Source: Oscillospiraceae bacterium
GTDB taxonomy: Bacteria > Bacillota > Clostridia > Oscillospirales > CAG-272
Direction: 5' to 3'
NCBI GenBank assembly: GCA_015065365.1
Contig: SVQL01000001.1
Location: 2,355-66,354 of the forward strand
Length of the DNA: 64,000 nt
In this document: piece by piece, positions 1 to 64,000 of the stretch
Layout: every line of letters starts with the position of its first letter
Numbering within the stretch: the first letter of the stretch is position 1
Notes under the pieces: model-generated
Databases searched by the model: none
What the model was told of the DNA's origin: nothing
The model's input: the letters and a program-made list of their open reading frames with translations, nothing else
Program-made: the position numbers and the translations under genes

Positions 1-40
1 GATCCAATTTCAAGAGATTTTAAAAAACCAATATATATTT

Positions 41-1350
41 TTAATATATTACGATATCCGCTACTACGGGCATATGGTCGGAAAGGTATCTTCCGTTGAG
101 CTTGCTTTCATTGTTGAGAGTAGTAAAATATTCGGTATCGATTCTGTCGCTCGTTACAAAAATATGGTCGAAAATGTAATTTTGGCGTTTAGTTCCTTGC
201 GTTCCGTTGATTGTTCCGCCCAAGTCGCCCTTATTCTTTGCAACTGTTGCCGTTCTGTCGAAGCGATCAAGATTTTCAACGGATTTCAAGGTTTGACTCG
301 TGGGCACCGAGTTAAAGTCACCGACGAGAATAACGGGCAGCCCCTCGCATTTCTTTCCCTCAAGGAACTTATTAAGGTACTGTACCTGCTTGTATCTTCG
401 CCATCGTCGTTGGTCTCGCCTGCTGCGTTTCTGTACGTTACGTGAACGTTAACGAACATAAACTGCTTATGCGTAGCAAGGCTTTCGAGAACTACGTAAG
501 AAAATCCTCTGTAAGAATTAGACTCCTCAATCTTCGACTCAACGAACGGAGTGCTCGTCAAATATTGGAAACCGGAGGAGACCTTCTTGTATTTATCGGC
601 GTTCCAGAATATCATATTCGCCATACCGGTGCCCTTTAAAGCGATACCCTCGTAGCATTCGTAATTAGTCATTGCCGAGAGTATTTTTTCCTTATGCGTA
701 CTCATAGTTTCCTGCGTTCCGAAAACGTCAGGAGCCTGCTCCTTTATAAAGTTTGCAAGTGCCGTAATATCTCTCGGGAGTTCTCCGTTGTCGTCGTAAT
801 ACATATCGTAAAGCACGTTGTACGACATAACCTTAAGACTGTCCTTGGCAAACGCGACCTTTTCATTCTGTTCGACCTTAATTACGGTATCAGCACCTTC
901 GGTAGTAGCCTTAGCGAAAAATGCATCTATTACGCTGCAAAGTCCAACTTTATCCTTAGCCAGAATATATACGTTCTTTCCGTCATAGCCGATCATTCCC
1001 TCATCGCAGGACTCAAAGAACGAATAAATACTTGCGTCGCTACCCTTTTTGTCGATAAATATCTGGTATCCGTCGCCTGCGCTCTTAGTCGTCTCAAGCT
1101 CTATTTCATATATCTCATCCAATTTGATATTAAAATACTCAACGGCATACTCGCTTGCTTGTCCGCTGTAAACCAAGGTATAATCAGTCATCTTGATGCC
1201 GTTAAGCCTAAAGGTCGGCTCTCCCGACTGCGTCATCTGCGCTTCGGTATCGCTCGTTTGCGCGCCGTCTTGATTATTACAAGCAAACAACGAAGGCAAG
1301 AGCATAAGAAACGCCAACACTAAGCTTAAAAATCTAAATTTCCTTTTCAT
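41..1350 (-). pseudogene. EEP (endonuclease/exonuclease/phosphatase) family lipoprotein, interrupted by a -1 frame break
   Basis: Lipobox signal MKRKFRFLSLVLAFLMLLPSLFAC. EEP motifs VMSYNVL, FGTQET and VNVHVTY lie in ORF 286..1350. The remaining motifs GLPVILVGDFNS, FDHIFVT and LSDHMPVV continue only in the -1 frame (ORF 41..307 plus its upstream extension). Collinear with the intact paralogue 29539..30810. Confidence 0.6.
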
Positions 1351-1427
1351 TGAATTTCTCCCCTTTTGATTTAAAAACTATATGATAATCAGCCGCCGTT
1401 TTTCGTATGGCTGATGAATTTTCAATT

Positions 1428-2513
1428 TTATTCCTCGTAGCCGAATCTTTTAACAACGAAATTTTCCGCGCCCAATACGGGAAATACCTTCTCACCCCAC
1501 GGCTTATGCCAATAAAGCGAGCCGCGAAGTCTGTTTTCCGTGTCGCGTACTCCGTACTGAAGCTGGGAAATGGCAGGCTTAAAGCCCACTCCGCATTCAA
1601 AATTCAGTGTGCCCACGAAAACGTTGCACTTTCCTTTTTTGTTTCCGTAAAGCTCTACGTCGGTGGTAGACAAAATTACGGTATTATGCTGGGCTACTAT
1701 ATGATTTATGGTTGATACGTGAGAGCAATCGTGGAAGGTAATTCCTTCCTCACAGTTGTGGATATAAAGGTAATCCGCAACGACGTGCTCTCCCATAACG
1801 AAACCGTACTTAAAGCCCTGTACGGCTACGTTTCGCAAAACGTTATTGTCGTTTTGGTCCTGCGAGGTGATAAGTCCTGCAACGTGGCAGGGATTTTTCT
1901 GAAGCTCCTTACCGATAAAGGTATCTCCGATTTCTTCGTTCAGACAAAACTGAGAATCGCATATATTTATTCGAGATACGTTACCAAGGTTGACAGCTCC
2001 TTGCGTCGGATACATTTTTTCCTTGTCAAGCGCGACCGCAAACTCAAGATTATGTATAGAAAATGATCTCACGCTGAATTTTCCAGCGCAGGAATCTCCT
2101 ATCGGTGCGGACAGAATAGACCAAGGACGCGCCGTGGGGTCGTGCTCCTCGGGGGGATTCCAGTCGGAAAATATTCTCGTATTTGTACATTTTCTGCCAA
2201 ACGTAGTGGGAGAGTAATTTCCGTCGTCAGGTCTTACCTGATAGGGATACAGCATCGTGCAGGGCATTTCCCCCTCAAGTATGATGTTGTGTCTGCCTCG
2301 AGGTATGTACAGCTGAGAGCGCAACGGCTGCCCGTCAAGCTCCTCGATTCCCGGAGATGCTATCCTATATCCACCTTTTGTAAACGGGAATAAAAGCTTG
2401 CCGCCTCCACGCTTTGCAAGAAAATTTATTCCCTCCTGAATAGCGGCGGTATCGTCGGCAACACCGTCACCAACCGCTCCGAAATCTAACACCGAATAAC
2501 CGAATACAGACAT
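1428..2513 (-). CDS. Right-handed beta-helix protein, pectate-lyase-superfamily (Pectate_lyase_3-like) glycosidase/lyase
   Basis: The N-terminus SVLDFGAVGDGVADDTAAIQEGINFLAKRGGGKL matches the characteristic start of this superfamily. No signal peptide. Last-but-one gene of the locus-A operon. Confidence 0.5.
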   Translation of the reverse strand: MSVFGYSVLDFGAVGDGVADDTAAIQEGINFLAKRGGGKLLFPFTKGGYRIASPGIEELDGQPLRSQLYIPRGRHNIILEGEMPCTMLYPYQVRPDDGNYSPTTFGRKCTNTRIFSDWNPPEEHDPTARPWSILSAPIGDSCAGKFSVRSFSIHNLEFAVALDKEKMYPTQGAVNLGNVSRINICDSQFCLNEEIGDTFIGKELQKNPCHVAGLITSQDQNDNNVLRNVAVQGFKYGFVMGEHVVADYLYIHNCEEGITFHDCSHVSTINHIVAQHNTVILSTTDVELYGNKKGKCNVFVGTLNFECGVGFKPAISQLQYGVRDTENRLRGSLYWHKPWGEKVFPVLGAENFVVKRFGYEE

Positions 2514-2615
2514 AGCTCCTCCATTTTAGCCTTCATTTTAGGCTGTTAATAAACTTTGCCAAACAAAAATTTCAACCGTAATCGCCGTCTGCGTTTGGCA
2601 TTTTTAACGACGATA

Positions 2616-2648
2616 CTGCACAAGTCCATCAACGACGGACTTGTGCAG
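2616..2648 (-). terminator. Hairpin CTGCACAAGTCC(9 nt)GGACTTGTGCAG, 14 nt downstream of the SBP stop; weak U-tract
   Basis: 12-bp perfect stem read directly. Near-identical hairpin at 31005..31037. The trailing sequence is not U-rich, so it may be an intercistronic stabiliser rather than a full terminator. Confidence 0.35.
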
Positions 2649-2662
2649 CTGTATAATTTTAA

Positions 2663-4111
2663 TTAGTCTAATGCTTCGATAGAATTAAACAGATTTTCAA
2701 TCTTGTTTTCGGTAGGCGTCTTAACGCCGTTGTACAATCCGGATATATCCTTAGTAGTATTAATGCTTTCAAGCAAAATCTTAGTCTTAAGATTTATCTG
2801 GCTTCCGTATACAAGACCGAAATCGAACACAAGGCTATTGATAACGACGTCTACCATTTCAGCGCAAACCTCGTCGTAGCTGCTCTTTACCTTACAAACG
2901 GTGTTGTAGTAGGTAGTCAGCGTAGTGTCCGAGGACTTCCACGACAAAACCTCTACCATAAACGCGGAGAAGTCAGCGTCTGCCGCGCAGGTAGGAATAC
3001 CGAAGGTCGCGCCGTAGGTATTGTCGTTAGTCGTATAATAGCGTCCCTGCTCTACGTCGTACATAGGATAAGGCAAGGGCGTATAAGAGAACTGTGCGTT
3101 CTCGCCCAAGCTTTCAATGGACGACAGCGAGGAAGCGTAGAAGAACGCTCTGCCGTCAAGGAAGGTATCGTGCGGGTCGTCGTAAGTACCAAACTTATTT
3201 CCACAGAAGGAAAGATCCTCGCTAAAGAGCTTTCTGAGCTCGGCGATACTGTTCATGGAATGCTCGTTAGCAACCTCAACTGACCAATTTTCTTCCTCGT
3301 CGAACGCAACTATCTTATTGTTAAGTCCGCTCCAGAAGGAGATCGGGAATTCCTTACCTCCCGCGACGAGTCCCCAGCTGTCGTCAAGGTCCATCTTGCC
3401 ATCTCCGCCGGGATCGCTCTTCGTATAGATAAGCATCTGCTCTATGGTCCACTGCTTGTCGCGAACCATCTGAACGATATCGGGATGCTGATTTTCAGAA
3501 CCGAGATCTCGGTTGTAGTACAAGGTGTTGATTCTTGCCTTGTCAACGAGTGAGAAGTCACTTACCATGTGGAACAGTCTGCCGCCGACTCTCATCGTCT
3601 CAAGAGTATCGGAGTCGTACCACTCGTTTGAAAAGTCTATATACGATACTGCGTCAAGGTCGTTCATATATCCGCTGGTAATTGCTGTTCCCATATAGTT
3701 GCGCGCCAAGAACGCCAAATCGTAGTCGTAATCGTCAGCGAGTATAACGTTTTTAAGCGCCTCCAGACCGTCGGCATCCTCCGTGTGGCTATCATCAACC
3801 GTAATAGTTACGTTGTAATACTCCTCGATCCAGTTGTTTCTGTGGTAAACGGTATCTGACATTATATCTCCGCCGAGCTCGCCAACAAGCTCAAAATTAG
3901 GCTCGTAGGGGTTGTTCAGAGCGAGAATATTAAAGTTTCTTCCGCCCCAGTCGTAGTGAGGAACGGGATCGGTAGCCGCTTCTTCGACGAGTCCCTGGGT
4001 TTCCGTTTCCTCGGGCTCGTCAACCGTACACGAAACGAAGGTCGTAAGTAAAAGCAACAGTGCAAGAAGCAAGCTGCCTATCTTTAAAAGCTTACTTTTT
4101 AAATTAGTCAT
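2663..4111 (-). CDS. Extracellular solute-binding lipoprotein (sugar-type ABC SBP), orphan
   Basis: Lipobox LLLLLTTFVSC. ~480-aa architecture and motifs (VGGRLFHMVSDFSL...LYYNRDL) typical of Firmicute family-1 SBPs. Its start overlaps the upstream stop by 8 nt (ATGACTAA). No permease or ATPase genes anywhere in the locus. Confidence 0.55.
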   Translation of the reverse strand: MTNLKSKLLKIGSLLLALLLLLTTFVSCTVDEPEETETQGLVEEAATDPVPHYDWGGRNFNILALNNPYEPNFELVGELGGDIMSDTVYHRNNWIEEYYNVTITVDDSHTEDADGLEALKNVILADDYDYDLAFLARNYMGTAITSGYMNDLDAVSYIDFSNEWYDSDTLETMRVGGRLFHMVSDFSLVDKARINTLYYNRDLGSENQHPDIVQMVRDKQWTIEQMLIYTKSDPGGDGKMDLDDSWGLVAGGKEFPISFWSGLNNKIVAFDEEENWSVEVANEHSMNSIAELRKLFSEDLSFCGNKFGTYDDPHDTFLDGRAFFYASSLSSIESLGENAQFSYTPLPYPMYDVEQGRYYTTNDNTYGATFGIPTCAADADFSAFMVEVLSWKSSDTTLTTYYNTVCKVKSSYDEVCAEMVDVVINSLVFDFGLVYGSQINLKTKILLESINTTKDISGLYNGVKTPTENKIENLFNSIEALD

Positions 4112-5879
4112 CTTTTCTTCTCCTTGAGGTTAAACCAACGACGCCTATTGCAGAAGCCATAACCATAGCCGCGCCGCACAGTCCGATAGAGCTGCCGCAG
4201 CCGCCCTTAGGCGCCTCGGTCTCGGGAGCGGGAGCAGCCTCGGTGTCCTTATTATCCTCTACCAATACGGGAGGCTTGTTTTGGGGCTTGGAGGATCCGC
4301 CGTCATCATTTTCGTTCTCGTTGCCGTCGTCCTCGGGAATGTCCATAGGAGGAGCCGCTTCATTTTCAGCAGCTATGAGAGCAACACCCTTGTATACGTT
4401 AAGGTCACTTACGGTTACTTCGGTCACGAAATACGAATAGAAGTAAATTCCAAGATAATCTCTAAAGAATACGGAAGGATCTTCAACAGGGCTGTACTGC
4501 TCGATAAGAAGCCATCTGCCCTCGGAGTCCTTTACGTACAAAGCGATCGTGGTATTATCGCCGTTGATCTCCATAGCGTACTCCTGAACGGAAGGATAGT
4601 TCTCCGTTCCGCCGTCGTATCCGGGAACGTAATCGCTAGTAAGCGTAGAGTAATCAACGTGAGAGTATCCGCTTACCGCGTTACCGTTTCTCTGCGGTCT
4701 TCCCTTGTTAGCATAGAAGTATCCGCCGTAGACACCGTCGATGAGCAATCCAAGCGGAACGTTGCTCGTACGGGTCATAGTAAACTTAACGGTGTAAGAA
4801 TATCCTGCGCCGAGAGGAAGTCCCTCGATGTCTGCGCCCCAAGCGGCGTTTTTCTTTTCGGTAACGCCTTCCTCGCCCGTAGGTCTTTCAGTAACCCTAA
4901 TGGTTACCTTGCCTGCGTCCTCGGAATCAACGTTTGCGGTGATATTATCGCAAGGCCACTCCCAACCTGCGTTTGCAGCAGCGGCTGCGTTGCTGGGCTT
5001 GAAGCAATCGTCAGCTCCGCTGAAGTCAGCAGAGTAAAGAAGTCCGCCCTCTTCAACTCCGTCCCACAAAGCCGTTGAGATTTCGGGTTCTTCGCCTTCA
5101 CCCTCGCCTTCACCCTCGCCACCTGCGGGAGGAGTAACGGCAGCATTTTCATTAGCTACAACCGATATGCCCTTGTATACGCATACGTCGCTAACGGTTG
5201 CTTCAGTTACGTAATACGAATAGAAATATAATCCAAGACGGTCTCTGAAAAATTCGGGCGGATCCTCCTTGGGAGTACCATCGTCTATCTTGCTCCATTT
5301 GCCGTCCTCGCCCTTTACGTACAAAGCAAACGTCGTATCGTCACCGTTTATCTCAATAACGTACTCCTGCTCTGTCTTTTCGGTATAATTAACCCAGCTA
5401 TGTCCTGTCAATGCGCTACCGTTTCTTTGAATTCGAGCCTTGTGTGCGTAGAAATAACCGCCGTGAGTGCCGTCAAACAGCAATCCGATAGGTTTTGCGT
5501 TATCTGCGCAGGAAACCTTGAACTTAATCGTATAGGAATATCCCTCGCCAAGAGGAAGATCGTCTACGTCCGCGCCCCAAGCAGTATTGTTCTGCGGTGT
5601 AACCTTAAAAGTCACTTTGCCGGAGTCCTCAGGATCAACCGTTGCGGTTATATTATCGCAAGCCCAGTTGTAGCCTGCGTTTGCGGCAGCAGTTTCGTTG
5701 CTGGGCTTGTAGCAGTCACCAGCGCCGCTAAAGTCAGCCTCGTAGAGAAGCGCTCCGTCCGCAGCAGCAGCGTAAATATCGTTCGTAGCCACGTCTGCAA
5801 ACGTCGCGATTGCCATGAAGGGTACGGTCATCATCAAGACCAATACCAATGCCAAAATTTTTTTCATTGTATTTTTCAT
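4104..5879 (-). CDS. Secreted protein with two lectin-like repeats and a C-terminal GGCG-helix-RRRKDD anchor/sorting signal
   Basis: Signal peptide MKNTMKKILALVLVLMMTVPFMAIATFA. Two ~230-aa internal repeats (LLYEADFSGAGDCYKPSN... and LLYSADFSGADDCFKPSN...), each ending VSDxxVYKG, joined by a (GE)n linker. The tail is KGGCGSSIGLCGAAMVMASAIGVVGLTSRRRKDD. Confidence 0.75.
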   Translation of the reverse strand: MKNTMKKILALVLVLMMTVPFMAIATFADVATNDIYAAAADGALLYEADFSGAGDCYKPSNETAAANAGYNWACDNITATVDPEDSGKVTFKVTPQNNTAWGADVDDLPLGEGYSYTIKFKVSCADNAKPIGLLFDGTHGGYFYAHKARIQRNGSALTGHSWVNYTEKTEQEYVIEINGDDTTFALYVKGEDGKWSKIDDGTPKEDPPEFFRDRLGLYFYSYYVTEATVSDVCVYKGISVVANENAAVTPPAGGEGEGEGEGEEPEISTALWDGVEEGGLLYSADFSGADDCFKPSNAAAAANAGWEWPCDNITANVDSEDAGKVTIRVTERPTGEEGVTEKKNAAWGADIEGLPLGAGYSYTVKFTMTRTSNVPLGLLIDGVYGGYFYANKGRPQRNGNAVSGYSHVDYSTLTSDYVPGYDGGTENYPSVQEYAMEINGDNTTIALYVKDSEGRWLLIEQYSPVEDPSVFFRDYLGIYFYSYFVTEVTVSDLNVYKGVALIAAENEAAPPMDIPEDDGNENENDDGGSSKPQNKPPVLVEDNKDTEAAPAPETEAPKGGCGSSIGLCGAAMVMASAIGVVGLTSRRRKDD

Positions 5880-5921
5880 AAAAAGCCTCCTTGTTTTTTT
5901 GAAAAAAATTTTTAATGCTTT

Positions 5922-6047
5922 TTAGAATGGGTCTTCCGCCCAGTTATCGAGAGTGTCGCTTCCGAATATGACAGAAAATACCATGATGTCCTTCGTGTCA
6001 AGATTTACGACGCTGAGCTCGGGAACGACGTATTTTTTATTTTTCAT
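5922..6047 (-). CDS. Conserved 41-aa micro-protein (MKNKKYVVPELSVVNLDTKDIMVFSVIFGSDTLDNWAEDPF), unknown function
   Basis: ATG at 6047 with AGGAGG 9 nt upstream; TAA at 5922-5924. The paralogue at 32321..32449 has 33/41 identical residues, and half of the codon differences are synonymous. Too short for the supplied ORF track. Confidence 0.6.
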   Translation of the reverse strand: MKNKKYVVPELSVVNLDTKDIMVFSVIFGSDTLDNWAEDPF

Positions 6048-6065
6048 AATACTGTTCCTCCTTAA

Positions 6066-9000
6066 TTAGTAAACGAATTTTGCATAAACGGGCAGATGGT
6101 CGGAGGGATATCTCATTACTCCGTCAACCTCATCCACCTTGTTGTTGATTACGGTATACTCGAGAGCCTCAGCGTTTCTGTATATGACGTGGTCGAAGAC
6201 ATACTTATTACGAACTGTGTAATCGGTTCCGTCAAGCGTACCGCCGGTGTCACCTGCAATGAGCGCCTCGTCTCTTGCGAAGGAGAGTCCGCTGTCGGAG
6301 TATCCGTTGAGAACGACCTTACCTTTAGCCGAGCTAACGTCTGCATTCATGTCACCGGTAAGTATCTGCGTAGGATACTGTGCTGCCTTTTCCGCAAGCC
6401 ATGCAGCGAGAAGTCTCGACTGATATTCACGCAAGAGATGGTCGTCATCACACTCCGAATCAGAGGAGCTGGTACCGTCACCGTAATGGAGGTGAGTATT
6501 TACGAAGAGTATTACCTCGCCGGTCGTCTTGTCTTTGAGAACTGCGTAGCTAAAGGTTCTTCCGATGTCCTCGTCAGAGAACCAGCCCTCGGCATCTCCC
6601 TGAACGTCGATAGACATATCTGTGCCCTCGTAGCCCTCAATGGTATAGTCGTCAGCAAGATTCTTGAAGGAATCCCAACCGGAGCTCACAAGAGTGAACT
6701 TCTCAGTCTTGTAGTATATATCGTTGAATGCCCAGCCGTTGCCGAACTTGTTAGTATATTTGTTGTACTGTCTGTTGCCGGCAAGATTTGCATAGCCATT
6801 GTTCTTGAGAACAGCGAGATAATCGTTCCAATCCTCGGTGTCCTCCTGGATTCCGACAACGTCGGGGTTAGCATCAAGGATCGTCTGAACTGCGTTTGCG
6901 GGGTTTCTTCCCTCCCAAACGTCGTCTCCCTTATACTCAAGGTTGTAGGACAATACGTTAATATAGGATTGCTTCTCTTCATTTTCTCCGTCTGCAGGAG
7001 TGAAGAAGCCTGTAAGTGTCTTCAATTCGTCTGCATCGTAGGGGCTGTAAACGGTAGTGCCTGCAATAACTACGGAGTTATTGTACTTCTCGTTGCTCTC
7101 AGTGCTAACATCGCCGTATGCAGCTCTTGCAACCTCGTCGATAGATCTGGAGTTGCTCTCCAAATCGAAATCAGCGTATTTATAGATCTCTCCGTTTACT
7201 TCAATAAATGCTCTTGCGGAGAACTCGCGGTTGTAGTTGCCCGCCTTAACGTTAACGAGCGCGCAGTTGATGGTATAGGAAGCAGGGTCTTCGTCTTCGT
7301 GAATAGTCGTTGCGTCTATCCTTACGTACTTAGCACCCGTAATAGCACCGCATGCGTCCAGAGCCGCCATTTCAAAGTCTACACCGTTATTAGTAAGATA
7401 GTCGGTAGGAGTAATGATCATACCGAGCTTAACATTATCCTCGCCGTAGGTCTCTCTCAAGGAGTCGATCACGGGCTTTGAGAATTCACTCTTGAAGCGG
7501 ATACCCGTAGGAACGCTAAGACGAACGGATGCGCCGGATACGTTCAATACCTTTCCAAACTTAAGTCCCTTGTATATCTTTACGTCGGAAACCTCAGTCC
7601 AAGAATCCGCGTCAGAAGTGCCGCTCAATTTTCTTGTATAAATTCTGCATTTCAATGTATCTTTAAGCGCTGAACCCTCATAGGTCATCGCTCTTACCTT
7701 GTTGAACGAACCGTCGGCATCCATGACGTAAAGAGTCAACGTATTGTACTCGGGATCAACCTCAACAGCAAACGTATGCTTCTCAGCCTTAGCCACGTCG
7801 GTACTGTAATTCCATTTGTCTTCGCCCTCATCCGACTTTTCTACCTTTTGAGTATTCCATTCCCACAGAGAGTTACAACCGAAGCCGTCAATAACAAGCG
7901 TCTGATTGCCATCCACCTGAATACCGAGTCCGTACTTGTTATATGCTGTGTTTCCGAACTCCAGATCAAACACGAGGGTGTAATTGTTGTTCTTGTATAC
8001 GGGAGCTGCGCCTGCTTCAACCTCATCGGGATTCAGAACCTCTCTGAGAGGATATCCGCTGTCAAGTCCGCCCCATATAGCGCGGTTATATGCCTTGCCA
8101 TCAATAAGGGTAATTCTTGCAGAGCTTCCGTCCTCGGAAATAACAGCTTCTGCGCCATTATTATTACTGTCGTAGAATCCCTGATGCCAATTAAAGCGAT
8201 CAGCGAAGTTGACGGTATGCAATAGATCGCCCTCGTTTGCGTTTGCGTACTCAGCAGCTCTGTCTTCCTTAACGGATATAGGCAAGCCCTTGTATATCTG
8301 CACGTTAGAAACATAAGTCCAAACGTCGCTGCCAGTCGTGTAGCTGCGCGTGTAAATTCTGCAACTCAATTCAGTGCCAAAGGACAATTCTTCGTATCTG
8401 GCAACCTCGTTAAACGTGCCGTCAAGGTCTACGATATAGAGGCTCATTACTCCGTTTTCAGGATCGACCTCAACCGCGAACTTCTGAGTTCCTTCCTTAG
8501 GACTCCACAAACCGTCGTAGTCCCACTGCTCGGTGGGATATTTTTCTGCGTCTGAACTACTGAGCTCGGTATTCCAATCCCACAGCTTAGTGTTTCCGTT
8601 TCCGTCAACGGTAATAGTGTAGCTTCCGTCCACCTGAATACCAACCAGCGTTTTACCTCCGGTCGTGCTTCCGAAATCCGCATCGAATATAACCGTATAT
8701 TTTCTGTAATTGCCGTATACGTCTATCGTTGCGCTGGGATCATCAGGATCCTCTGCCGTACCTACAACCTCCATAAGGGGATACGCACTCTTCAATCCGC
8801 CCCACATAGCGCGCTTCGAGCTTGAGCCCAATACGGCAAGTCTTGCGGAGCTTCCGTCCTTGGAAACGACTACGTCCGCGCCTCTGTTGGAGTCAGTTGC
8901 AAAATAACCGAGCCACTCAAGCGAGTTGAAATCGACGGTATTCAGAAGATCGCCAACCTCTGCGTTATCATACTCAGCAGCTCTGTCTACCGTTCCCGTT

Positions 9001-10433
9001 TCAATATCATTAACCAATCCCTTGTATATCAGTATATCCGAAATCTCATTCCAGGAAACGCCGCTTACTTTTCTAGCATAAACTCTGCAACTCAATTCAT
9101 CATTAAAAGATATGCCGCTATAGGTTTCTACCTCTACGTACGTGCCTTCGGCATTCTTAACGTAAAGAGTCATCGTTCCGGTAACGGTTCCGTCTTCAGG
9201 GTCAGTTCCGGTATCAGGGTCAATCTCAACGGCAAATGAATTCATCTCGTCATAACCGTTCGCTGCCTTATCTATCCAGTTGACCGTTCCCGTAGTGTTT
9301 TTGGTATTCCAACTGTACAAATAGGTAAGGCCATCGCTGGCGACAAGAACCGTTTTACTGTTATCCACCTGGATGCCTACTCCGGTTTTTCCGTCTTCGA
9401 ATCTCGCGTCAAAGGTGACCGTGTACGTTTCTCCGTTCGCGAGAGAAAAGCGTTCCGCAGATACAAGTCCGCCCCACATAGCACGACCATTTTTGGCACC
9501 AAAAACAGATTTAGACGTGTTATGTATCTCCTGCTTTAGCGATCTTCCGCTTGCGGAAACGTATACATAGGAATTCCAGTTGTTGTGGTCAGCATAATCG
9601 TCGCTCCAGGACGTATCGTTGAAGTTGATAGCCTTAAGCAGTTCTCCGTTCTCTGCCTCTGCGTACAGCTCAGAAGGAGTCATTTCAACAGCGTCGGGAG
9701 TAACGACCGTTCCGTTTACGGTAACCTCACCGATATCGATGCAGCCGTCCTTGCTGGGTGCGGTTACGGCGATAGCGAAATACTTTGCCGTGACACCCTG
9801 ACCTTCACCGTCACGAAGATCTATCTTATGACCAACTCTGAGGAAGCCGTCAACGGTCTTGGAAGCGTATGCGTCGTCACCCTCAGCGGGGAAGTTCGCG
9901 CCCGCGTTCGTTCCGTCTCCGCACATTTCGCTGAACTCCTTCAAAGCAGTCCAGGTCTCGCCGTCCGTGCTCACGAGGATTTCATATCCGTCGTTTATAC
10001 CCCAGCTTGAAGCAGGATTGCTCCATCTTGCAGCCTGATCGGCAGTATATCCGTTTCCGGCAATCCAAATAGTTACGTCGTCAAGCTCACTCGTGCCGTT
10101 AAGCTCGAATACGGCGTATCCGTAGTACAAGCACATTTCCGAATCTACGAAAAGACGCGTATTTGCAGCGGATATCGCATCCGACTCGTAGTACGGACGA
10201 GCGCTCCTTCCGTCGGCACTCTCATCGTAAGGGTCTCCGTCAATCATTCCCGCAACGGAGCCGTACGAAACGTGCAAATCCCAGTCGTCGTCGTATTTTG
10301 CAAACATCTTCACGTGCTTAATGCTCGCGGGAGTAATTTCAGCATCCTCCGCACTTGCGGGCAAAACTATGATTGGCATTGCCATCATCAAGACCAATAC
10401 CAAGCATAAAAGCTTCTTTGCAATCTTTTTCAT
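6066..10433 (-). CDS. Secreted 1455-aa multidomain protein: F5/8-type-C-like domain, 3 lectin-like repeats, beta-sandwich domain, C-terminal EEP phosphoesterase
   Basis: Start at MKKIAKKLLCLVLVLMMAMPIIVLPASA, with AGGAG 6 nt upstream (ORF-track start 10508 rejected). YEILVSTDGETWTAL is a discoidin-like motif. Three repeats each end xIYKGL. GASVRLSVPTGIRF marks the beta-sandwich domain. EEP motifs: VLSYNLE, VGIQED, VNTHLHYG, TGDMNAD, FDHVIY, PSDHLPV. Confidence 0.85.
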   Translation of the reverse strand: MKKIAKKLLCLVLVLMMAMPIIVLPASAEDAEITPASIKHVKMFAKYDDDWDLHVSYGSVAGMIDGDPYDESADGRSARPYYESDAISAANTRLFVDSEMCLYYGYAVFELNGTSELDDVTIWIAGNGYTADQAARWSNPASSWGINDGYEILVSTDGETWTALKEFSEMCGDGTNAGANFPAEGDDAYASKTVDGFLRVGHKIDLRDGEGQGVTAKYFAIAVTAPSKDGCIDIGEVTVNGTVVTPDAVEMTPSELYAEAENGELLKAINFNDTSWSDDYADHNNWNSYVYVSASGRSLKQEIHNTSKSVFGAKNGRAMWGGLVSAERFSLANGETYTVTFDARFEDGKTGVGIQVDNSKTVLVASDGLTYLYSWNTKNTTGTVNWIDKAANGYDEMNSFAVEIDPDTGTDPEDGTVTGTMTLYVKNAEGTYVEVETYSGISFNDELSCRVYARKVSGVSWNEISDILIYKGLVNDIETGTVDRAAEYDNAEVGDLLNTVDFNSLEWLGYFATDSNRGADVVVSKDGSSARLAVLGSSSKRAMWGGLKSAYPLMEVVGTAEDPDDPSATIDVYGNYRKYTVIFDADFGSTTGGKTLVGIQVDGSYTITVDGNGNTKLWDWNTELSSSDAEKYPTEQWDYDGLWSPKEGTQKFAVEVDPENGVMSLYIVDLDGTFNEVARYEELSFGTELSCRIYTRSYTTGSDVWTYVSNVQIYKGLPISVKEDRAAEYANANEGDLLHTVNFADRFNWHQGFYDSNNNGAEAVISEDGSSARITLIDGKAYNRAIWGGLDSGYPLREVLNPDEVEAGAAPVYKNNNYTLVFDLEFGNTAYNKYGLGIQVDGNQTLVIDGFGCNSLWEWNTQKVEKSDEGEDKWNYSTDVAKAEKHTFAVEVDPEYNTLTLYVMDADGSFNKVRAMTYEGSALKDTLKCRIYTRKLSGTSDADSWTEVSDVKIYKGLKFGKVLNVSGASVRLSVPTGIRFKSEFSKPVIDSLRETYGEDNVKLGMIITPTDYLTNNGVDFEMAALDACGAITGAKYVRIDATTIHEDEDPASYTINCALVNVKAGNYNREFSARAFIEVNGEIYKYADFDLESNSRSIDEVARAAYGDVSTESNEKYNNSVVIAGTTVYSPYDADELKTLTGFFTPADGENEEKQSYINVLSYNLEYKGDDVWEGRNPANAVQTILDANPDVVGIQEDTEDWNDYLAVLKNNGYANLAGNRQYNKYTNKFGNGWAFNDIYYKTEKFTLVSSGWDSFKNLADDYTIEGYEGTDMSIDVQGDAEGWFSDEDIGRTFSYAVLKDKTTGEVILFVNTHLHYGDGTSSSDSECDDDHLLREYQSRLLAAWLAEKAAQYPTQILTGDMNADVSSAKGKVVLNGYSDSGLSFARDEALIAGDTGGTLDGTDYTVRNKYVFDHVIYRNAEALEYTVINNKVDEVDGVMRYPSDHLPVYAKFVY

Positions 10434-10531
10434 GTTTTTCTCCTTTTTTGTTTTGTTTTTATTTTTAATAGCGTATATTTTTACGCCAATTAAATTAAAT
10501 ATAATCACTTAATATCGTTATTACCAAATAT

Positions 10532-11170
10532 TTACTCGTCTACGGTAATAGTACAGTACAACGCATAGTGGTCTGAAAGATCTGTTCCCGCAAGCGTAAA
10601 ATCGGTTACGGTAACACCCTTATATACGATATTATCGAGAGAGGAACCACTCTCGTACGTTGGCATTTTATCATCAGTGTTTCCGAGAGTGTAGCCCGCG
10701 TCGGTAAAGAGTTCAAACTCAGAGAATGAGTTAATGTTCCAGTCACCGAGAAGAACAACGTGCTCATATTGCTCACAATACTCAATAAGCTCTTTTAACT
10801 GATTGTTTATAATGTTCTTCGAGCCAAATGCCAGATGCGTGCTGACAAGCTTAACCGTCGTGCCGTTTATCACAAGGTCGGTGGTAACAAAATAATAATC
10901 GGCACCCTCAGGGGAATATTTTCCGAGCTTACCCAAATCCTTATTACACTCAAACTCGTGAACTTCAGGCTCGGATATCTCTATTCTGGAATATACCGCG
11001 TTACAGCTGTAATTGCGCTGAGGTCCCTCGTAAACGGTATCGTATCCCTTAAAAATTGTATCCTTTGCAAGATAGTTATTCTTTGTGAACTTTTTGCTGT
11101 ACTCGTTCAAGAACATAATATCTGCATCAATGGCATTATTGATATAGTCGCTGAAATCGGCGTTCTTCAT
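10532..11170 (-). CDS. EEP catalytic core lacking its first strand (downstream half of a split EEP lipoprotein gene)
   Basis: Motifs DADIMFLNEY, VSTHLAFG, LGDWNI, LDNIVY and LSDHYAL. The ATG overlaps the upstream TGA (ATGA at 11167-11170). The N-terminal WN strand is encoded by the preceding ORF in another frame. Confidence 0.6.
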   Translation of the reverse strand: MKNADFSDYINNAIDADIMFLNEYSKKFTKNNYLAKDTIFKGYDTVYEGPQRNYSCNAVYSRIEISEPEVHEFECNKDLGKLGKYSPEGADYYFVTTDLVINGTTVKLVSTHLAFGSKNIINNQLKELIEYCEQYEHVVLLGDWNINSFSEFELFTDAGYTLGNTDDKMPTYESGSSLDNIVYKGVTVTDFTLAGTDLSDHYALYCTITVDE

Positions 11171-12219
11171 TGCAAACTGAGTGTCCTGATCGTGGAATAA
11201 TCCTTATGCCCGATCGAAAAGTGACCGATGTTCCACGTAGCTATCCTTACGGAATTGGGATTTTCAGGTCCGTACGACGCCTTGGTAAACTTGATTTCAG
11301 AGGGAAGATACGTTGTTGCGGAATTATTGTTGTAAACATAGAGGTATCTTGCATTATCGGGAATTCTTACGGTAATACTATCCTCGTTTACACTTACCAC
11401 GTTAGTATATCCCGCGGCATAGCAGGGAGTAAGATCATAGCAAAGCTCGTCACCCATAAATGCATAGGTAATAGCCTTACCATTCGCATTTTTCTTCATG
11501 GTAACAGTATTGAAAGTAGTACCCTCAAGCTCGATTATCGCGCCTTTCATCGACGATGATTTGGCGTAAACGTTTGAGCTTGTAACGTAACCGTCAAGAA
11601 CCTCTATTTGTTCAAGCGGGTATACGCACTCCGCAGCGCTTTCGTTTATGAGCGGATTGACATAGCCGTCAATGAAGGTTACGGACTTAGGAATATGAAT
11701 ATCCTTTTTGCTGCTATAGTAAACATAGAGATACTTTGCGTCATCGGGGATCTTTAGCGTTGCTTTTGTGGAAATATCCCATACGCAATGGGTATATCCG
11801 GTTGCATACTTGGGAGTCGTATTCAGGGCAAGCTCACCCGCAAGAAACGTATAGCCAAGCGAAAATCCGCTGTCGTTTTTCTCAAGCTGAACGTGAGAAT
11901 AGTCGATCCCGTCAAGGTCGATCACGGCACCGTAATAGCCGTCTGCCTTTTTGTACTTATTTTCCTTATCGGCAATCGTGCCCGGAAGCTTAACAATATC
12001 CTCAACAGAATAAGAAAACGTTCTGATATAATCCATCTCGGATTCATCCTTATCGTCTTTAGGAGCGGTATCTGAACTGTTGGTATCCGTGTCACCGCTT
12101 CCGCTTTCACCTATGTTAGGTGTAGGGGTTTCGTTTTCCGTGTTTCTACATGAGCTTAGACAGGCAAGTGTCGAAATCAAAATAACAGCCACTAAAATTT
12201 TTGCAATAAGGTTTTTCAT
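11167..12219 (-). CDS. Lipoprotein with two ~120-aa internal repeats, ending in the first EEP strand (VRIATWNIGHFS)
   Basis: Lipobox ISTLACLSSC. Internal duplication (…IPDDAKYLYVYYSS… and …IPDNARYLYVYNNN…). The C-terminus IATWNIGHF is the EEP N-terminal Mg-binding strand, and the rest of the domain is in 10532..11170. Confidence 0.6.
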   Translation of the reverse strand: MKNLIAKILVAVILISTLACLSSCRNTENETPTPNIGESGSGDTDTNSSDTAPKDDKDESEMDYIRTFSYSVEDIVKLPGTIADKENKYKKADGYYGAVIDLDGIDYSHVQLEKNDSGFSLGYTFLAGELALNTTPKYATGYTHCVWDISTKATLKIPDDAKYLYVYYSSKKDIHIPKSVTFIDGYVNPLINESAAECVYPLEQIEVLDGYVTSSNVYAKSSSMKGAIIELEGTTFNTVTMKKNANGKAITYAFMGDELCYDLTPCYAAGYTNVVSVNEDSITVRIPDNARYLYVYNNNSATTYLPSEIKFTKASYGPENPNSVRIATWNIGHFSIGHKDYSTIRTLSLQ

Positions 12220-12342
12220 AATCTCTCCTTCGAACTTTAAGTATACGGATTATAGATATAAAGTCTAAGCTTCCGTCAAAAGTAAAAACATATTTGAAGG
12301 ATTTATCAAAGACGGAGTGCACTATGTCCGCTATTATAATTC

Positions 12343-12371
12343 ATTATACCATGGTTCGGTTTTGCTTTCAA
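12343..12371 (-). promoter_or_regulatory. Candidate sigma-A promoter of the locus-A operon (TTGAAA-17-TATAAT, TG-extended -10)
   Basis: On the minus strand, TTGAAA is at 12371-12366, followed by a 17-nt spacer and TGGTATAAT with -10 at 12348-12343. About 120 nt upstream of ATG 12219. Confidence 0.5.
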
Positions 12372-12465
12372 TAAACGCAGGTTAAATGTAGGCAACAAAA
12401 AGTGATATTTGCCATAGAAATTATTTCCTTCTATTTGTTTATATTCACCATTTTATACTATGCTA

Positions 12466-12494
12466 TTGACAAATAGCGAATAGGGTTGTATAAT
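12466..12494 (+). promoter_or_regulatory. Candidate sigma-A promoter of the AraC-type regulator (TTGACA-17-TATAAT)
   Basis: Perfect consensus hexamers with a 17-nt spacer, 67 nt before ATG 12561. Same arrangement as 38553..38581. Confidence 0.6.
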
Positions 12495-12560
12495 TAACTA
12501 CGGTAATATAGTACAATTTACCAAAAAAACACATTTTTAGAAAAGCGGGGATAATGCAAA

Positions 12561-13514
12561 ATGAAGTTTACTCATTGCGATTATAAGTATAAAAGCGCAT
12601 CCACAAACGCCACTAAGGGCAATATACATTCCCGAAAGATGCGAGTCGCAAGCAGCCGCGCCGACTTAAAGCAGGATACCGAATACTACGCATCCTGGAT
12701 ATGCATTTACGCAACGGACAAGGATATAACCGAGTTTAATCTCGGAATTGACTATTCTTATCCCAATCAAACGATAAGAGACAGATGCGAGGGCAGACTT
12801 TTCCTTAATTTTATCGTAAAGGGTAAAGGAACTATTAACGGCGAGCCGTTTTCCGCGGGGCAATTCTTTTATACACGTCCTCTGCAAAAGCATACTATAC
12901 AGTCCGATCCCGACGATCCTTACGTCTCCGTTTGGATATACGTCCAGGGTGAGTACGCCAATTACGTAGAAAACGAATTGATTAAAAAAAGCAACAGTAC
13001 GACTATGACGTTAAACAATTATACCGACGTATTGGAGCTTACGAAAACCTTTCTTTTTACAATCAATCTCGCCGAAACGTCAACCTCTTATCTCAAGCAC
13101 CTGATAAATATCTACCTTTCTTATATATCTCCCAATAACGAGCTGGATTATCCCGAGATATTTGCTACTCAAAAAATAACGCGCCTCGTTTACGCCGCAA
13201 AAACGTATATCAGCAAAAACCTAAAAACAGTTACCGTTGCCGATCTCGCGGCTAATCAGCGCTATAACGTAAAATATTTTTCAAGGCTCTTCGCCTCTGC
13301 CACGGGCATGAAGCCCGCCGAGTATATAACCGACTGCAGAATTGAATGGGCGAAAAACTCGCTTGAGCACTCCGATCTCTCCGTCTCGGAAATATCCGAA
13401 GCAATCGGCTACGAGCACAGAAACGGCTTTGCCACCGCTTTCAAAAAAAAATACGGCTGCTCCCCTACTGAATACAGAAGAAAAACTAAAGGAAGCAACA
13501 AGGTTAGCGAATAA
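12561..13514 (+). CDS. AraC/XylS-family transcriptional regulator (cupin-like sensor + HTH)
   Basis: C-terminal HTH region YFSRLFASATGMKPAEYITDCRIEWAKNSLEHSDLSVSEISEAIGYEHRNGFATAFKKKYGCSPTEYRR. Divergent from the operon. Paralogue at 38648..39592. Confidence 0.85.
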   Translation: MKFTHCDYKYKSASTNATKGNIHSRKMRVASSRADLKQDTEYYASWICIYATDKDITEFNLGIDYSYPNQTIRDRCEGRLFLNFIVKGKGTINGEPFSAGQFFYTRPLQKHTIQSDPDDPYVSVWIYVQGEYANYVENELIKKSNSTTMTLNNYTDVLELTKTFLFTINLAETSTSYLKHLINIYLSYISPNNELDYPEIFATQKITRLVYAAKTYISKNLKTVTVADLAANQRYNVKYFSRLFASATGMKPAEYITDCRIEWAKNSLEHSDLSVSEISEAIGYEHRNGFATAFKKKYGCSPTEYRRKTKGSNKVSE

Positions 13515-13579
13515 CTCTACCTTGACTTATACCACCTCGCACAAGCAATGTACATTGGTTTTAAAAAAGCCGAAAGCAC

Positions 13580-13608
13580 TTGAAAATCGTTGCGCTCTGT
13601 GATATAAT
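13580..13608 (+). promoter_or_regulatory. Candidate promoter TTGAAA-17-TATAAT for the leaderless EEP gene
   Basis: Hexamers read directly at 13580-13585 and 13603-13608. AGGAGGAG RBS precedes ATG 13650. Confidence 0.45.
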
Positions 13609-13649
13609 TAATGTCGTTGTCATATACACCGTCAGGAGGAGCTTATAAA

Positions 13650-14459
13650 ATGAAAAACCAGTCGACAGCTACCAAAATCGATTGCTTAAAGATAATGTCC
13701 TACAATGTCTTGCTTGACTTTTACAAGGAAGGACGCGATCCCAGCTTTATCGTGGAGCTTCCCGCAAGCATCAGAGAGCAGGCGCCCGATATCCTCGGCA
13801 CGCAAGAGACCGTCACCGATATGCACGACCAATGCTTAAGCCTCTTAGAAGGATACTCCTGCTTCAAGGGCGAGGCATATACGGAAAACAACGGCCGCGG
13901 CAACTACGTTTACTGGCGAGCAGATAAATTCAATGTGCTTGAAGCAGGACATCGCTATATGAGCGATACTCCGACCGTGCGCTCAAAGTATGAAAAATCA
14001 AGAGAGTACCGCGGTTTTAACTACCTGTTTTTAGAAAGCTGCGAAACGGGAAACCGTTTTCTGTTTCTCAATCTCCACGCGGATTACCGTGCCGACGAGG
14101 ACACCCGAGTTCTTCAGCTTAAGACCGTAAACGCCTTTTTGAATGAAGAAAGATGGCAGGGGCTCCCGGCAATTATCGTGGGAGATTTCAACTCTACTGC
14201 GCATCAGGCAAGTATTTCCACCTTCTTGGCTGACAACCCGCGCCTTGCCATAACCTCCGAGGTTGCCGAGGTAACGGGCGACACCGGCGCTACTCTCGTA
14301 GGCGGATTTACAAGTAAGATCCCCTACGTGTTCGATTATATTTTCGTCACCAAGGACAAGATCAACACAAAGTATTATTCCGACATCGATAATATAAAGA
14401 ACGGTAAATATCCCTCCGATCATCTTCCCATAGTCGCGGAAATAGAATTATTCAACTGA
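13650..14459 (+). CDS. EEP family protein without signal peptide
   Basis: Start chosen at MKNQSTATK after the AGGAGG RBS. Motifs IMSYNVL, LGTQET, LNLHADY, VGDFNST, FDYIFVT and PSDHLPIV. Confidence 0.8.
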   Translation: MKNQSTATKIDCLKIMSYNVLLDFYKEGRDPSFIVELPASIREQAPDILGTQETVTDMHDQCLSLLEGYSCFKGEAYTENNGRGNYVYWRADKFNVLEAGHRYMSDTPTVRSKYEKSREYRGFNYLFLESCETGNRFLFLNLHADYRADEDTRVLQLKTVNAFLNEERWQGLPAIIVGDFNSTAHQASISTFLADNPRLAITSEVAEVTGDTGATLVGGFTSKIPYVFDYIFVTKDKINTKYYSDIDNIKNGKYPSDHLPIVAEIELFN

Positions 14460-14473
14460 TCAAATGATAAAAC

Positions 14474-14512
14474 AAAAATCCATCGGGGCGCTATGCGCCC
14501 GATGGATTTTTT
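14474..14512. terminator. Bidirectional rho-independent terminator between convergent genes
   Basis: AAAAATCCATCGGGGCGC tat GCGCCCGATGGATTTTT. GC-rich stem with one bulge, flanked by A-run and T-run. Confidence 0.7.
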
Positions 14513-14545
14513 CTTATTGGGTTTTGGAAATAATACCGCAAGTTA

Positions 14546-15025
14546 TTACCTTTGTGTCTTGCGAGAATTGTTTTTCAATCCGAAAATGAACCTCATTATA
14601 ACGGATACTACAACCGTTCCGCAGACTATTCCCAAGGCTATATAGCAGGTGCTCTTAAATGAAGCCGCGAAATTTTCAAAATCACGCAGCAGCAAATATC
14701 TCACGCTGTAATACAGAGCGCTTCCCGGAACGATAGGTACGACACCCGGGAGAGTAAATATTACGGTCGGTGTTTTTAATATTCTTGCCAATATTTCCGC
14801 CATCACCGCAACAAACATTGTGGCGACCGTAGCCGCTAAAAATTCCGACCAATTAAAAAATATGGCTACCATATATATAGCATAATTAAAAAATCCGCAA
14901 ATGGAAATGTATATCAAATATTTGCCTTTGAGCTTGAATATTATTGCAAAGCCAAGAGTTCCGAAAAAGGCAGCTATCAGCGCAGGCAATAAGTCAAACA
15001 GATATAACATCAGCTCCTTCATCAT
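14546..15025 (-). CDS. Threonine/serine exporter family protein (ThrE C-terminal-type, DUF3815-like)
   Basis: Small polytopic membrane protein. ATGA overlap with the upstream ThrE-family gene, the usual two-gene arrangement. Confidence 0.65.
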   Translation of the reverse strand: MMKELMLYLFDLLPALIAAFFGTLGFAIIFKLKGKYLIYISICGFFNYAIYMVAIFFNWSEFLAATVATMFVAVMAEILARILKTPTVIFTLPGVVPIVPGSALYYSVRYLLLRDFENFAASFKSTCYIALGIVCGTVVVSVIMRFIFGLKNNSRKTQR

Positions 15026-15831
15026 AGCAATACCCCCGCAGTAAATATTGCAAGTCCGAAAGCAACAGCTATAAGAACTGCTTTGATAAGCGATTGCACC
15101 AATCTTGATACACCCGCCAAAATATCACCGTACACAAGATCCGACAGCGAGTTGCCAAAGGCAATTCCCGGTATCAATAGCATTATCGTTCCGATCATTA
15201 TTATATTTTGATCGTGCCCAATACCAAAATTAACGAAAACGCAAGTTAAAAGTCCGCATATAAAAGACGTTACTACGCATTTAACCGTAGAGTCCAGATT
15301 TTTTACGGGCAGGTTATCAATAAAAATAACTATCATGCCCATGAGTGCCGCAACCAACGCATCCAAGATACTTCCGCCAAACAGTATAGCAAAGCTGCCT
15401 GCCACAAGCACTCCGCCCAGATATTGCAAAATCCAATGACTTTGCGTTTCTTTTTTGGCGTTTAATATCATTTTTTCAAACTCGTCGAGCGACGGTAGAT
15501 TTTTACAAACGGTTCTTGAAATATCGTTTAATTTTTCCACCCTCATCAGATTATTCGACGAATTATACACACGTCGCATTTGCAAAGACATATCCCCATT
15601 GGAGAGTCTTACTGATGCAACTATGAGAGAGGTTATTGCGAAAACCTCAACGTGAGCAACACCGTAAGCCAAGCATATTCTGCGAATACATTCCTCAACT
15701 CTATGTATTTCCGCGCCACTCTTCAGCATTCCTTCTCCCATATCCAATGAAAGACGCAAAAGCCTGTCTGAATCTATATGATTTAATTCATCAGTCGATT
15801 CCAAGTTATCATTCATAGCTGTTCTCTCCAA
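15022..15831 (-). CDS. Threonine/serine exporter family protein (ThrE / DUF1212-type)
   Basis: N-terminal soluble region LRLSLDMGEGMLKSGAEIHRVEECIRRI followed by TM helices, typical of the family. Confidence 0.7.
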   Translation of the reverse strand: MERTAMNDNLESTDELNHIDSDRLLRLSLDMGEGMLKSGAEIHRVEECIRRICLAYGVAHVEVFAITSLIVASVRLSNGDMSLQMRRVYNSSNNLMRVEKLNDISRTVCKNLPSLDEFEKMILNAKKETQSHWILQYLGGVLVAGSFAILFGGSILDALVAALMGMIVIFIDNLPVKNLDSTVKCVVTSFICGLLTCVFVNFGIGHDQNIIMIGTIMLLIPGIAFGNSLSDLVYGDILAGVSRLVQSLIKAVLIAVAFGLAIFTAGVLL

Positions 15832-16004
15832 AAACGTTTAGAAATCCGTTGAATTTTTCTCAAAAAACCGCTTTTCATTTTAAAAAGCCTTCTATTACCA
15901 CATTAGACATTGACGGGAATAAAATTCTTCGCCAATGTCTAATGCAACGTTGATATCAAATCCCTTACAGTGATGCGATATCTATATTTTTTTTGCAGTT
16001 TATT

Positions 16005-16625
16005 TTATCTCATCTGCTGGAGATCGAAGTGGATATCGTATTCCTTCTCCTCTTCGGTGAATCTGCGGCGGGTGTTGATAACCTCTCCGCCGTTGATCTT
16101 TCTGTCCTCAACGTCCTCGGTGGTTCCCATAACGGTTACGTTTACCTGACGGCGACGAGCGATAACGTGGTCCCAGTCGATGAAGTAGATATGTGCGAAC
16201 AGACCGAGGTCAAGCTTACCGTCCTTGATGGTAAGAGTCTCGCTTCTGCCGAAGAATACGGAACGGAGGTGTCCGTCGGTATTCATGCTGGAGTAGTCAC
16301 CGGGCTCATTTACGTATCTGCCGTACTGAGCGTGGATAGGACCGGGATGACGGTACTGATGCTCCTCAGCAAAGTCGGGGATCATCTTTCTCATAATGTC
16401 GAGAAGATCGTGCTGTAAGTATTCGAGGTCGAAGCTGTCGATATCGTGTGAGCACTCCTGAACCATAACGGAGCAGGTGGTGTGGTGAGATACGATAGCA
16501 ACAGTTCCGTTCTTAACGCCGGATGCCTCAACTATGTCGAGTATCTCCTTTCTGATGTCGTGGAAGGTGGGGATCCAGCCTCTGGACTGGAGCTCGATTT
16601 CCTTTTGTACTACTTTGAATTCCAT
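16005..16625 (-). CDS. YjbQ/UPF0047 family protein (secondary thiamine-phosphate synthase-like) with C-terminal extension
   Basis: SHHTTCSVMVQE...NTDGHLRSVFFGRSETLTIKDGKLDLGLFAHIYFIDWDH matches the YjbQ family pattern. Confidence 0.65.
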   Translation of the reverse strand: MEFKVVQKEIELQSRGWIPTFHDIRKEILDIVEASGVKNGTVAIVSHHTTCSVMVQECSHDIDSFDLEYLQHDLLDIMRKMIPDFAEEHQYRHPGPIHAQYGRYVNEPGDYSSMNTDGHLRSVFFGRSETLTIKDGKLDLGLFAHIYFIDWDHVIARRRQVNVTVMGTTEDVEDRKINGGEVINTRRRFTEEEKEYDIHFDLQQMR

Positions 16626-16674
16626 AATAAAATTCTCCTTTTTTATAAAATAATTTTTATTTTTTATTAAAATT

Positions 16675-17214
16675 TTATTGAAGCTCTATTTCGTCTTTAC
16701 GCTTCTTATCCAATCTCACCATTGCTATGATAATTGATATTATCGTAAATGCATCACTGAAGATTCCTGCAAGTGAGAATACTATAATATCGTATATCAA
16801 CCACAAGGGATTGATTATAAGATTAAATATTCGGAGTGTTTTGGGATTAGAATTTCCGTTAGCGACGGTGGACAGTATTTTAGCGGCAATAACCAATAAG
16901 CTAACCGGACCGTGCCAGCTCAAAATACCGATAACTGCGAACAAAATACCAAAAGCGATTTGAAATCCAAGTGTCTTTTTGCCTCTCTTTATTCGCTCAC
17001 GGTAAATACTGTTTGTCACACAGCTCGTGAGATTTGTCGCCATGCCCGTGTATGCGCCCAGGAGAAAGTATTGCACCGCAAAAACGAATTCACTTGCCAC
17101 GCGTATCCAAATTATTTTCTGATACGATTTGCTTTGAAAGGAAATTATAGACAAAAACATTCCAATAAAGCCTATAATTTGAATTACGATGTCGTTAGTA
17201 AAAAAATCTACCAT
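16675..17214 (-). CDS. YgjV-family inner membrane protein
   Basis: ~180-aa polytopic protein. IIGFIGMFLSIISFQSKSYQKIIWIRVASEFVFAVQYFLLGAYTG resembles YgjV. Confidence 0.5.
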   Translation of the reverse strand: MVDFFTNDIVIQIIGFIGMFLSIISFQSKSYQKIIWIRVASEFVFAVQYFLLGAYTGMATNLTSCVTNSIYRERIKRGKKTLGFQIAFGILFAVIGILSWHGPVSLLVIAAKILSTVANGNSNPKTLRIFNLIINPLWLIYDIIVFSLAGIFSDAFTIISIIIAMVRLDKKRKDEIELQ

Positions 17215-17247
17215 TTAAATCTCCTATATAACTACACTCATTCTCCA

Positions 17248-17853
17248 TCAATTATTTGAGCTTTTATTAAGTCTTTCTCCAACAGCTCCGCCGGGGTGAA
17301 TAAGAGCAAACTGCTCGTTTTGGTAGTCGGTCTCCTCAATGAGAGCCGTCTGCAACGAGTGGAATATCATACAGAGTGCCGTTGACGAGGTAGTTCCCTG
17401 CGCGTTGTACTTGTCCGTCTCTCTGTTAACGTACTGCTTTAGCACAACGTCAGCGCCGAGAGCCAAGGGAGATTCAAGATTTTCGGTAACGGTGATTATC
17501 TTTACTCCCTTTTTCTTGCATATCTCCATTATGGGTAAAAGCTCTGCGGTCTTGCCGCCACGGGAAGCAAACACCATAACGTCCCCTTCTTTTAGAAATC
17601 CCGTTCCGCCGTGTACGGCTTCTGCGGGAGAGATAAACTTTGCAGGCTGTTCTATGCAATTTAAGAGATGCACGAAGTGCTGACATATAATTCCCGAATG
17701 ACCGCAACCCGATGCGCCTATGCGCTCTGCGTTCTTCAGAAGTTCAACTGCTTTTGAAAATGAATCTTCGTCAAAGTATTCAAGCATTTCCTTTATACAC
17801 TCATACTCTATCTCATAGGCTGCCTTTGCCGCTTCAAGACTTTCTTTTCTCAT
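17248..17853 (-). CDS. SIS-domain sugar-phosphate isomerase (KpsF/GutQ-like, no CBS pair)
   Basis: GASGCGHSGIICQHF, VMVFASRGGKT and LIHPGGAVGERL. Start moved to MRKESLE to remove overlap with the upstream gene. Confidence 0.65.
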   Translation of the reverse strand: MRKESLEAAKAAYEIEYECIKEMLEYFDEDSFSKAVELLKNAERIGASGCGHSGIICQHFVHLLNCIEQPAKFISPAEAVHGGTGFLKEGDVMVFASRGGKTAELLPIMEICKKKGVKIITVTENLESPLALGADVVLKQYVNRETDKYNAQGTTSSTALCMIFHSLQTALIEETDYQNEQFALIHPGGAVGERLNKSSNN

Positions 17854-17867
17854 AGTCTCTCCTTGTC

Positions 17868-18569
17868 TTACGGGTGAAGCTCGTCCCAAGCACGGCGGAG
17901 ATTGTATATCATCTCCTCGACCATTGCGTAAGGATCTGCCGCCTTAAGTATTCCGCTCGTTGAGCCCGTTGCCTGAGCGCCCAGCTTTATGGTGTTGTAA
18001 ACGTCCTGACCGTTGGAGATACCTGCGCCCTGAAGCACCATAATATCGGGATTTATCTCGTTTACGGTCTTTATCGTTTCAATTACGTAATTGGAATCAC
18101 TCGTCGTTCCCGTACCGATAAGGTCGGTGGGCTCTGCAACGATAAGGTTTGGTGCCATGTGAGCTATTCTCTTTACGTCCTCAACGGTATCTGCGCAAAC
18201 GATGGTTGCAAGTCCTACCTCGTCGGCGCGTCTTATGGTCTTTTCAAGCGTTTCCATATCGAGGGGCTTCTCTGCGTGGTTGAGCATAACGCCCTTCGCT
18301 CCCGCCGCCTTTACTGCCTCGGGGAGAACGCTTCCAAGTCCGCGTCCGGGAACGAGCGCGTCCATATGCTGTGCAAACACGAGTATTCTCTCGGTGTTGT
18401 CAGCGAGGAGCTTTATGTCCGTGTACTGAGGCGTGACTATAATATCCACGTCGTACTTCATTGCCGTTTTGTCTATGACCTTGGCAAGCGCGAGCATCTC
18501 CTCGCCCCAAATTATTGCCTTAGGTCCTACCTCAAAGAACGGCGGTTTAATGTCGAAATTTTTTAGCAT
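17868..18569 (-). CDS. Triose-phosphate-isomerase-family protein (archaeal-type TIM-like)
   Basis: ~230-aa TIM-barrel protein with GAKGVMLNHAEKPL (NH[AS]E motif) and a QGAGISNGQDV phosphate loop. Confidence 0.55.
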   Translation of the reverse strand: MLKNFDIKPPFFEVGPKAIIWGEEMLALAKVIDKTAMKYDVDIIVTPQYTDIKLLADNTERILVFAQHMDALVPGRGLGSVLPEAVKAAGAKGVMLNHAEKPLDMETLEKTIRRADEVGLATIVCADTVEDVKRIAHMAPNLIVAEPTDLIGTGTTSDSNYVIETIKTVNEINPDIMVLQGAGISNGQDVYNTIKLGAQATGSTSGILKAADPYAMVEEMIYNLRRAWDELHP

Positions 18570-18602
18570 TTCTTTTCTCCTTTAGTATAATAAACAAATT
18601 TA

Positions 18603-19739
18603 TTATTCTTTATTTTTTGAAGCATTTAACGCAAACGTACGCGCCATACTGTAAAGATACTTGTCGGCGTTCTTCATCGCATCATCAGAAGAATCCGCCA
18701 ACGACAAGATATCAAATATATCGGCAATTCCCATTGCTTTAAGCTTATTTGGATCATCTCCGATGCATCCGACAAAGCAATACACGGGCGTTTTTGCAGC
18801 ATTAGCTCTTTTTGCCACGCCGCTTATCGCCTTACCGTAAAGGCTCTGGCTGTCGATCTTGCCCTCGCCTGTTATAACCGCATCGGCGCCAAGCAAGGCA
18901 GAATCAAAATCAGTTATATCGAGAACGGTATCAATTCCCGACTGTATGCGCGCATTGAAAAACGCTAAAAGGGGCGCGGATAGTCCTCCGCCTGCTCCAC
19001 AGCCGTTTATTTCGGCCACGTCTCTTCCGGAAAGTGACTTCAATAGCTCCGCGTAGTGCTTCATTCCCGCTTCCATTTTGGGAAGCTCCTCAGCCTGCGC
19101 ACCCTTTTGAGTCGCATAAACGTACGTAGCTCCGCTATTTCCGAGCAAGGGATTTTTTACGTCCGTGGCGATTATAAACTCACAGTCCAAAATTTCCTTA
19201 AAAACTCCTGACAGGTCTATCGCAGAAATATTATTCAAGGTATATCCCGTAGGAATAAACTCCTTGCCGTTTACGTCGGTAAAACGCGCTCCGAGCGCCG
19301 CAAGCATGCCGCAGCCTCCGTCGTTCGTTGCGCTTCCGCCAACGGTAAGCATTATTTTTTTATATCCCTTACTTACCGCGTCACGTATTATTTCACCTAC
19401 TCCGTATGTCGTTGCCGCTCCTGCTTTTTTCTCGGACTCGGATACCAGCATAAGTCCAGCCGCAGATGCCATCTCTATTATCGCTATGTCACCGATATTT
19501 CCATACCGTGCTGTCACGGGCTTAAAGGACGGTCCCGTTACGGAAAGCCATATTTGCTGATCGGACGGCATCAACGCATCGAGCGTTCCCTCCCCGCCAT
19601 CGGCTATCGGCTTACATATAACGTTTGCCGCAGGCATTACTTCCAGAATACCTCGCTTTATAGCCTCACACGCGCCGTACGCCGAAATACTTTCCTTAAA
19701 TGAATCGGGCGCTATAACTAATTTCATTTTGTTATTCAT
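18603..19739 (-). CDS. Glycerate kinase
   Basis: MKLVIAPDSFKESISA..., IADGGEGT and ITGEGKIDSQSLYGK are canonical glycerate kinase (GlxK/GarK family) motifs. Confidence 0.85.
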   Translation of the reverse strand: MNNKMKLVIAPDSFKESISAYGACEAIKRGILEVMPAANVICKPIADGGEGTLDALMPSDQQIWLSVTGPSFKPVTARYGNIGDIAIIEMASAAGLMLVSESEKKAGAATTYGVGEIIRDAVSKGYKKIMLTVGGSATNDGGCGMLAALGARFTDVNGKEFIPTGYTLNNISAIDLSGVFKEILDCEFIIATDVKNPLLGNSGATYVYATQKGAQAEELPKMEAGMKHYAELLKSLSGRDVAEINGCGAGGGLSAPLLAFFNARIQSGIDTVLDITDFDSALLGADAVITGEGKIDSQSLYGKAISGVAKRANAAKTPVYCFVGCIGDDPNKLKAMGIADIFDILSLADSSDDAMKNADKYLYSMARTFALNASKNKE

Positions 19740-19742
19740 TTA

Positions 19743-21095
19743 TTAAAGATACTTAACTTCTATTCCAAGTATTGAGCAGAGGTTTGCTATTATTTCTCTG
19801 TTGTCACCGTAGGATATAATATAGTGCTGGCATGCAACGTTGTCTGCAAAGTTCTCTACGCTGGGCATCTCAATCTCAAGAGCTGAGAGCTGAGGCGCGG
19901 GCTGATCCCAACCGCATTCTTCCCACTTGGGAGGATTCTTTCCGTTGCCGAGGACTACGTGCATTATATACTTGCCGTCCTTGTAAACAAGTCTTGACAT
20001 GGTAAGCACACCCGTCTTTACCTTGGATACGTTGAGTATTCCTTGACTTAACATTCCGAATGCCGCGGGGAGTACCGTGTAGGTATCTCCGTCTATCATA
20101 TCACTTGCTATGAAGTCGGGAACACCCGCAAGCACGCTGTTCTCAAAGAACTCATAGAACTCAAGGTAGCCTCCAAGCTGTCCCGTGAGTCCCTTTATCA
20201 TAAGCTGAGTTACAGCTCCGAGAGAATCGTTCTCGGGAACGGTGGTGTATCCGTCCTCGGAGAGAAGCATAAAGATAGGAGCGGGAGGGAAACCGCAGAG
20301 CTTCTTCATTCCGTCAACGTCCTTAAGAGAAATAGACTTATAATTTCTCTCGTCTGCTATTGCCTTAACAGCAAGGTAGTAGCCTGCCGCCTTCATCATA
20401 GCGTCGTCGTTTGCGGGCTTTAAGAAATTCCACTTGAGAATTCTGTTGTTGACGATATCTCTCTTTGCATCCTCGGAAAGATTATCGTATCTCTGCTGTA
20501 TCTCAAGCATCTCGAAGGTCTCTATCTCAACACCCGTGGTCTTCTTAAGTGACATTCCGTCGTAGAGTGTGCCGTAAAGGTTCATATCGCGGTAGCCCGC
20601 CATACCTACCTTATCAACAAGCAACTGCTTTGCCGTAATAGCCGCACGGCAGTATTTTGCAACAACGTCGCTTCTGGTCTTCTTGCCGATGATATCGTAT
20701 ACGTACTTAAACTTGTAACCAAGTCCCTCGAACGTGCCGCGAAGTCCCGTTGTTCCTGCCTGATCAGCGGTAGTTACGAGTCTATCTCCCTCATACCAGC
20801 CGCAAAGTCCCCAAAGAACCATGGGAAGATGTCTGTAATGCTCTGTTACTTTAAGTACTGCGTGGGTGGGGATCCAACCTGCAACACATACAACGAGTGC
20901 GTCGAAGCTATCCTTGGAAAGAGCCTCAACCGCACTTTTTACCTGAGTTTCCTCATAGTCGTCCGCTACGGGATATACGGACACGAGATCAAGTCCCTCA
21001 GCCTTGAGAGCCTCCTCTGCCGCCTTGCATTTTCTGACGATCACGTCAACGGGAGTATTTACCTCACCAAATCCTACAAATCCTATCTTTGCCAT
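19743..21095 (-). CDS. L-fucose/L-arabinose isomerase-family sugar isomerase
   Basis: The 450-aa length, the N-terminal MAKIGFVGFGEVNTP Rossmann-like start and the position next to an FGGY kinase fit this family. Specific substrate unknown. Confidence 0.5.
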   Translation of the reverse strand: MAKIGFVGFGEVNTPVDVIVRKCKAAEEALKAEGLDLVSVYPVADDYEETQVKSAVEALSKDSFDALVVCVAGWIPTHAVLKVTEHYRHLPMVLWGLCGWYEGDRLVTTADQAGTTGLRGTFEGLGYKFKYVYDIIGKKTRSDVVAKYCRAAITAKQLLVDKVGMAGYRDMNLYGTLYDGMSLKKTTGVEIETFEMLEIQQRYDNLSEDAKRDIVNNRILKWNFLKPANDDAMMKAAGYYLAVKAIADERNYKSISLKDVDGMKKLCGFPPAPIFMLLSEDGYTTVPENDSLGAVTQLMIKGLTGQLGGYLEFYEFFENSVLAGVPDFIASDMIDGDTYTVLPAAFGMLSQGILNVSKVKTGVLTMSRLVYKDGKYIMHVVLGNGKNPPKWEECGWDQPAPQLSALEIEMPSVENFADNVACQHYIISYGDNREIIANLCSILGIEVKYL

Positions 21096-21100
21096 AATTC

Positions 21101-22507
21101 TTAGTCCTTTCTTGTATTTAATATATTGTCGTAATATTTATATCTTTCATAGCACTCGGTATAGTCCGTGCCAAGCGTTTTGAATGCTCTGTCAAGCTCT
21201 ATTGCCCTTGCCGCAGCTTCTACGGACTCAAATGCGCCGATGCCTACTCCTGCAAGTATTGCAGTACCGAGGCAAGCGGTTTCCTTATTCTTAAGAGTTA
21301 CGAGCCTCTTATCCGTCATATCCGCCATCATCTGACACCAAAGGGGGCTGTTAGCTCCGCCGCCCATGGCTCTTATCTCGTCCACGTCAAGTCCAAGGTA
21401 TTCAAGGTTTGCCTTAAGCATACAAGCCACCGACTCCATAACACTGCGAATGAAATGACCTCTCGTATGCTCTGCGGTAAGTCCCGTAAAGCTTCCTCTT
21501 GCATCGGGGTTATACTTAGGCATAGTCGAGCCACAGAGATAGGGCAAGAACGTAAGACCGTCGCTGCCAGCGTTTACGTTCTCAGCAAGTCCGTCAAGCT
21601 CGGCAAAGCTGAAGTTCTCGCAAAGTGCGTTTCTGAACCACTTAAGTGCCATACCCGCAGTAGGTGTCCAAGAGAGTAAGCAATACTTATCGTCGTAATT
21701 GTAGTGACAAGGAACAATACTCTTTTCATCGTATTCAGGGACTGTTTCCGAGGGCATAAATATGACCATCGTCGTTCCCGTCATAACGCTGACGATTCCC
21801 TGCTTTACCACACCCGCGCCGATAGCGCCCGCTATCTGGTCGATAGCTCCCGTGACTACCTTTATGCCGTCATACTCTCCCACAAGCGTTGCGCTTGAAT
21901 GGAGCGCGGGGAGCATATTTTCTTTTACGCCGATAAAGTCAAGCATCTCGCTCCACCACTGACCTTTATGTATGTCAAAGTAGATGGTAGAGGATTGAAG
22001 CGTTTTTTCGGTTATAAACTTACCAGTGAGCTTATAGAGTATCCAATCTTCAAGAAGAAATACTCTTTCTGTTCTCTCCCATATCTCAGGTCTGTTTCTC
22101 TTTACCCACAAGAGCTTACAAGCGGGCCACGTTGCCGTGATCTCAGGCTGTCCCGTCACCTCGTACACTCTTTTGTGTCCGAAATATTCCGCTATTATCT
22201 CGGCTTCCGCAGTTGCTCTGTTGTCAAGCCAGACGATAGCGGGGCAAAGAGGATTGCCCTCTTTGTCCGCCAAAATTAGCGTTTCGCACTGCGTGTCAAC
22301 GGCAAGGGCATCTATCTTGCATACTGCCTTTGCCTTTTCTATCTCGGATTTGACTATGCTCCAATAGCTTTCTGCATCGAACTCAACTATATCTCCGTGT
22401 GTGTCGAGAGTATAGTCTGCCGTGGAGCTATGTAAGCATTTCAGCTTATCGTCAAACGCCGCCGACTTTACAGACGTCGTGCCTATATCGATTCCTAACA
22501 GATTCAT
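21101..22507 (-). CDS. FGGY-family carbohydrate kinase (xylulokinase-like)
   Basis: MNLLGIDIGTTSVKSA..., GAIDQIAGAIGAG and GGGANSPLWCQMMADM. Confidence 0.85.
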   Translation of the reverse strand: MNLLGIDIGTTSVKSAAFDDKLKCLHSSTADYTLDTHGDIVEFDAESYWSIVKSEIEKAKAVCKIDALAVDTQCETLILADKEGNPLCPAIVWLDNRATAEAEIIAEYFGHKRVYEVTGQPEITATWPACKLLWVKRNRPEIWERTERVFLLEDWILYKLTGKFITEKTLQSSTIYFDIHKGQWWSEMLDFIGVKENMLPALHSSATLVGEYDGIKVVTGAIDQIAGAIGAGVVKQGIVSVMTGTTMVIFMPSETVPEYDEKSIVPCHYNYDDKYCLLSWTPTAGMALKWFRNALCENFSFAELDGLAENVNAGSDGLTFLPYLCGSTMPKYNPDARGSFTGLTAEHTRGHFIRSVMESVACMLKANLEYLGLDVDEIRAMGGGANSPLWCQMMADMTDKRLVTLKNKETACLGTAILAGVGIGAFESVEAAARAIELDRAFKTLGTDYTECYERYKYYDNILNTRKD

Positions 22508-24003
22508 TCTGCACCTCTATCAAACATCTTGTTGATTTCCTCAACGGTTTTTCTGACGAGAATATCTCCGCCCTCGTGTCCCGTTACACCGCTAGAAACG
22601 TATGCGGAATAGTGACCGCCTCGCTCTGCCTTCTCTGTGGGAAGATATCCGTGAGCACCGCAAGCAAGCTGAATGAGGAAGGTCTGTTGAGCCTTGCTTC
22701 TCGCTCTTATCTGATTACCGAAGTCAAGGAAAAGCTCAAAGGAGCTGGTTGCAAAGGCAATGTCTCCAAGTCTGGCGATATGCACCTCCACAGGATACAG
22801 GTCGTGATTTTCCTGCGCCGTGTATCTTGCAATAGTTCCCGCATAAACGTGCATAGCCGCATTGTCAGCAAAGCTTATTTCTTCCGCCTTTACGGCAAAT
22901 TCCTCAATTCTGCGCTTTGCCGCCTCGTACTCCGCGGGAGTTACTCTGCGCACAGGCATATCAAGCATCATAACCTTATGGCAGAACAAGCCTTCGGATT
23001 GCAATTCCTCTTTGTTTATATCGTCGTATACGTCAATTATCTCTCGGGAAATTCTCTTTCCGATTCTCCACGTTCCCTTAATATCGTACATAGAGGGATC
23101 GGCTTTTCTCAAAATTACGTTTTCTCTTATAACGTTAGGATCCTTGATGGGAGTTTCGGGGTCAACCCATCTGATAAGATCACGGGGACACTGGTCGCCT
23201 GCGGGCGAGCAAAGTCCGAGCACATAGAGATTTTCTCCAAATCTCTCGCGGAGCAGTATCTTCACCTTACCCCAGTAATCCGAGGAAATAAAGCTTCTCT
23301 GCTCAAGCACCTGCGAGGGGCATGCGACGTTCGCGACTATACCCGTAAGCTCCTTATTTTCGTCAAAGGTATATATAAGCTCTATTCCGGAATCGTTGCC
23401 GCCCTCAAGCTCGGTAAAAGTCGCCGTGTTTGTGTCTCCCCACATCTTTGCGCTTCCGTCGCTGTAACAAACTCTGCGATTCATTCCAACTGCGACTCTG
23501 CCAAAATCATTGGTATAATACGCGGGCTTTCTCTGCTCCCACGCGCTCTTTGCCGCTTCGGAAATCTTATCAGCAAGCCAATACAGCGCATCGCGATCGT
23601 CCATAACGTCGGGATCAGACTGAGCGGGTGCCTCATTCTGCTTACCGCACGCCTCTGACAAAAGCTGCGCCAAAATACCGAGCGACGTACCGAGGTCTAT
23701 TTTCCTTTTACTGTAATAGTCTATTGAGGTATGCGAATGGGTTGCGTGAATTATAACGTTGTTCGCGTCAAGACCGTCAACGTCTGCAAGTCTTGCACGA
23801 GTCTCTGCTACGAGATTGTCGCCTATTCCCTCAAGGTCGCACGAGCAAATAACCATCTGCGAGCCACTCGCTTCAATAGCCATAGCCGTAACGGTTATCT
23901 CCGTTTCAACGTATTCGGAAATTCTTTCGTAAAACTGTCCCGCAAGATAAACCTTTTTCTCGGGAGTTATACTTACCTCTGACCAACCTAATTTCAAGCT
24001 CAT
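22504..24003 (-). CDS. Conserved hypothetical hydrolase-like protein (possibly neutral-ceramidase-N-like fold); paralogue of 43210..44682
   Basis: The N-terminus LKLGWSEVSITPEKKVYLAGQF...VTAMAIEA...CSCDL resembles ceramidase_alk-type N-domains, a weak call from memory. Long blocks are shared with the paralogue (GGNDSGIE, GDQCPRDLIRWV.PETPIKDPNVIR). Confidence 0.35.
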   Translation of the reverse strand: MSLKLGWSEVSITPEKKVYLAGQFYERISEYVETEITVTAMAIEASGSQMVICSCDLEGIGDNLVAETRARLADVDGLDANNVIIHATHSHTSIDYYSKRKIDLGTSLGILAQLLSEACGKQNEAPAQSDPDVMDDRDALYWLADKISEAAKSAWEQRKPAYYTNDFGRVAVGMNRRVCYSDGSAKMWGDTNTATFTELEGGNDSGIELIYTFDENKELTGIVANVACPSQVLEQRSFISSDYWGKVKILLRERFGENLYVLGLCSPAGDQCPRDLIRWVDPETPIKDPNVIRENVILRKADPSMYDIKGTWRIGKRISREIIDVYDDINKEELQSEGLFCHKVMMLDMPVRRVTPAEYEAAKRRIEEFAVKAEEISFADNAAMHVYAGTIARYTAQENHDLYPVEVHIARLGDIAFATSSFELFLDFGNQIRARSKAQQTFLIQLACGAHGYLPTEKAERGGHYSAYVSSGVTGHEGGDILVRKTVEEINKMFDRGAE

Positions 24004-24017
24004 AACTTCTCCTTATA

Positions 24018-25166
24018 TTACCACTCTGCAACAGAGCCGTCAGCATGATGCCATACGGGGTTCTTCCAATTGTGAGGAGTCTTATTCTCCTCTATGACAA
24101 GCTCCTTGTTCACCTCAACGCCAAGTCCGGGCAATTTGGGAAGCTCAACGAAGCCGTCAACAAAATCAAAGTCTGCTTTGTTCTCAACGTAGTCAAGCAC
24201 AGTCTTTCCGACGTTATAGTGAATACCGATGCTCTGCTCCTGAATTACTGCGTTATAGCTGGTTGCGTCAACATTCAGACAAGCGGCAAGAGCGATAGGT
24301 CCGAGAGGACAGTGAGGCGCGAGAGCAACGTCGTAAGCTTCTGCCATAGACGCTATCTTCTTGACCTCGGTAATTCCACCCGCGTGTGAGAGGTCGGGCT
24401 GAATTATATCAACGCCACCGCAAGCAAGAAGACGCTTAAAGTCGTATTTTGAGAAAAGTCGCTCGCCCGTTGCAATCGGAATGTTGCAGGCTGCCGCTAT
24501 CTCCTTAAAGCTCTCCATGCTCTCGCAAAGCACGGGCTCTTCTATAAACATGGGATCAAATTCCTCGAGCTTCTTTGCAAGTACCTTTGCCATAGGCTTG
24601 TGAACTCTGCCGTGGAAATCGATAGCGATACCGAAATACTTTCCGCAGGACTCTCTTATCGCCGCAACTCGCTCAAGTACTGCGTCGATCTTATCGTAGG
24701 AATCTATCATTTGAAGCTCTTCCGTTGCGTTCATTTTGATAGCCTTGAAGCCTGCGTCCATCTTTTCCTTTGCAGCCGCTCCAACGTCGGACGGTCTGTC
24801 GCCGCCAACCCATGAATATACCTTCATTTTATCGCGGCATCTGCCTCCCATAAGCTCGTATACGGGCGCTCCGAAAAACTTTCCCTTAATGTCCCACAGT
24901 GCTTGGTCAATACCGGAGATCGCGCTCATAAGAACTCCGCCTCCGCGGTAGAAGCCTGCTCTGTACATGGTTTCCCAAAGGTCTTCGATGCGAGAGGGAT
25001 CAGCACCTATCAGATAATCCTTCATTTCCTGAACGCAAGCAAGAACTGCCGATGCGTGTCCTTCAAGAACAGCCTCGCCCCAGCCCGTCAAGCCGTTATC
25101 CGTTACTATCTCAACAAATCCCCAACGGGGTCTGACAAAATATGTATTTACCTGTGCGATTTTCAT
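24018..25166 (-). CDS. dgoD: D-galactonate dehydratase (enolase superfamily)
   Basis: [31 protein letters not shown]...[41 protein letters not shown] closely tracks E. coli DgoD. Confidence 0.85.
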
Positions 25167-25182
25167 TTTCTTACTCCTTTTA

Positions 25183-26238
25183 TTACTTCTTTAAGTAATT
25201 TTTTACGTTTGACGCGCTTGGCAAAGACGTCTCAAACTCGTCTCTCCAATATGCGCGGGTATTCGCCGTTCTGCCGAACTCGTCCTCAACGGTAAAGCGA
25301 ACAAATACGTCAATATCCTGTATGGGAAATTCCGCAACCGTTATATCTGCCTTTTCCGATATTTTGAGCGATTTGCTTTGTGCACGGCGGCAACTATTTG
25401 AAACGCGAATCTTAACCGCAGGCGAGCATTCGATATGGAAAATTCCGTTCTCATACCAAAGCTCCTTTATAATAGGTCCTCTCGATGCGTAATAATCTCC
25501 GTTTTCGAGAGCCCCGATAACCGCGCTATGCTCAAGCGTACCCGAATATATCATTGTAAAGCCGCCGAACATATCTATATCCCCGTGGGTGTCGTCCGTA
25601 GCAACACAACCTATTCTCTGACCGCTTATAAGCATTTCATCGTATATGCTCGGAGCATAGGCATCGTGTGTAGTTGACGTTCCGTGATTGTATATCTCCA
25701 TAGCGTATATACCCGTAAGACCGGTATATATATCCGACGTCTCTCTTGACCAGATAGGATGATTGTAGCTTACGATAAATCCTGCCTCTTTCGCCTTGGA
25801 GATAAGTCTGTTCAAGCCGTCTGCCGAATACTCCTTCGGCTCTTTTCCGTCGCCTACGTAAACAGCCTTGGATACGTCGGGAATCTTGCTGAGAGCCATC
25901 ACATCCGCCTCGTTATAAAAAGGCATAACGTTATTCCCCGCATCTTTAGGATAGAGATTTAAGTGACATACACGTCGCAAGGGCTTTGGAAGCTCCATAT
26001 CTCCGTATATTTGTATCTCATATCCCGGCATTGCCAAAAACTCACCGTCGTTCAAATCATCGTGAAGCACCAAAACCTCATGGTCGGTATACGCAACAAT
26101 CTGATATCCCTCTGCCTTGTAAAGATCCTTTATCTCCTTGGGCGTTTTTTCTCCGTCAGATACCGTAGTATGACAGTGCAGATTTGCCTTATAGCAATTT
26201 TTCCTACCGTCTATAAGATACACACGGTTATTTTCCAT
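25183..26238 (-). CDS. PHP-domain metal-dependent phosphoesterase
   Basis: [21 protein letters not shown]...VAYTDHE. Start set at [11 protein letters not shown] to avoid overlapping kdgK. Confidence 0.65.
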
Positions 26239-26254
26239 AAAACGCGTCTCCCCG

Positions 26255-27277
26255 TTATCTCTGAACTCGTCCCGATGCGTTGCCGCCCGCAAGCGCCTCT
26301 ACCTCAGCTACGGATACGAGGTTAAAGTCGTGCTCGATGCTGTGCTTGAGACAGGATGCCGCAACCGCAAAGTTTATTGCCTTCTGGTCGTCGTAACCCG
26401 AAAGAAGTGAATAGATAAGTCCACCGCCGAAGCTGTCTCCGCCGCCTACTCTGTCTACAATGCGTACGTTGTACTTGGGGGAGAAATACGCCTTACCGTC
26501 GCTGTAAAGCATAGCTGCCCACTCGTTATCCGATGCGGAAATGCTTCCGCGAAGTGTAATAGCGACCTTCTCAAAGCCAAATCTTTCGGCAAGCTGACGG
26601 GCAACGCTTATATATCCCTCGTGATTTACCTTACCTGCATTGAGGTCGGTGTCCTCTGCCTCTATACCGAAAACGTCCTTCGCGTCCTCCTCGTTAGCGA
26701 TGCAAACGTCAACGTAAGGCATAAGAGTTGACATAACCTCGTTTGCCTTTTCATTAGACCAAAGCTTCTTTCTGTAATTGAGGTCACAGGAGATCTTTAC
26801 ACCAAGCGACTTTGCCGCCTTACATGCTTCAAGGCATATTTCGGGGAGCTCTCCGCCAAGCGCGGGCGTAATTCCCGTAAAGTGGAACCAATCCGCTCCG
26901 TCAAAGATTTTATTCCAATCGAAATCAGAAGCAGATGCTTTAGCAATTGCAGAGCCTGCTCTGTCGTATATGACCTTCGACGCTCTTTGTGACGCGCCCT
27001 TTTCCACAAAATAAAGTCCGAGTCTGTCTCCGCCGCGAACCATCATACGGGTATCCACGCCAAAGTGTCTGAGCTCGTTGACAGCGCACTGTCCTATCTC
27101 GTGAGCGGGGACCTTTGATACGAACGCCGCGTCCATTCCGTAATTGGAAAGAGACACCGCTACGTTTGCCTCTCCGCCCGCATAGCTTGCCTCGAATTTA
27201 CCTGCCTGAACAAAGCGGCAGTATCCCTCGGGATTGAGGCGCATCATTATCTCACCGAACGTAATTATTCTTTTCAT
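26255..27277 (-). CDS. kdgK: 2-dehydro-3-deoxygluconokinase (PfkB family)
   Basis: MKRIITFGEIMMRLNPEGY...YAGGEANVAVSL...DRVGGGDSFGGGLIY. Confidence 0.8.
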   Translation of the reverse strand: MKRIITFGEIMMRLNPEGYCRFVQAGKFEASYAGGEANVAVSLSNYGMDAAFVSKVPAHEIGQCAVNELRHFGVDTRMMVRGGDRLGLYFVEKGASQRASKVIYDRAGSAIAKASASDFDWNKIFDGADWFHFTGITPALGGELPEICLEACKAAKSLGVKISCDLNYRKKLWSNEKANEVMSTLMPYVDVCIANEEDAKDVFGIEAEDTDLNAGKVNHEGYISVARQLAERFGFEKVAITLRGSISASDNEWAAMLYSDGKAYFSPKYNVRIVDRVGGGDSFGGGLIYSLLSGYDDQKAINFAVAASCLKHSIEHDFNLVSVAEVEALAGGNASGRVQR

Positions 27278-27290
27278 TGTTTTTCTCCTC

Positions 27291-27944
27291 TTACAGTGAA
27301 TTTATATTTGTAACGTATTTTTTAGCTTCTGCCGTAATCTTGTCAAACTCGCCGTTCTTTATCCATTCCTTATTAACGAGGTTTCCGCCGACACCTACGC
27401 CCACGGCTCCCGCCTTTAAGAAGTCTGCAGCATTGTCGGCATTTACACCGCCAACAGCCAAAAATCTTATGTGGTTAAATGGAGCGCACACCGCCTTAAC
27501 GTATGCGGGGGCGTTTCCAACGCAGGGGAACAGCTTTACAAAATCCGCTCCCGCATTATACGCCTGCTTTGCCTCGGTAGGAGTATACGCGCCGGGCAAG
27601 GATACCAAGCCAAGCTCTCTCGTCGTCTTTATGACCTCTACGTCCGTATCGGGAGAGATTATGTACAGTGCTCCCGCCTCTGCCGCAAGTCTTACAAGCT
27701 CGGAACTCGTGACCGTTCCCGCGCCTACAAACATCTTGTCACCCATCTCTGCCTTGATAGCCTTGATAGCTTCGGCTGTATCAACAAAGGTTTCAGGCTG
27801 CTTTTGGTTAAAGGTCACCTCAACCAAGGTTATTCCTCCCTCATAAAGAGCCTTTGCCGTATCTACTGCCTGCTCTTTATTAAGACCTCGCATTATTGCT
27901 ATTATCTTTTGCTTGCTTATTTCGCTTATTACTGCTTCGCGCAT
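27291..27944 (-). CDS. eda: KDPG / KHG aldolase
   Basis: KIIAIMRGL...GGITLVEVTFN...GAGTV...ISP...KLFP. Start uncertain (Met13 of the ORF chosen). Confidence 0.8.
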   Translation of the reverse strand: MREAVISEISKQKIIAIMRGLNKEQAVDTAKALYEGGITLVEVTFNQKQPETFVDTAEAIKAIKAEMGDKMFVGAGTVTSSELVRLAAEAGALYIISPDTDVEVIKTTRELGLVSLPGAYTPTEAKQAYNAGADFVKLFPCVGNAPAYVKAVCAPFNHIRFLAVGGVNADNAADFLKAGAVGVGVGGNLVNKEWIKNGEFDKITAEAKKYVTNINSL

Positions 27945-28020
27945 GTTACCTCCCATTACTTTTTCATTAGATTTTGTCAATATAGTATTCTTTTAATATT
28001 AAACCCATTTTCACACTATT

Positions 28021-28049
28021 ATTTTACCACAATCGCCCAAATATGTCAA
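28021..28049 (-). promoter_or_regulatory. Candidate promoter TTGACA-17-TGgTAAAAT upstream of eda
   Basis: On the minus strand, TTGACA is at 28049-28044, followed by a 17-nt spacer and an extended -10 TAAAAT at 28026-28021. Confidence 0.45.
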
Positions 28050-28185
28050 CAAGCCGAAGTACACAAAAATGCCACAAAAACATACTTTTTGTTGTACATT
28101 TTTTATGTGCATCTCTGTGACCCTTCGGCATAGTTCAATATTACATATAAAATTGATAAAAAGGCTTGCTCGCTGATAAATATTC

Positions 28186-29520
28186 TTACTCTATCGGCGC
28201 TATATCAACGTAGCAAACGTCGTACAGCTTGAGCGTTGCGTGCCATTCGGCAGACTCCGCTCCATTCACTATCATTTCAGTTATCACCGCCGCATCATTT
28301 CCCGCATCGGTTCTGTATACGGTTATCTTATACTTGCCCTTCATTTCGTTCCATGAAAGCTCTACCTTCTTCGGCTCGGCAGCATCGTCGTCATTGTAGT
28401 GAGTCAGCAAAATTCCGTGGTGCGCTCCGTCGGTAGCCGCTACACAGTAAACATTCTCGCACGACTCAACACTTACCGCATTTCCAAGATCGGCAAGATT
28501 TGCAAACCAATAAAGCGAATAATAGGTTTTAAGAGGCTCTTGGGAAAGAAGCTCAAATACGCCGTTAAAAATGGCTCCCGGACTCAGATCGTAATACATC
28601 AGCATATCAAGCGGCGCATATTGACAAGCCGCCATAACGCCGGTTACGTAGGATGCTCCCTTTATTCCGTTGATTGCTCTGAGGCTGTACACGAAGCTCT
28701 TGCCCCAGCCCTTTATATACGCCCACTCGTTCAGTATGCTTTCGGTCTTTTCATATCCTGCTTCGTCGAGCATGCTTCTGACGAAGTTAACGCGGTCAAC
28801 AACTGTTTCAACCTTGCAGTTATACTCATGCCACGAAAAGAAATCGAGCGGAACGTTTCTCTTTTTCATCTCGTTTATAAATTCCATCATGTACTGTCTG
28901 GCGCCAACGGCAGCAGGTCCGCCTATTTTGAGATTCGGGAAAAGTCCCTTTAAGTGGTTTGCGGTAATTTCATAGAGATCAAAAAACTGCTCCTTCGTAC
29001 CGCTCCACGTAGGTGAGTTGTTGTCCTGCTGAAGGTCGGGCTCGTTCCATATTTCCCAATATTCAATATTATGATGGAAGCCGTCAGCCCAGCCCTCGTT
29101 GTAGTGACGAATAATATGCTCGCAGATAACAGCCCACTTTTTAAAATCCTTAGGCGGGTGAATATAATATTTTTTGGGAGCGTGCTCTATTGTCTGTCCA
29201 AGACGGTAAAACACCTTTGTGCCCGCGTCCATTATATTTTGCAAGTATCTGTCAGTCAAAAAGAAATCATAAGACTCGGGAAGCTCGGGATCTGCGTCAA
29301 AATCAGGGAAAACCCTATATATATCAACTACGTGAGGGCCTCCATACGCAGTGGAATCATCGGAATCGTGAGTTCTTGCGTACGGAAATCTCGCTTCCTT
29401 ATAGCTCTCGAAATTTCCGCGTGTCTGTACTGCAGCCTTGCTTTTGGGGCCGTTGTTTACGGCGTTCATAGGCTTTATCGCGCCAACGGTATTTGAAAAA
29501 TCAACCTTAATCGTGTTCAT
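28186..29520 (-). CDS. Clan GH-A glycoside hydrolase (GH39-like), cytoplasmic
   Basis: NIEYWEIWNEPDL contains the NEP acid/base motif. ~445-aa length and no signal peptide. Start at MNTIKVDF. Confidence 0.5.
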   Translation of the reverse strand: MNTIKVDFSNTVGAIKPMNAVNNGPKSKAAVQTRGNFESYKEARFPYARTHDSDDSTAYGGPHVVDIYRVFPDFDADPELPESYDFFLTDRYLQNIMDAGTKVFYRLGQTIEHAPKKYYIHPPKDFKKWAVICEHIIRHYNEGWADGFHHNIEYWEIWNEPDLQQDNNSPTWSGTKEQFFDLYEITANHLKGLFPNLKIGGPAAVGARQYMMEFINEMKKRNVPLDFFSWHEYNCKVETVVDRVNFVRSMLDEAGYEKTESILNEWAYIKGWGKSFVYSLRAINGIKGASYVTGVMAACQYAPLDMLMYYDLSPGAIFNGVFELLSQEPLKTYYSLYWFANLADLGNAVSVESCENVYCVAATDGAHHGILLTHYNDDDAAEPKKVELSWNEMKGKYKITVYRTDAGNDAAVITEMIVNGAESAEWHATLKLYDVCYVDIAPIE

Positions 29521-29538
29521 AATACATCTCCAAAACAA

Positions 29539-30810
29539 TCAATATATATCGACTTTAGCGAGAACGGGTAGATGGTCTGAGGGATATTTGCCGTTTTTAA
29601 TATTATTTACGACGGTATAATATCTGGTGTATACTGTATCGGTTGTAACGAAAATATAATCGAAAACGTAGGGGTGTCTTTTAGTAAAATTGCCTTCTAT
29701 CAAGGTAGGTCCCGTATCTCCTTTGACCTTCGCAACCTTTGAGGTCATGCCAAAATTCGGATTATCCCCCATAAAGTCGAGAAGAGCACTGCCGCTCACG
29801 GTCGTAGTAGTATTAAAGTCACCGAGAACTATAACGGGAAGATCGTCCTTGTTAACCTTCTTGATAAGCGCCGCAAGCGCGTCTATCTGCTTAACTCTGA
29901 CTTCCTCAGTTGCCCGATAATCGAGGTGTGTATTGATGAAAAGGAATTGCTTTCCCGTTTTATTTTCTTCAAGAACGACGTAAGTCATGGTACGGTATTG
30001 GTTTGAGCCCTCGTATTTTGATTTCCTCTCGGGAGTATCGCTGAGGAAATAGTATCCCTTTCGCTTAACGGTAAATCTATCCTTTTTCCAATAGATATGG
30101 TTGCCCTCGTCAATGTCTCCCTTATAAAGGTCGTAGGTTTTGAGGTTTTCAATAAAGTATTTGCTATGCCCCGTACCGTCCTCCTGAGTTCCGAGAACGT
30201 CTACGTCATTCTCAAGAATAGTTGTAACCATTCTAAGTCTGCAATTTGACTCTCTGCCCTCTTTATTCATATCAAAGAGAATATTATAGGTCATCACGTT
30301 CAAGGAAGGACTGTTCAGATCTTGAATTTCATATCCCGATATTGAAATTTCCTTGCTTTCCTCGTCTCCCGTTGCTTTTGCAAGAAATGCGTCGATAACC
30401 TGACAAAGAGCGCTGTAATTCGCGCCCAACAAAACTATCTTTTTGCCGGTAACGCCGATCAAGCCGCTTTGATTTTGCGCGTACGCCGCCGCAATAGCCT
30501 CGTCGTCCCCATCAAGACCTATCAAAATCTCAGGGCGGTCTTCATTTGAGAGCTCCACCTCAAGGGTAGTGCCATAAAGCGCCTCCAGCTTTTTGTTCAA
30601 ATATACGAACGCCCTTCCTGATCCGGTAATGGCGCTGTTTGAGCATACGACCGTATAGTCCTTCAAGGCAACGCCGTTGATAATCAGCGGACCAGTCACC
30701 GTCGGCGCCTGAGTTTCGGTTTCCTCCGTATTGCCGTTGTTACAGCCAAGAACTGCGGGCAAAAGCATAATCAATGCCAACAAAAAGCTTAAAAATCTTA
30801 TTTTTCTCAT
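29539..30810 (-). CDS. EEP family lipoprotein (intact paralogue of 41..1350)
   Basis: Lipobox LLPAVLGC. ~170-aa N-terminal domain shared with 41..1350 (…LCQVIDAFLAKAT). EEP motifs VMTYNIL, LGTQED, INTHLDY, LGDFNT, FDYIFVT and PSDHLPVL. Confidence 0.85.
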   Translation of the reverse strand: MRKIRFLSFLLALIMLLPAVLGCNNGNTEETETQAPTVTGPLIINGVALKDYTVVCSNSAITGSGRAFVYLNKKLEALYGTTLEVELSNEDRPEILIGLDGDDEAIAAAYAQNQSGLIGVTGKKIVLLGANYSALCQVIDAFLAKATGDEESKEISISGYEIQDLNSPSLNVMTYNILFDMNKEGRESNCRLRMVTTILENDVDVLGTQEDGTGHSKYFIENLKTYDLYKGDIDEGNHIYWKKDRFTVKRKGYYFLSDTPERKSKYEGSNQYRTMTYVVLEENKTGKQFLFINTHLDYRATEEVRVKQIDALAALIKKVNKDDLPVIVLGDFNTTTTVSGSALLDFMGDNPNFGMTSKVAKVKGDTGPTLIEGNFTKRHPYVFDYIFVTTDTVYTRYYTVVNNIKNGKYPSDHLPVLAKVDIY

Positions 30811-30837
30811 TTTTTTCTCCTGTTTTGTATTTTAGAT

Positions 30838-30866
30838 ATATTACAATCATCCGTCAGAACTTTCAA
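30838..30866 (-). promoter_or_regulatory. Candidate promoter TTGAAA-17-TAATAT for the EEP lipoprotein gene
   Basis: Hexamers read on the minus strand at 30866-30861 and 30843-30838. Confidence 0.35.
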
Positions 30867-31004
30867 CGTCCGTTCCTGCGGCTGAATAATTTTCGAATTT
30901 TAACTTAAGCGGTATTTTCAATTCAAGGTTATAAATAAAATAATCGTTCTGTATTCATTACGGTATATTGGGGTGTTGTTCTAACGTTAAGTAAAATTAA
31001 ACAA

Positions 31005-31037
31005 CTGCACAAGCCCGTCAAAGACGGACTTGTGCAG
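31005..31037 (-). terminator. Rho-independent terminator after the GGCG-tail gene; copy of hairpin 2616..2648
   Basis: CTGCACAAGCCCGTC aaa GACGGACTTGTGCAG (15-bp stem, one mismatch). On the minus strand it is followed by TTGTTTAATTTT. Confidence 0.55.
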
Positions 31038-31131
31038 CATTCTGTAGCTATTAGTCTAATAGCATATCACACGTCACGAACTGTTGACATGTTTTAAAAC
31101 GTATTCAAAATATATTGCGAAGTTTTTTTAA

Positions 31132-32274
31132 TCAGTCTTCTTTTCTCTTGATTACGAGAGCCGCGCCGGAAGCGAGTGCTATCATAGCAACGCCTGCAAT
31201 TCCGATAGAGCCGCCGCATCCGCCTGCAGCTGCCTCAGTCTCGGGAGCAGGAGCAGCATCGGTGTTAGCCTCAGTATTTGCGTCGGTTTCGGGAGTCGTG
31301 TTGGTGTTGTTATTCTCGTTGTTATTCTCGTTGTTATTCTCGTTGTTCTCGCCGTTGTTCTCATTGCCGTTCTCCTCGCCGCCTTCTTCGCCGGCAGAGG
31401 GTACGTCTAATTCGGGAGCAGCAAGCTCGTGCTCGGTAACTGCAAGTCCCTTGTATACACTAACGTTGTGAACCTCCATAGTAAGGAACTGCTCGGGGGT
31501 AACGTTGTCGCGTCCGAAACGGATAACGTATTCCCAGTTATCGTAAGCCCAACCGTGGCTCTCCTTAATCATCTGTGCGTCAACAGGCTCATCTTCCATC
31601 GAGAAGATCAATTCCCATGCGCCGTCCTTAACGACGTAAACATTATAAACGGTAATGTTATATACGAATCCAGCAGTGGTTTCGGTATTCATAGCGCCTT
31701 CGGGATGCTCACCGGTACCCTCGTCCTTGATTTCGATAGCGTAGGTCTGGGTCAAAGCAGCGTCACCGGTAGGTCCGTCGTATTCAACCGTAAACTTGGT
31801 GCTATCGTATTTTCCGCCCGCGTTTACAACGTAGGACAGGGTGTTCTTACCGGGAGTAAAGAAGAAGCCGGTTCTCCAGTCGGGATAGTATCCTATCGCC
31901 TGATTTTCATCCTCAGCGCTGAGAGTGAATACGGTGGTATAAGCGCTCTGGTGCATAGTGAATCCACTACCGGGCAAACGTCCGCCGTAACCACTTGTGT
32001 GACCCTCGTTTTTGACATCAGTCTGGGGAATGTAGGTAAAGGACATTCCGTCCTCTGAGACCTCAACGTTAGCGCCTGCCCAAGTAGCCGTAACGCCGAA
32101 GTATTCCTTGTTGTTGAAGTCTACGTTAGCGATAAGCTCGCCGTCTTCAACTGCGCCGTAGTTTTCGGGGAGCGACACCTCGCTGTTCTCTGCGAATGCC
32201 GCGATTGCCATGAAGGGCACGGTCATAAGAGTAACCAATGCCAAAGCCAAAATTTTTTTCATTGTGTTTTTCAT
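31132..32274 (-). CDS. Secreted single-repeat lectin-like protein with N/E-rich linker and C-terminal GGCG-helix-KRKED signal
   Basis: Start at MKNTMKKILALALVTLMTVPFMAIAAFA (AGGAGG RBS; ORF-track start 32358 rejected). Repeat motifs YTTVFTLSAEDENQAIGYYPDWRTGFFF, QTYAIEIKDEG and VSVYKGLAV. The tail is AAGGCGGSIGIAGVAMIALASGAALVIKRKED. Confidence 0.8.
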   Translation of the reverse strand: MKNTMKKILALALVTLMTVPFMAIAAFAENSEVSLPENYGAVEDGELIANVDFNNKEYFGVTATWAGANVEVSEDGMSFTYIPQTDVKNEGHTSGYGGRLPGSGFTMHQSAYTTVFTLSAEDENQAIGYYPDWRTGFFFTPGKNTLSYVVNAGGKYDSTKFTVEYDGPTGDAALTQTYAIEIKDEGTGEHPEGAMNTETTAGFVYNITVYNVYVVKDGAWELIFSMEDEPVDAQMIKESHGWAYDNWEYVIRFGRDNVTPEQFLTMEVHNVSVYKGLAVTEHELAAPELDVPSAGEEGGEENGNENNGENNENNNENNNENNNTNTTPETDANTEANTDAAPAPETEAAAGGCGGSIGIAGVAMIALASGAALVIKRKED

Positions 32275-32320
32275 AAAAAACCTCCTTAAAATTTTATTGA
32301 AAAAAATTTGTTTACTGTTT

Positions 32321-32449
32321 TTAGAATGGGTCTTCCGCCCAGTTATCGAGACTGTCATTTCCGAATATTACGGAAAATATCATAATATCCTTCGTATCAA
32401 CAGTAACGACTCTCATTTCGGGAGAAACGTATTTTTTATTGCTTTTCAT
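32321..32449 (-). CDS. Conserved 42-aa micro-protein (MKSNKKYVSPEMRVVTVDTKDIMIFSVIFGNDSLDNWAEDPF), paralogue of 5922..6047
   Basis: ATG at 32449 with AGGAGG 9 nt upstream; TAA at 32321-32323. Same position between the EEP gene and the GGCG-tail gene as in locus A. Confidence 0.6.
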   Translation of the reverse strand: MKSNKKYVSPEMRVVTVDTKDIMIFSVIFGNDSLDNWAEDPF

Positions 32450-32463
32450 TTTTTCATTCCTCC

Positions 32464-33300
32464 TTATCTGTAATAAATTAACTTTGCTATAACCGGAAGG
32501 TGGTCTGACGGATACGGTGTGTAATCAGCATCGTCGTACTCATTGTTTATTACCGAGTATTCAACAGCTTGCATATTTTCATCGGTGTAAAGGATATAAT
32601 CAAATATCCATTCTTCACGCTTTTCGTGCTCCGTTATAAGCGTACCGCCCATATCATGCTTGATAATTGCACTATCCTCAGACGTAAGTAGGCCGCTGTT
32701 ACCAGTAAGCTCAGCAATAGTCTGCTTTCCGGGAGTAGCATTCATATCTCCCATAACTATCTGATTGGAATAGTCAGCTGACATATTGTCAAGCCATCTG
32801 CGCAGAAGTCTCGTCTGATAGTCACGAAGAAGCTCATCATCGGGGTAATTAGAGCCTGTACCCTTTCCATAATGCAAATGAGTGTTTACGACGAGATACT
32901 GTACACCCTTATCATCTTCCAAAACCACGTATCGGAAGAATCTGCCTATTTCGTCAAAGACGGATATGTCAAAGTTACCCTTAGTATCCAAGGTTAAATC
33001 CGCGCCTTTAGCGTCTACGTCCTTATACTCCTTTGCAAGCTTTTTGTAGTACCCTATGCCGCTGGTGACAAGCGTAAATTTATCGCTCTTGTAGTAGATT
33101 GCAAGATTCTCATTTCCGTTTCCGCCGGACTTGTAGCAAGAATATCCTTTAAGCGCCGACAAATAACTGTCCCAATCACTGTCGTCCTCTTGCAATCCGA
33201 GCACATCGGGATTGAACGTCATAATAGTATCTACAACCTTGGAAGGATCTCTGCCCTCCCAACCGTTATCATCGTCCTTGCCCTCGATATTATAGGTCAT
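32464..33300 (-). CDS. EEP phosphoesterase domain ORF, probably the C-terminal part of a lectin-EEP fusion reached by a -1 shift from 33306..36830
   Basis: Motifs MTYNIE, LGLQED, VNTHLHYG, MGDMNAT, FDYILYT and PSDHLPVI. No RBS or signal peptide of its own. The frame is open upstream back to the T7 run and aligns with the A-locus giant (…FF…SLTAMTYNIEGKDDD vs …FF…YINVLSYNLEYKGDD). Confidence 0.75.
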   Translation of the reverse strand: MTYNIEGKDDDNGWEGRDPSKVVDTIMTFNPDVLGLQEDDSDWDSYLSALKGYSCYKSGGNGNENLAIYYKSDKFTLVTSGIGYYKKLAKEYKDVDAKGADLTLDTKGNFDISVFDEIGRFFRYVVLEDDKGVQYLVVNTHLHYGKGTGSNYPDDELLRDYQTRLLRRWLDNMSADYSNQIVMGDMNATPGKQTIAELTGNSGLLTSEDSAIIKHDMGGTLITEHEKREEWIFDYILYTDENMQAVEYSVINNEYDDADYTPYPSDHLPVIAKLIYYR

Positions 33301-33305
33301 CGCTG

Positions 33306-36300
33306 TCAGGGAACAAGTGTATTCACCTGTTCCCTTTGTTGAAAAAAATTCAAAAGGTTATCTCTTTTTTCGTATGGGCTGTATTTCTTTCCGTCAACCG
33401 TTTCTACCTCATACTGATACGTCAAGCCATTCTTAACAGTTCCGCGGACGTCGCTCAAGTCGTTATATGCAGCCATAGCGATGTCGGCTACCGTTCTTGA
33501 ATTGTTCTCCGAATCGTAATCGGAATAAATATATTCCACGTTTTCCCCGTTCACAATCTTTACGTAAAGAATTGCCGAGAAGGCTCTCTCGTAGTTTTGA
33601 GATTTTATATTAGTAATAGCGCAATTTATCTTGTAATAATCGCCATCCTCCAAAACTGTCAGCGCGTCGATTTCAAGATACTTAACGCCTTCTCTGTCGG
33701 AAGCATCAAGTGCCGCCTTAGTAAACTCAACGTCGGTAAGATAATCGGTAGGAGTGATCAACATTCCCATAATAACGTTATCCTCGCCGTATTTTGCCTT
33801 AAAGGTGTCGATATAGCTCTTGTAGATAAGACCTGTAAAGCGAAGTCCCGTAGGCTCGTCTATACGAATAGACGCTCCGTTTATAAGGTCTACCACGGAA
33901 GGAAGATTTCCGCTTCCCTTATAGACCTTTAGATCGCTAACGGTTACGACACCGTCCTGATTTCCAACGTTAGAATTACGGTAGAAACGCAATGCAAGCT
34001 CGGGATCCGTCGTACTCCAGTTCAGTGCAGTCGCAGGATCATTAATCAATTCATCGGGGTTAAGTGCGCGCACCAATACCCACTTGTTGTCCTGCAATAC
34101 CCAAAGATTGTATATAGTACAGTCAAAATCACTCGTAGACGTGCCGTTATCAGATATCTGAATTGCATACGTCTGAGTAAGAGCCTTAGTTCCGCCGTAG
34201 GTTCCCTCTACACCGGCAACAACTGCGTTGTTTTTGCCTTCGTTCGTACTCTTGTTAAATCTGTATGCGTTCTGACCGGGAGTCAAAATAAAGCCTGAAT
34301 TCCAGTCGGGGTAAAATCCTATCTCTTGATTTGCATCCGAAGCCTCCAAGGTAAATACAACGGTATACGAGCTCTTGAGTATCGGATAACGGTTGACAGC
34401 CATATCCTTACCCCATGCGCCCGATTTGCCATCTTCTATTCTCATCTCGATCGTGTGCTTATTCAAGATGGTCTCGTTTATTCCAGCCCAGCTGTCACCG
34501 GTGTTCCATATACCGGGCGTACCGTTGAAGTCAGCATAATAGAGCAGCTCGCCGTCATTAGCATCGGAATAAGACTTGGGCATGGGCACGCTTATCTTTC
34601 CGGCAGTAACTCCAAGTCCCTTATAAACGTCCAAATTACTGAGAGTTACGTACTTGCCCTCTTGTGATTTATCCAAGCCGTTACGGTAGAATCTAAGCAC
34701 GTATTCGTAATTATCTGCCGTATCGGTGTTCCACTTCAAATTTTCTTCAATCGCAGCAGCTGCCGCTTCGTTTCCGGGAGAGCTGAACTTAAATATAAGA
34801 ACCCACTTACCGTCAATCGCCACGTAAAGATTATACTCGGTAATATCGTATTCGAAGTTGGCTACATTGCCGTCGTTCTCGTTTCCGCTATCCATGATCT
34901 CAATAGCGTAGGTTTGCTTCAAGGCCTTCGTTCCGTTGTAGCTTCCCTTTATCTCGCTTCCGTTTTTATCAACGAGAGTTTCACCCAATTTACCAACACC
35001 GTATCTAAAGCTGTCAGCACCCGGCTTCAAAATAAATCCGGTGTTCCAATCGGGATAAAATCCTATCTCCTGATCCGCATTTTCAGCCTCTACCGTAAAT
35101 ATCGCGGTATAGGAGCTTTGAAGCATTCTATAAGTAGGATAATGCAGCTCAGCGCCCCAAGCAGCGCCCTCCGTAACGATTGCACCGTTCGCATCATAGG
35201 TAGTGGGCACCAAATTAATAGAGCGGTCCGTCACATTATAACGGTTCTCATTCATTCCCGCCCAAGCCTTTTGGGGAGTCCACAATCCACCGTTATCGTT
35301 TGTGAAGCTTGCGTTTATAATACACTCAACATCCTGACCGTAGGAACCGAACGCGCTAACAAATCCTTCACTTACCGAAAGTCCGGTATAAACGCTCAAA
35401 TCGCTAACGGTCATACCCAAATTTTGAGTTGTATCCTGTCCGTTACGGAACAAACGAAGCACGAATTCGTAATTGCTTGAATTCCACGTCAAAGCATTTT
35501 TGATAGCAGCTGCGTGCTCGGAATCCTTAAGGCTGAACAGCTTAACCCATTCGCCATCCTGAGCCACCCAAAGGTTATATTCGGTGATATTGTACTTAAA
35601 ATTCTCTTTTGCTCCGCCGTTTTCATCGCCTTCATCCTTGACTTCGATCGCGTAAGTCTGCTTCAATGCCTGCGTTCCGGCATATCTTCCCGAAAAGATA
35701 GTACTTCCGGTCGATCCACCGGCGTATTTACCGTATCTGTAGCTATCCTGACCGGGCTTCAAAATAAATCCGGTGTTCCAATCGGGGAATAGACCGAGCT
35801 CTTGATTTGCGTCTTCAGCCTCCAAGGTAAATACTACCGTATAAGCACTCTGGAGCATACGGTAATCGGGATACGGTAAGTCATCGCCCCAAACTGCGCC
35901 CTGTGTAACAAGATCACCGTTTGAATCATACATGGTAGGTATCAACATAACCGAGCTTCCGTCAGAGGAAGGACGCTTTGTCTTCATACCCGCCCAACTT
36001 TCTCCCGGGCTCCAAAAATCTCCTGTGCCCTTAAAATTTGCAGTATAGATAAGCTCACCGGTAGGGGGAGCCACCTTTCTGTTCGTAACAGCAAGACCAC
36101 TGTAAACGTTACAGTTGCTGACTATCAGCGACTTTTTTACTTGAGACTCGTCAGTTCCGTTACGCCAGAAGCGAAGCACGTATTCATAGTCACCGCTTGA
36201 CCAATTCAACGCAGAGTCAGGGTTGCAAGTCAATTCACTGCCTGAAAGCGAATACAAGAGCGTCCACTTGCCGTCAAGAATTACCCAAAGCTTATAAGCG

Positions 36301-36830
36301 GTAATCTTATAGTTTCCTCTGCCGGTTCCGCTGTCCTCAACCTCAATAGCATAGGTCTGCTTCAAGGATTTCGTTCCGTCATACGTTCCTTCTATACCCG
36401 CGTAGGTAGTACCTGCTCTATCTCTGCCGAACCTGAAGCTATCCTGACCGGGCTTTACGATAAAGCCTGTTTTCCAATCAAGGAATAGACCTACCTCCTG
36501 GTTCGCATCTTCAGCTTCCACGGTAAACACTGTGGTATAAGCGCTTTTAGACATCTCATATTTTGAAGTATCCAGTGCGCCGCCCCAAACGGATCCTTCT
36601 TCTCTTTTGAAAGTAAACTTCAAATCTATGGAGCGTCCGTCTTCGGAAATCTGGGGATCTATGCCTCCCCAACCACCTATGGGAGCATCGGAATTCCACG
36701 CTCCGCCGCCGTTAAAGTTGATCTCATCAATCAAATCTCCGACTTCCGCACTCGCGGGCAAAATTATCATCGGCATTGCCATCATCAAGACTAGCGCAAA
36801 GCATAAAAGCTTTTTTGCAATCTTTTTCAT
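33306..36830 (-). CDS. Secreted protein with four ~220-aa lectin-like repeats plus beta-sandwich domain (zero-frame product 1174 aa)
   Basis: Signal peptide MKKIAKKLLCFALVLMMAMPMIILPASA. Four repeats carry AxWG, YTxVFTxEAEDANQExGxxPDWNTGFIxKPG, QTYAIE and xVY[KST]G. GASIRIDEPTGLRF marks the domain also found in 6066..10433. Confidence 0.85.
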   Translation of the reverse strand: MKKIAKKLLCFALVLMMAMPMIILPASAEVGDLIDEINFNGGGAWNSDAPIGGWGGIDPQISEDGRSIDLKFTFKREEGSVWGGALDTSKYEMSKSAYTTVFTVEAEDANQEVGLFLDWKTGFIVKPGQDSFRFGRDRAGTTYAGIEGTYDGTKSLKQTYAIEVEDSGTGRGNYKITAYKLWVILDGKWTLLYSLSGSELTCNPDSALNWSSGDYEYVLRFWRNGTDESQVKKSLIVSNCNVYSGLAVTNRKVAPPTGELIYTANFKGTGDFWSPGESWAGMKTKRPSSDGSSVMLIPTMYDSNGDLVTQGAVWGDDLPYPDYRMLQSAYTVVFTLEAEDANQELGLFPDWNTGFILKPGQDSYRYGKYAGGSTGSTIFSGRYAGTQALKQTYAIEVKDEGDENGGAKENFKYNITEYNLWVAQDGEWVKLFSLKDSEHAAAIKNALTWNSSNYEFVLRLFRNGQDTTQNLGMTVSDLSVYTGLSVSEGFVSAFGSYGQDVECIINASFTNDNGGLWTPQKAWAGMNENRYNVTDRSINLVPTTYDANGAIVTEGAAWGAELHYPTYRMLQSSYTAIFTVEAENADQEIGFYPDWNTGFILKPGADSFRYGVGKLGETLVDKNGSEIKGSYNGTKALKQTYAIEIMDSGNENDGNVANFEYDITEYNLYVAIDGKWVLIFKFSSPGNEAAAAAIEENLKWNTDTADNYEYVLRFYRNGLDKSQEGKYVTLSNLDVYKGLGVTAGKISVPMPKSYSDANDGELLYYADFNGTPGIWNTGDSWAGINETILNKHTIEMRIEDGKSGAWGKDMAVNRYPILKSSYTVVFTLEASDANQEIGFYPDWNSGFILTPGQNAYRFNKSTNEGKNNAVVAGVEGTYGGTKALTQTYAIQISDNGTSTSDFDCTIYNLWVLQDNKWVLVRALNPDELINDPATALNWSTTDPELALRFYRNSNVGNQDGVVTVSDLKVYKGSGNLPSVVDLINGASIRIDEPTGLRFTGLIYKSYIDTFKAKYGEDNVIMGMLITPTDYLTDVEFTKAALDASDREGVKYLEIDALTVLEDGDYYKINCAITNIKSQNYERAFSAILYVKIVNGENVEYIYSDYDSENNSRTVADIAMAAYNDLSDVRGTVKNGLTYQYEVETVDGKKYSPYEKRDNLLNFFQQREQVNTLVP
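33309..33348 (-). promoter_or_regulatory. Candidate -1 recoding cassette: slippery U UUU UUU, 7-nt spacer, 11-bp hairpin
   Basis: mRNA sense: AAU UUU UUU CAACAAA GGGAACAGGUG AAUA CACUUGUUCCC UGA. T7 run = 33342-33348 (A7 on the + strand). Hairpin = 33309-33334. The zero-frame stop is at 33306-33308. Confidence 0.45.
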
Positions 36831-36866
36831 GTTTTTCTCCTTTCAAATAAAATTACTATTTGGGAG

Positions 36867-38342
36867 TTAACCTAAATTGTTTATTACTTTGAGTTCCTTG
36901 TTAATAGTGTTTCTGTTCATAACAAGGTAGATTTGCATGTTCTGATTTCTCTCCATTATCATTTTACGAGGAATCGTATATGCAGTAGTATCGAATACGA
37001 TGCCTATGTCAGTCGTTCTCGAATCGTATATCAAGTCAACGAGCTTGGTATCTCCCTCGTCGTCAAGATATCTGAGCTTCAATACGCTTTCATAATAGAA
37101 AGGTACGAGCGTTTGCTTACCAAGACTTGCCATTACCTCGAACGCCGCCCCCGTCTGATCGTACTTCGCAGTATTCGTGTTGGGGATTGCGTACAGAATA
37201 GCAATGTTGTGGACGTAAGAATAATATTCCTTCTGATCCACGTCGTACTTAGGATAAGGCAACGGAGCAAAGCCGTCGGTCATGTCAGTAAAGTTTCTCG
37301 CGGTATAGAAGTAACCGATGGAGAACAGCATCTCGCCGTCAGCAAACTTCTGCACGAGTATGGAAGAGTGCTTACTGTTATAAAGCTGAGTGTCTCCCGC
37401 ATTGTTTCCGTATTCCCCTGCGCCCTCAATGTGCATAAGGTTATACAGGCGTCCCATAACATCTATTGAACGCTCGTCGCCAATGGCAAGAACTGCCTTA
37501 CCCTCGTTATCTCGCTGGATAATAGTTCCGCCTGCTCCCACATACCAGCCAACTGTATTAGCGTCGGTGCAAAGGAAGCCGAACTGGTCTTCAATATCTA
37601 CCGCCTGGCTATTGTTCAAATCCTTCCACATATTCTTTGAAAGCGTTGCCGCTTCATCGATAGTCCACTTGCCCTCAAGAACCATCGTTCTGAGGTTTAC
37701 GTACGCATCGTCGCCGTAGTTTTCTGCAAGAAGCTTCTTATTTACGAATATGGAGCCCGTGTTGCTTACCATATCTATACCAACGTCACCCGCCATTACG
37801 TAGTTATGTCCGTTTAGTTTAGCGGCGTTCATGTAATCCTGCGCCCACCAGTCGCCCGTAAAGTCAAGGTACTTGGAGTCGTCAAGGCTCTTAAACCAGC
37901 CTTCAAGAACGAGAGCCATTCCGTTCCACTGAACGAGCTGATATGCGTCAAACTCCGTGGACTCCGCCTGAAGAAGAGGACGGATATCCGTTGCCGCATT
38001 ACTCGATTCCGAGCCGGTGTCGATAAAGTTTATCTGAAGATTGAGATAATCCTCTGCCTTTACGTTTCTCTTATAAAGCTCGAGAGAAATAAAATCTCCG
38101 TCCTCCATAGAGCCGTTCATGTCGTAGAAGTATTCAGCAGCATTCGACGCGGTCGTAGTCTGCCAAACGTTAATTTCTTCTCCCTCGAATTTGACGCCCT
38201 TAACCTTGTCACTCAGCAAAAGACCGTCGTCCGCTTCGGTAGTAACCGCAGCCTCGGTCTCATTCACAGAGCCACCGACGCAAGATACGATAAGCGGGCA
38301 CAACATCAAGATTGCCAATAAAAGCACCATTATTTTTTTCAT
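36867..38342 (-). CDS. Extracellular solute-binding lipoprotein (sugar-type), orphan; first gene of the locus-B operon
   Basis: Lipobox LCPLIVSC. ~490-aa family-1 SBP-like sequence. No cognate permease or ATPase genes nearby. Confidence 0.55.
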   Translation of the reverse strand: MKKIMVLLLAILMLCPLIVSCVGGSVNETEAAVTTEADDGLLLSDKVKGVKFEGEEINVWQTTTASNAAEYFYDMNGSMEDGDFISLELYKRNVKAEDYLNLQINFIDTGSESSNAATDIRPLLQAESTEFDAYQLVQWNGMALVLEGWFKSLDDSKYLDFTGDWWAQDYMNAAKLNGHNYVMAGDVGIDMVSNTGSIFVNKKLLAENYGDDAYVNLRTMVLEGKWTIDEAATLSKNMWKDLNNSQAVDIEDQFGFLCTDANTVGWYVGAGGTIIQRDNEGKAVLAIGDERSIDVMGRLYNLMHIEGAGEYGNNAGDTQLYNSKHSSILVQKFADGEMLFSIGYFYTARNFTDMTDGFAPLPYPKYDVDQKEYYSYVHNIAILYAIPNTNTAKYDQTGAAFEVMASLGKQTLVPFYYESVLKLRYLDDEGDTKLVDLIYDSRTTDIGIVFDTTAYTIPRKMIMERNQNMQIYLVMNRNTINKELKVINNLG

Positions 38343-38427
38343 AAATACCTCCTGAATTTACTTTGTTTTTTACGGTGAAGCGTGTTGCGCCACAGTCAAA
38401 ACGCAGCTCGCTGATATTCACGATACC

Positions 38428-38456
38428 ATTATACCGCGATTACCCGTCTTTTTCAA
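38428..38456 (-). promoter_or_regulatory. Candidate promoter of the locus-B operon (TTGAAA-17-TATAAT)
   Basis: On the minus strand, TTGAAA is at 38456-38451 and TATAAT at 38433-38428. Same hexamers and spacing as 12343..12371. Confidence 0.5.
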
Positions 38457-38552
38457 CAAGCATAAGTTTCCAATTATACACTAAAAAGTAATATTGGGTG
38501 CACAAAACTTGTGGCTTTTTTTTGTAAATTTTCACTATTATAGTTTTTTCTA

Positions 38553-38581
38553 TTGACAAACTGAAACCAATACTGTATAAT
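38553..38581 (+). promoter_or_regulatory. Candidate promoter of the second AraC-type regulator (TTGACA-17-TATAAT)
   Basis: Perfect consensus, 67 nt before ATG 38648, identical in geometry to 12466..12494. Confidence 0.6.
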
Positions 38582-38647
38582 CTACTTGTGCAAACAAGCC
38601 ATATTTACACAAATTTATTTATTTTGAAGATGGAAGTAAAATACAAA

Positions 38648-39592
38648 ATGAAGTTCACTCATTACGACTACAAGTGCATATATTACGCGCCGTCAAATAA
38701 TCCCAAGAAAAAATATGACTCAAAGTTTTTTATTGCCAGTAACCGAGCCGAAATAAATCTCGGTCTTGAATATCATACGTCCTCTATATCCATCTATACC
38801 GAGGACAAGGAATTTGAGCACTTCAAGCTCGGAGTCGACTTTTCCCCTCCCGGCTCTCTTCTTAATGGCAGATGCGAGGACAGACTATTTCTCAACTTTA
38901 TACTGAAAGGAAAAGGGCGAGTAAACGGCGTGCCTTTTTCCGCAGGTCAGTTTTATTATACTATCCCCCTACAAACGCATACAGTAGAAACCGATCAAGA
39001 CGATCCGTTCGTTTCCGCATGGATAGCCATTAACGGAACGTACGCGCAGCATGTCGTTAACGAGCTTAATAAAAAAAGCTCACAAAGACTTATGTCCTTG
39101 GAGCACCGAGCAGATATACTTAAATTAACCAAAATCTTCATATATGAGATCAATTTAGGAGAAACGTCCATCTCATACCTCAAGTCTATCATAGACATTT
39201 ATCTTTCGTACATAGTACCAAACAGCAGTCCGCAGCCCCCCGAATGGGTTGGAACGGAGAAAGCCGCTCAATTAATAAGAGAGTCAAGAAATTACGTAAG
39301 AAAAAATCTTAAATCCGTTACGGTCGCAGATCTTGCCGAGGTGCAGCACTACAACGTAAAATATTTTTCCCGCGTATTTACCGAGGCTATGGGCATGAAA
39401 CCGCTTGAATATATCACGAATTGCAGAATGGAATGGGCAAAAAACTCCCTTACACACTCAAATCTTTCCATTCCGGAAATAATGGAAGCGATAGGCTACG
39501 ATCACAGAAACGGCTTTACTACCGCCTTTAAGAAAAAATACGGCTGTCCGCCTGCGGAGTACAGAAGAAAAACGAAGCGCACCTCCTCCTGA
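38648..39592 (+). CDS. AraC/XylS-family transcriptional regulator, paralogue of 12561..13514
   Basis: Start at MKFTHYDYK (aligned with MKFTHCDYK of the paralogue; the ORF-track start 38588 would lie at the predicted TSS). HTH region YFSRVFTEAMGMKPLEYITNCRMEWAKNSLTHSNLSIPEIMEAIGYDHRNGFTTAFKKKYGCPPAEYRR. Confidence 0.85.
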   Translation: MKFTHYDYKCIYYAPSNNPKKKYDSKFFIASNRAEINLGLEYHTSSISIYTEDKEFEHFKLGVDFSPPGSLLNGRCEDRLFLNFILKGKGRVNGVPFSAGQFYYTIPLQTHTVETDQDDPFVSAWIAINGTYAQHVVNELNKKSSQRLMSLEHRADILKLTKIFIYEINLGETSISYLKSIIDIYLSYIVPNSSPQPPEWVGTEKAAQLIRESRNYVRKNLKSVTVADLAEVQHYNVKYFSRVFTEAMGMKPLEYITNCRMEWAKNSLTHSNLSIPEIMEAIGYDHRNGFTTAFKKKYGCPPAEYRRKTKRTSS

Positions 39593-39646
39593 GTTGACCG
39601 CCACGCATAACGAACAATCGCAAAATTACAAGTTTTGAAATATCGC

Positions 39647-39713
39647 AAGAAGTGCGGTCTCGCCCGACTCATAGACAAAACGCAACTATGAGTCGGGCGA
39701 GACCGCACTTCTT
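39647..39713. terminator. Very long perfect hairpin (28-bp stem, 11-nt loop) between convergent genes
   Basis: AAGAAGTGCGGTCTCGCCCGACTCATAG acaaaacgcaa CTATGAGTCGGGCGAGACCGCACTTCTT, followed by TATTTAT. Confidence 0.65.
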
Positions 39714-39727
39714 TATTTATCACTGAA

Positions 39728-40708
39728 TTATTTTACCTTAACGTCGGTATCGATGCTTGGACCTTCCTTGAGCTTCTTTCTGTCCCTAATTATATCGATC
39801 ACGCAAACGCCTATCATTCTTGCAAGAATAAACGGGAATCCAATGTAATGGAAATACATCAGCTTCTCTCCTGCAAATATCACGCCTATCAAAACGGTTA
39901 CTATTGTAGAAACCCCACCAAAGGCGGAAAACGTAGAAATCTTTATCTTGGACAGCGCGTAGTTACTCATCATCGTCGCAAATATCGTAGAGCATACGCC
40001 CAGCACCGCAAACCCGAGAAGATTTTCGAGGTCGAAGTATGGATCAAAATAGTGAAGGATATCTCCCTTTACGATATGTCTCACAACGTTGACCGAATTG
40101 AAGCACACAGCGCCCAGCATCGAGGAAACGAAGGTTATCTCAAGCGGGGTAAAATGCGCCGAGGATTTTCTGGAGAAAACGCAGAAAAGCGCGCCCACCG
40201 TCAGGGCGAGAATAAGAAACAGTATTCCGAAGAAGCTCGATTTGCCTCCCTCGGTAGACGTACAAACGGCAATATAAGCCGCGCCCGCCATTCCCAAGGT
40301 CAAAAATACACCTTGCAAGAAGCTTGGGTACTGTCTGAAGAAAATAAATTCTCCCACACAGTAGAAAATAGGCGCAAGCGAAAGCAAAACTGCCGTCGTA
40401 ACTCCATTGGTCATGGAAATTCCGAGTGTTTCAAAGAGCATATACAAAACAGGCTCGAAAAGCGCCGTGAAAATCAAATTTTTTATATGCGGCGTTCGTG
40501 GGTTTTTCTTAAAGATATCCTTGATCTTTAGCTCAATCTTTATAATTTTAAATGTTTTCAGTATCAAAAACACAACGAAGCTCAACAAAAAGCGAAGTGC
40601 GAGCAGATCAAGGACGTCTATCTTTTCCGAAAGCGCGCCTGTAAAAAAGGGGGTAGCACCGTAGATAATACATTTACCTACGGCTGCAAGATAAGCCAAA
40701 ATATTCAT
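39728..40708 (-). CDS. DMT-superfamily (EamA-like) transporter
   Basis: ~10-TM, 326-aa protein with two EamA-like halves. Confidence 0.65.
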   Translation of the reverse strand: MNILAYLAAVGKCIIYGATPFFTGALSEKIDVLDLLALRFLLSFVVFLILKTFKIIKIELKIKDIFKKNPRTPHIKNLIFTALFEPVLYMLFETLGISMTNGVTTAVLLSLAPIFYCVGEFIFFRQYPSFLQGVFLTLGMAGAAYIAVCTSTEGGKSSFFGILFLILALTVGALFCVFSRKSSAHFTPLEITFVSSMLGAVCFNSVNVVRHIVKGDILHYFDPYFDLENLLGFAVLGVCSTIFATMMSNYALSKIKISTFSAFGGVSTIVTVLIGVIFAGEKLMYFHYIGFPFILARMIGVCVIDIIRDRKKLKEGPSIDTDVKVK

Positions 40709-40726
40709 TAACCAGCTCCTTGGATT

Positions 40727-42022
40727 TTACCACTTACAGGTAACTGTACCGTCATTTTCAACCGTCATTCGCACGCCACAAGGAGCGCTCATTGCCGCAA
40801 GACGTTCAACAAGCTCATAGTCTCTTGCCTTGCGGGGAAGTCCCTCGTCGCTCTTGGTACAATCCGCACGCATAAGCTCAACGGGCATAAGACGCAAGGA
40901 CGTAAGATTTCCGTCCTTTGTTTCCCAATAAGGAATAACTGTCTCCATCATCTTTCTGTCAGCCATAAGACCGACGGTGAAATTCTGAGAGCGCTTTTTC
41001 AAAAGCTCGTGTACGGTATCGTTTGCGTCAAGTCCGTTCTTCTCAAAGAACTCTGCCGGCGCGAACTCAATACTGTAAAGCTGGAGTATAAAGTCACCGA
41101 GCGAATAGAAAATAGGCTTATCGTTATATACCTCAACGGGCTGCAAAAGGTGCGGTCCGTGTCCGACAATCGCGTCAGCGCCCATATCTATACATCTATG
41201 GCAGATCTCCTTTAAGAAGTGAGGAATATCCTCTTTTGTCTGTCCGTCTATATCGTGAGCGTGCACGGAAACCATTACGTAATCGGATTGCAACTTTGCT
41301 TCGAATATGGCAGTAGCAATTCTCTGCATATCCTCCTCATTGGGAACAAAGCTTCTCTTGGTCTTCTCTCCGAGTATAAACTTAAGCTTACCAAGCTCTG
41401 CCTCGGTATCGGCAAGGGGCGGATAATATCCCTCTTTACGGAAAATATCTCGGTCAATATTTATGCCGAGTCGGTCGCCAAGTCCGCGAAGAAAAGCAAG
41501 CTCCTCGCGAGTGACCTCAAGCTTTTCGGTCATACGTATGCCGTTGATGCCGGGGCGTCCGGGAACTCTCTCACTCTGTCTGCCCGCCATACAGCAGGGT
41601 TCAAAGCTGGTGTTGACCGAAATAAGAGCTACTCTGCCGTTTACCGTGTCAAGATATCTCGGTGCGGAAGCCGCGGCAAGATTTCTGCCCACGCCTGCGT
41701 GAACGAAGTCGCTCTTTTCTACGTAATCAAGTGTCTTCATCATTCCGTCAAAGCCAAAATCCATTATGTGATTATTGTTAAAGGTAAGCATATTAAAGCC
41801 AAGACGTCTCATATCGATAAGTGCCTCGGGATTGGTGCGTATGTAAGTGCCCCCACTGAACTGGTTGCCGTAGCACTCACCCTCGTAGTTCAGCGTTGTT
41901 TCAAGATTAAAGAAACGCGCGTCACCTTGGTTTATAAAGGGAGTAAGCTCGGAAAAGCCGACGTATCCCTCCTGTATTCTGCGCTGAATAATGGCGTCTC
42001 CCGCCGCAGTAAATTTCATCAT
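40727..42022 (-). CDS. CapA-family metallophosphatase-like protein
   Basis: FNLETTL...NNHIMDFGFDG...ISVN...VSVHAHD, the motif order typical of CapA/PGA_cap. Confidence 0.65.
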   Translation of the reverse strand: MMKFTAAGDAIIQRRIQEGYVGFSELTPFINQGDARFFNLETTLNYEGECYGNQFSGGTYIRTNPEALIDMRRLGFNMLTFNNNHIMDFGFDGMMKTLDYVEKSDFVHAGVGRNLAAASAPRYLDTVNGRVALISVNTSFEPCCMAGRQSERVPGRPGINGIRMTEKLEVTREELAFLRGLGDRLGINIDRDIFRKEGYYPPLADTEAELGKLKFILGEKTKRSFVPNEEDMQRIATAIFEAKLQSDYVMVSVHAHDIDGQTKEDIPHFLKEICHRCIDMGADAIVGHGPHLLQPVEVYNDKPIFYSLGDFILQLYSIEFAPAEFFEKNGLDANDTVHELLKKRSQNFTVGLMADRKMMETVIPYWETKDGNLTSLRLMPVELMRADCTKSDEGLPRKARDYELVERLAAMSAPCGVRMTVENDGTVTCKW

Positions 42023-42037
42023 AATATTTTTTCCTTT

Positions 42038-43168
42038 TTATTCTTCTATAAGAGAATGAATTACGCGAATAAAAATATTAAGTCCGTCGGGAACAGAGCT
42101 CTTATCAAGCCATTCCTCGCGAGTATGAGATCCGTTGTTTCGGAACACACCCATGTCTACAGCTACAATTCCGAGTGACATCGGAACGTTTGCGTCGGTA
42201 GATGCGCAAACAAGAGATATCTCCTGCCCCGTCACCTCGGCTACCGCGCGGCGGTATATCTCCACCAAGCGCTCCTCGGTCGTAACGTCTACGTCTCCCT
42301 TGCAAGGGCGATCGCCGACCAAAGTAACGTTCAAACGAACCTCGTCGCTGTTGGCTTTTGCAAAAATATTTTCAAATGCCGATTGCATAACGGCAAGGCA
42401 CTCTCTGTCGTCGGAACGGTATTCGCAAAGCATTTCTGCGTTTTGAGCAATCGTATTTACGCTCGTTCCGCCTGAGATCACGCCTACGTTATACGTAGTT
42501 GTCGTGCCTTCCTTCTTGGGAACCTCGAGCTTATATATTTCCGTAACTATTTCGGAGAGCGCGGCAATAGCATTCTTCTTGCCGAAAGCCGAAAAAGAAT
42601 GTCCGCCCTCAGTCAGAGCCTCTACCTTGTATCGGTGAGAGCCGACCGCCGCATTTACACAGTATCCGATATCCTCGTCAAGCGTGACAAATTGCTTGAT
42701 GCGTCCCTCAAAGTCCTTCATAATCTGTCTTGTTCCGACCAGATTACCAAGCCCTTCCTCGCAGGCGTTGCAAACGAACAGAAATCCTTTTGGGGGTACA
42801 ATTCCGTTTTCAAGCATATATTTTATGCCGTACAGCATAACCGCCACGCTTGCCGTATCGTCACCCACTCCGGGACAGTATATCTTCTCGTTGTCCTCGT
42901 GAAACTCGGGATAAAATTCGGTATCGGGGAAAACAGTGTCAATGTGCGCGGCGATTACCGTAAGCTCATTACTTCCCTCGCAGTTCATAGGGAAAATACA
43001 GTTATTAACACTGTCGATATACACGCCTTTTGCGCCTACACTCTCAAGCCATGCTTTGCAGTATTCCGCGCGCCGTCTCTCTCCGAAGGACGGCGCTGGT
43101 ATGTGACAAAGCTCGCGAAGTGTTTCCAATACATTCTCTCTGTTTTTCTCAACGTATTCTCTAATCAT
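42038..43168 (-). CDS. M20-family metallopeptidase / deacylase
   Basis: AHIDTVF, GVGDDTASVA, NACEEGLGNLVG and GGHSFSAFG motifs. Confidence 0.75.
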   Translation of the reverse strand: MIREYVEKNRENVLETLRELCHIPAPSFGERRRAEYCKAWLESVGAKGVYIDSVNNCIFPMNCEGSNELTVIAAHIDTVFPDTEFYPEFHEDNEKIYCPGVGDDTASVAVMLYGIKYMLENGIVPPKGFLFVCNACEEGLGNLVGTRQIMKDFEGRIKQFVTLDEDIGYCVNAAVGSHRYKVEALTEGGHSFSAFGKKNAIAALSEIVTEIYKLEVPKKEGTTTTYNVGVISGGTSVNTIAQNAEMLCEYRSDDRECLAVMQSAFENIFAKANSDEVRLNVTLVGDRPCKGDVDVTTEERLVEIYRRAVAEVTGQEISLVCASTDANVPMSLGIVAVDMGVFRNNGSHTREEWLDKSSVPDGLNIFIRVIHSLIEE

Positions 43169-43209
43169 AGCAGCTCTCTGTTCTTTTTATCAAAATATGC
43201 GTTTATTCC

Positions 43210-44682
43210 TTAATCAAATAAACCGTTTATCATGTCAAGCGTTGCGCTTACAAGATGCTCTCCGCTCTCATATCCGACGTAACCCGATGATACGTACGCG
43301 CTGTAATGTCCTGCATCCTGCGCCTCCTTCGTAGGAAGGTAAGCAAGAGCTCCGTTAGTCAGCTGAGCAATAAACGTCTGCGCAGCGGCGCTTCTCGCTC
43401 TTATCTGGTTTCCGTAATCGAGGAACAGCTCAAAGGGATTGGTTACGAACACTACGTCTCCAAGTCTTACGGCGTGTATTTCCATCTCAACGGTATTGCA
43501 GTATTCCTGTACCTCGTAACGCTGAAGCGTTCCCGTATGCACGTAAAGCTCTGCGCTATCCATATAGTTAAGAACCTTTCTTCCCTTGAAAAACTCGCGT
43601 ATTCTGTTCTCCGCGACAGCCTTTTCAGTGTCTGTAACACGGCGCAAGGGTAAAGAAAGATTTCTTGCGCTATGCTTAAATTCGGCATCCAGCGTTATCT
43701 CGTCTATTTCCTCTATCGCCATCTCTATCTCGTTGAATATTCTTCTGCCTATCTTCCAAGTTCCCTTTACGTCAAACATCGAAGGATCTGCTCTTCTGAA
43801 TTTGGGATTATTTCTGATTACGTTAGGATCTTTTATGGGTGTTTCCGGCTCTACCCATCTTACAAGGTCACGGGGGCACTGATCTCCCGCCGCAGCGCAA
43901 ATGGGAAGGAGCATAATATCGTTTCCGTACTTTTCTCTCAAAAGTATCTTTACTTTACCCCAATAGTCCGAGGATATAACGCTTCTCTGCTCCATTACCT
44001 GAGCGGGACAAGCTATATTCGCCACGACTCCCGTCATTTTCTGATTTTCGTCGTATATGAACAGCATCTCAATTCCGCTGTCGTTACCGCCCTCAAGCGC
44101 GGTAAAGGTTGCCGTATCAACGTCGCCCCACATTTTTGCCGTTCCGTCCGTATAGCACACTCTGCGGCTCATTCCGACAGCTGCCCGTCCAAATGCCGCC
44201 GCATATCCTCCGAGTGCTCTGTTCTCCCAAGCTGCATCCGCCGCATTGGCAATGGCATCTGCAAGAAATTCAAACGCATCGTCAGGACTCATTACGTCGG
44301 TTGATTCAACCTCCGGGATATACTCGCAGTCCTCGGGCATAAATGCGCCCAGCATGTGAAATGCTCCCGAAGGGGATTTTTTCAGCGGGCTCTTTCTTCT
44401 GTACGTATAAGAGTTATGTATATGAACACTCGATATTATAATGTTACTTTTGTTTATATCCGCGCTCTTGATTCGCTCTCGTACGCACTTAACAAGCTCC
44501 TCTGTAATAACGACTATATCGCAAGAGCAAAATATTGCCTGCTCGCCGTTTGCTTCTATTGCTAACGCCGTAACCGTTATAGGCGTTTCCACCTCATCTG
44601 TCGCACGCTCGAAAAACTCTCCGTCAAGAGCTATTTTCTGCTTTGGCGTTATATCCGTTTCTGCCCAACCGAATTTTATCAT
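43210..44682 (-). CDS. Conserved hypothetical hydrolase-like protein, paralogue of 22504..24003
   Basis: Start at MIKFGWAETDITPKQK (AGGAG RBS). Long identical blocks with the paralogue (ATFTALEGGNDSGIE, SSDYWGKVKILLRE, GDQCPRDLVRWVEPETPIKDPNVIR, GHYSAYVSSG). Confidence 0.4.
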   Translation of the reverse strand: MIKFGWAETDITPKQKIALDGEFFERATDEVETPITVTALAIEANGEQAIFCSCDIVVITEELVKCVRERIKSADINKSNIIISSVHIHNSYTYRRKSPLKKSPSGAFHMLGAFMPEDCEYIPEVESTDVMSPDDAFEFLADAIANAADAAWENRALGGYAAAFGRAAVGMSRRVCYTDGTAKMWGDVDTATFTALEGGNDSGIEMLFIYDENQKMTGVVANIACPAQVMEQRSVISSDYWGKVKILLREKYGNDIMLLPICAAAGDQCPRDLVRWVEPETPIKDPNVIRNNPKFRRADPSMFDVKGTWKIGRRIFNEIEMAIEEIDEITLDAEFKHSARNLSLPLRRVTDTEKAVAENRIREFFKGRKVLNYMDSAELYVHTGTLQRYEVQEYCNTVEMEIHAVRLGDVVFVTNPFELFLDYGNQIRARSAAAQTFIAQLTNGALAYLPTKEAQDAGHYSAYVSSGYVGYESGEHLVSATLDMINGLFD

Positions 44683-44906
44683 ATCTTCTCCTTTAAGCTT
44701 TAAGATTTTTACTGAATTATAGCACACTCATACCGCTTTTTCAATACTTTTGAAAGAAAAAGTTACTTTTTTTAATATGCGTTATTCACAGATATATTTT
44801 ATTCTTAAACTAATTCTTCAAAGCGAATTTATATTAAAACCCGTACATACGGAATATCGTCTCCACCATCAAGAAAATTGAAAACTTCAAACGGTTCAGC
44901 CGCTTG

Positions 44907-45902
44907 TTATTCGCTTATACTGCCTTTTATCGCGGATATAACTCCGTCTGCATAAAACGAAAATCCGAGAAAATTCGGATGCAAAGCATCAGGACTGTAC
45001 ATCTTTGACTCGTGCGGAATAAAATCCATACAGTCTATCACCGTAACGTTTGACAAGTCTGCCGCTGCCTGCTTTATAGTTTCTCCAACCGTATCAAACG
45101 TCCCAACTCGCGTTATCCTTTTACAATTTCCGCGCCAAACGGGAGTCAATGCAAAAATCTTCGCATAGGGATAAAGACTCGAGAGATTGCCGAAAAAGCC
45201 CTTGCACTCTCTCTCAAGCTCATCAAGACTTCTTCCCGCCCAGTCGTTCGTACCGTATGCCACGGTAATTATGTCGGGCGCAAGGTCGTCCTCTAAGGTC
45301 GCAAGCTCCGCGCGGAAAAACTCTCCCGCAACGCCCTTGTTTATCGCATCCGCATCAAGCGCGTCCACAAGCAGGGATGCGTAAGACATAGATGGATTTG
45401 CCGCATCGTATCCGTGAGTAATAGAATCACCAAAGCACATCATTTTAATGCCGTGCTCCAAAGGCTCAAGCGTTGCTCCGTCGTCAAGCTCAAGGCAAAC
45501 AAGCCTTGAGTTTACCGACCACGGCATATAAATCTTCACCGTCTTTTCTCCATCTCCAAGCTCATATTCTCCCCTGACGGTCACCTGCTTGTCAGGCGAA
45601 TTGTCCACGTCGTCACCAAGCGTATACAGATGCTCTCCGTCAACGTAAATATCGTGGTTAAAATAAGTTCTCGACGAGGTATGTGAAGCATTCGCCTCTA
45701 AAGTTAGCGTTTTAGAATTTGTAACAAACTCAAGGCGCACTCCCGCGGTAGAAAATGCTCTCAAATAGGACTCCGATCTTATATTCTCATACATTTTGAA
45801 CTGTTCATCGGTAAAGCGGTAAAAGCATATTTTACCGTCCTCCTCAGTTATTCTGACAGCTCCCTTGGTTATTTTCTTTATCTGTTCATACGTAAGCTTC
45901 AT
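44907..45902 (-). CDS. SGNH/GDSL-family hydrolase with N-terminal beta-sandwich domain
   Basis: MCFGDSITHGYDA (block I), AYGTNDW (block III) and PDALHPN (block V). Start at MKLTYEQIKK. Confidence 0.7.
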   Translation of the reverse strand: MKLTYEQIKKITKGAVRITEEDGKICFYRFTDEQFKMYENIRSESYLRAFSTAGVRLEFVTNSKTLTLEANASHTSSRTYFNHDIYVDGEHLYTLGDDVDNSPDKQVTVRGEYELGDGEKTVKIYMPWSVNSRLVCLELDDGATLEPLEHGIKMMCFGDSITHGYDAANPSMSYASLLVDALDADAINKGVAGEFFRAELATLEDDLAPDIITVAYGTNDWAGRSLDELERECKGFFGNLSSLYPYAKIFALTPVWRGNCKRITRVGTFDTVGETIKQAAADLSNVTVIDCMDFIPHESKMYSPDALHPNFLGFSFYADGVISAIKGSISE

Positions 45903-45913
45903 ATTAATGTCCT

Positions 45914-48115
45914 TTAATTTACTGAAATAAAATGATACATTCTTGACTCGTAATCTCTGAGTCTTTCCTGAATACAAATGCCCGCATTCATAAGAGCCTT
46001 ACCCGAAAGCACCTGCCCTGTCTGTACGTTGCGATAATACCTGTTTTCGTCAAGTCCGTTCAGGCGAACGTAATGTCTGTCGTAGATTCCGCCTCTGATA
46101 ACCACGTACGTTAATAGCACCTCGTTCTTGTCCTCAGATACGAAGCTCCACGCGCATCTCGTTCTGTCCTTCCACGGAGATATAAGTCTGTACAAATCAC
46201 CCTTGTTTATGAGGTCGTAATACTTTCTGTACTCATCACACTGCCCCTTAACAATCTCCTTTTCCTCGTCGGTAAGCTTAGTAAGATCAAGCTCGTATCC
46301 GAACGTTCCCGACATAGCAACGTGTCCTCTTGTCGTAAGAGGTGTCGTTCTGTTTGTCTGGTGGTTGGGGCAGGCTGATACGTGCGAGCCCATCGAGGAC
46401 ACGGGATAACACATAGACGTACCGTACTGTATATCAAGACGCTCGATTGCGTCGGTATCATCGCTCGTCCAGCTTTGAGGAGCGTAATAGAGCCACGCGG
46501 GATCAAACCTTCCGCCGCCGCTGGAGCACCCCTCAATAATCAGATGGGGATATTTATTAAGTATTCTTTCAAGCAGCTCGTAAAGTCCGAGAACGTATCT
46601 GTGGAATACCTCACCCTGTCTGTCGGCATCAAGCAATGCGCTTCCTACCTCGGTAAGATTTCTGTTAAAGTCCCACTTTATGTAAGCGATATTCGCGTTA
46701 TCAAGAACTTGGCTTATGCAATCAAACAAATAATCCCTTACGTCAGCGCGGCTCATATCGAGCACGTACTGGGCTCTCGCTATGCTCATAGGTCTATTTG
46801 GAGTCTGCAACGCCCATTCGGGATGCGCGCGGAACAAATTACTGTCCTTGGATACCATTTCGGGCTCAAACCATATACCGAACTTCATACCGAGATCATT
46901 CACTCTGTCTACAAGCTTACCAAGTCCGCCCTTTAGCTTGCTCTCATTGACAAACCAATCACCGAGTCCCGATTTATCTGTGTTTCTATCTCCAAACCAA
47001 CCGTCGTCCATAACGAACATCTCAATACCAAGCTCGGATGCGGTCTTTGCTATATCGTAAAGCTTTTCTTCGTCAAAGTTAAAATACGTGGCTTCCCAAT
47101 TATTTATAAGTATAGGACGGCGAGTATTCTTCCACTCACCACGGCAGAGATTATTTCGGTAAAGCCTATGATAAATACGGCTCATTCCGCCAATGCCCTC
47201 GTTTGAGTATACCATTACCGCCTCGGGAGTCGTAAAGCTCTCGCCTGCTTCAAGCTTCCAGTTAAAGCCCTCGGGATTTATACCCATAAGCACCCTCGCG
47301 CCACCGTCGGTATCCATCTCTGCGGATGCAACAAAATTACCGCTATAAACGAGGTTGAAGCCGTAAGCGTCACCGTATTCCTCGGTTGCGTCGTGTGAGC
47401 AAACAGCTATAAAGGGATTATGCATAGCCGATGATGCGCCGCGCTTGCTTGAAATGACCTGCGTTCCGTGCATAAGCGGAATTCTCTCGAATTTTCTTTC
47501 CATAGCCCAGCTTCCGTAAAGATGGATAAGGTCCATATCTCTCGCATCGTGGAAATCAACGCAGGTGCTGAATATCCGCTGAATATTCATCATCTTATCA
47601 GAGGTGTTTTTTACACTTACGTGACGAGTCATAGCCCCCAGAGCTTCAAACACGGTATAATAAAGAGTTACCTCTGCTCCGCTTGCCTCGTCAATACAAA
47701 GTATTTCAAGCGTCGTTGCCTCATCCGCAGCTGCATACGTTGCGGGCAGACCTACTATTTGGGGCTTGCCTGCATATATCTTATGTGACACGTATCTTAT
47801 ATCTGTATCAGCCGTTCCCGTGGAGCGAATTATTGACAGCGCGCTTCCACGAAAGTCTCCGCAGCCGTTGCAGGAATATTCCATACGGCTTACGTCCTTA
47901 CTGAAATAGGGTTCTCCATTTTTCCAACAAGGGACACCGGGGCTAAAGGAGCTATGGCCTACCGTATAGCCGAGATAATCCATCTCACTATCGGGAATAT
48001 ACGCTCCGTAGTAATGATGCAACAGGTATCCGTATCCATTTACCTGAAGTATATAGCTTGTTTTATTTGTATCTAATTTAAAAATTTTTGTTGCCGATAT
48101 AAACTGAATAGCCAT
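45914..48115 (-). CDS. Alpha-galactosidase, GH36
   Basis: Start at MAIQFISATKIFKLDT (GGAGG RBS). YIKWDFNR and EGCSSGGGRFD are GH36 signature motifs. Confidence 0.85.
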   Translation of the reverse strand: MAIQFISATKIFKLDTNKTSYILQVNGYGYLLHHYYGAYIPDSEMDYLGYTVGHSSFSPGVPCWKNGEPYFSKDVSRMEYSCNGCGDFRGSALSIIRSTGTADTDIRYVSHKIYAGKPQIVGLPATYAAADEATTLEILCIDEASGAEVTLYYTVFEALGAMTRHVSVKNTSDKMMNIQRIFSTCVDFHDARDMDLIHLYGSWAMERKFERIPLMHGTQVISSKRGASSAMHNPFIAVCSHDATEEYGDAYGFNLVYSGNFVASAEMDTDGGARVLMGINPEGFNWKLEAGESFTTPEAVMVYSNEGIGGMSRIYHRLYRNNLCRGEWKNTRRPILINNWEATYFNFDEEKLYDIAKTASELGIEMFVMDDGWFGDRNTDKSGLGDWFVNESKLKGGLGKLVDRVNDLGMKFGIWFEPEMVSKDSNLFRAHPEWALQTPNRPMSIARAQYVLDMSRADVRDYLFDCISQVLDNANIAYIKWDFNRNLTEVGSALLDADRQGEVFHRYVLGLYELLERILNKYPHLIIEGCSSGGGRFDPAWLYYAPQSWTSDDTDAIERLDIQYGTSMCYPVSSMGSHVSACPNHQTNRTTPLTTRGHVAMSGTFGYELDLTKLTDEEKEIVKGQCDEYRKYYDLINKGDLYRLISPWKDRTRCAWSFVSEDKNEVLLTYVVIRGGIYDRHYVRLNGLDENRYYRNVQTGQVLSGKALMNAGICIQERLRDYESRMYHFISVN

Positions 48116-48382
48116 AAAATTCCTCCAAATGCTTTTATATGCGCTTATTATATCACATCGTTCAAAAAAAGCAATAAACATTTTGTAAATCTTTATTATC
48201 TGACACTTATTATAACAAAAATGTGCAGAGTAATTTAGACAACAGATTACGAAGAAAAATGAAAACCGAGAAATTTATCTCGAAAATTTCTATATAAAAA
48301 ACCGCTTTCACTATCGTTTTGATAGCAAAAGCGGATTTTATATTGGTTTATATTCGTGCTCTTTTGTTATACACTAAATAAA

Positions 48383-49189
48383 TCAGCCTCGGGTCTTTCC
48401 GCCTGCAACGTTAAGAGTTACACCGTCAACGTAACCTGCCTTCTCGCTTGCCATGAACGCAACTGCGCTTGCAACCTCGGAGAGCTTGCCCGAACGTCCC
48501 ATGGGAGTCGTTCCGGTCTTGCTATATCCAGCGCGAAGCTGCTCAACAGTAATTCCGCGGGTGTATGCCAAAGCGGTTTCGTAAGAAATCGTACGGAGTC
48601 CCGTAGCCTCAAGAATACCGGGGGCGATGCCGACGACGCGAACGCCGAATCTGCCAAGCTCCTTAGCCCAAGATCTCGTCAGCGCGTTAACCGCTGCCTT
48701 GGAAGCCGCGTAAACGCTCTGTCCCTCAGAGCCCTCGAGTCCGCACTCGGACGACATGTTAACGATAACGCCGCTCTTCTTTGCCTTCATAATTCTCGCG
48801 GTTGCCTGAGAGCAGTAGAAGAGTCCTTTGAGGTTTACGTTCATAACCTTATCCCAAACGTTGTCGTCAAGCTCAAACTGTCCTGCCTCGTCTACGAGAA
48901 GTCTCGGGATATTTATTCCCGCATTATTGACCATTACGTCAACCGTGCCGAAGGTCTCAACAGCCTTAGCGACCATTGCGTCAACCTGCTCCTTTGAGGT
49001 AACGTCAGTCTTAACGTATATCATATTATCCGCGGTAGCTCCCTTGAATTCGGGAACGTTATCGCTTATATCACAAACCACTACCTTTGCGCCGTCAGCA
49101 AGAAATTCCTCAACTACTGCGTAGCCGATTCCGCACGCGCCACCGGTAACTATAACTACTTTTCCTTCAAGTCCAAGCCAATTATTCAT
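48383..49189 (-). CDS. Short-chain dehydrogenase/reductase (SDR)
   Basis: VTGGACGIGYA (TGxxxGxG), NNAG and YAASKAAV (YxxxK). Start set at ATG 49189, 8 nt after the GGAGG. Confidence 0.8.
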   Translation of the reverse strand: MNNWLGLEGKVVIVTGGACGIGYAVVEEFLADGAKVVVCDISDNVPEFKGATADNMIYVKTDVTSKEQVDAMVAKAVETFGTVDVMVNNAGINIPRLLVDEAGQFELDDNVWDKVMNVNLKGLFYCSQATARIMKAKKSGVIVNMSSECGLEGSEGQSVYAASKAAVNALTRSWAKELGRFGVRVVGIAPGILEATGLRTISYETALAYTRGITVEQLRAGYSKTGTTPMGRSGKLSEVASAVAFMASEKAGYVDGVTLNVAGGKTRG

Positions 49190-49206
49190 TTTCATATCCT
49201 CCAAAA

Positions 49207-50352
49207 TCAGTCTTCAAGCTTTATTTTCATCTGCGCGGTTTGACCTGCCTTATGCTTTTCAACAAGGCTGTGAATTCTCTTAACGGGGTTAAGAAGCTCG
49301 CTGAGAGTGTAATCGTGATTGAGGGTATCAACGATGTAGGAAACGTATTTGCACATATTAACCTCAACGTACCATTCTCTGCTTGCAAGCTCGGGACGGC
49401 GGTAAACGAGGTTGGTGGTAAATATTCTGCTGATAACTCCGTCAGCGTAAGCCTTGTCAAACTTTGCAAGACCGTCTGTAAAGAGACCGAAGGTAGCAAA
49501 AGCGAAAATTCTCTTTGCTCCCTTTTCCTTGAGCTGTGCAGCTACGTCTATAAGAGATTCGCCCGAGGAGATCATATCGTCAACGATGATAACGTCCTTG
49601 CCCGTAAGGTCGCGTCCGAGATACTCGTGTGCCTCGATGGGGTTACGTCCGTTAACCACTACCGAGTAGTTTCTTCTCTTGTAGAACATACCGATATCAA
49701 GACCGAGCACGGATGAGAAGTACATGCATCTTCCCATAGCGCCCTCGTCGGGAGAAATTATAACCAGCTCGTCCTTGTCGATAACAACGTCAGGAACGTT
49801 GCGAACGAGTGCCTTTATCATCTGGTAAGAGGGTCTTACGTCGTCAAAGCCCGAGAGCGGAATTGCATTCTGCACTCTGGGGTCGTGAGCGTCAAAGGTA
49901 ATAATGTTGGTAACGCCCATGTTTACGAGCTCCTGAAGCATGTAAGCGCAGTCAAGCGACTCTCTGCCGCTTCTCTTGTGCTGTCTGCCCTCGTAGAGCA
50001 TCGGCATAATTACCGTAATTCTTCTTGCCTTACCTGCATTGGCCGCGATAATACGCTTAAGGTCTGCGTAGTGGTCGTCGGGGCTCATGGGAACCTCCTG
50101 ACCGTACATCTTATAGGTAACGCTGTAATTGAAAACGTCGCAGATTATGTAAAGGTCGTGACCTCTCAAGGACTCGTGAATAAGTCCCTTTGCCTCACCC
50201 GTACCGAAACGGGGACAATCCGCGTGAACGAGAAAGGTCTCATCCCCACCGTGACGGCGCCATTCCTTCAAATAATAATCCACCTGCGCCGCAAACTGCT
50301 CGCAGCCTCTCATGCCTATTACGCTAAGCTCTGCATACTGTGATTCCTTCAT
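49207..50352 (-). CDS. prs: Ribose-phosphate pyrophosphokinase-family protein (long variant)
   Basis: ITVIMPMLYEGRQHKR, FDAHDPRVQNAIP and IIVDDMISSGESL (PRPP-binding loop). Start at MKESQY after the GGAGGG RBS. Confidence 0.7.
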   Translation of the reverse strand: MKESQYAELSVIGMRGCEQFAAQVDYYLKEWRRHGGDETFLVHADCPRFGTGEAKGLIHESLRGHDLYIICDVFNYSVTYKMYGQEVPMSPDDHYADLKRIIAANAGKARRITVIMPMLYEGRQHKRSGRESLDCAYMLQELVNMGVTNIITFDAHDPRVQNAIPLSGFDDVRPSYQMIKALVRNVPDVVIDKDELVIISPDEGAMGRCMYFSSVLGLDIGMFYKRRNYSVVVNGRNPIEAHEYLGRDLTGKDVIIVDDMISSGESLIDVAAQLKEKGAKRIFAFATFGLFTDGLAKFDKAYADGVISRIFTTNLVYRRPELASREWYVEVNMCKYVSYIVDTLNHDYTLSELLNPVKRIHSLVEKHKAGQTAQMKIKLED

Positions 50353-50389
50353 TTTAACACCCTCCAAGTTAAATATCAACTTTAACTAA

Positions 50390-50418
50390 ATTATAACACA
50401 TTTTCTTTCTTTTAACAA
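50390..50418 (-). promoter_or_regulatory. Candidate prs promoter TTGTTA-17-TGtTATAAT
   Basis: Minus-strand hexamers at 50418-50413 and 50395-50390, with an extended -10 TG. Confidence 0.4.
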
Positions 50419-50554
50419 GGGTGTTCAAACTTTTTTTACACAAAAATGTCAAAACGTGACTTTTACTAAAAATAAATTCAAAAAATCCCCAAATATTGGG
50501 GATTTTAGGTATGTGCATAACATACTTTGAATTTGCAAGTAATTTTAAACAAAA

Positions 50555-50588
50555 CCGCATTGGCAACGGAAATCCATCACCAATGCGG
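50555..50588 (-). terminator. Rho-independent terminator (9-bp stem CCGCATTGG/CCAATGCGG) followed by TTTTGTTT on the minus strand
   Basis: Read directly. It lies downstream of the 50821..51396 gene together with two further hairpins (50744..50807, 50482..50506). Confidence 0.5.
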
Positions 50589-50820
50589 GAAAACTTATTT
50601 GATTTTGATTAACATAGAAACGTGTAAATTAGTGTTCTAGTTATCTATCATCAAAATTAGCTTGAATTTTATTCTTGGTAAGTTTATAAATTATAAGCTT
50701 TTGAACACATTTTTGTAGAATTTGCAAGATTTAAAATGAAAAACAACCGCACCCCAAAGTTAATGCCATTAGATTAACTTAATGACATTGACCCGAAAGT
50801 GCGGTTGAGCAGTCTTGCTT

Positions 50821-51396
50821 TTAAATTATTCCATTATCAATCAAAATTTTTAGAAATTCATCCGATGGTGTCCAAATTTGAAAATCCGGCAATGCGATAT
50901 AGCATTGATTATCAACATATATAATATCGATGTTGGATTTTATGCGAGGATGTTTCTTGGAATGTAATGTTACATCAATATTTGATGTGGTGTTTGAGAT
51001 GTTTTGTTTATCGCCGAAAATATTTTTCCAAACGATCTCATCATCGGTATTTTCTAATACAAAGGTATCTGCTTGATAGTTATAATCTTGTTTTAAATAC
51101 AAATTTGAATCACTACCAAGTGTATAAATGAATAATGGATTTTCCGATGTGTCAGAATAGGCATTAGTTGAAAAAGGAAAACTGTAGTATGAACCCAATT
51201 GGATATCATTCGTGTTTTCTGAATTATAACGTTCGGTAACGAAAAACACAGAGGATTGATAATATCTTTCGTCATTGTAAAGCAAATACCATTCTTTATT
51301 ATCTTCTATAAAATTTATATTTTTGGAATAATTACATGAGCTTAATAAAAGCACTACGATGCATATTAGAATTATAATAGCAATTGTTTTTTTCAT
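50821..51396 (-). CDS. Hypothetical lipoprotein in an AT-rich islet
   Basis: Start at MKKTIAIIILICIVVLLLSSC (lipobox; GGAGAA RBS). N/Y/S/D-rich mature part. No recognisable family. Confidence 0.55.
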   Translation of the reverse strand: MKKTIAIIILICIVVLLLSSCNYSKNINFIEDNKEWYLLYNDERYYQSSVFFVTERYNSENTNDIQLGSYYSFPFSTNAYSDTSENPLFIYTLGSDSNLYLKQDYNYQADTFVLENTDDEIVWKNIFGDKQNISNTTSNIDVTLHSKKHPRIKSNIDIIYVDNQCYIALPDFQIWTPSDEFLKILIDNGII

Positions 51397-51550
51397 TTTT
51401 CGTTCTCCGCAAACTATTTGAAACACAGGGGGACACAAGAAACCGTCCTCTGTGTTCATTTGTCAAGCAATATACTTTTTAAGAGTTTTTGCCGCGCTTT
51501 TTACAAAAAGCGCGAAAATCGCATCCTCGCGTCCTCGCATCCTCGCGTAC

Positions 51551-53929
51551 TCACTTAAGCTCAACTACCGTAACGCCGCCGTCGCCCTCGCCGAACTGCC
51601 CTATGCGGAAGCCTGCCACGCGCGAATCCTTCTTAAGATATGCCCAAAGAGCGTTTTTCAGCGCGCCCGTTCCCTTGCCGTGAATGAGTCTGACACTATG
51701 GAAGCCTGCGATTGCCGCATCGTCAAAATACTTATCAACCACGCTCCAAGCCTCATCTCCCGTCTTTCCGCGCAAATCGACCTCTCCGCGGAAATCACGA
51801 TTGACGGTAACCTTAAGAGGTGCGCTCTTTTTCTCGGCTTTCTTCTTTTCGGGCGTATCCTCGATAAGCTGAAGGTCGCTTACCGCAACCTTGGTCTTGA
51901 TAATTCCTATCTGTATGCCGACCTTACCGTTCTTTTCGGGATCGTCCGTAAGCACTCCCGTCTTGTCAAGGCTTACGACGTAAACCTCGTCACCCTTTCT
52001 TAAGGCTCTGGGCAGCTTGTAGTTATCAAGCTTTCTGTGCACCACGGGATCGAAGCTATCACTGTGAGTTCTCAAATGCTCTCTTATTTCACGGCGAGCG
52101 TCTGCCAGCTCCTTGCCGAGTCTTTCGGACTCGCGCTGCTTCTGCACTCTGTCGAGCTGCTCCATAATAAAGTCGCTTGAAAGCTTGGCGCTGTCAACCA
52201 TATTCTGCGCCTTTGCGCGCGCATTTTCAAGGGCTTTTTCGGAGTCTGCAAGGCGCTTTGCAATATCTGCCTCTGCCGCTTTTTTGTAGCTCTCGTATTC
52301 TACTCTCTGCTTTTCGGCTTCGTATAGCTGCTTTTCCGTCTGCTGACGCAAAAGCTCAAGCTCTCCAAGTACACTCTCAAGCTTCTTGTTCTCGCTTCCG
52401 ACGAGCGACTCTGCGCGCTTTACTATTTTTTCGGGAAGTCCGAGCTTTGAGGAAATGGCAAACGCATTGGATTTACCCGGTGTTCCTATTATCAATTTGT
52501 ATGTCGGTCGAAGCGTTTCAACGTCAAATTCGCAAGAAGCATTGCACACTCCGTCCGTGTCAAGCGCATACGTTTTAAGCTCGGTATAGTGAGTCGTAGC
52601 CATACACATAGCACCTGCCGCGCGCACGTCCTCAATGACCGCAATAGCCAAAGCCGCGCCCTCAACGGGGTCTGTTCCTGCGCCAAGCTCGTCGAAAAGC
52701 ACGAGGGTTCTTGAATCCTTTTCCTTTAAAATACTTACGATATTCACCATGTGCGAGGAGAAGGTAGAAAGAGACTGCTCTATGCTCTGCTCGTCACCGA
52801 GGTCAACAAGCACGCTCTCAAAGATACACGTCGTGCTTCCCTCGTCGCAGGGCAGATGCAGTCCCGCCTGCGCCATAAGCGAAAAGAGACCGAGAGTTTT
52901 GAGGGTTACTGTCTTACCGCCCGTGTTAGGGCCTGTAATTATGAGTGTGTCGTACTCGCCGCCTATCGAAAGTGTTACGGGAACGACGCTTTTTTTATCT
53001 ATAAGCGGATGTCGAGCACGCAAAAGTCGGCAAGCGCGCTCCTCGGTAAGTATCGGCTCGCAAGCGTCCATTCTTCTTGACAGCTCCGCGCAGCCGAAGG
53101 TAAAGGCAAGCTGCGTGACGTTTCTGTAATTGAGGTTTAACGACGGAGATATCCCCGCTACCGCCGCAGACAGCTCGGAGAGTACCCTCTCTATCTCGTG
53201 CGCCTCGCGTGACTCAAGCATAGCAAGCTCGTTATTAGCCTCAACCACCGCCATCGGCTCAATAAATATCGTCGCGCCCGACGAGGACGTGTCGTGTATA
53301 AGTCCCTTTATCTCATTTCTATGCTCTGCCTTGACAGGGATAACGAACCGTCCGTTTCTCTGCGTAACTATGTTCTCCTGCAAATACTTGGAATAGCTGC
53401 CGCCCGTGTACCTTGCAAGCGTTTCTCTTACCTTTACGTTAGCCGCTCTTATCTTGCGCCTTACGTCCGCAAGCGCGGGGCTTGCCTCGTCGGCAATCAG
53501 CTCCTCGGAGATAATAGAGCGGGCTATTCTGTCCTCAAGCGTACGGTTTGGTATGAGTCTTTCAAAAACCTCGTCGAGCGAGGTGTCAAACAGCCTGTTT
53601 GAGCGTATATAGTCAAGAAGCTGTCTTGAGGATCGCAAAAGCACGGCAACGTCAAGTAGCTCGCGAGGTGTCAGCACAGCTCCCTTGAGCGCTCTTTCGC
53701 ACACGTCCGAAATATCCACGACTCCGCCGAACGAGGGCATGCCCTTTGCATCAGAAAGTCGCTTCGCATCGGTTGTAGCCGTCTGCCTTGCTTTAGCCGC
53801 CTCGATATAAGTTGCGGGATATAAAGCTCTTGCCGCCTCCGCCGCGCCCTTTGTCGGACAGCTGTCGGCAAGCATCTGTCTTATTTTATCAAATTCAAGA
53901 GTTACCAGTGTTTTTTCAGTTATACTCAT
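51551..53929 (-). CDS. mutS2: Endonuclease MutS2 (MutS domain + C-terminal Smr)
   Basis: Walker A ITGPNTGGKTV, DELGAGTDP and Smr tail VDLRGKTGDEA...LIHGKGTGALK. Confidence 0.9.
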   Translation of the reverse strand: MSITEKTLVTLEFDKIRQMLADSCPTKGAAEAARALYPATYIEAAKARQTATTDAKRLSDAKGMPSFGGVVDISDVCERALKGAVLTPRELLDVAVLLRSSRQLLDYIRSNRLFDTSLDEVFERLIPNRTLEDRIARSIISEELIADEASPALADVRRKIRAANVKVRETLARYTGGSYSKYLQENIVTQRNGRFVIPVKAEHRNEIKGLIHDTSSSGATIFIEPMAVVEANNELAMLESREAHEIERVLSELSAAVAGISPSLNLNYRNVTQLAFTFGCAELSRRMDACEPILTEERACRLLRARHPLIDKKSVVPVTLSIGGEYDTLIITGPNTGGKTVTLKTLGLFSLMAQAGLHLPCDEGSTTCIFESVLVDLGDEQSIEQSLSTFSSHMVNIVSILKEKDSRTLVLFDELGAGTDPVEGAALAIAVIEDVRAAGAMCMATTHYTELKTYALDTDGVCNASCEFDVETLRPTYKLIIGTPGKSNAFAISSKLGLPEKIVKRAESLVGSENKKLESVLGELELLRQQTEKQLYEAEKQRVEYESYKKAAEADIAKRLADSEKALENARAKAQNMVDSAKLSSDFIMEQLDRVQKQRESERLGKELADARREIREHLRTHSDSFDPVVHRKLDNYKLPRALRKGDEVYVVSLDKTGVLTDDPEKNGKVGIQIGIIKTKVAVSDLQLIEDTPEKKKAEKKSAPLKVTVNRDFRGEVDLRGKTGDEAWSVVDKYFDDAAIAGFHSVRLIHGKGTGALKNALWAYLKKDSRVAGFRIGQFGEGDGGVTVVELK

Positions 53930-53930
53930 G

Positions 53931-54722
53931 CTACTCCTTTATGGAATGATAAAACTCAAGAGTTTCAAAATTTCTTTCAAGATGGTTTATGATGTAGGTT
54001 TCACTTGCTCGGGCAAGCGTTGAGAGCTCCTCGCCCTCTACCTTAAAGGCAAATATGCGTTTGAGCGGCGCACCCGATACGTATTTCCACGCCGCGATAG
54101 CAGGCGCGCTCATAGGCACGAGCACGGTACTCGTCATAGTGGCATCAACTCCCTCTGCCGCTACGCGTTCCGCGCCTCCTTTAGCCCTCATGCAATCCTC
54201 GCAAACGAGTCCGCCGTTCATAACGTCAAGCCACGAGGACTCCACTCTTTCCGAGTTACAACGCAAGCACTCCGAGAGATCGGGGGAAAATCCCGACTCC
54301 TCTGCGGCAAAAATCTCGTATGCGCTTTTAATTTGCTCAAACGGCTTCAAATTGTTTTCAATAGCATATAGGGAGTTGAGCGTCATGCGGAGCGTGCGAC
54401 TTGCGTCAACCTCCTCGCCCGTTATTTCCCCGGCAAGCTGAACGATATACGACGCGAGCGCAAAGCCGCGTATATCGGCATTCAGCCCGAAAAAGCTATC
54501 ATTCACAGAACCTCCCGACAGCCACTTCATTCCGTTGCGCTCGTAGTATTCAAAGTTGGCATAGGTAAACAGACGGCAAACGCCCATAACCTTGCTTTTC
54601 AATGACCTCGCTCCCTTGGCAATCATAACCGACTGCCCTTTTTCCGTAAGCACGGTCACGAGTCTGTCATTCTCACCGTAAGCGCACTCGCGTATAACCA
54701 GCCCGTCACAGGTATCTCTCAT
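53931..54722 (-). CDS. recO: DNA repair protein RecO
   Basis: DGLVIRECAYGENDRLVTVLTEKGQSVMIAKGARSLKSK plus a Cys-pair zinc motif (CLRC...CEDC). Confidence 0.85.
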   Translation of the reverse strand: MRDTCDGLVIRECAYGENDRLVTVLTEKGQSVMIAKGARSLKSKVMGVCRLFTYANFEYYERNGMKWLSGGSVNDSFFGLNADIRGFALASYIVQLAGEITGEEVDASRTLRMTLNSLYAIENNLKPFEQIKSAYEIFAAEESGFSPDLSECLRCNSERVESSWLDVMNGGLVCEDCMRAKGGAERVAAEGVDATMTSTVLVPMSAPAIAAWKYVSGAPLKRIFAFKVEGEELSTLARASETYIINHLERNFETLEFYHSIKE

Positions 54723-54746
54723 GACCGCACCTCCAATTCTAATAAT

Positions 54747-55634
54747 TTATTCCTCGTCTCTGTATCCGAAGTTTCCGACAGTTCTCGCACTCTCGCGCCA
54801 GTTTTCCTTAACCTTTACCCAAAGATTAAGATATACCTTCGTACCGAAAAGCTTTTCGAGGTCGTCTCTTGCGTAGCTTCCTATAAGCTTGAGCGCCGCG
54901 CCGTTCTTACCTACGATAATTCCCTTGTGCGATACCTTCTCGCAGAATATCTCCGCGCGAATGCTTATAAGGCTTCCCTCGTCCTTGAACTCCTCGATTA
55001 CGACGGCAGTTCCGTGGGGGATCTCCTTGTTGAGCGTTCTGAGTATCTTTTCGCGGATTATCTCTGCCGCAATCTGTCGCTCGGGCTGATCCGTCACCAT
55101 ATCGTCGGGAAAAAACCACTCCGACTCGCTAAGGAATTTCGAGCACTCGTCAAGAAGCTCGCCTACGTTCTTGCCGCTTCTTGCGCTTATCGGAACAAAC
55201 GCCTCAAAGCTATGCTTGTCCGCATATTTCTTTATAGTTTCAGCTATCTGCTCACGGTTGCAGGTATCTATTTTGTTGATCGCGATGAGCGCGGGAATAC
55301 CGCTCTTTTTGAGATACGAGATTACGTTTTCCTCAACCGTGCTTATATCCTTCGTCACGTCAACGACGAGCACTACGGCATCAGCATCGCGCATTGTGCT
55401 ATCCGCCTCCTTGACCATATACTCGCCAAGCGTATTCTTGGGGCTGTGCATACCCGGCGTATCAAGGAACACAAATTGCTCCTCGCCGCGTGTGTGTATT
55501 CCCGTAATTCTGTTTCTCGTCGTCTGTGGCTTGCTTGAAACTATTGCCACCTTCTCTCCGAGAATTGAGTTCATAAGCGTTGATTTTCCAACGTTCGGTC
55601 TGCCTACTATTGCTATAAATCCCGTCTTTTTCAT
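54747..55634 (-). CDS. era: GTPase Era
   Basis: GRPNVGKSTLMN (G1), DTPG (G3), NKID (G4) and a C-terminal KH domain. Confidence 0.9.
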   Translation of the reverse strand: MKKTGFIAIVGRPNVGKSTLMNSILGEKVAIVSSKPQTTRNRITGIHTRGEEQFVFLDTPGMHSPKNTLGEYMVKEADSTMRDADAVVLVVDVTKDISTVEENVISYLKKSGIPALIAINKIDTCNREQIAETIKKYADKHSFEAFVPISARSGKNVGELLDECSKFLSESEWFFPDDMVTDQPERQIAAEIIREKILRTLNKEIPHGTAVVIEEFKDEGSLISIRAEIFCEKVSHKGIIVGKNGAALKLIGSYARDDLEKLFGTKVYLNLWVKVKENWRESARTVGNFGYRDEE

Positions 55635-56116
55635 TACTTTACTCCAAGTCCCATTTTTTCAAGTATTTCACTCTGTCGCGCTCTCATTTCCCTGTCGTCC
55701 TCCTCGGAGTCAACGTGGTCGTAGCCGAGAAGGTGAAGCATTGAGTGTACCGTCAGAAACGCGATTTCTCTGTCAAAGGAATGTCCGAATTCCTCCGCCT
55801 GCGCTCTTGCTCTCTCAAGAGAGATCACAATGTCGCCAAGCGCTATCTCAGGCTCGTCCGTAGGCGGCTCCTCACTTCTCTCAAAATCGGTAAGCGGAAA
55901 GGACAGCACGTCCGTCGCTTTATCTATATTTCGGTAGCTGTTGTTTATCGCGCGTATTCCCTCGTCGTCTACGAAGGTCACCGAAATCTGTACGTCATTC
56001 TGAAATCCCTCGTAGTCAAGCGTCGCCTTTACCGCCTCGCGTAGCAGCATCTTCTGCTTGTAGGTAACGTCCTCTCCCGATTCGTTCATAAAGTATATCA
56101 TAAGTCCCGTTTTCAT
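55634..56116 (-). CDS. ybeY: rRNA maturation RNase YbeY
   Basis: HSMLHLLGYDH zinc-binding motif. Confidence 0.9.
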   Translation of the reverse strand: MKTGLMIYFMNESGEDVTYKQKMLLREAVKATLDYEGFQNDVQISVTFVDDEGIRAINNSYRNIDKATDVLSFPLTDFERSEEPPTDEPEIALGDIVISLERARAQAEEFGHSFDREIAFLTVHSMLHLLGYDHVDSEEDDREMRARQSEILEKMGLGVK

Positions 56117-57141
56117 TTTTTCTCTCCCTGCCTTTTGTTATTTCTTGATGCCGCGCCTCGCTCGGCAGCCGCTTTTTCGTATTTTTCGTAAGCCCTTATA
56201 ATCTGCTGTACGAGCTTGTGGCGCACCACGTCCTTGTCCGTAAATGCGTGTATTTTGATGTCCTCGATGTCGTCGAGTATCTTGACTGCCACCGCAAGTC
56301 CGCTTTTTTGCCCTGACGGAAGGTCGGTCTGCGTAAGGTCGCCCGTAATGACCGCCTTTGAATTAAATCCGAGACGCGTCAAAAACATCTTCATCTGCTC
56401 CGGAGTTGCGTTCTGCGCCTCGTCGAGTATGATAAAGCAATCGTCAAGCGTTCTTCCGCGCATATAAGCCAGCGGTGCTATCTCGATAATTCCCTTTTCA
56501 AGCTGACGCGCGTAGTTTTCAGCGCCCATCATCTCGTACATCGCGTCGTATAGCGGACGAAGATAGGGGTCTATTTTGCTTTGCAGGTCACCCGGTAAAA
56601 ATCCGAGCTTTTCGCCCGCCTCGATAGCGGGGCGCGTAAGAATTATTCTTGAAACCTGCTTTTCGCGAAGTGCCTTTACTGCCATCGCAACTGCGAGAAA
56701 GGTCTTTCCCGTTCCTGCAGGGCCTATACCGAATACCACCGTATTCTTTTCAATGGCCTCGACGTATCTGCGCTGTCCGACGGTCTTTGCCTTTATGGGC
56801 TTGCCGCGCGTGGTAATACAGATGCACGCGCCCTCCATATCGGCAAGCTCCGCCGTATTTCCTTCCTTCACCATCTCCATGACGTAGCCAACCTGCTGCT
56901 CCGTGAGCGTTTCGTTGTACTTCGCCATGTTTTTAAGATATCTGACGGCATCCGCCGCCATATCTACGTTTTCCTTGCTCTCGCCCGTGATTATCACCGC
57001 GTCTGTGTCCTCACCCGCGCGATTGTGGATACTCACGTCAAAGCATTTTTCAAGCATTCGCACGTTAATATCAAAGCTTCCGAAAAGGCGCGCCGTTATT
57101 TCCGAGGAATCAATCTTTACCGTCCTTGCGTATTTTTCCAT
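56113..57141 (-). CDS. phoH: PhoH-family ATPase
   Basis: GPAGTGKTFLAVAMAV Walker A and ILDEAQN Walker B. Conserved position upstream of ybeY. Confidence 0.85.
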   Translation of the reverse strand: MEKYARTVKIDSSEITARLFGSFDINVRMLEKCFDVSIHNRAGEDTDAVIITGESKENVDMAADAVRYLKNMAKYNETLTEQQVGYVMEMVKEGNTAELADMEGACICITTRGKPIKAKTVGQRRYVEAIEKNTVVFGIGPAGTGKTFLAVAMAVKALREKQVSRIILTRPAIEAGEKLGFLPGDLQSKIDPYLRPLYDAMYEMMGAENYARQLEKGIIEIAPLAYMRGRTLDDCFIILDEAQNATPEQMKMFLTRLGFNSKAVITGDLTQTDLPSGQKSGLAVAVKILDDIEDIKIHAFTDKDVVRHKLVQQIIRAYEKYEKAAAERGAASRNNKRQGEKK

Positions 57142-57144
57142 TCT

Positions 57145-58380
57145 TTATCCGCCCCTCTCTTGTTTTTTATAATCCTTTATTGCCGTAAGCTCGACCTCAA
57201 TAACTCTCTCCCGCGCCACGTTCTCGACAGTCTGTATCAAAGCGTCAAGCACGTACACCTCCCCCTCAAGATGTCCGAAAATCTTTTTTGATTCAAGCGT
57301 TGCATCGGGTATTTCCCGATAAACCTTTTGCCACAAAAGAAAATTCGCCTCGGCGAGAGCCTCGGCTTCGCTTCTCACGCAGGTGCTTTCGGTATACTCC
57401 GCGTACTCAACCGTCCGTATCCCCAAAGGCAATTTTCCAAGTCCAAAGGGATTAAAATATTCTTCCCTCATTATTGTATCATAACTTGTATACAAATTTC
57501 CACTATTTTGAAAAAATTTTACTTCTTTTTCAAAGAAAATAAGTGTTTTTTTAACCTTTTTCTTTCCCGTATACGTTTTTTTAGTGTAAGAGAGCGGAAC
57601 TTTTATCTCGTAGACGTTATCGCACAGCGCAAAAACCTTCCCCCTTGAGCGCGTTAAGCGGAGCGGAGTGTCCGCAGTTCCGTAAACTCCTCCGACGAGC
57701 AAATCTCCCTCGCTCACCGCATCACCGATAGCAACGGCTATGTTTCCCCTTACCTCCTCAAAGCCGACTATTACGCCGTTTTTGCCACAAACGAGATTTG
57801 ACGCAATAACTCCGTCATCAACCTCAGGCACAACCGGCTCAACCTCTCTTACCTCCACGTCGGCAACCGTACCCGTAATATTTATTGCCATCCACGATAT
57901 TTTGTCCGAAGCAATCAAAAACCGCGTTTCCGTTCCGTCAACATCAATATCTTCCTTTTTGCTGCCTACGCCCATGCCACTCTCTTTTAATATCTCTATT
58001 ATCTCGGAGTCACTCACGCGCTCGTTTCCCTCAATCCTTATATCCCAAATAATGCTCCCCGATGTAAGAGTAAGAAAGCAGAAAACGGCAAGCCCCAACA
58101 GAAGCCCCGGGCGCTTCAAAACACCGAGCGCAAGAAACGGAATACCGTGTGCGCTATGGGTTTTCAGGTCAATGCCGTGTCTTGTTCTTAAAAGCCGCGC
58201 GCGAGATGCGGAGATAATATGCATACGAAAAAACAGCCGCTCTCCGTCGTCCACTTGCCGCTTACCCATGCTGTGATAGCGGCAGCTGTTCTGCGCGCAG
58301 AAATTGACGAAATCAACTCCGTTTTTTTCGGGAACAGAGATTATTTCGTAGCCGACCAAAAACAAAAGCGGATGTATCAT
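57145..58380 (-). CDS. yqfD: Sporulation protein YqfD
   Basis: ~400-aa protein with a central TM segment, located between yqfC and phoH as in other endospore formers. Confidence 0.7.
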   Translation of the reverse strand: MIHPLLFLVGYEIISVPEKNGVDFVNFCAQNSCRYHSMGKRQVDDGERLFFRMHIISASRARLLRTRHGIDLKTHSAHGIPFLALGVLKRPGLLLGLAVFCFLTLTSGSIIWDIRIEGNERVSDSEIIEILKESGMGVGSKKEDIDVDGTETRFLIASDKISWMAINITGTVADVEVREVEPVVPEVDDGVIASNLVCGKNGVIVGFEEVRGNIAVAIGDAVSEGDLLVGGVYGTADTPLRLTRSRGKVFALCDNVYEIKVPLSYTKKTYTGKKKVKKTLIFFEKEVKFFQNSGNLYTSYDTIMREEYFNPFGLGKLPLGIRTVEYAEYTESTCVRSEAEALAEANFLLWQKVYREIPDATLESKKIFGHLEGEVYVLDALIQTVENVARERVIEVELTAIKDYKKQERGG

Positions 58381-58682
58381 GCGTCCTCCTCAAAGCTCAC
58401 GGAAAAAATATTGCCGTCAACCACCGCCGCGCCCTTTTCAAACGACGCGCACGCAAGCCGTTCTCCCTTTACAGACAGCTCACCCTCTCTTAGCTTAAAT
58501 CTTATTTCCTTATCTCCATAAGCGGTAATACCGCCCCCGCCACGGACGGTAAGAGAGTTTCTTCCGCGCAGCTCAATGAGAGTTTCTCCGAGAAAAATAT
58601 CGGGCTTTATATCGAACTCATGGCACAGCCGTTCTCGCATACGCACAGAGTCCGTGCCCGCTTTTGTGTTTTTCTTTGTCAT
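58377..58682 (-). CDS. yqfC: Sporulation protein YqfC (YabP/YqfC family)
   Basis: ~100-aa protein; LIELRGRNSLTVRGGGGITAYGDKEIRFKL is a YabP-like motif. ATGA overlap with yqfD. Confidence 0.7.
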   Translation of the reverse strand: MTKKNTKAGTDSVRMRERLCHEFDIKPDIFLGETLIELRGRNSLTVRGGGGITAYGDKEIRFKLREGELSVKGERLACASFEKGAAVVDGNIFSVSFEEDA

Positions 58683-58785
58683 ATATCCTCCGCAAGTGTC
58701 CTATAAGTCATATTCCTGACCGTTTGACAGTAATATTTACCGAACGGATTTATTCAAAATATTTTATGCCCACGGAGACACTTAA

Positions 58786-59769
58786 ATGACTCTTATCGGA
58801 ACGAGAAAACGGCAAGGCTCACGCCAAGCGATAATAAATCGGCGATATGCCTTTGCCTTCATGAGCCTTTTCGTGATTATTCTGTTTTTTAAAAACGCGC
58901 AAGCCGCCTCACTTTGGGTACAGAACGGACTTTATCTGTGCGGCACACGGCTCATTCCCGCGCTTTTCCCTTTTATGGTGCTGTCGTCTATCGCAATCGA
59001 AAGCGGAGCGTTAAGGGCACTGTGTAAGCTACCCGCAAGACTCTTTCTACGCGCCTTCAAAATAAGCGAGGACGCAACAAGCGCTGTAATTATCGGCTGG
59101 CTTTGCGGTTTTCCCGTCGGCGCACGCTCGCTTTGCGAGCTTTATGCGAGCGAGCGTATAAGCTTTTCGGAATATAAGCGGGGTGTATGCATAGCGAGCA
59201 CGCCAAGTCCCGCGTTTCTTATAGGTGCTGTCGGCAAGGAAACCTTTGGCTCACCCCTTGTAGGAGTGGTTTTGTACGTCTTGTCTATCTTAATTTCCGC
59301 ACTTATAGGTGCAGTAATGGCTCTTGGGGATAAATCTGTGCCTCTCCCCTCGCCTCGGACACCCAAAAAGAAAACGGTTCGAGGCTTTGCGGGCGTTTTC
59401 ACAAACGCCGTCACAAGCTCAGCCGCGGGTATGGTATCCGTCTGCGCCTTCGTAGTTTTCTTTTGCGCGTTTCTCGGAGTAATTGAGGGCACACTTGATC
59501 TTTTTGAGCTTTCCGACACCGCTGCCGCCCTTATATTCTCCTTTTTCGAGCTTACGTCGGGCGTTGCGCGCATAGGGGAGATGAGTGCCGAATGGAGTCT
59601 TGCGCTGTGTGGAATTGCCGTTGGCTGGTCGGGACTCTCCGTCCATTTTCAGACGGTTTCCATGTGCTCCGACGCGCCGTTTGAACTAAAGCCGTACGTC
59701 CTCTGCCACCTTGTAAAGGCTTTGCTTATGGGAGCAGCCTGCCTTGCTTTATCAAGCTGTTTCAGATAA
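58786..59769 (+). CDS. ylbJ: Nucleoside-recognition-domain membrane protein, YlbJ-like sporulation protein
   Basis: Polytopic protein; ASLWVQNGLYLCGTRLIPALFPFMVLSSI resembles the YlbJ N-terminal gate domain. Shorter than typical YlbJ. Confidence 0.45.
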   Translation: MTLIGTRKRQGSRQAIINRRYAFAFMSLFVIILFFKNAQAASLWVQNGLYLCGTRLIPALFPFMVLSSIAIESGALRALCKLPARLFLRAFKISEDATSAVIIGWLCGFPVGARSLCELYASERISFSEYKRGVCIASTPSPAFLIGAVGKETFGSPLVGVVLYVLSILISALIGAVMALGDKSVPLPSPRTPKKKTVRGFAGVFTNAVTSSAAGMVSVCAFVVFFCAFLGVIEGTLDLFELSDTAAALIFSFFELTSGVARIGEMSAEWSLALCGIAVGWSGLSVHFQTVSMCSDAPFELKPYVLCHLVKALLMGAACLALSSCFR

Positions 59770-59891
59770 TTTTTAGAAAAGGGCTGAGTTATTCAGCATG
59801 AGAATCTAACGAAAGGCTTCCCCACGAGGGAAGACTATTTGTAAACCGAGCCTTAGATTACAAAATTTTATTCACAAGTACCAATATTTTT

Positions 59892-60031
59892 CGGGTCGCC
59901 GAGGACGTCGACCCCTACAGTTTATTAAAAGAAACAAGCTCTGATATTTTTGTCTGTTTTTACATTCAAAAGGCTATAAAAGCTGTATTTCGTTTTTACT
60001 TGTTGTAGGGGTCGACGTCCTCGGCGACCCG
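59892..60031. repeat. Perfect 28-bp inverted repeat (CGGGTCGCCGAGGACGTCGACCCCTACA) separated by 84 nt; REP/MITE-like element or bidirectional terminator
   Basis: The arms are at 59892-59919 and 60004-60031 and are exact reverse complements. Each arm also self-folds (GGGTCG...CGACCC). The spacer is AT-rich. Confidence 0.7.
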
Positions 60032-60060
60032 TTCTAATTAAATTCTATCTTAAATTCTCC

Positions 60061-60495
60061 TCAAAACGTATCCGCAAACGCGGTGGCAAGGGCGTCACAG
60101 CGCTCGTTATAGTGATGCCCCGCGTGTCCGTGTACCCACACAAAAGTCACCTTATGAACACTTATCAGCTCGTCTATTCTCTGCCAAAGCTCCACGTTGA
60201 GCACGGGAGATTTATCCGCCTTTCTCCAGCCGCGCTTTTTCCACGACTCAAGCCACCCTTGATTTATCGCGTCGGTAAGATATTTTGAGTCCGACGTGAG
60301 CGTTATCTCGCAGGGCTCTTTAAGCGCTTCCATGGCGCGGATTGCCCCAAGCAGCTCCATTCTGTTGTTGGTCGTCATACTCTCGCCGCCCGAAAGCTCC
60401 TTTTCGACAGAGCCGAAAACGAGTATCGCGCCCCAGCCGCCCTTTCCGGGATTTCCGCGGCATGCGCCGTCCGTATATATGTCAACGTGCTTCAT
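60061..60495 (-). CDS. rnhA: Ribonuclease HI
   Basis: [22 protein letters not shown]...TNNRMEL...LTSDSKYL...[18 protein letters not shown]. Confidence 0.9.
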
Positions 60496-60636
60496 AAAAA
60501 ACGTCCTTTCAAGTTTCTACGAATACATTTTACCATATTCCCTCGCAATATTCAAGTTAAATTTGCAATATCTCTATTGATTTTGGGTAAAAATTGTTGT
60601 ATAATTATTTATTATACACTTACGCGGAGGGTACGT

Positions 60637-61245
60637 ATGCTCAACACTAACGATATTTACAAAAAAGCTGACGAGGAATTTATTGAAACGGAAAAATCGT
60701 CCGAGCTTATCTTCGACGGCAAGGTGCTTCACCTCTACCGAGACGAAATATATCTTCCGAACGGCAAAGAGAGCTTCCGCGAATACTGCCGCCATATTGG
60801 TGCTGTATGCGTGGTTCCGGTCACTGACGAAGGGGAAATAATCTGCGTCCGTCAGTACCGCTACGCCGTAGGCAGGACGGTGCTTGAGATACCTGCGGGC
60901 AAGCTTGATTCGCGGGACGAGATACCGATTGACGCCGCCGTGCGCGAGCTTCGCGAGGAAACGGGAGCGGCAGCCCAAAAAATCACCTATATGGGAGAAT
61001 ATTTTTCTTCTCCCGCCATACTCGACGAGCGCATATATATGTTTTTGGCCGAGGGACTTGAATTCGGAGAGACCGACTTCGACGAGGACGAATTTATAGA
61101 AATAGTAAAAATTCCCGTTGACGAGCTTGTCGGCATGATAATGCGCGGCGAGATAATCGATGGAAAAACGCAGGCGGCTGTCATGAGAGCCGCGCTTGCG
61201 ATAAATAAAGAGCTTCAATACACAGCTCAAGCTGAAAGGAATTAA
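60637..61245 (+). CDS. NUDIX hydrolase (ADP-ribose pyrophosphatase-like)
   Basis: Start at ATG 60637 after GGAGG (ORF-track start 60487 rejected). Nudix box GKLDSRDEIPIDAAVRELREETG. Confidence 0.8.
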   Translation: MLNTNDIYKKADEEFIETEKSSELIFDGKVLHLYRDEIYLPNGKESFREYCRHIGAVCVVPVTDEGEIICVRQYRYAVGRTVLEIPAGKLDSRDEIPIDAAVRELREETGAAAQKITYMGEYFSSPAILDERIYMFLAEGLEFGETDFDEDEFIEIVKIPVDELVGMIMRGEIIDGKTQAAVMRAALAINKELQYTAQAERN

Positions 61246-61248
61246 AAA

Positions 61249-62508
61249 ATGAAAAGATGCTTTAGAGCGGCAGACGTTCTTCTGCCCGACATGACCAAAA
61301 CGGATGCAAAAAAATGGGCTGTCGTTGCCTGCGACCAATTCACAAGCGAGCCCGAATACTGGGAGAGCGCAGAGCGCGAGGTTGGCGACGCTCCCTCTAC
61401 GCTTCGCCTCATTCTCCCTGAGGTATATCTTAGCGAAACCGAATCTCGCATATCCAAAATAAACGCAACTATGAATGAGTACCTTGGCGGCGTTCTCGTC
61501 GAGCACAAGGACTCCATGATATACGTTGAAAGAACTCAGTCTGACGGAGACGTGCGCCGTGGCGTCGTGCTTGCGGTCGACCTTGAGGAGTACGACTACA
61601 AAAAGGGCGCAAACGCACTCATACGCGCAACAGAAGCGACTGTCGTTGAGAGAATACCTCCACGCGTTGCCATAAGACGCGGAGCGGCTATCGAGCTTCC
61701 TCACGTAATGATGCTCATTGACGACCCCGACTGTTCTGTTATCGAGCCGCTTACGGACAAGGACGGAGAGATAACTTACGACACCGAGCTTATGCTCGGC
61801 GGCGGACACATCAAGGGACGCTTCCTCTCGTGCGAGGAGAAAAAGTCGCTTGCAAAAGCACTTGACGACCTCGTTTCTCCCGAAAGCATGTCTGCGCGCT
61901 ACGGCGAGGAAAACCTCGCTCCACTGCTCTTTGCTGTCGGTGACGGCAACCACTCCCTTGCGTCCGCAAAGGCGGCGTACGAGGAGATAAAGGCAAAGAT
62001 AGGCGCGGACGCAGCAAGCACGCATCCTGCAAGATACGCGCTCGTAGAGGTCGTAAACGTACACGACGCTTCTCTCAAATTTGAGCCTATATACAGAGTT
62101 ATGTTTGGTGTTGACCCCACCGACGTGCTTGCAGAGCTTAAAAAGTACGCAAGCTCTCTCTGCGGATCTGCAAGCGCGCAGACCGTGCGCTACGTAAGCG
62201 CCGACGGTGAGGGCACGCTTACGGTAGACGCGCCCGTGCGCCAGCTTACCGTCGGAACACTTCAGGACTTTATTGACGAATACATAAAAAGTCACGAAGG
62301 CGCGGAGGTTGACTACATTCACGGAATAAATTCCACCGAAACGCTCGCTCGCCGCGAGGGAGCTATCGGATTTATATTCGACGGAATGGGCAAGTCCGAC
62401 CTCTTTAAGACGGTTATTTTCGACGGTGCGCTTCCCCGCAAGACCTTTTCAATGGGACACGCCGAGGACAAGAGATATTATCTCGAGGCAAGAAAAATAA
62501 CGCTTTGA
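61249..62508 (+). CDS. DUF1015-family protein
   Basis: The 419-aa length and VVACDQFTSEPEYW plus ...AVGDGNHSLASAKA are motifs I associate with DUF1015. Confidence 0.55.
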   Translation: MKRCFRAADVLLPDMTKTDAKKWAVVACDQFTSEPEYWESAEREVGDAPSTLRLILPEVYLSETESRISKINATMNEYLGGVLVEHKDSMIYVERTQSDGDVRRGVVLAVDLEEYDYKKGANALIRATEATVVERIPPRVAIRRGAAIELPHVMMLIDDPDCSVIEPLTDKDGEITYDTELMLGGGHIKGRFLSCEEKKSLAKALDDLVSPESMSARYGEENLAPLLFAVGDGNHSLASAKAAYEEIKAKIGADAASTHPARYALVEVVNVHDASLKFEPIYRVMFGVDPTDVLAELKKYASSLCGSASAQTVRYVSADGEGTLTVDAPVRQLTVGTLQDFIDEYIKSHEGAEVDYIHGINSTETLARREGAIGFIFDGMGKSDLFKTVIFDGALPRKTFSMGHAEDKRYYLEARKITL

Positions 62509-62535
62509 GCTTTATGAAATTGAAAGGATAACAAA

Positions 62536-63093
62536 ATGAGTGATTCATGGGAAAAGCTGCGCGCAGACTGCGAAAGCTGTACTGCCTGCGAGCTTTGTAA
62601 AACTCGAACAAATTGCGTTTTCGGCGTAGGAAACGAGAACGCCGACGTACTTTTCGTCGGTGAAGCTCCCGGCGACAACGAGGATAAGACTGGTATTCCC
62701 TTTGTGGGCAGAGCAGGCAAGCTGCTCGACCAATACCTGTTTGCCGTTGACATTCCGCGCGAAAACGTATATATTGCAAATATTCTCAAATGCCGCCCGC
62801 CTAAAAACCGCGATCCCCTACCCGCCGAGGAGGATGCCTGCATTGAATTCTTGCGCAGGCAGGTAAGGCTTATAAATCCCAAGGTCATCGTCTGCCTTGG
62901 CAGAATATCCGCCATGCGATTAATAAAGCCCGACTTCAAAATTACCAAGGAGCACGGCGTTTGGTTTAAGAAGGGCAACTTCTACGTAACCGCAGTCTAT
63001 CACCCTGCGCTTCTTTTGCGTGACCCTCACAAAAAGGAAGAAATGCTTGCCGATATGAAGGCAATCAAGGAAAAAATAGATTCCGTAATTTAA
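62536..63093 (+). CDS. Uracil-DNA glycosylase, family 4
   Basis: CTACELCKTRTNCVFGVGNENADVLFVGEAPGDNEDKTGIPFVGRAGKLL, the family-4 UDG Fe-S and active-site motifs. Confidence 0.85.
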   Translation: MSDSWEKLRADCESCTACELCKTRTNCVFGVGNENADVLFVGEAPGDNEDKTGIPFVGRAGKLLDQYLFAVDIPRENVYIANILKCRPPKNRDPLPAEEDACIEFLRRQVRLINPKVIVCLGRISAMRLIKPDFKITKEHGVWFKKGNFYVTAVYHPALLLRDPHKKEEMLADMKAIKEKIDSVI

Positions 63094-63114
63094 AAGTCGC
63101 AAGAAGGATCAAAA

Positions 63115-64000
63115 ATGGATTTTAAATCGTTTCTCATTACAATAGCAACCCTCTTTATACTGCTCATCATCGGATACGTTGCGGGCAAGAGGGGCATTAT
63201 CGACTCGGTTGCCTCTAAAAAGCTTTCGTCGCTCATAATAAATATCGGTCAGCCCGCGCTTATAATTTACTCCATAACCTCACAGCCGTATACTAAAGAA
63301 AATCTTTTGCTCGGTCTAAAAACACTCCTGCTCGGCTTTGGAGTACATCTGTTTATGGGCGCTATCGCTTACGTCGTATGCATAAAAATAAAGCACATGG
63401 ACGAGCGAAAGATACTTGAGTTTTCAATGGTGTTCGGAAACACGGGCTTTATTGGAATTCCTATTCTCGGTGCGCTTTTCAAGGAAACAGGCGCGTTTCA
63501 GGCATCGTTTATAATGATAAGCTTTAATATTCTTCTCTGGACGCTCGGCATGAGCATTCTCGGAAGACACAGAGATGACATTAAGGTGACACCCAAAAAG
63601 GCTCTTATTAACAAGGGCACGGTTCCAAGCCTCATTGGAATTGCAATATTCCTGCTCCCCGCCATACCCGCGCTTCGCGATTTTAGCCTTAATGTGACTC
63701 TGCCGTTTGCATCTGATACCCTGATGTACGTTTCGGGACTCTGCACCCCTATTTCGATGCTTATTATAGGTGCACTTCTGTCCACGGTAAGTCTGCGAAA
63801 GGTCTTCGTTTCGGGCAAGCTTTACTACCTTTGCCTTTTCAAGCTCTGTGTGATTCCACTTTTGGTTTGCGGTATTATGAAGGTCGGATCTCTGTTTTTA
63901 CCGTTCAGCACAGATTGGATTCTTTTCGCTACGGCACTTACCTGTATGCCCTCGGCAACGTCGGTTTCCATGCTAGCGGAAATTTACGACATCTCGCCTC
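63115..64000 (+). CDS. AEC-family (auxin efflux carrier-like) permease, 3' end outside the window
   Basis: Open frame from ATG 63115 to the window edge (MDFKSFLITIATLFILLIIGYVAGKRGII...FGNTGFIGIPIL). Not in the ORF track because no stop is reached. Confidence 0.65.
   Translation, partial: MDFKSFLITIATLFILLIIGYVAGKRGIIDSVASKKLSSLIINIGQPALIIYSITSQPYTKENLLLGLKTLLLGFGVHLFMGAIAYVVCIKIKHMDERKILEFSMVFGNTGFIGIPILGALFKETGAFQASFIMISFNILLWTLGMSILGRHRDDIKVTPKKALINKGTVPSLIGIAIFLLPAIPALRDFSLNVTLPFASDTLMYVSGLCTPISMLIIGALLSTVSLRKVFVSGKLYYLCLFKLCVIPLLVCGIMKVGSLFLPFSTDWILFATALTCMPSATSVSMLAEIYDISP

Follow-up and report, generated by a model that had tools for sequence, protein, structure and literature searches.

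Locus B is the second of two gene sets (loci A and B) on the window, a 64,000-nucleotide stretch of contig SVQL01000001.1, and it raises two questions: is it a working rearranged paralogue of locus A, and how is its giant repeat protein joined to the phosphoesterase (EEP) domain encoded behind it? The host is an uncultured herbivore-gut Oscillospiraceae/Ruminococcaceae bacterium (Clostridia), and locus B is a chromosomal operon, a real and intact second copy of a predicted secreted sugar-binding/phosphatase gene set. All parts of the locus listed by the initial annotation are present, the regulator gene on the plus strand and all others on the minus strand. With the further features identified here, the locus comprises:

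38648..39592, plus: AraC-family regulator gene (PF12833, E 2e-21), a paralogue of the locus A gene at 12561..13514
38553..38581, plus: promoter-like site for the AraC gene (TTGACA-17-TATAAT, 12/12)
38428..38456, minus: promoter-like site for the SBP-giant-EEP-sORF-GGCG operon (11/12, consensus match only)
36867..38342, minus: SBP-like orphan lipoprotein (491 aa, lipobox IVSC)
33306..36830, minus: giant, 0-frame product of 1174 aa (signal peptide, four repeats, C-terminal domain)
36747..36830, minus: signal-peptide coding region of the giant, identical at 74/84 nt to locus A (10350..10433); candidate 5' recombination anchor
33879..36746, minus: four tandem ~235-aa predicted β-sandwich repeats (aa 29-257, 256-496, 499-752, 758-984)
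33342..33887, minus: conserved C-terminal domain, ~180 aa (ASIR...SPY..R..L..FF), ending at the slip site
33342..33348, minus: slippery heptamer U_UUU_UUU, in phase with the giant frame (AAU UUU UUU)
33308..33335, minus: 12-bp hairpin AGGGAACAGGUG-AAUA-CACUUGUUCCCU after a 6-nt spacer; putative frameshift stimulator
32464..33341, minus: -1 continuation, linker STKGTGEYTCSLTA plus EEP domain (called ORF 32464..33300)
32321..32449, minus: sORF of 42 aa with an AGGAGG ribosome-binding site, directly after the EEP
31132..32274, minus: GGCG-tail protein (signal peptide, one B-type repeat, N/E-rich linker, GGCGGSIG, TM helix, KRKED)
31004..31038, minus: intrinsic terminator with a 16-bp stem, closing the operon
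29539..30810, minus: separately transcribed EEP lipoprotein (423 aa, intact; PF03372, E 9e-13)

Pairwise protein comparison revealed a locus A homolog for every component, bearing out the earlier view that the two loci share a parts list and that locus B is a rearranged paralogue of the same system. Protein identity is 59% for the AraC regulators (blastp E 5e-136), rising from 45% in residues 1-60 through 59% in residues 60-200 to 66% in the HTH, 79% for the sORFs (locus A, 5922..6047), 45% for the EEPs and 25% for the SBPs (E 5e-36). The GGCG proteins align over ~150 aa of the N-terminal part, signal peptide included (35%), and over ~120 aa of the C-terminal linker and tail (34%), the rest being not alignable. 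The core of the AraC promoter-like site, CTATTGACAAA, also lies upstream of the locus A regulator gene, locus A carries a hairpin (2613..2665) that is homologous to the terminator, and the EEP lipoprotein of locus B shares 37-44% identity with the locus A EEPs and has orthologues in L010, L012, L016 and L017. As first described, the SBP gene stands in first position, an order also found in the relatives L009 and L010, and neither the β-helix gene nor the front lipoprotein-EEP lies inside locus B. The "discoidin" label given to the N-terminal module of locus A has its basis in sub-threshold Pfam matches only (E 0.05). The replacement of such a domain by a fourth repeat, and the two specificities proposed for the two copies, are conjectures.

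Locus B is under purifying selection. Compared with L009, whose giant is 90% identical, dN/dS was 0.13 for the SBP, 0.17 for the giant, 0.24 for the EEP, 0.11 for the sORF and 0.25 for the GGCG protein (dS 0.34-0.77). With values of 0.11-0.25 across these five genes, the locus is not decaying. The exact giant protein also occurs on 18 independent metagenome contigs from several metagenomes.

The locus B lipoprotein has no direct Pfam match; it is called an SBP because it is homologous to the locus A SBP and to relatives of that protein at other loci, 3/5 of which match SBP_bac_8 (PF13416, best E 2.9e-8). Its AF2 model has a pLDDT of 30 and does not confirm an SBP fold structurally; its binding role is putative. 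No ABC permease gene was found among the scanned window ORFs (all but seven near the 3' end) or in the L001 and L019 annotations.

The four repeats of the giant and the single repeat of the GGCG protein are 38-50% identical to each other and recognized as HMM domain matches; the GGCG-protein repeat is 41% identical to giant repeat 2. No Pfam or PDB sequence match and no CBM family was found for the repeats. AF2 modelling of the giant repeats reached a pLDDT of 91, and Foldseek aligned them with BoNT Hc-N, GH16, legume lectin and Emp47p at TM-scores of 0.3-0.5, a similarity at the fold level only that suggests a lectin-like, concanavalin-like domain. The C-terminal domain belongs to no Pfam family, and its profile (A4) matches 3399 representatives.

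The tail of the GGCG protein consists of a low-complexity linker and a short Gly/Cys motif (GGCG[GS]S), followed by a hydrophobic helix and a basic terminus. It thereby resembles the tripartite tails of LPXTG/NPXTG sortase substrates and MYXO-CTERM/GlyGly-CTERM signals, although the motif differs. It matched NPXTG/LPXTG models below threshold only, over the TM-plus-basic part (E 0.05-0.5), and none of the window genes examined encodes a recognizable sorting enzyme. The tail is conserved across loci, with Cys replaced by Tyr in L009, and may anchor the protein to the cell. The sORF follows the EEP in eight other loci, some lacking a GGCG gene.

The initial annotation ascribed the near-identical signal-peptide regions of the two giants to cassette-like exchange or gene conversion. 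Its hand count of 74/84 identical bases is exact, and the ribosome-binding sites are identical as well; blastn gave 89.9% identity over 99 nt, whereas most of the mature region gave no detectable match at the DNA level. Rather than being generic, the signal peptide is specific to the family, with 67% identity across 15 giants versus 42% for the first mature domain. This family-wide conservation, together with four non-synonymous changes among the eight codon differences, would also fit A and B being old duplicates that diverged in place, with the similarity of signal peptide, sORF and tail reflecting strong purifying selection on targeting and regulatory sequences. We consider that account, taken alone, unlikely. 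The locus A orthologue of a close relative, L019, has flanks that are 93-97.5% DNA-identical to the window, yet the body of its giant has been replaced, which directly supports cassette exchange. Homology stops in the signal-peptide region and returns ~130 nt before the EEP stop, so that both breakpoints fall within the very segments common to loci A and B. One L019 giant repeat is 90% DNA-identical to the repeat of the adjacent GGCG gene, L026 has a chimeric arrangement, and repeat number (1-5) and type vary at the same position among relatives. The repeat-bearing body of the giant would then be a swappable cassette, with recombination taking place in the conserved signal-peptide region on one side and at the 3' end of the EEP/sORF on the other. 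Selection and recombination can both hold; neither excludes the other.

The EEP domain of the giant matches PF03372 (E 3e-16). The two best solved relatives of its profile, 3g6s and 3l1w, are uncharacterized EEP-family proteins; also among the best is BT3783 (4c1r/3mpr, E 4e-13 over ~250 residues), a sugar phosphatase of the Bacteroides thetaiotaomicron yeast-mannan PUL, a gut-bacterial glycan-utilization locus, that acts on phosphorylated mannan glycans (PMC4978465). Locus B differs from this distant relative in that its EEP is linked to lectin-like repeats, by direct fusion or by a predicted frameshift, its host is Gram-positive, and SusC/D are absent. Neighboring genes encode GH39, GH36, GDSL, KDPG aldolase, PfkB and MR_MLE proteins. 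Guessing from this distant relative, a phosphorylated glycan is a candidate substrate.

Nocturnin/CCR4 nucleases in the PDB score nearly as high as BT3783, and sub-threshold NCBIfam matches point to exonuclease III and ExeM/NucH. An EEP tightly followed by a small acidic ORF is the layout of nuclease-inhibitor pairs, and the acidic locus B sORF keeps this position even where the GGCG gene is missing. The EEP might accordingly be a secreted nuclease for extracellular DNA scavenging or an antagonistic toxin, with the sORF as cytoplasmic inhibitor or immunity peptide. We hold this to be improbable, if still worth weighing: a PUL sugar phosphatase is among the best solved relatives, the genomic context is carbohydrate catabolism, a PADLOC defense search gave no matches, and the remaining EEP lipoproteins lack an sORF.

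Giant and EEP, simply listed together in the initial annotation, are both present, but they form neither one ORF nor just two genes: the EEP lies in the -1 frame, its called ATG separated by 5 nt from the giant stop codon (TGA, 33306..33308). The split is real, as it recurs on the 18 contigs, in all variants of the 90% clusters (4/4 giants, 8/8 EEPs) and in the L007/L009 relative (giant 90% identical). In locus B the -1 frame stays open throughout the stretch after the slip site, and the junction matches that of fused homologs ("..FF....S[IL][ST]VMTYNI"). The EEP ORF lacks both an SD sequence and a signal peptide. The hairpin motif occurs once in the window and has a predicted energy of -19.4 kcal/mol (z -5.4 for a 71-nt segment). 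The best reading, predicted from sequence, is probably programmed -1 frameshifting that would yield a binding-only giant and a giant-EEP fusion. The conserved -1 cassette joining the two had been overlooked at first reading.

We read junction DNA in 12 sequences from about ten lineages, 10 of which have the -1 layout with in-phase heptamer and hairpin. An in-phase X_XXY_YYZ heptamer is present at 10/11 split junctions, the exception being L010, a MAG 1 nt off. The locus B layout recurs in L009, L016, L017, L019, L020, L021 and L023 with U_UUU_UUU or U_UUU_UUC; L026 shares the in-phase heptamer, hairpin and early 0-frame stop on a contig that ends ahead of the EEP. L025 and L027, on a distant branch with a different EEP subfamily, again have a -1 layout, with G_GGU_UUU or U_UUU_UUC and an 11-12-bp hairpin unrelated to that of locus B; the L027 spacer is only 1-2 nt. 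The fused homologs (locus A, L012) have neither T-run nor hairpin. A broader census turned up 28 representatives of 50%-identity clusters whose proteins stop right after "FF" or with the hairpin as read in the 0 frame (..GQREQ*, ..LGEQ*). Across 7 sequences the hairpin pairs in 94% of cells versus 39-60% in slid controls, and its stem core is 91% identical across lineages versus 63% in the flanks. Covariation is thin, with 8/12 pairs invariant and a double (compensatory) change in one pair only, and part of the stem conservation could stem from the -1-frame peptide (GTG...CSL). U_UUU_UUU and U_UUU_UUC-type heptamers are both recognized shift sites, the former less shift-prone in E. coli than A_AAA_AAG (PMC5009743).

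The T-run might instead work at the nucleic-acid level, through slippage of RNA polymerase or DNA phase variation, homopolymers being known slippage and contingency sites. A change from T7 to T8 in locus B would join the frames exactly, and L010 (T7, EEP in +1 and out of reach of a -1 shift) and L026 (canonical T8) differ by one T within a ~0.6-kb junction segment of ~89% DNA identity. This seems quite unlikely to us. L016, L020 and L027 have T6-T7 ending in C and L025 has four U, runs too short for polymerase slippage yet canonical in-phase ribosomal heptamers; the downstream hairpin is the ribosomal -1 arrangement; and the hypothetical T8 fused protein was not found among 15 billion proteins, all cluster variants being split. 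Low-level switching is possible, since consensus assemblies would mask minority variants.

Gene callers annotate split genes on every contig, and the short distance from stop to ATG would permit coupling, so that the EEP could be an ordinary second gene, translated by termination-reinitiation at ATG 33300 and acting separately in the cytoplasm or through other export. We rate this slightly lower still. The ATG encodes the structural Met of the VMTYNI motif, also present in fused homologs; it lacks an SD sequence, its product lacks a signal peptide, and the 3' arm of the hairpin lies directly upstream. In all -1 lineages examined, the -1 frame remains open after the heptamer. The sole called start in L027, a GTG, comes after the catalytic SYNIRN motif, which is encoded in the -1 frame downstream of the slip site, so only frameshifting would include it. 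Reinitiation also leaves unexplained the conserved heptamer phase and hairpin and their absence from fused genes. Finally, that the split is a mutation in a decaying pseudogene copy is largely refuted already and barely credible: two broken accessory EEP genes in locus A show that frameshifts do occur in this genome or assembly, but those breaks lack heptamer and hairpin, whereas the locus B EEP (dN/dS 0.24) keeps the conserved EEP-family motifs (alignment invariants), and about ten lineages and the 28 cluster representatives are split at this very site.

Programmed -1 frameshifting at locus B would resemble that of bacterial dnaX, copA and csoS2 in its in-phase X_XXY_YYZ, 5-7-nt spacer and stable hairpin, and that of IS3 orfAB, phage tail G/GT and retroviral gag-pol in its short 0-frame/long -1-frame logic. 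Shared features are the early 0-frame stop, the catalytic domain added by -1 and the conservation of the element across homologs. In contrast to these cases, the host gene encodes a Sec-secreted multi-repeat binding protein rather than a replication, transposition or phage protein, the heptamer is U-rich instead of A_AAA_AAG, and the giant-EEP family alternates between hard-wired and frameshift-dependent fusion; the element has no match in Rfam. As a gene set, locus B recalls Gram-positive polysaccharide-utilization loci, with an AraC gene divergent from an SBP-lipoprotein-first operon, a large secreted enzyme with β-sandwich repeats, and GH and sugar-catabolic neighbors. It differs from them in that its module is a phosphoesterase and not a glycoside hydrolase, no ABC permease gene was found among the ORFs scanned, and the repeats fall outside CBM/Pfam families. 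Further additions are the conserved sORF and a repeat protein with a putative tail anchor.

Taken together, we find it reasonably likely that locus B is a functional paralogue with a -1 frameshift giant-EEP, a swappable repeat cassette and a role on a phosphorylated glycan. Beside a divergently transcribed AraC-family regulator gene, the operon would encode an SBP-like lipoprotein, the Sec-secreted giant, the EEP phosphoesterase domain, the 42-aa peptide and a cell-anchored repeat protein, followed by the separately transcribed EEP lipoprotein. Ribosomes on the giant mRNA would encounter U_UUU_UUU and then the 12-bp hairpin; most would probably stop a few codons later, giving the binding-only giant, and a fraction would shift to -1 and read into the EEP, giving the architecture that locus A and many homologs encode as a hard-wired fusion. 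If so, trans-frame peptides DNLLNFFSTK or GTGEYTCSLTAMTYNIEGK would occur beside the 0-frame peptide DNLLNFFQQR. The family switches between hard-wired and frameshift-dependent fusion even between orthologues of close relatives (window locus A versus L019). The locus B products would bind a phosphorylated glycan and dephosphorylate it or cleave its phosphodiesters, thereby supplying the GH39/GH36 and sugar-acid catabolic genes next to the locus.

Our ORF map, translations and family scans placed every part that the initial annotation had assigned to locus B where it had been read from the sequence, including the large secreted multi-repeat protein (the giant), the endonuclease/exonuclease/phosphatase-family (EEP) genes, the solute-binding-protein-like (SBP) lipoprotein and the 42-residue ORF that follows the giant-borne EEP (sORF).

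Features of locus B (coordinates, strand, description)
38648..39592, +, AraC regulator (PF12833, 76 bits; PF00165, 53 bits)
36867..38342, -, SBP-like lipoprotein, by homology to the locus A SBP
33306..36830, -, giant, 1174 aa
33342..33887, -, C-terminal domain of the giant, ~180 aa, motif G-A-S-[IV]-R...SPY..R..L..FF
33342..33348, -, putative slippery heptamer U_UUU_UUU, in phase with the giant frame
33308..33335, -, 12-bp hairpin, predicted fold -19.4 kcal/mol
32464..33300, -, EEP ORF (PF03372)
32321..32449, -, sORF, 42 aa, with an AGGAGG ribosome-binding site
31132..32274, -, GGCG-tail protein, ending in a linker, GGCGGSIG, a hydrophobic helix and KRKED
31004..31038, -, terminator with a 16-bp stem
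29539..30810, -, EEP lipoprotein

Each of these parts has a homologue in locus A (286..14459), in keeping with the proposal that locus B is a paralogue of the same system, and the two loci, the only ones of this kind in the window, are almost certainly paralogous. Protein identity between them is 59% for AraC, 79% for the sORF, 45% for the giant-borne EEP and 25% for the SBP (E 5e-36), while the GGCG-tail proteins are alignable only at the N-terminal part, signal peptide included, and at the C-terminal linker and tail. DNA similarity forms a mosaic: 89.9% over 99 nt at the 5' end of the giant, 79.5% over 327 nt from the 3' end of the EEP through the sORF to the GGCG signal peptide, and 82% in the tail, with the terminator and the 5' end of the EEP lipoprotein also similar and almost nothing shared by the mature bodies. 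The earlier hand count of 74 identical bases out of 84 in the signal-peptide regions of the two giants proved exact, and the two genes have identical ribosome-binding sites. The interpretation built on these observations was largely right but incomplete, having missed what stands out most in the locus, a conserved, putative -1 frameshift cassette, consisting of a slippery heptamer and a hairpin, at the junction of the giant and the EEP.

In locus B the EEP frame is -1 relative to the giant, which reads AAU UUU UUU CAA CAA AGG GAA CAG GUG AAU ACA CUU GUU CCC UGA at the junction. The 12-bp hairpin, AGGGAACAGGUG-AAUA-CACUUGUUCCCU, starts 6 nt after the heptamer, and the 71-nt window around it gives a z-score of -5.4. 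The predicted product of a -1 slip, ...NLLNFF-STKGTGEYTCSLTA-MTYNIEG..., is collinear with fused homologues (...FFEE...SISVMTYNIR...) and would yield the trans-frame tryptic peptides DNLLNFFSTK and GTGEYTCSLTAMTYNIEGK, compared with DNLLNFFQQR in the 0 frame. The ATG called for the EEP corresponds to the conserved Met of the fused homologues; no SD sequence was found at this ATG and no signal peptide on the EEP.

We read the junction DNA in 12 sequences (the window, L009, L010, L016, L017, L019, L020, L021, L023, L025, L026 and L027, the L numbers denoting homologous loci on other contigs or MAGs), which amount to about ten lineages because some are closely related; two fused loci, locus A and L012, were counted apart as controls. 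An in-phase U_UUU_UUU, U_UUU_UUC or G_GGU_UUU occurs at 10 of the 11 split junctions examined, the heptamer of L010 being 1 nt off. The layout seen in the window, with the canonical hairpin and the EEP in -1, is repeated in L009, L016/L020 (where the heptamer is U_UUU_UUC), L017, L019, L021 and L023; L026 shares the heptamer, the hairpin and the early stop, on a contig that breaks off before the EEP. In canonical-hairpin loci the 0-frame stop follows 1–10 codons on, often within the loop. The hairpins of the other lineages fold at -14.7 to -20.6 kcal/mol, with spacers of 5–7 nt. L025 and L027, which carry a different EEP subfamily, combine G_GGU_UUU or U_UUU_UUC with an unrelated 11–12-bp hairpin and again a -1 EEP; the spacer in L027 is 1–2 nt, and the sole called start of its EEP is downstream of the catalytic SYNIRN motif, which would thus be reached by shifting only. 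The fused controls have neither T-run nor hairpin.

In every -1 lineage examined, the -1 frame is open and runs on into the EEP. Across six lineages, identity is 91% in the stem core, compared with 63% in the flanking coding DNA, and in seven sequences pairing holds for 94% of cells (39–60% in slid controls); a compensatory change was seen in only one of the 12 hairpin pairs. Word-indexed searches with the sORF and the C-terminal domain of the giant had returned only three matches each. An index-free profile search of 1.84 billion proteins was then used and yielded 3399 representatives of the C-terminal domain (E<=1e-3), for which there is no Pfam family and which occurs in many architectures outside this system. 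Among the best 150 representatives, 28 stop right after 'FF' or with the 0-frame reading of the hairpin (GQREQ*, LGEQ*), and at least 36 are fused. Rfam gave no match, either for the whole window at the gathering threshold or for the junction at a relaxed E-value, and we found no published description of this cassette in the literature searched. Separately, the L010 junction (8400..8470, RGIG4231 MAG) has T7 at the slip site and the EEP in +1, out of -1 reach. L026 (1560..1638), ~89% identical to it in DNA over a ~0.6-kb segment bearing the junction, has T8 and the canonical layout, and L010 is therefore taken either to be a mutant or to contain an assembly error.

The two types of heptamer are among the recognised shift sites (PMC5009743), and ribosomal -1 frameshifting is compatible with all -1 lineages. 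Polymerase slippage or DNA phase variation at the T-run, which would produce the same fusion, fits poorly: the T6C and GGGUUUU sites are a poor match for it, and the hypothetical T8 fused protein of the B lineage is missing from a collection of 15 billion proteins, which argues against common DNA phase variation, although minority variants could still exist. Independent initiation of the EEP as a separate gene would leave the cassette unexplained, giving no account of the conserved heptamer phase, the hairpin or the open -1 linker. Shifting by +1 at CCC UGA would run into a dead frame. Programmed -1 frameshifting at the giant–EEP junction is, judged from these comparisons of sequence, a highly probable reading.

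The enzyme that would be appended by the shift is a full-length EEP domain (positions 1–225; PF03372, 60.3 bits against a cut-off of 24.5), with H141, D185, N187 and D266-H267 invariant in the alignment and TYN and LQE motifs in the sequence. Its profile finds as best solved relatives uncharacterised EEP-family proteins and BT3783 (E 4e-13), followed by Nocturnin/CCR4, with sphingomyelinases and ExoIII far weaker. BT3783 is a sugar phosphatase of a mannan PUL; the likeness of the EEP to it is one of sequence only, and a role on phospho-glycans can be put forward tentatively. PADLOC defence models gave 0 matches for seven proteins.

In all loci in which this region is present, including L012 and L027, which lack the GGCG gene, the sORF comes after the EEP; it tracks the EEP and not the GGCG gene. 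Members of the family (32321..32449 and 5922..6047(-) in the window; L012, L016, L017, L019 and L027) share an N-terminal K-K-Y-x-x-P-x-[LM]...D-[IV]-[IM]..S, and most have a C-terminal D-N-W-x-x-D-P-F; no NCBIfam family matched at threshold. The sORF may be an inhibitor of the EEP, a chaperone or a regulatory leader peptide. Its YxxPxL-like motif is reminiscent of RiPP leader peptides; the reading as a RiPP precursor was dropped because no maturase genes lie nearby.

The repeats of the giant, with the single repeat of the GGCG protein counted, are 38–50% mutually identical. A deeper profile found no relatives in the PDB, and other Pfam and PDB matches were at chance level only (E 0.09–0.55). 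The AF2 model of a repeat (27-sequence alignment, pLDDT 91.4) is all-beta, and Foldseek matched it with probability 1.0 to concanavalin-like jelly rolls (BoNT Hc-N, GH16, a legume lectin and Emp47p), at TM-scores of only 0.31–0.49 and 5–14% identity. With TM-scores of only 0.3–0.5, 'lectin' is a label at the level of the fold and no more. We saw no GH16 ExDxxE motif in the repeats.

The suggestion of cassette-like exchange is supported by L019, the locus A orthologue of a close relative, in which the body of the giant has been replaced, with breakpoints in segments common to A and B. Its flanks are 93–97.5% identical to the window in DNA, and its AraC, SBP and beta-helix proteins are 96.5%, 96% and 98.6% identical to those of locus A; despite these near-identical flanks, the giant body is unrelated. 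Homology ends in the signal-peptide region (window ~10345) and resumes at window 6197, ~130 nt before the EEP stop; the L019 giant is split by the frameshift, whereas that of locus A is fused. One repeat of the L019 giant (8936..9554) matches the first repeat of the adjacent GGCG-tail gene (window 5145..5766) at 90% DNA identity, which indicates a recent repeat transfer between the two genes. Other genomes carry 1 to 5 repeats of varying type at the same position, with or without an N-terminal module. It is very likely that the binding repeats are exchanged as cassettes flanked by conserved anchors. In L026 (1..1638), a giant-type C-terminal domain, frameshift cassette included, is joined to an sORF and to the signal peptide and repeat of a GGCG-type gene; this contig looks recombinant, whether through natural recombination or through chimeric assembly.

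The B SBP has no direct match in Pfam or NCBIfam and was assigned through its homology to the A SBP (E 5e-36) and to A-type relatives, of which three out of five match PF13416 SBP_bac_8 (2.9e-8) and two PF01547 SBP_bac_1. Its best PDB profile match, an arabino-oligosaccharide SBP, reaches only E 0.16, and its AF2 model (2-sequence alignment) has a pLDDT of 30. We found no ABC permease or ATPase in either locus or among the window ORFs scanned (all but ~7 ORFs at 55634..63093), and the SBP is therefore termed 'orphan'. Likeness of the GGCG tail to sortase-type anchors is sub-threshold: the best sorting-signal model, NPXTG, scores 14 bits against a cut-off of 23.5 and covers the TM helix and tail only, the isolated tail matches no NCBIfam family at threshold, and no sortase-like gene was found among the window genes examined, again excluding the 7 ORFs at 55634..63093. 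In L009 (7169..8338) the tail has GGYGGS in place of GGCGGS, so the Cys of 'GGCG' is not invariant.

The N-terminal parts of the two AraC regulators are 45–59% identical, and the N-terminal cupin PF02311 matches the A regulator only (E 4e-5), not the B one. Both AraC genes have near-consensus promoters (38553..38581 and ~12460..12500, +) with the common core CTATTGACAAA...TGTATAAT; beyond this core and the terminator, no operator motifs common to the A and B intergenic regions were found.

Locus B is not decaying. Compared with L009, whose giant is 90% identical to the B giant, dN/dS is 0.13 for the SBP, 0.17 for the giant, 0.24 for the EEP, 0.11 for the sORF and 0.25 for the GGCG gene (dS 0.34–0.77); this purifying selection and the recurrence of the same split site both speak against pseudogenisation. 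In locus A, two accessory EEP genes are broken in the window. The terminal EEP lipoprotein (286..1350 and 41..448(-)) has a 1-nt deletion (GATGGCG-AAGATAC) relative to an intact 437-aa orthologue in L019; neither heptamer nor hairpin is present at this break, which is therefore ascribed to a pseudogene or an assembly error. The front lipoprotein-EEP is divided into two ORFs (10532..11170 and 11167..12219(-)); an intact 608-aa homologue exists in L013, and L019, although ~97% identical elsewhere, lacks the gene altogether.

The B giant is identical to MBE6706035.1, a protein of a Ruminococcaceae/Oscillospiraceae MAG, and is present on 18 contigs assembled from independent metagenomes. Repeats of this family are rare, with 28 matches among 5.8 billion clusters, and a search of 185,579 species genomes gave seven loci in four MAGs of Eubacteriales/Clostridia, one of them from roe deer colon; a single MAG holds four loci. 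The window is part of a chromosome and includes Era, RecO, MutS2 and PRPP synthase, and sugar-catabolic genes lie between and around loci A and B. A 505-aa ORF between an M20 peptidase and a GDSL esterase (43210..44727(-)), without a Pfam match, is conserved in all contigs bearing locus B.

A broader proposal, for which we see about an even chance from the sequence comparisons, is that a widespread, hitherto undescribed recoding element, located within the secreted lectin-like giants of uncultured gut Clostridia, would set the ratio of binding-only scaffold to scaffold–phosphoesterase in a repeat-swapping locus, with the sORF as a partner of the EEP (inhibitor or chaperone). The logic is like that of gag-pol, here proposed for an extracellular bacterial enzyme. 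To our knowledge, conserved -1 frameshift sites have been described in only a small number of bacterial cellular genes, dnaX, copA and csoS2 among them; if the proposal is true, a frameshift family comprising dozens of diverged members would substantially extend the list of known recoding sites, and its two unrelated stimulatory hairpins and natural fused controls would offer a convenient system for studying the gain and loss of recoding. In gut metagenomes, hundreds of pairs of an 'EEP' and a 'hypothetical giant' have probably been annotated wrongly as two separate genes. For gut ecology, the locus points to a Gram-positive strategy against phosphorylated glycans, with exchanged binding modules and copies under paralogous regulators.

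Follow-up and report, generated by a model that had tools for sequence, protein, structure and literature searches.

A Gly-Cys-centred candidate C-terminal sorting signal in uncultured Clostridia and its association with a coupled Lgt paralogue–CPBP protease gene pair

The window analysed here, a 64,000-nucleotide stretch of DNA from an Oscillospiraceae bacterium, encodes two secreted proteins, termed locus A and locus B, whose C-terminal ends bear the same cysteine-containing motif. The locus-B open reading frame occupies 31132..32358 on the minus strand; its likely start at 32274 (MKNTMKKIL..., MKNTMKKILALALV) delimits a gene at 31132..32274(-) for a tail-bearing protein of 380 aa, an assignment that draws on the ORF translation, on orthologues P0001-P0007, P0011 and P0019, and on an AlphaFold2 (AF2) model computed from the orthologue alignment. 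The protein opens with a type I Sec signal peptide (MKNTMKKILALALVTLMTVPFMAIAAFA; 32191..32274, minus strand), modelled by AF2 as a helix over residues 2-27, which ends in …AAFA/ENS and is free of Cys, including that of a lipobox. The signal peptide is followed by a beta-sandwich domain of the concanavalin-A-like lectin jelly-roll type (residues ~40-290; 31405..32157, minus strand), recognized from AF2 and Foldseek. Its strands, at residues 47-275, are modelled with pLDDT up to 95, and Foldseek places it among generic lectin/jelly-roll folds, exemplified by the Emp47p CRD, GH131, calreticulin and legume-lectin-like structures, at 7-14% identity. Matches to the lectin-like part of clostridial neurotoxin binding domains (7-9% identity, TM 0.26-0.32) likewise reflect the generic jelly-roll and were dismissed as devoid of functional meaning.

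Between this domain and the C-terminus lies an acidic linker rich in Asn, Glu, Thr and Pro (residues 292-349; 31228..31401, minus strand) that ends in AAPAPETEAA; AF2 predicts disorder throughout residues 292-356, at pLDDT of about 25-34. The remainder of the protein is the tail, AAAGGCGGSIGIAGVAMIALASGAALVIKRKED, composed of three successive parts on the minus strand. The signature motif G351-G-C353-G-G-S-I-G358 (31201..31224, codon positions checked) leads into a 22-residue hydrophobic transmembrane segment, G354-I375 (31150..31215), followed by a basic/acidic end, K-R-K-E-D, predicted to be cytoplasmic (31135..31149). The terminal helix of the AF2 model spans residues 357-375, such that Cys353 sits four residues ahead of it and 27 residues from the C-terminus, which reads ...TDAAPAPETEAAAGGCGGSIGIAGVAMIALASGAALVIKRKED. 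With codons numbered backwards from the stop (31132-31134), the GGCG codons, G351-G352-C353-G354, fall at 31213-31224, in agreement with the tail and coordinates previously read from the sequence alone. Some 95 nt past the stop, at 31004..31038 (minus strand), a strong intrinsic-terminator-like hairpin with a 16-bp stem and a T-rich run follows the gene.

Locus A (gene 4104..5879) carries the first instance of the tail, at 4104..4235 on the minus strand. Its tail, of subtype A, is the best match of the tail profile described below (61.6 bits), and the protein ends in ...TEAAPAPETEAPKGGCGSSIGLCGAAMVMASAIGVVGLTSRRRKDD. Comparison of the two proteins bears out that both proteins have the segment AAPAPETEA just ahead of the motif, and that the domain is present as two repeats in locus A and as one in locus B. 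The sequence-only reading had taken the selective retention of this segment, and of about 20 residues around the Cys, as a sign of recognition, an argument that fails in both of its parts. AAPAPETEA, encoded at the two loci with 3 synonymous differences across nine codons, does not occur in the remaining five tails of the genome, nor does it form part of the family consensus. The extent of the retained stretch was overstated, as the two tails belong to different helix subtypes after GGCG and their transmembrane parts differ strongly.

A Logan contig, L142, accounts for the pattern in another way. It encodes the orthologue P0011, whose domain is just 30-38% identical to those of the window proteins and whose last 57 residues match locus A at 56 positions. 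The L142 DNA that runs from the end of the linker across the downstream gene for a binding lipoprotein is 92% identical to window positions 3948-4278, and identity to locus A is 100% between GGC-TGC and the stop codon. This distribution of similarity shows that linker end and tail are exchanged between genes as one cassette, whose break-points fall within the low-complexity linker. AAPAPETEA belongs to the linker portion of one such cassette and is owed to shared ancestry or recombination rather than to selection for recognition; a part in the recognition motif is ruled out for it by the family consensus, the other tails of the genome and the L142 exchange.

The tail itself is under selection. 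Mean pairwise identity over a non-redundant set drawn from the nine orthologues is 0.56 in the signal peptide, 0.43 in the domain, 0.23 in the linker, the least conserved region, and 0.46 in the whole tail, every region standing well over its composition-shuffled expectation. Within the tail, the basic end is most conserved (0.59), followed by the motif (0.54) and the helix core (0.34). Conservation of the tail thus equals that of the folded domain and is double that of the linker, and the possibility raised with the sequence-only reading, that it might evolve as fast as the linker, does not apply. Congruent with this, the locus-B tails on contigs C69 and C72 differ across 30 codons by 7 synonymous and 0 non-synonymous changes, and 19 of 25 codons differ between the respective linkers. 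Identical tails in spite of 7 synonymous changes point to purifying selection rather than to a very recent copy.

Far from being confined to two genes, the pattern recurs beyond chance. In a scan of the whole 1.75-Mb genome, the same architecture, in which a Sec signal peptide and an acidic linker precede G-C, a stretch of about 22 hydrophobic residues and a basic terminus, turned up in seven ORFs, on contigs C15 (two), C69, C72 (two), C89 and C114. All seven signal peptides are of the ordinary Sec type, devoid of a lipobox, and G-C is present in every ORF that has a signal peptide, a linker and a hydrophobic/basic C-terminal tail (7/7). The remaining matches to the hydrophobic/basic pattern, judged by eye, are linker-free and resemble membrane proteins or noise. 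A 36-position tail profile (A1), built from 15 tails, retrieved at least 240 clusters at E<=0.001 from 1.84 billion representative proteins. Among the matches listed, the match ends no more than 5 residues from the C-terminus in all 150; G-C stands in register in all 41 sequences read, and their N-terminal domains are unrelated.

The consensus of 39 tails is [K/E]-G-G-C-G-S-x-[I/V]-G, completed by an end of the KKKED type. G-C is invariant, and G at +1, S at +2, I/V at +4 and G at +5 predominate; these tails were chosen for their G-C, such that the flanking positions and the spacing alone carry independent information. That spacing is tight: from the Cys to the first Lys or Arg there are 21-24 residues in 39/39 tails. 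In total, 24-30 residues follow the Cys, and the fourth-from-end position of a CAAX-type Cys does not occur. Neither whole tail proteins nor isolated tails matched any model of Pfam or NCBIfam, and the tail alone, searched against NCBIfam at E<=10, retrieved no CTERM model (MYXO-CTERM TIGR03901, JDVT-, Synerg-, CGP- or Firmicu-CTERM). Two sortase-signal models score it below threshold, LPXTG TIGR01167 at 11.1 bits (cut-off 15.9) and NPXTG NF033846 at 13.1 bits (cut-off 23.5); their alignments span the helix and basic end alone (profile positions 5-30 and 13-32), leaving the namesake pentapeptide uncovered. Taken together, the sequence evidence makes it likely that the last ~30 residues act as a C-terminal sorting signal in three parts, with an invariant Gly-Cys at its centre, that is specific to certain uncultured Clostridia of gut and rumen.

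The candidate partner enzymes of this signal are encoded by a pair of overlapping genes. The genome of the window, G000, has a canonical Lgt on contig C23 (245 bits) and a divergent paralogue, lgt2, at C20:10168-10959 (98 bits), whose stop codon overlaps the start of a CPBP (Rce1-like) gene at C20:10959-11774 in the sequence TGATG. The pair sits between pyrimidine and histidine genes, no substrate gene adjoining it, and its CPBP is one of three CPBP/Rce1-like genes in G000. This CPBP matches PF02517 at 67.8 bits (cut-off 22.4) and retains the EExxxR, FxxxH and HxxxN/D motifs, with E122, E123, R127, F156, H160, N163 and H204 invariant. Its best NCBIfam matches are all sub-threshold and comprise an ABC-permease/CPBP fusion model along with MrtJ (29.1 bits, cut-off 75), Mrt_core (24.3, cut-off 100), MrtS (20.2, cut-off 130) and MrtC (18.0, cut-off 195). 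Searches against PDB sequences with the CPBP profile and with the single lgt2 sequence found nothing; an lgt2 profile did detect E. coli Lgt (5AZB), with E=2e-15. Residues equivalent to Y26, R143, G154, Y235, R239 and E243 of that enzyme are conserved in lgt2. Its signature, GRIGCxxxGCCxG, has Cys in place of both essential residues N146 and E151, a stretch at which the canonical Lgt of G000 carries GRWGNFFNGEAHG, and lgt2 as a whole scores 72 bits against TIGR00544 (cut-off 118.9). The two Cys replacements imply that the chemistry of lgt2 may differ from diacylglyceryl transfer.

The tails and the gene pair occur together. Of 401 genomes sampled from the same order, 8 encode the CPBP orthologue (at least 134 bits; next best 67), and lgt2 is present in exactly those 8 (at least 366 bits; next best 168); because the lgt2 profile was built from the same genomes, its scores are inflated, and the informative part is that no other strong match exists. 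G-C tails are found in 8/8 pair-bearing genomes, that of G291 verified only at a lenient threshold, and in one of the 393 others, G370, a genome of 83% completeness with one tail and no detectable pair. Fisher's test of the association gives p of about 6e-16 for genomes and 4e-9 for genera; the 8 positive genomes span only 5 genera, so that the profile is partly phylogenetic. Read individually, motif-covering profile matches in CPBP-negative genomes proved Cys-free, G370 excepted. Candidates from G335, G015, G245, G383, G158, G021, G122, G012, G136 and G396 were rejected as Cys-less helix/basic or sortase-type signals (PATGD, PKTGS, LPTTGG). Within the genus g85, enzymes and tails are both present in one of six genomes, G168, where all five genes, three for substrates and two for the enzymes, lie in a single cluster of ~5 kb.

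Gene order tells a similar story. The lgt2 gene immediately precedes the CPBP gene in 8/8 genomes of the order that carry the pair, and in 70 of 77 evaluable loci across 171 species-level genomes, all of them MAGs of uncultured gut, rumen or digester Clostridia. The CPBP gene stands without an adjacent lgt2 at 7-8 loci; for six of eight, an lgt2-like gene is found elsewhere in the genome, and two such genomes have only canonical-level Lgt matches. In 5 of 7 related genomes, and at 11 of 80 loci, the pair has a G-C-tail gene as its immediate neighbour, often directly upstream, and operons of the order tail gene-lgt2-CPBP recur. The typical neighbour of the pair is a gene for a conserved 361-aa protein, which ends a few bases ahead of lgt2. 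Sortases (PF04203) show no such linkage. None was found in G000 (90% complete) or in G075 (98% complete), and they are present in 318 of the 401 genomes, 6 of the 8 tail-bearing ones included, and hence do not track the tails; the same 6/8 rule out mutual exclusion of sortase and Cys tail. Genes of the exosortase/archaeosortase family (PF09721) were found in none of the 8 tail-bearing genomes. Thus the earlier conclusion that the tail is a recognition motif beyond a membrane anchor is supported, if on different grounds from the AAPAPETEA argument originally offered for it: tail conservation, the 0 versus 7 changes between paralogues, the fixed spacing, and the co-occurrence and synteny with the Lgt paralogue and CPBP.

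From what is observed, namely the signal, its conservation and its genomic association, we infer lipidation, a cleavage site and an order of steps. Sec would export the locus-B protein, which would lose its N-terminal signal peptide and then be retained transiently in the membrane by its C-terminal helix, with KRKED on the inner side and Cys353 at the outer face. The lgt2 product would then add a diacylglyceryl lipid to the Cys353 thiol, and the CPBP, acting as a glutamic intramembrane protease of the Rce1 type, would cut just past the lipidated Cys and thereby remove the helix. The predicted product is a lectin-like domain on a disordered stalk of ~60 residues, tethered through a C-terminal lipid in the outer leaflet; a lipid on the tail cysteine thus probably fixes the locus-B protein to the cell surface. 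We regard this entire sequence of Sec export, Lgt2 lipidation and CPBP trimming as the likely pathway of the tail protein. A bolder proposal, to which we give roughly even chances, is that the coupled Lgt paralogue represents the long-sought class of enzyme that lipidates Cys-type C-terminal signals, here in inverted topology (N-out/C-in), such that these Clostridia may practise C-terminal diacylglycerylation by Lgt2 and then CPBP. Counting against this pathway are the altered lgt2 signature, the distance of the G000 pair from its substrates, the tail of G370, the unpaired CPBP loci, the spread of the positive genomes over only 5 genera and the low CPBP scores against the curated myxosortase models, as well as the geometry itself: a tail Cys on the N-terminal side of an N-out/C-in helix is the mirror image of a lipobox.

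Three rival explanations were weighed. Strict co-occurrence, together with translational coupling and catalytic motifs that are intact, makes the first two less likely. The first retains the enzymes and supposes that one step only takes place: either the CPBP sheds the protein devoid of lipid, or lgt2 lipidates it and the helix stays, producing a double anchor with a non-proteolytic, LnsB-like CPBP. A precedent for such a non-catalytic partner of the CPBP fold exists in LnsB of Staphylococcus aureus lipoprotein N-acylation (PMC7387801), and the altered lgt2 signature and the missing neighbour at some CPBP loci would fit a single step. However, the catalytic motifs of the CPBP, unlike those of LnsB, are all invariant, and translational coupling in 70/77 loci argues for a common substrate of both enzymes, which makes a single step unlikely.

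The second rival dispenses with processing altogether, casting the tail as a permanent transmembrane anchor whose Gly-Cys serves disulfide formation between surface proteins or helix packing, and assigning other substrates to the pair. A hydrophobic segment with a positive-inside end indeed suffices for stable anchoring, and both the remote position of the G000 pair between pyrimidine and histidine genes and the pairless tail of G370 would be expected. Yet a simple anchor needs no invariant G-C at a fixed spacing, nor would it predict tails in 8/8 genomes with the pair and 1/393 without, the g85 contrast in which G168 alone of six has tails and pair, or the recurrence of tail gene-lgt2-CPBP operons; we deem it quite improbable. 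The third, a variant sortase, exosortase or rhombosortase signal, would draw on the sub-threshold NPXTG and LPXTG scores (13.1 and 11.1 bits) and on the sortases of 6/8 tail-bearing genomes, but is hardly credible given model matches to helix and basic end with no pentapeptide, no sortase in G000 or G075, no exosortase family in the 8 genomes, and sortases in 318/401 genomes unrelated to tail distribution.

Should Sec export, lipidation by Lgt2 and trimming by CPBP prove correct, these Clostridia would possess C-terminally diacylglycerylated surface proteins made by a mirrored version of the classical lipoprotein pathway, and Gram-positive gut bacteria a sortase-independent means of fixing proteins on their surface. 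The tail provides a sequence rule with which to predict the surface proteome of abundant uncultured rumen and gut Clostridia, comprising lectin-like proteins, glycan-harvesting proteins and putative adhesins. For annotation, the alignments could yield a new CTERM model and two enzyme subfamily models. The 3-5-gene operons of related genomes, in which substrate genes, the divergent Lgt and the protease lie together, constitute a compact, transferable test set.

As a kind of system, the pairing of a Cys-type CTERM signal with a CPBP protease is already known. Such signals were predicted in 2023, in a preprint that describes four of them, MYXO-, JDVT-, Synerg- and CGP-CTERM, and mentions Firmicutes, Clostridia and Lgt nowhere (Haft, bioRxiv 10.1101/2023.06.07.544157), and one was demonstrated experimentally in 2025 (PMC11980579). 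What is new here is the GGCG motif, the clostridial hosts and the coupled Lgt paralogue, none of which is in NCBIfam release 20 or in the searchable literature; literature searches brought up no relevant account of a CPBP protease with a coupled Lgt paralogue.

Among more distant relatives, the LPXTG/NPXTG signals of Sec-exported surface proteins share with the GGCG tail the linker, the hydrophobic helix and the K/R-K-K-E-D end, but the GGCG tail lacks the pentapeptide, scores under the cut-offs and occurs in G000, a genome without sortase. CAAX processing by Rce1 resembles the proposed pathway in that a lipid on a Cys of the C-terminal region precedes a cut by a CPBP-family enzyme (PMC11980579); there, however, 3 residues follow the Cys and the reaction is cytosolic, whereas the GGCG protein has 27, including a transmembrane helix, and is exported. 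The lipobox/Lgt/LspA pathway offers an Lgt-family enzyme, a small residue (Gly in the GGCG tail) directly before a Cys that lies at the outer end of a membrane helix, and removal of that helix by a dedicated membrane protease, all of which the proposed pathway would have in common with it. In contrast to the lipobox, in which an L-[AS]-[GA]-C box directly follows the h-region of an N-terminal signal peptide, the GGCG Cys is C-terminal, its helix has the opposite orientation and position -3 lacks a Leu; CPBP takes the place of LspA, and lgt2 has Cys at the positions of N146 and E151. Closer still, JDVT-, Synerg- and CGP-CTERM each match a Cys-containing C-terminal signal with a CPBP protease, and the enzyme-target neighbourhood of JDVT-CTERM and MrtJ (PMC11980579) is reminiscent of the 361-aa-protein-lgt2-CPBP operons; these signals have other motifs and reside in other lineages (Proteobacteria, Synergistetes and Thermococcales).

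The closest known system is MYXO-CTERM with its myxosortase. In both signals, a motif with an invariant Cys (generically GCGC in MYXO-CTERM and GGCG in the present tails) leads into a transmembrane helix and then a basic cluster. Both come after a disordered linker, occur on many unrelated secreted carriers per genome, and have a cognate glutamic intramembrane protease of the CPBP/Rce1 type. The GGCG tail differs in having no curated CTERM match, with a CPBP at 18-29 bits against cut-offs of 75-195, and in its KKKED-like basic end, which recalls Gram-positive LPXTG signals instead of the Arg-rich end of MYXO-CTERM. Clostridia are monoderm, so that neither an outer-membrane nor a type II secretion step is to be expected, unlike in MYXO-CTERM. 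In the myxobacterial system, cleavage by MrtX requires the Cys, as shown on TraA, and lipidation is the authors' proposal, for which an 'Lgt-like' acyltransferase was postulated with the housekeeping Lgt as leading candidate (PMC11980579); the pathway proposed above parallels that model. Where the lipidating enzyme of MYXO-CTERM is thus only postulated (PMC11980579), the GGCG system has a dedicated Lgt paralogue coupled to its protease.

On sequence comparison, L142, a Logan contig (SRR22328599) that encodes the tailed protein P0011, is a mosaic locus. It was compared with positions 3948-4278, 5806-5903, 32197-32295 and 32720-32946 of the window, and its upstream part, with an EEP gene and a micro-ORF, is like locus B, while its tail and the downstream binding-lipoprotein gene share 92% DNA identity with locus A. 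The domain lying between upstream part and tail has a protein identity of only 30-38%, and the recombination break-points appear to be located in the low-complexity linker. At the opposite end of the gene, the ribosome-binding region and signal peptide (MKNTMKKILAL...) of locus B (32197-32295) and of locus A (5806-5903) are each 80-82% identical in DNA to their L142 counterpart, and the same signal peptide is found on P0009 and P0014, whose domains are unrelated. Judged by these alignments, both ends of surface-protein genes of the locus A/B type behave as conserved cassettes. Downstream of locus B, a terminator-like hairpin (31004-31038, minus strand; 16-bp stem, T-rich tail) lies ~95 nt 3′ of the stop codon, between the tail gene and the EEP lipoprotein gene at 29539..30810.

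Within genus g85, G168 is the sole genome with the system, and its three substrate genes, lgt2 (the divergent Lgt paralogue) and the CPBP protease gene are gathered within ~5 kb (L031; G168:C3:10616-14933), a combination suggesting that the cassette was transferred horizontally as one unit. At three loci of a 'Eubacterium sp. CAG:180'-like clade (L081, L089 and L095), the direct upstream neighbour of CPBP is not lgt2 but a multi-pass membrane protein gene (about 4600-5770; 337 aa, with a 393-aa ORF in L081), whose product, judged by eye, resembles WecA/MraY-type phosphosugar transferases. These genomes carry an lgt2-like gene at another site (215-225 bits). The single exception to the co-occurrence of lgt2-CPBP with G-C tails, the Gly-Cys C-terminal signals, is G370, where a tail devoid of the acidic linker ends a 659-aa open frame (G370:C39:6304-6390, L121/L136; AKVGGCGSEISGVGYVAVALLGCAMLLKKKKEN); CPBP and lgt2 were looked for in this 83% complete genome, and neither was found.

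Four small proteins (P0032, P0034, P0054 and P0057; 66-113 aa) bear both an N-terminal lipobox signal peptide (e.g., ...LAACG or ...LLAGCA) and a C-terminal G-C tail, separated only by a Thr/Pro/Ala linker. Lipidation at both ends, if it occurs, would give these peptides a double anchor. Some of the four may be fragments produced by gene calling.

Immediately downstream of lgt2-CPBP at L035 (G377:C17), four tandem genes (2106-7481) encode secreted proteins whose tails lack the Cys and instead read [ST]P(A/T)TGF, a helix and SKKRH/SKKRNG. Away from this locus, G377 has three true G-C tails. From the two sets of tails together, we infer that the enzyme locus brings together C-terminal signals of two types. 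The Cys-less type is a sortase-like PxTG signal, and the same genome encodes two sortases.

Follow-up and report, generated by a model that had tools for sequence, protein, structure and literature searches.

Small proteins are the least annotated part of bacterial genomes. The window analysed here, the whole stretch of 64,000 nucleotides, contains an open reading frame of 42 amino acids (sORF B) that lies between a gene for an EEP-domain protein and a gene for a secreted protein with a C-terminal GGCG tail. A paralog (sORF A) is found in a second operon. A preliminary description of this DNA considered the frame a hidden micro-protein gene and proposed that the three genes function as a fixed triplet. 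The locus raises the questions of whether sORF B is a genuine protein-coding gene and with which of its neighbors, if any, its product works.

The two small genes and their operons

sORF B is read from the minus strand with its ATG at 32449-32447 and its TAA at 32323-32321, and its translation is MKSNKKYVSPEMRVVTVDTKDIMIFSVIFGNDSLDNWAEDPF. The AGGAGG ribosome-binding site located 9 nt ahead of this ATG overlaps the TAA of the EEP gene, coupling the two genes translationally; the EEP stop codon is 14 nt upstream of sORF B. The same overlap is present in all low-GC loci. Between sORF B and the next gene is an A/T-rich spacer of 46 nt with AAGGAGG followed by TTTTTT at its 3' end, just before the ATG at 32274. 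The coordinates, the ribosome-binding site and its distance, the position between the EEP and GGCG-tail genes, and the existence of copy A were all given correctly in the preliminary description. The features of the two operons are as follows.

38588..39592, plus strand: divergent AraC-family regulator (HTH_18, from the context table)
38428..38456, minus strand: sigma-70-like promoter ahead of operon B, 11/12 matches
36867..38342, minus strand: 491-aa lipoprotein, first gene of operon B
33306..36830, minus strand: 1174-aa secreted protein with four ~230-aa modules and a C-terminal GASIR..PTGLRF domain
32464..33300, minus strand: EEP gene, 278 aa, no signal peptide, sORF-linked clade (Pfam, NJ tree, AF2)
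32459..32464, minus strand: ribosome-binding site AGGAGG of sORF B
32321..32449, minus strand: sORF B, 42-aa micro-protein of the DNW subfamily, stop included (direct reading, family HMM, dN/dS)
31132..32274, minus strand: 380-aa secreted protein with one ~230-aa module, a low-complexity linker and a tail of GGCGGS, TM helix and KRKED
31004..31038, minus strand: intrinsic-terminator-like hairpin with a 16 bp stem that ends operon B
6066..10508, minus strand: 1480-aa secreted protein whose C-terminal EEP domain belongs to the sORF-linked clade (Pfam, residues 1186-1471; tree)
5922..6047, minus strand: sORF A, 41-aa paralog, 78-80% identical to sORF B (family HMM)
4104..5879, minus strand: 591-aa secreted protein with a tail of KGGCGSS, TM helix and RRRKDD, 3' of sORF A

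The gene order in operon B is lipoprotein, repeat protein, EEP, sORF, and tail protein. Its promoter diverges from that of the flanking AraC gene; at its other end the operon is flanked by a lipoprotein EEP, a GH39 enzyme, and KDG-pathway genes. The locus A paralog of the 491-aa lipoprotein matches SBP_bac_1 weakly. sORF A, which is translated as MKNKKYVVPELSVVNLDTKDIMVFSVIFGSDTLDNWAEDPF, lies 18 nt 3' of the 1480-aa protein gene and 42 nt 5' of the gene for the 591-aa protein. When the six-frame translation of the window was searched with the family HMM described below, sORF B (E=3.4e-22) and sORF A (E=1.1e-21) were found and nothing else rose above noise.

The DNA of the two loci is related in a block (5830..6060 versus 32225..32465, both minus strand) that extends from the sORF ribosome-binding site through the spacer to the signal peptide of the downstream gene. 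Similarity in this block is well above that of the flanking EEP 3' end and the mature downstream protein, suggesting a conserved cassette or gene conversion. A near-identical long hairpin (GCTGCACAAGTCCGT...ACGGACTTGTGCAG) closes several sORF operons in both the window organism and a related MAG (window 31004..31038; L019 7484..7600; L002 14300..14428).

The proteins around the sORFs have several recurring parts. The ~230-aa module (SAYT.VFT.EAED.NQE.G..PDW.TGF...PG...Y ... TQTYAIE ... Y.ITVYN.Y ... YKG) has four copies in the 1174-aa protein and a single one in the 380-aa protein; it has no match in Pfam and is probably a carbohydrate-binding module. The GASIR..PTGLRF domain, for which there is no Pfam model, precedes the EEP domain in most loci. 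A third recurring part is a C-terminal tail made of an acidic, Thr- and Pro-rich linker, (G)GCG(G/S)S, a TM helix of about 20 residues, and a KRK or RRR-ED end. It is carried by otherwise unrelated secreted proteins (window 31132..31260 and 4104..4240, both minus strand; L017 10102..11241; L029 1828..3348; L084 946..2625) and looks like a sorting or anchoring signal. In the window, the 380-aa protein ends in ...AAAGGCGGSIGIAGVAMIALASGAALVIKRKED and the 591-aa protein in ...KGGCGSSIGLCGAAMVMASAIGVVGLTSRRRKDD.

In most loci, among them locus A, a giant Sec-exported protein carries the EEP domain at its C-terminus, and paralogous loci have a protein of the 1174-aa type fused to EEP. In locus B the EEP is a separate open reading frame, lacking a signal peptide and a ribosome-binding site, that starts 5 nt after the stop of the 1174-aa gene. 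This junction (33295..33310, minus strand) has a counterpart in a second species (L017 6130..6145) where the split is kept. A programmed frameshift joining the two genes was considered and rejected, as a slippery site is lacking and the second species shares the split. The arrangement has the look of a conserved gene fission, after which the EEP is apparently cytoplasmic. Elsewhere in the window, another EEP gene (10532..12219, minus strand) is split into open reading frames of 350 aa and 212 aa. The same split is seen in contigs L023 and L024, and in contig L022 this gene is intact and encodes 562 aa; this is a strain frameshift polymorphism or an assembly difference.

The 278-aa EEP matches Pfam PF03372 (E=2.8e-16), and the catalytic motifs QE, NTHL, GDxN, and SDHxP are invariant in the alignment of the sORF-linked clade. 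A PDB sequence search with the EEP alone returned nothing. A profile of the clade matched CNOT6L (partially), the mannosyl-6-phosphatase BT3783 (4c1r; E=1.2e-7, nearly full length), and nocturnin. The AF2 model (pTM 0.81) had nocturnin, BT3783, TDP2, and CNOT6L as its top Foldseek matches, with a probability of 1.00 for nocturnin, BT3783, and TDP2. From these similarities and the operon content, the enzyme is most plausibly a glycan or small-molecule phosphoesterase in a sugar-utilization operon.

sORF B is a genuine protein-coding gene without a name. We compared seven distinct DNA versions, of which two are from the window, four are from MAG GCA_045631025.1 (Eubacteriales, SGB_5258), and one is an ENA variant. 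Between pairs of these, dN/dS was 0.07-0.22, and the variable columns at codon positions 1, 2, and 3 numbered 13, 10, and 30. Thus, the sORF is under purifying selection as a protein. In a lineage with 58-61% GC, the same type of peptide is encoded by entirely different codons. These results and the HMM scores bear out the earlier claim of a real, conserved coding sORF. It is not really hidden, as that account had it: this very protein is listed by gene callers on 24-30 public contigs. We also considered an RNA element at this site and rejected it, as an Rfam gathering scan of the whole window had no match and the predicted RNA fold of the sORF region was not significant (z=-1.6).

The gene pair and the wider family

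Word-based sequence searches with the sORF returned near-identical sequences only. An exhaustive HMMER search with a 9-sequence profile (E<=1e-3, representatives at 50% identity) gave 78 representatives, all but two of which are 33-57 aa long. The two long matches (P0008 and P0075) are repeat proteins and were discarded as spurious; none of the 78 matches is a fusion of the sORF to another protein. An 80-member profile expanded the set to 2247 clusters (90% identity, E<=1). Members from named sources are annotated as "hypothetical protein" and come from Ruminococcus flavefaciens, Lachnospiraceae, and Clostridia MAGs. Other searches added less. A genome-contig scan used a pattern that was too narrow and found one species representative, MAG Eubacteriales SGB_5258, together with a false match in Salinibius. 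A metagenome search with a hand-made DNA pattern gave 37 matches, six of them true family members, and tblastn of plasmids and phages gave no match.

The pattern [YFW]xxP-x10-[DE]-x4-S is kept by 191 of 193 sampled family members, and the consensus of the N-terminus is MKKKYxxPEMEIIEFDTEDVITTS. The tail that follows the conserved Ser has a median of 17 residues and, on average, a net charge of -3.2; it is rich in Gly, Asp, and Asn, and in most members an aromatic residue lies close to its end. We found no Pfam or NCBIfam family at E<=1 for either window sORF, nothing above threshold and no consistent family for 80 relatives, and no paper on the family in a literature search that included the motif string DVITTS. 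There are several sORF paralogs per genome.

The window sORF fits this family in its length, its [YFW]xxP-x10-[DE]-x4-S handle, and its acidic tail rich in Gly, Asp, and Asn. The two window copies belong to a subfamily, here called DNW, with the tail DxxDNWxxDx[FWY] (39 of 191 family members). sORF B, with the tail DSLDNWAEDPF, has both features of this subfamily, the tail and a position directly 3' of an EEP domain. In 33 DNW representatives clustered at 50% identity, P10, D32, W37, and D40 are invariant, and Y7, D21, S26, D35, N36, and F42 are almost invariant. Within the subfamily no part is more conserved than the tail; across the whole family the tail is hypervariable. The earlier suggestion that the C-terminal LDNWAEDPF is the best candidate for a functional core is upheld insofar as this motif is a conserved signature of the DNW subfamily. 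An AF2 model of the sORF built from the 33-sequence alignment had a pLDDT of 66 and no secondary structure. Based on this model, the lone peptide has no confident fold and probably needs a partner in order to fold.

We examined gene neighborhoods in 16 independent DNW loci (window A and B; L017-L020; a 47-aa copy in L002; L026; L029; L084; L052, L071, L074, L075, L079, and L081). An EEP domain is encoded directly upstream of the sORF in 15 of the 16, from the window with 46% GC to contigs with 58-61% GC. The exception (L081) is a contig of 1.1 kb in which only a low-complexity C-terminus is visible upstream. The distance from the EEP stop to the sORF start ranges from -4 to about 27 nt, and every locus has a ribosome-binding site that reads AGGAGG or AGGAGA. 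When 17 EEP domains from sORF loci were placed in an NJ tree, the 10 that are linked to an sORF formed one clade and the seven sORF-less paralogs from the same loci formed the other. The link between sORF and EEP noted in the preliminary description thus holds, with one particular EEP clade and over distantly related Clostridia. Much of the co-occurrence of this EEP clade with the sORF may simply be inheritance of one ancestral module.

The third gene behaves differently. A gene with a GGCG or GCG tail is located 3' of the sORF in seven of the 16 loci and is absent from this position in nine, which contradicts the expectation that such a gene always follows immediately; in one of the seven, L084, the tail gene sits behind a terminator and its own promoter. 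At least eight loci have no further gene between the sORF and an intrinsic terminator or hairpin. A GGCG-tail protein also occurs without an sORF (L017 10102..11241). From the frequency of the tail gene and of the terminators, we conclude that the conserved unit is the pair of EEP followed by sORF, not the triplet, and that the fixed triplet proposed earlier is facultative synteny. Distant homologs that have neither EEP nor GGCG neighbors, which the preliminary description had named as evidence against a joint function, argue against a three-gene unit and leave the EEP-sORF pair standing.

These distant sORFs lie at the same short distance 3' of other large secreted proteins. One is a protein of 1167-1237 aa within an operon of N_methyl (pilin-like) genes, and another is a 1160-aa Flg_new repeat protein; in R. 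flavefaciens, family sORFs lie behind small secreted proteins. The C-terminal domains of the upstream proteins in the wider family showed no common domain when compared with hhalign (probability 0.5-2.2%). In six contigs (L032-L034, L041-L043), the order in a conserved operon is an N_methyl protein of 385-394 aa, a secreted protein of 1167-1237 aa, the sORF, an N_methyl protein of about 200 aa, and a 135-aa dockerin protein; here the micro-protein family is embedded in a pseudopilin-like system. One R. flavefaciens operon (FRCT01000020.1; L035 7535..8138) contains two family sORFs. The second of them has a tail, DDGLNWSPLTPI, that recurs at the C-terminus (DDGLEWSPLTPIN) of the lipoprotein of 147 aa encoded before it; the two coding stretches differ at 11 of 45 nt, and most of these differences are synonymous. 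In this operon, then, two carriers keep the same peptide epitope.

Possible roles of the peptide

The best explanation, which we put forward tentatively and by analogy, is that the peptide may be a co-translated partner of the EEP domain with an immunity- or chaperone-like role. The sORF product has no signal peptide and the EEP is either part of an exported protein or, in locus B, stand-alone and likewise without a signal peptide, so the cytoplasm is the only compartment that the two share in all loci. There, the peptide would bind the newly made EEP domain directly. In this model, the handle common to the whole family would be the conserved N-terminal strand KKYxxPxhxVhxh..D..TxS, and the acidic and aromatic tail DxxDNWxxDxF would be an EEP-specific contact, possibly a phosphate mimic at the metal site. 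Binding could keep the EEP inactive or export-competent until it is outside the cell. The closest analogy would be the immunity gene behind a colicin or polymorphic-toxin nuclease domain, or a dedicated secretion chaperone. Peptides of the wider family would serve other large surface proteins in the same way, each by means of a different tail.

The strict position of the sORF, its translational coupling, and its specificity for one EEP clade are consistent with a partner peptide, as is the match between the type of tail and the type of upstream protein. No maturation genes were found in about 30 related loci or in the window; the 64-kb window encodes no radical SAM protein, RRE, peptidase, cyclase, kinase, or ABC exporter. 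Other observations weigh against this reading. The enzyme resembles glycan or small-molecule phosphoesterases, in the branch of BT3783 and nocturnin, and is encoded in a sugar-utilization operon; nothing points to its being harmful in the cytoplasm. No domain common to the proteins upstream of the wider family's sORFs was found, and the single inherited module mentioned above could account for much of the co-occurrence. The conserved Y..P N-terminus followed by a hypervariable tail looks like a RiPP or pheromone precursor, and the tail repeated on an extracellular lipoprotein in R. flavefaciens fits an exported ligand better.

This resemblance leads to the main rival explanation, which we regard as rather unlikely: the sORF may encode a RiPP-like or signaling-peptide precursor whose maturation genes are elsewhere in the genome. 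Its N-terminus (MKKxYxxPxh...F/V-D/E-T...S) would be a leader that is recognized by an RRE and then cut off, and the tail DxxDNWxxDxF would be the mature, possibly phosphorylated peptide, making the family a Clostridial cousin of the linear polyphosphorylated peptides (LPPs) of Bacilli or of lasso peptides. A precursor would be expected to look much as the family does, with a Y..P handle kept in 191 of 193 members, a match to the RRE consensus, hypervariable tails, several paralogs per genome, and disorder of the lone peptide. The tail shared with the R. flavefaciens lipoprotein, the matches, all below thresholds, to TfuA (6jx3_A) and to lasso models, and the parallel with the layout of LPP precursors point the same way. 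However, we searched about 30 loci of eight context types and within about 10 kb found no gene for an RRE, a peptidase, a kinase, a cyclase, a radical SAM protein, or an ABC exporter. Similarity to known precursors is below curated thresholds and limited to MKKxYxxP, and only 42 of 191 tails are compatible with a lasso core. The strict location behind the gene for a large secreted protein, and a tail that matches the type of that protein, would be unexpected for a RiPP.

It is improbable that the sORF, the EEP, and the GGCG-tail protein form an obligatory three-part system in which, for example, the peptide aids sorting or anchoring of the tail protein. Such a system would explain why the only two family sORFs in the window adjoin its only two GGCG tails, why the same order recurs in L017, L018, L020, and L029 (and in L084 with a terminator between), and why the block of high identity between loci A and B reaches from the sORF across the tail gene's signal peptide. 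It does not accommodate the nine of 16 loci without a tail gene, the terminators or hairpins that end at least eight, or the tail proteins that exist without an sORF, one ortholog of which has Tyr in place of the Cys. Finally, the tight placement of the sORF between two operon genes, with RBS-to-RBS spacing, would suit a translated spacer or upstream open reading frame that acts only in cis, by coupling or tuning translation of the next gene or by stabilizing the mRNA, and whose peptide has no function, but this is very improbable given strong purifying selection on the amino acids across lineages from 46% to 61% GC, at least eight loci with only a terminator after the sORF, and no significant RNA structure.

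A broader reading, possible yet doubtful at present, is that Clostridia carry a very large and unnamed class of "trailer" micro-proteins, all with a universal Y..P...D....S handle and each with a tail fitted to the large surface protein or enzyme whose gene precedes it; the DNW peptides would be an obligatory subunit, inhibitor, or chaperone of a clade of glycan phosphoesterases. This would be a new kind of trans-acting peptide partner for secreted proteins. Alternatively, this would be the first RiPP-like family in which precursors are wired to target proteins rather than to maturation enzymes. The family comprises thousands of clusters in gut and rumen Clostridia and has neither a Pfam or NCBIfam model nor a name, and the link of the DNW sORF to one EEP clade was previously unreported. 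The EEP-sORF pair offers a testable case for the role of a trailing micro-protein, be it inhibition, chaperoning, sorting, or signaling. Control of a glycan phosphoesterase by the peptide would bear on how fiber-degrading Clostridia handle phosphorylated glycans; a RiPP-like product would add precursors with no nearby gene cluster to the YxxP-leader world of lasso, PQQ, and LPP peptides.

Comparison with known systems

The GGCG tail has similarities to C-terminal sorting signals that contain Cys, such as MYXO-CTERM and its relatives, which have been described in a survey that does not cover Firmicutes (Haft preprint 10.1101/2023.06.07.544157). Both are three-part C-terminal ends of secreted proteins, in which a short motif of Gly and Cys is followed by a TM helix and, at the very end, a basic cluster. 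They differ in that the Cys of the GGCG tail is not invariant; in the L017 ortholog GGCGGS is replaced by GGYGGS, and the other nine tails examined here keep the Cys. The NCBIfam CTERM models did not match the GGCG tail, and we identified no cognate protease for it.

Like the EEP, BT3783 (4c1r) has the EEP fold and is encoded in a polysaccharide-utilization locus, and it matches the EEP model with a Foldseek E=6.6e-14. Identity between the two is 18-20%, and nocturnin, TDP2, and CNOT6L score equally well, so the match to BT3783 does not define the substrate of the EEP. Our searches turned up no partner peptide for BT3783.

Precursors of lasso peptides and PQQ share a leader consensus, [Y/W]xxPx[L/V/I/A/F/Y], that binds RRE (PqqD-like) domains (PMC13381572). 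The sORF fits this with Y7-V-S-P10-E-M12, and 82% of family members have M, I, or L five positions after the Y. Compared with a leader such as MEKKKYTAPQL, the N-terminus of the sORF (MKSNKKYVSPEM) has the same Lys-rich start, YxxP, and hydrophobic residue two positions on; it is also short, disordered alone, and variable in its C-terminal part. Lasso precursors have Thr at leader position -2 and a core that begins with G, A, S, or C and carries Asp or Glu at position 7-9. By contrast with lasso precursors, the sORF has no Thr at position -2, where there is an F, its tail begins with Val after S26, and there are no genes nearby for an RRE, a B-type peptidase, or an Asn-synthetase-like cyclase. 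The NCBIfam lasso models NF033528 and NF033524 did not match the window sORF at E<=1. Among the 80 relatives, NCBIfam matches all scored well under the cut-offs: lasso_cyano (three members, best E 0.049), paeninodin (0.11), and StsA (0.36). The only PDB match of the family profile was the leader of TfuA, the fusilassin precursor (6jx3_A, E=0.94).

LPPs are made in Bacilli from precursors of about 40 aa with the motif YxxPxVLxHQxIxFETxxS, and their BGCs encode a SipW-like peptidase, a discrete RRE, a kinase of the HprK-like type, an NTP transferase, and a transporter resembling MsbA in polysaccharide loci that include phosphate chemistry (PMC13381572, Nat Commun 2026). LPP precursors such as MTKKPYAPPSVLSHQKVSFETKASGNDNGGGDGGGPGGNFWS have a layout strikingly like that of the sORF: they resemble it in length, in an MKK-YxxP start, in an F-E-T motif and a following Ser, and in a variable tail rich in Gly, Asp, and Asn, as well as in lying in a polysaccharide locus that includes phosphate chemistry. 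The sORF differs in matching the LPP motif only over YxxPxh, with spacing that is off by three residues, and in that the phosphate enzyme at the sORF is a hydrolase, the EEP, where that of the LPP locus is a kinase. None of the LPP core genes occurs in the window or in any of the loci retrieved. Against the family HMM, TfuA and one LPP precursor outscored all 200 shuffles, and the HMM aligned LPP sequences only over MKKxYxxP, with scores of -2 to 7.7 bits. Judged by sequence similarity, which is below thresholds, and by the lack of the lasso and LPP maturation genes in these loci, the sORF does not belong to the lasso or the LPP family. The YxxP resemblance is a lead that the handle may be a peptide-recognition strand.

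In colicins such as the E9/Im9 system and in polymorphic toxins, the immunity gene directly follows the region for the C-terminal nuclease domain. The immunity proteins known are folded, and most have at least 80 aa. The protein upstream of the sORF differs from a colicin in that it looks like a glycan-binding protein and glycan phosphoesterase in a sugar-utilization operon rather than a toxin; polymorphism of the catalytic domain was not seen. Nevertheless, the sORF resembles a colicin immunity gene in being a small gene that directly follows the coding region for the catalytic domain at the C-terminus of a large secreted protein, a placement seen in locus A, L018, L020, L029, and L052-L079. 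The likeness also includes translational coupling, the lack of any fusion between the two, and co-inheritance with one EEP clade.
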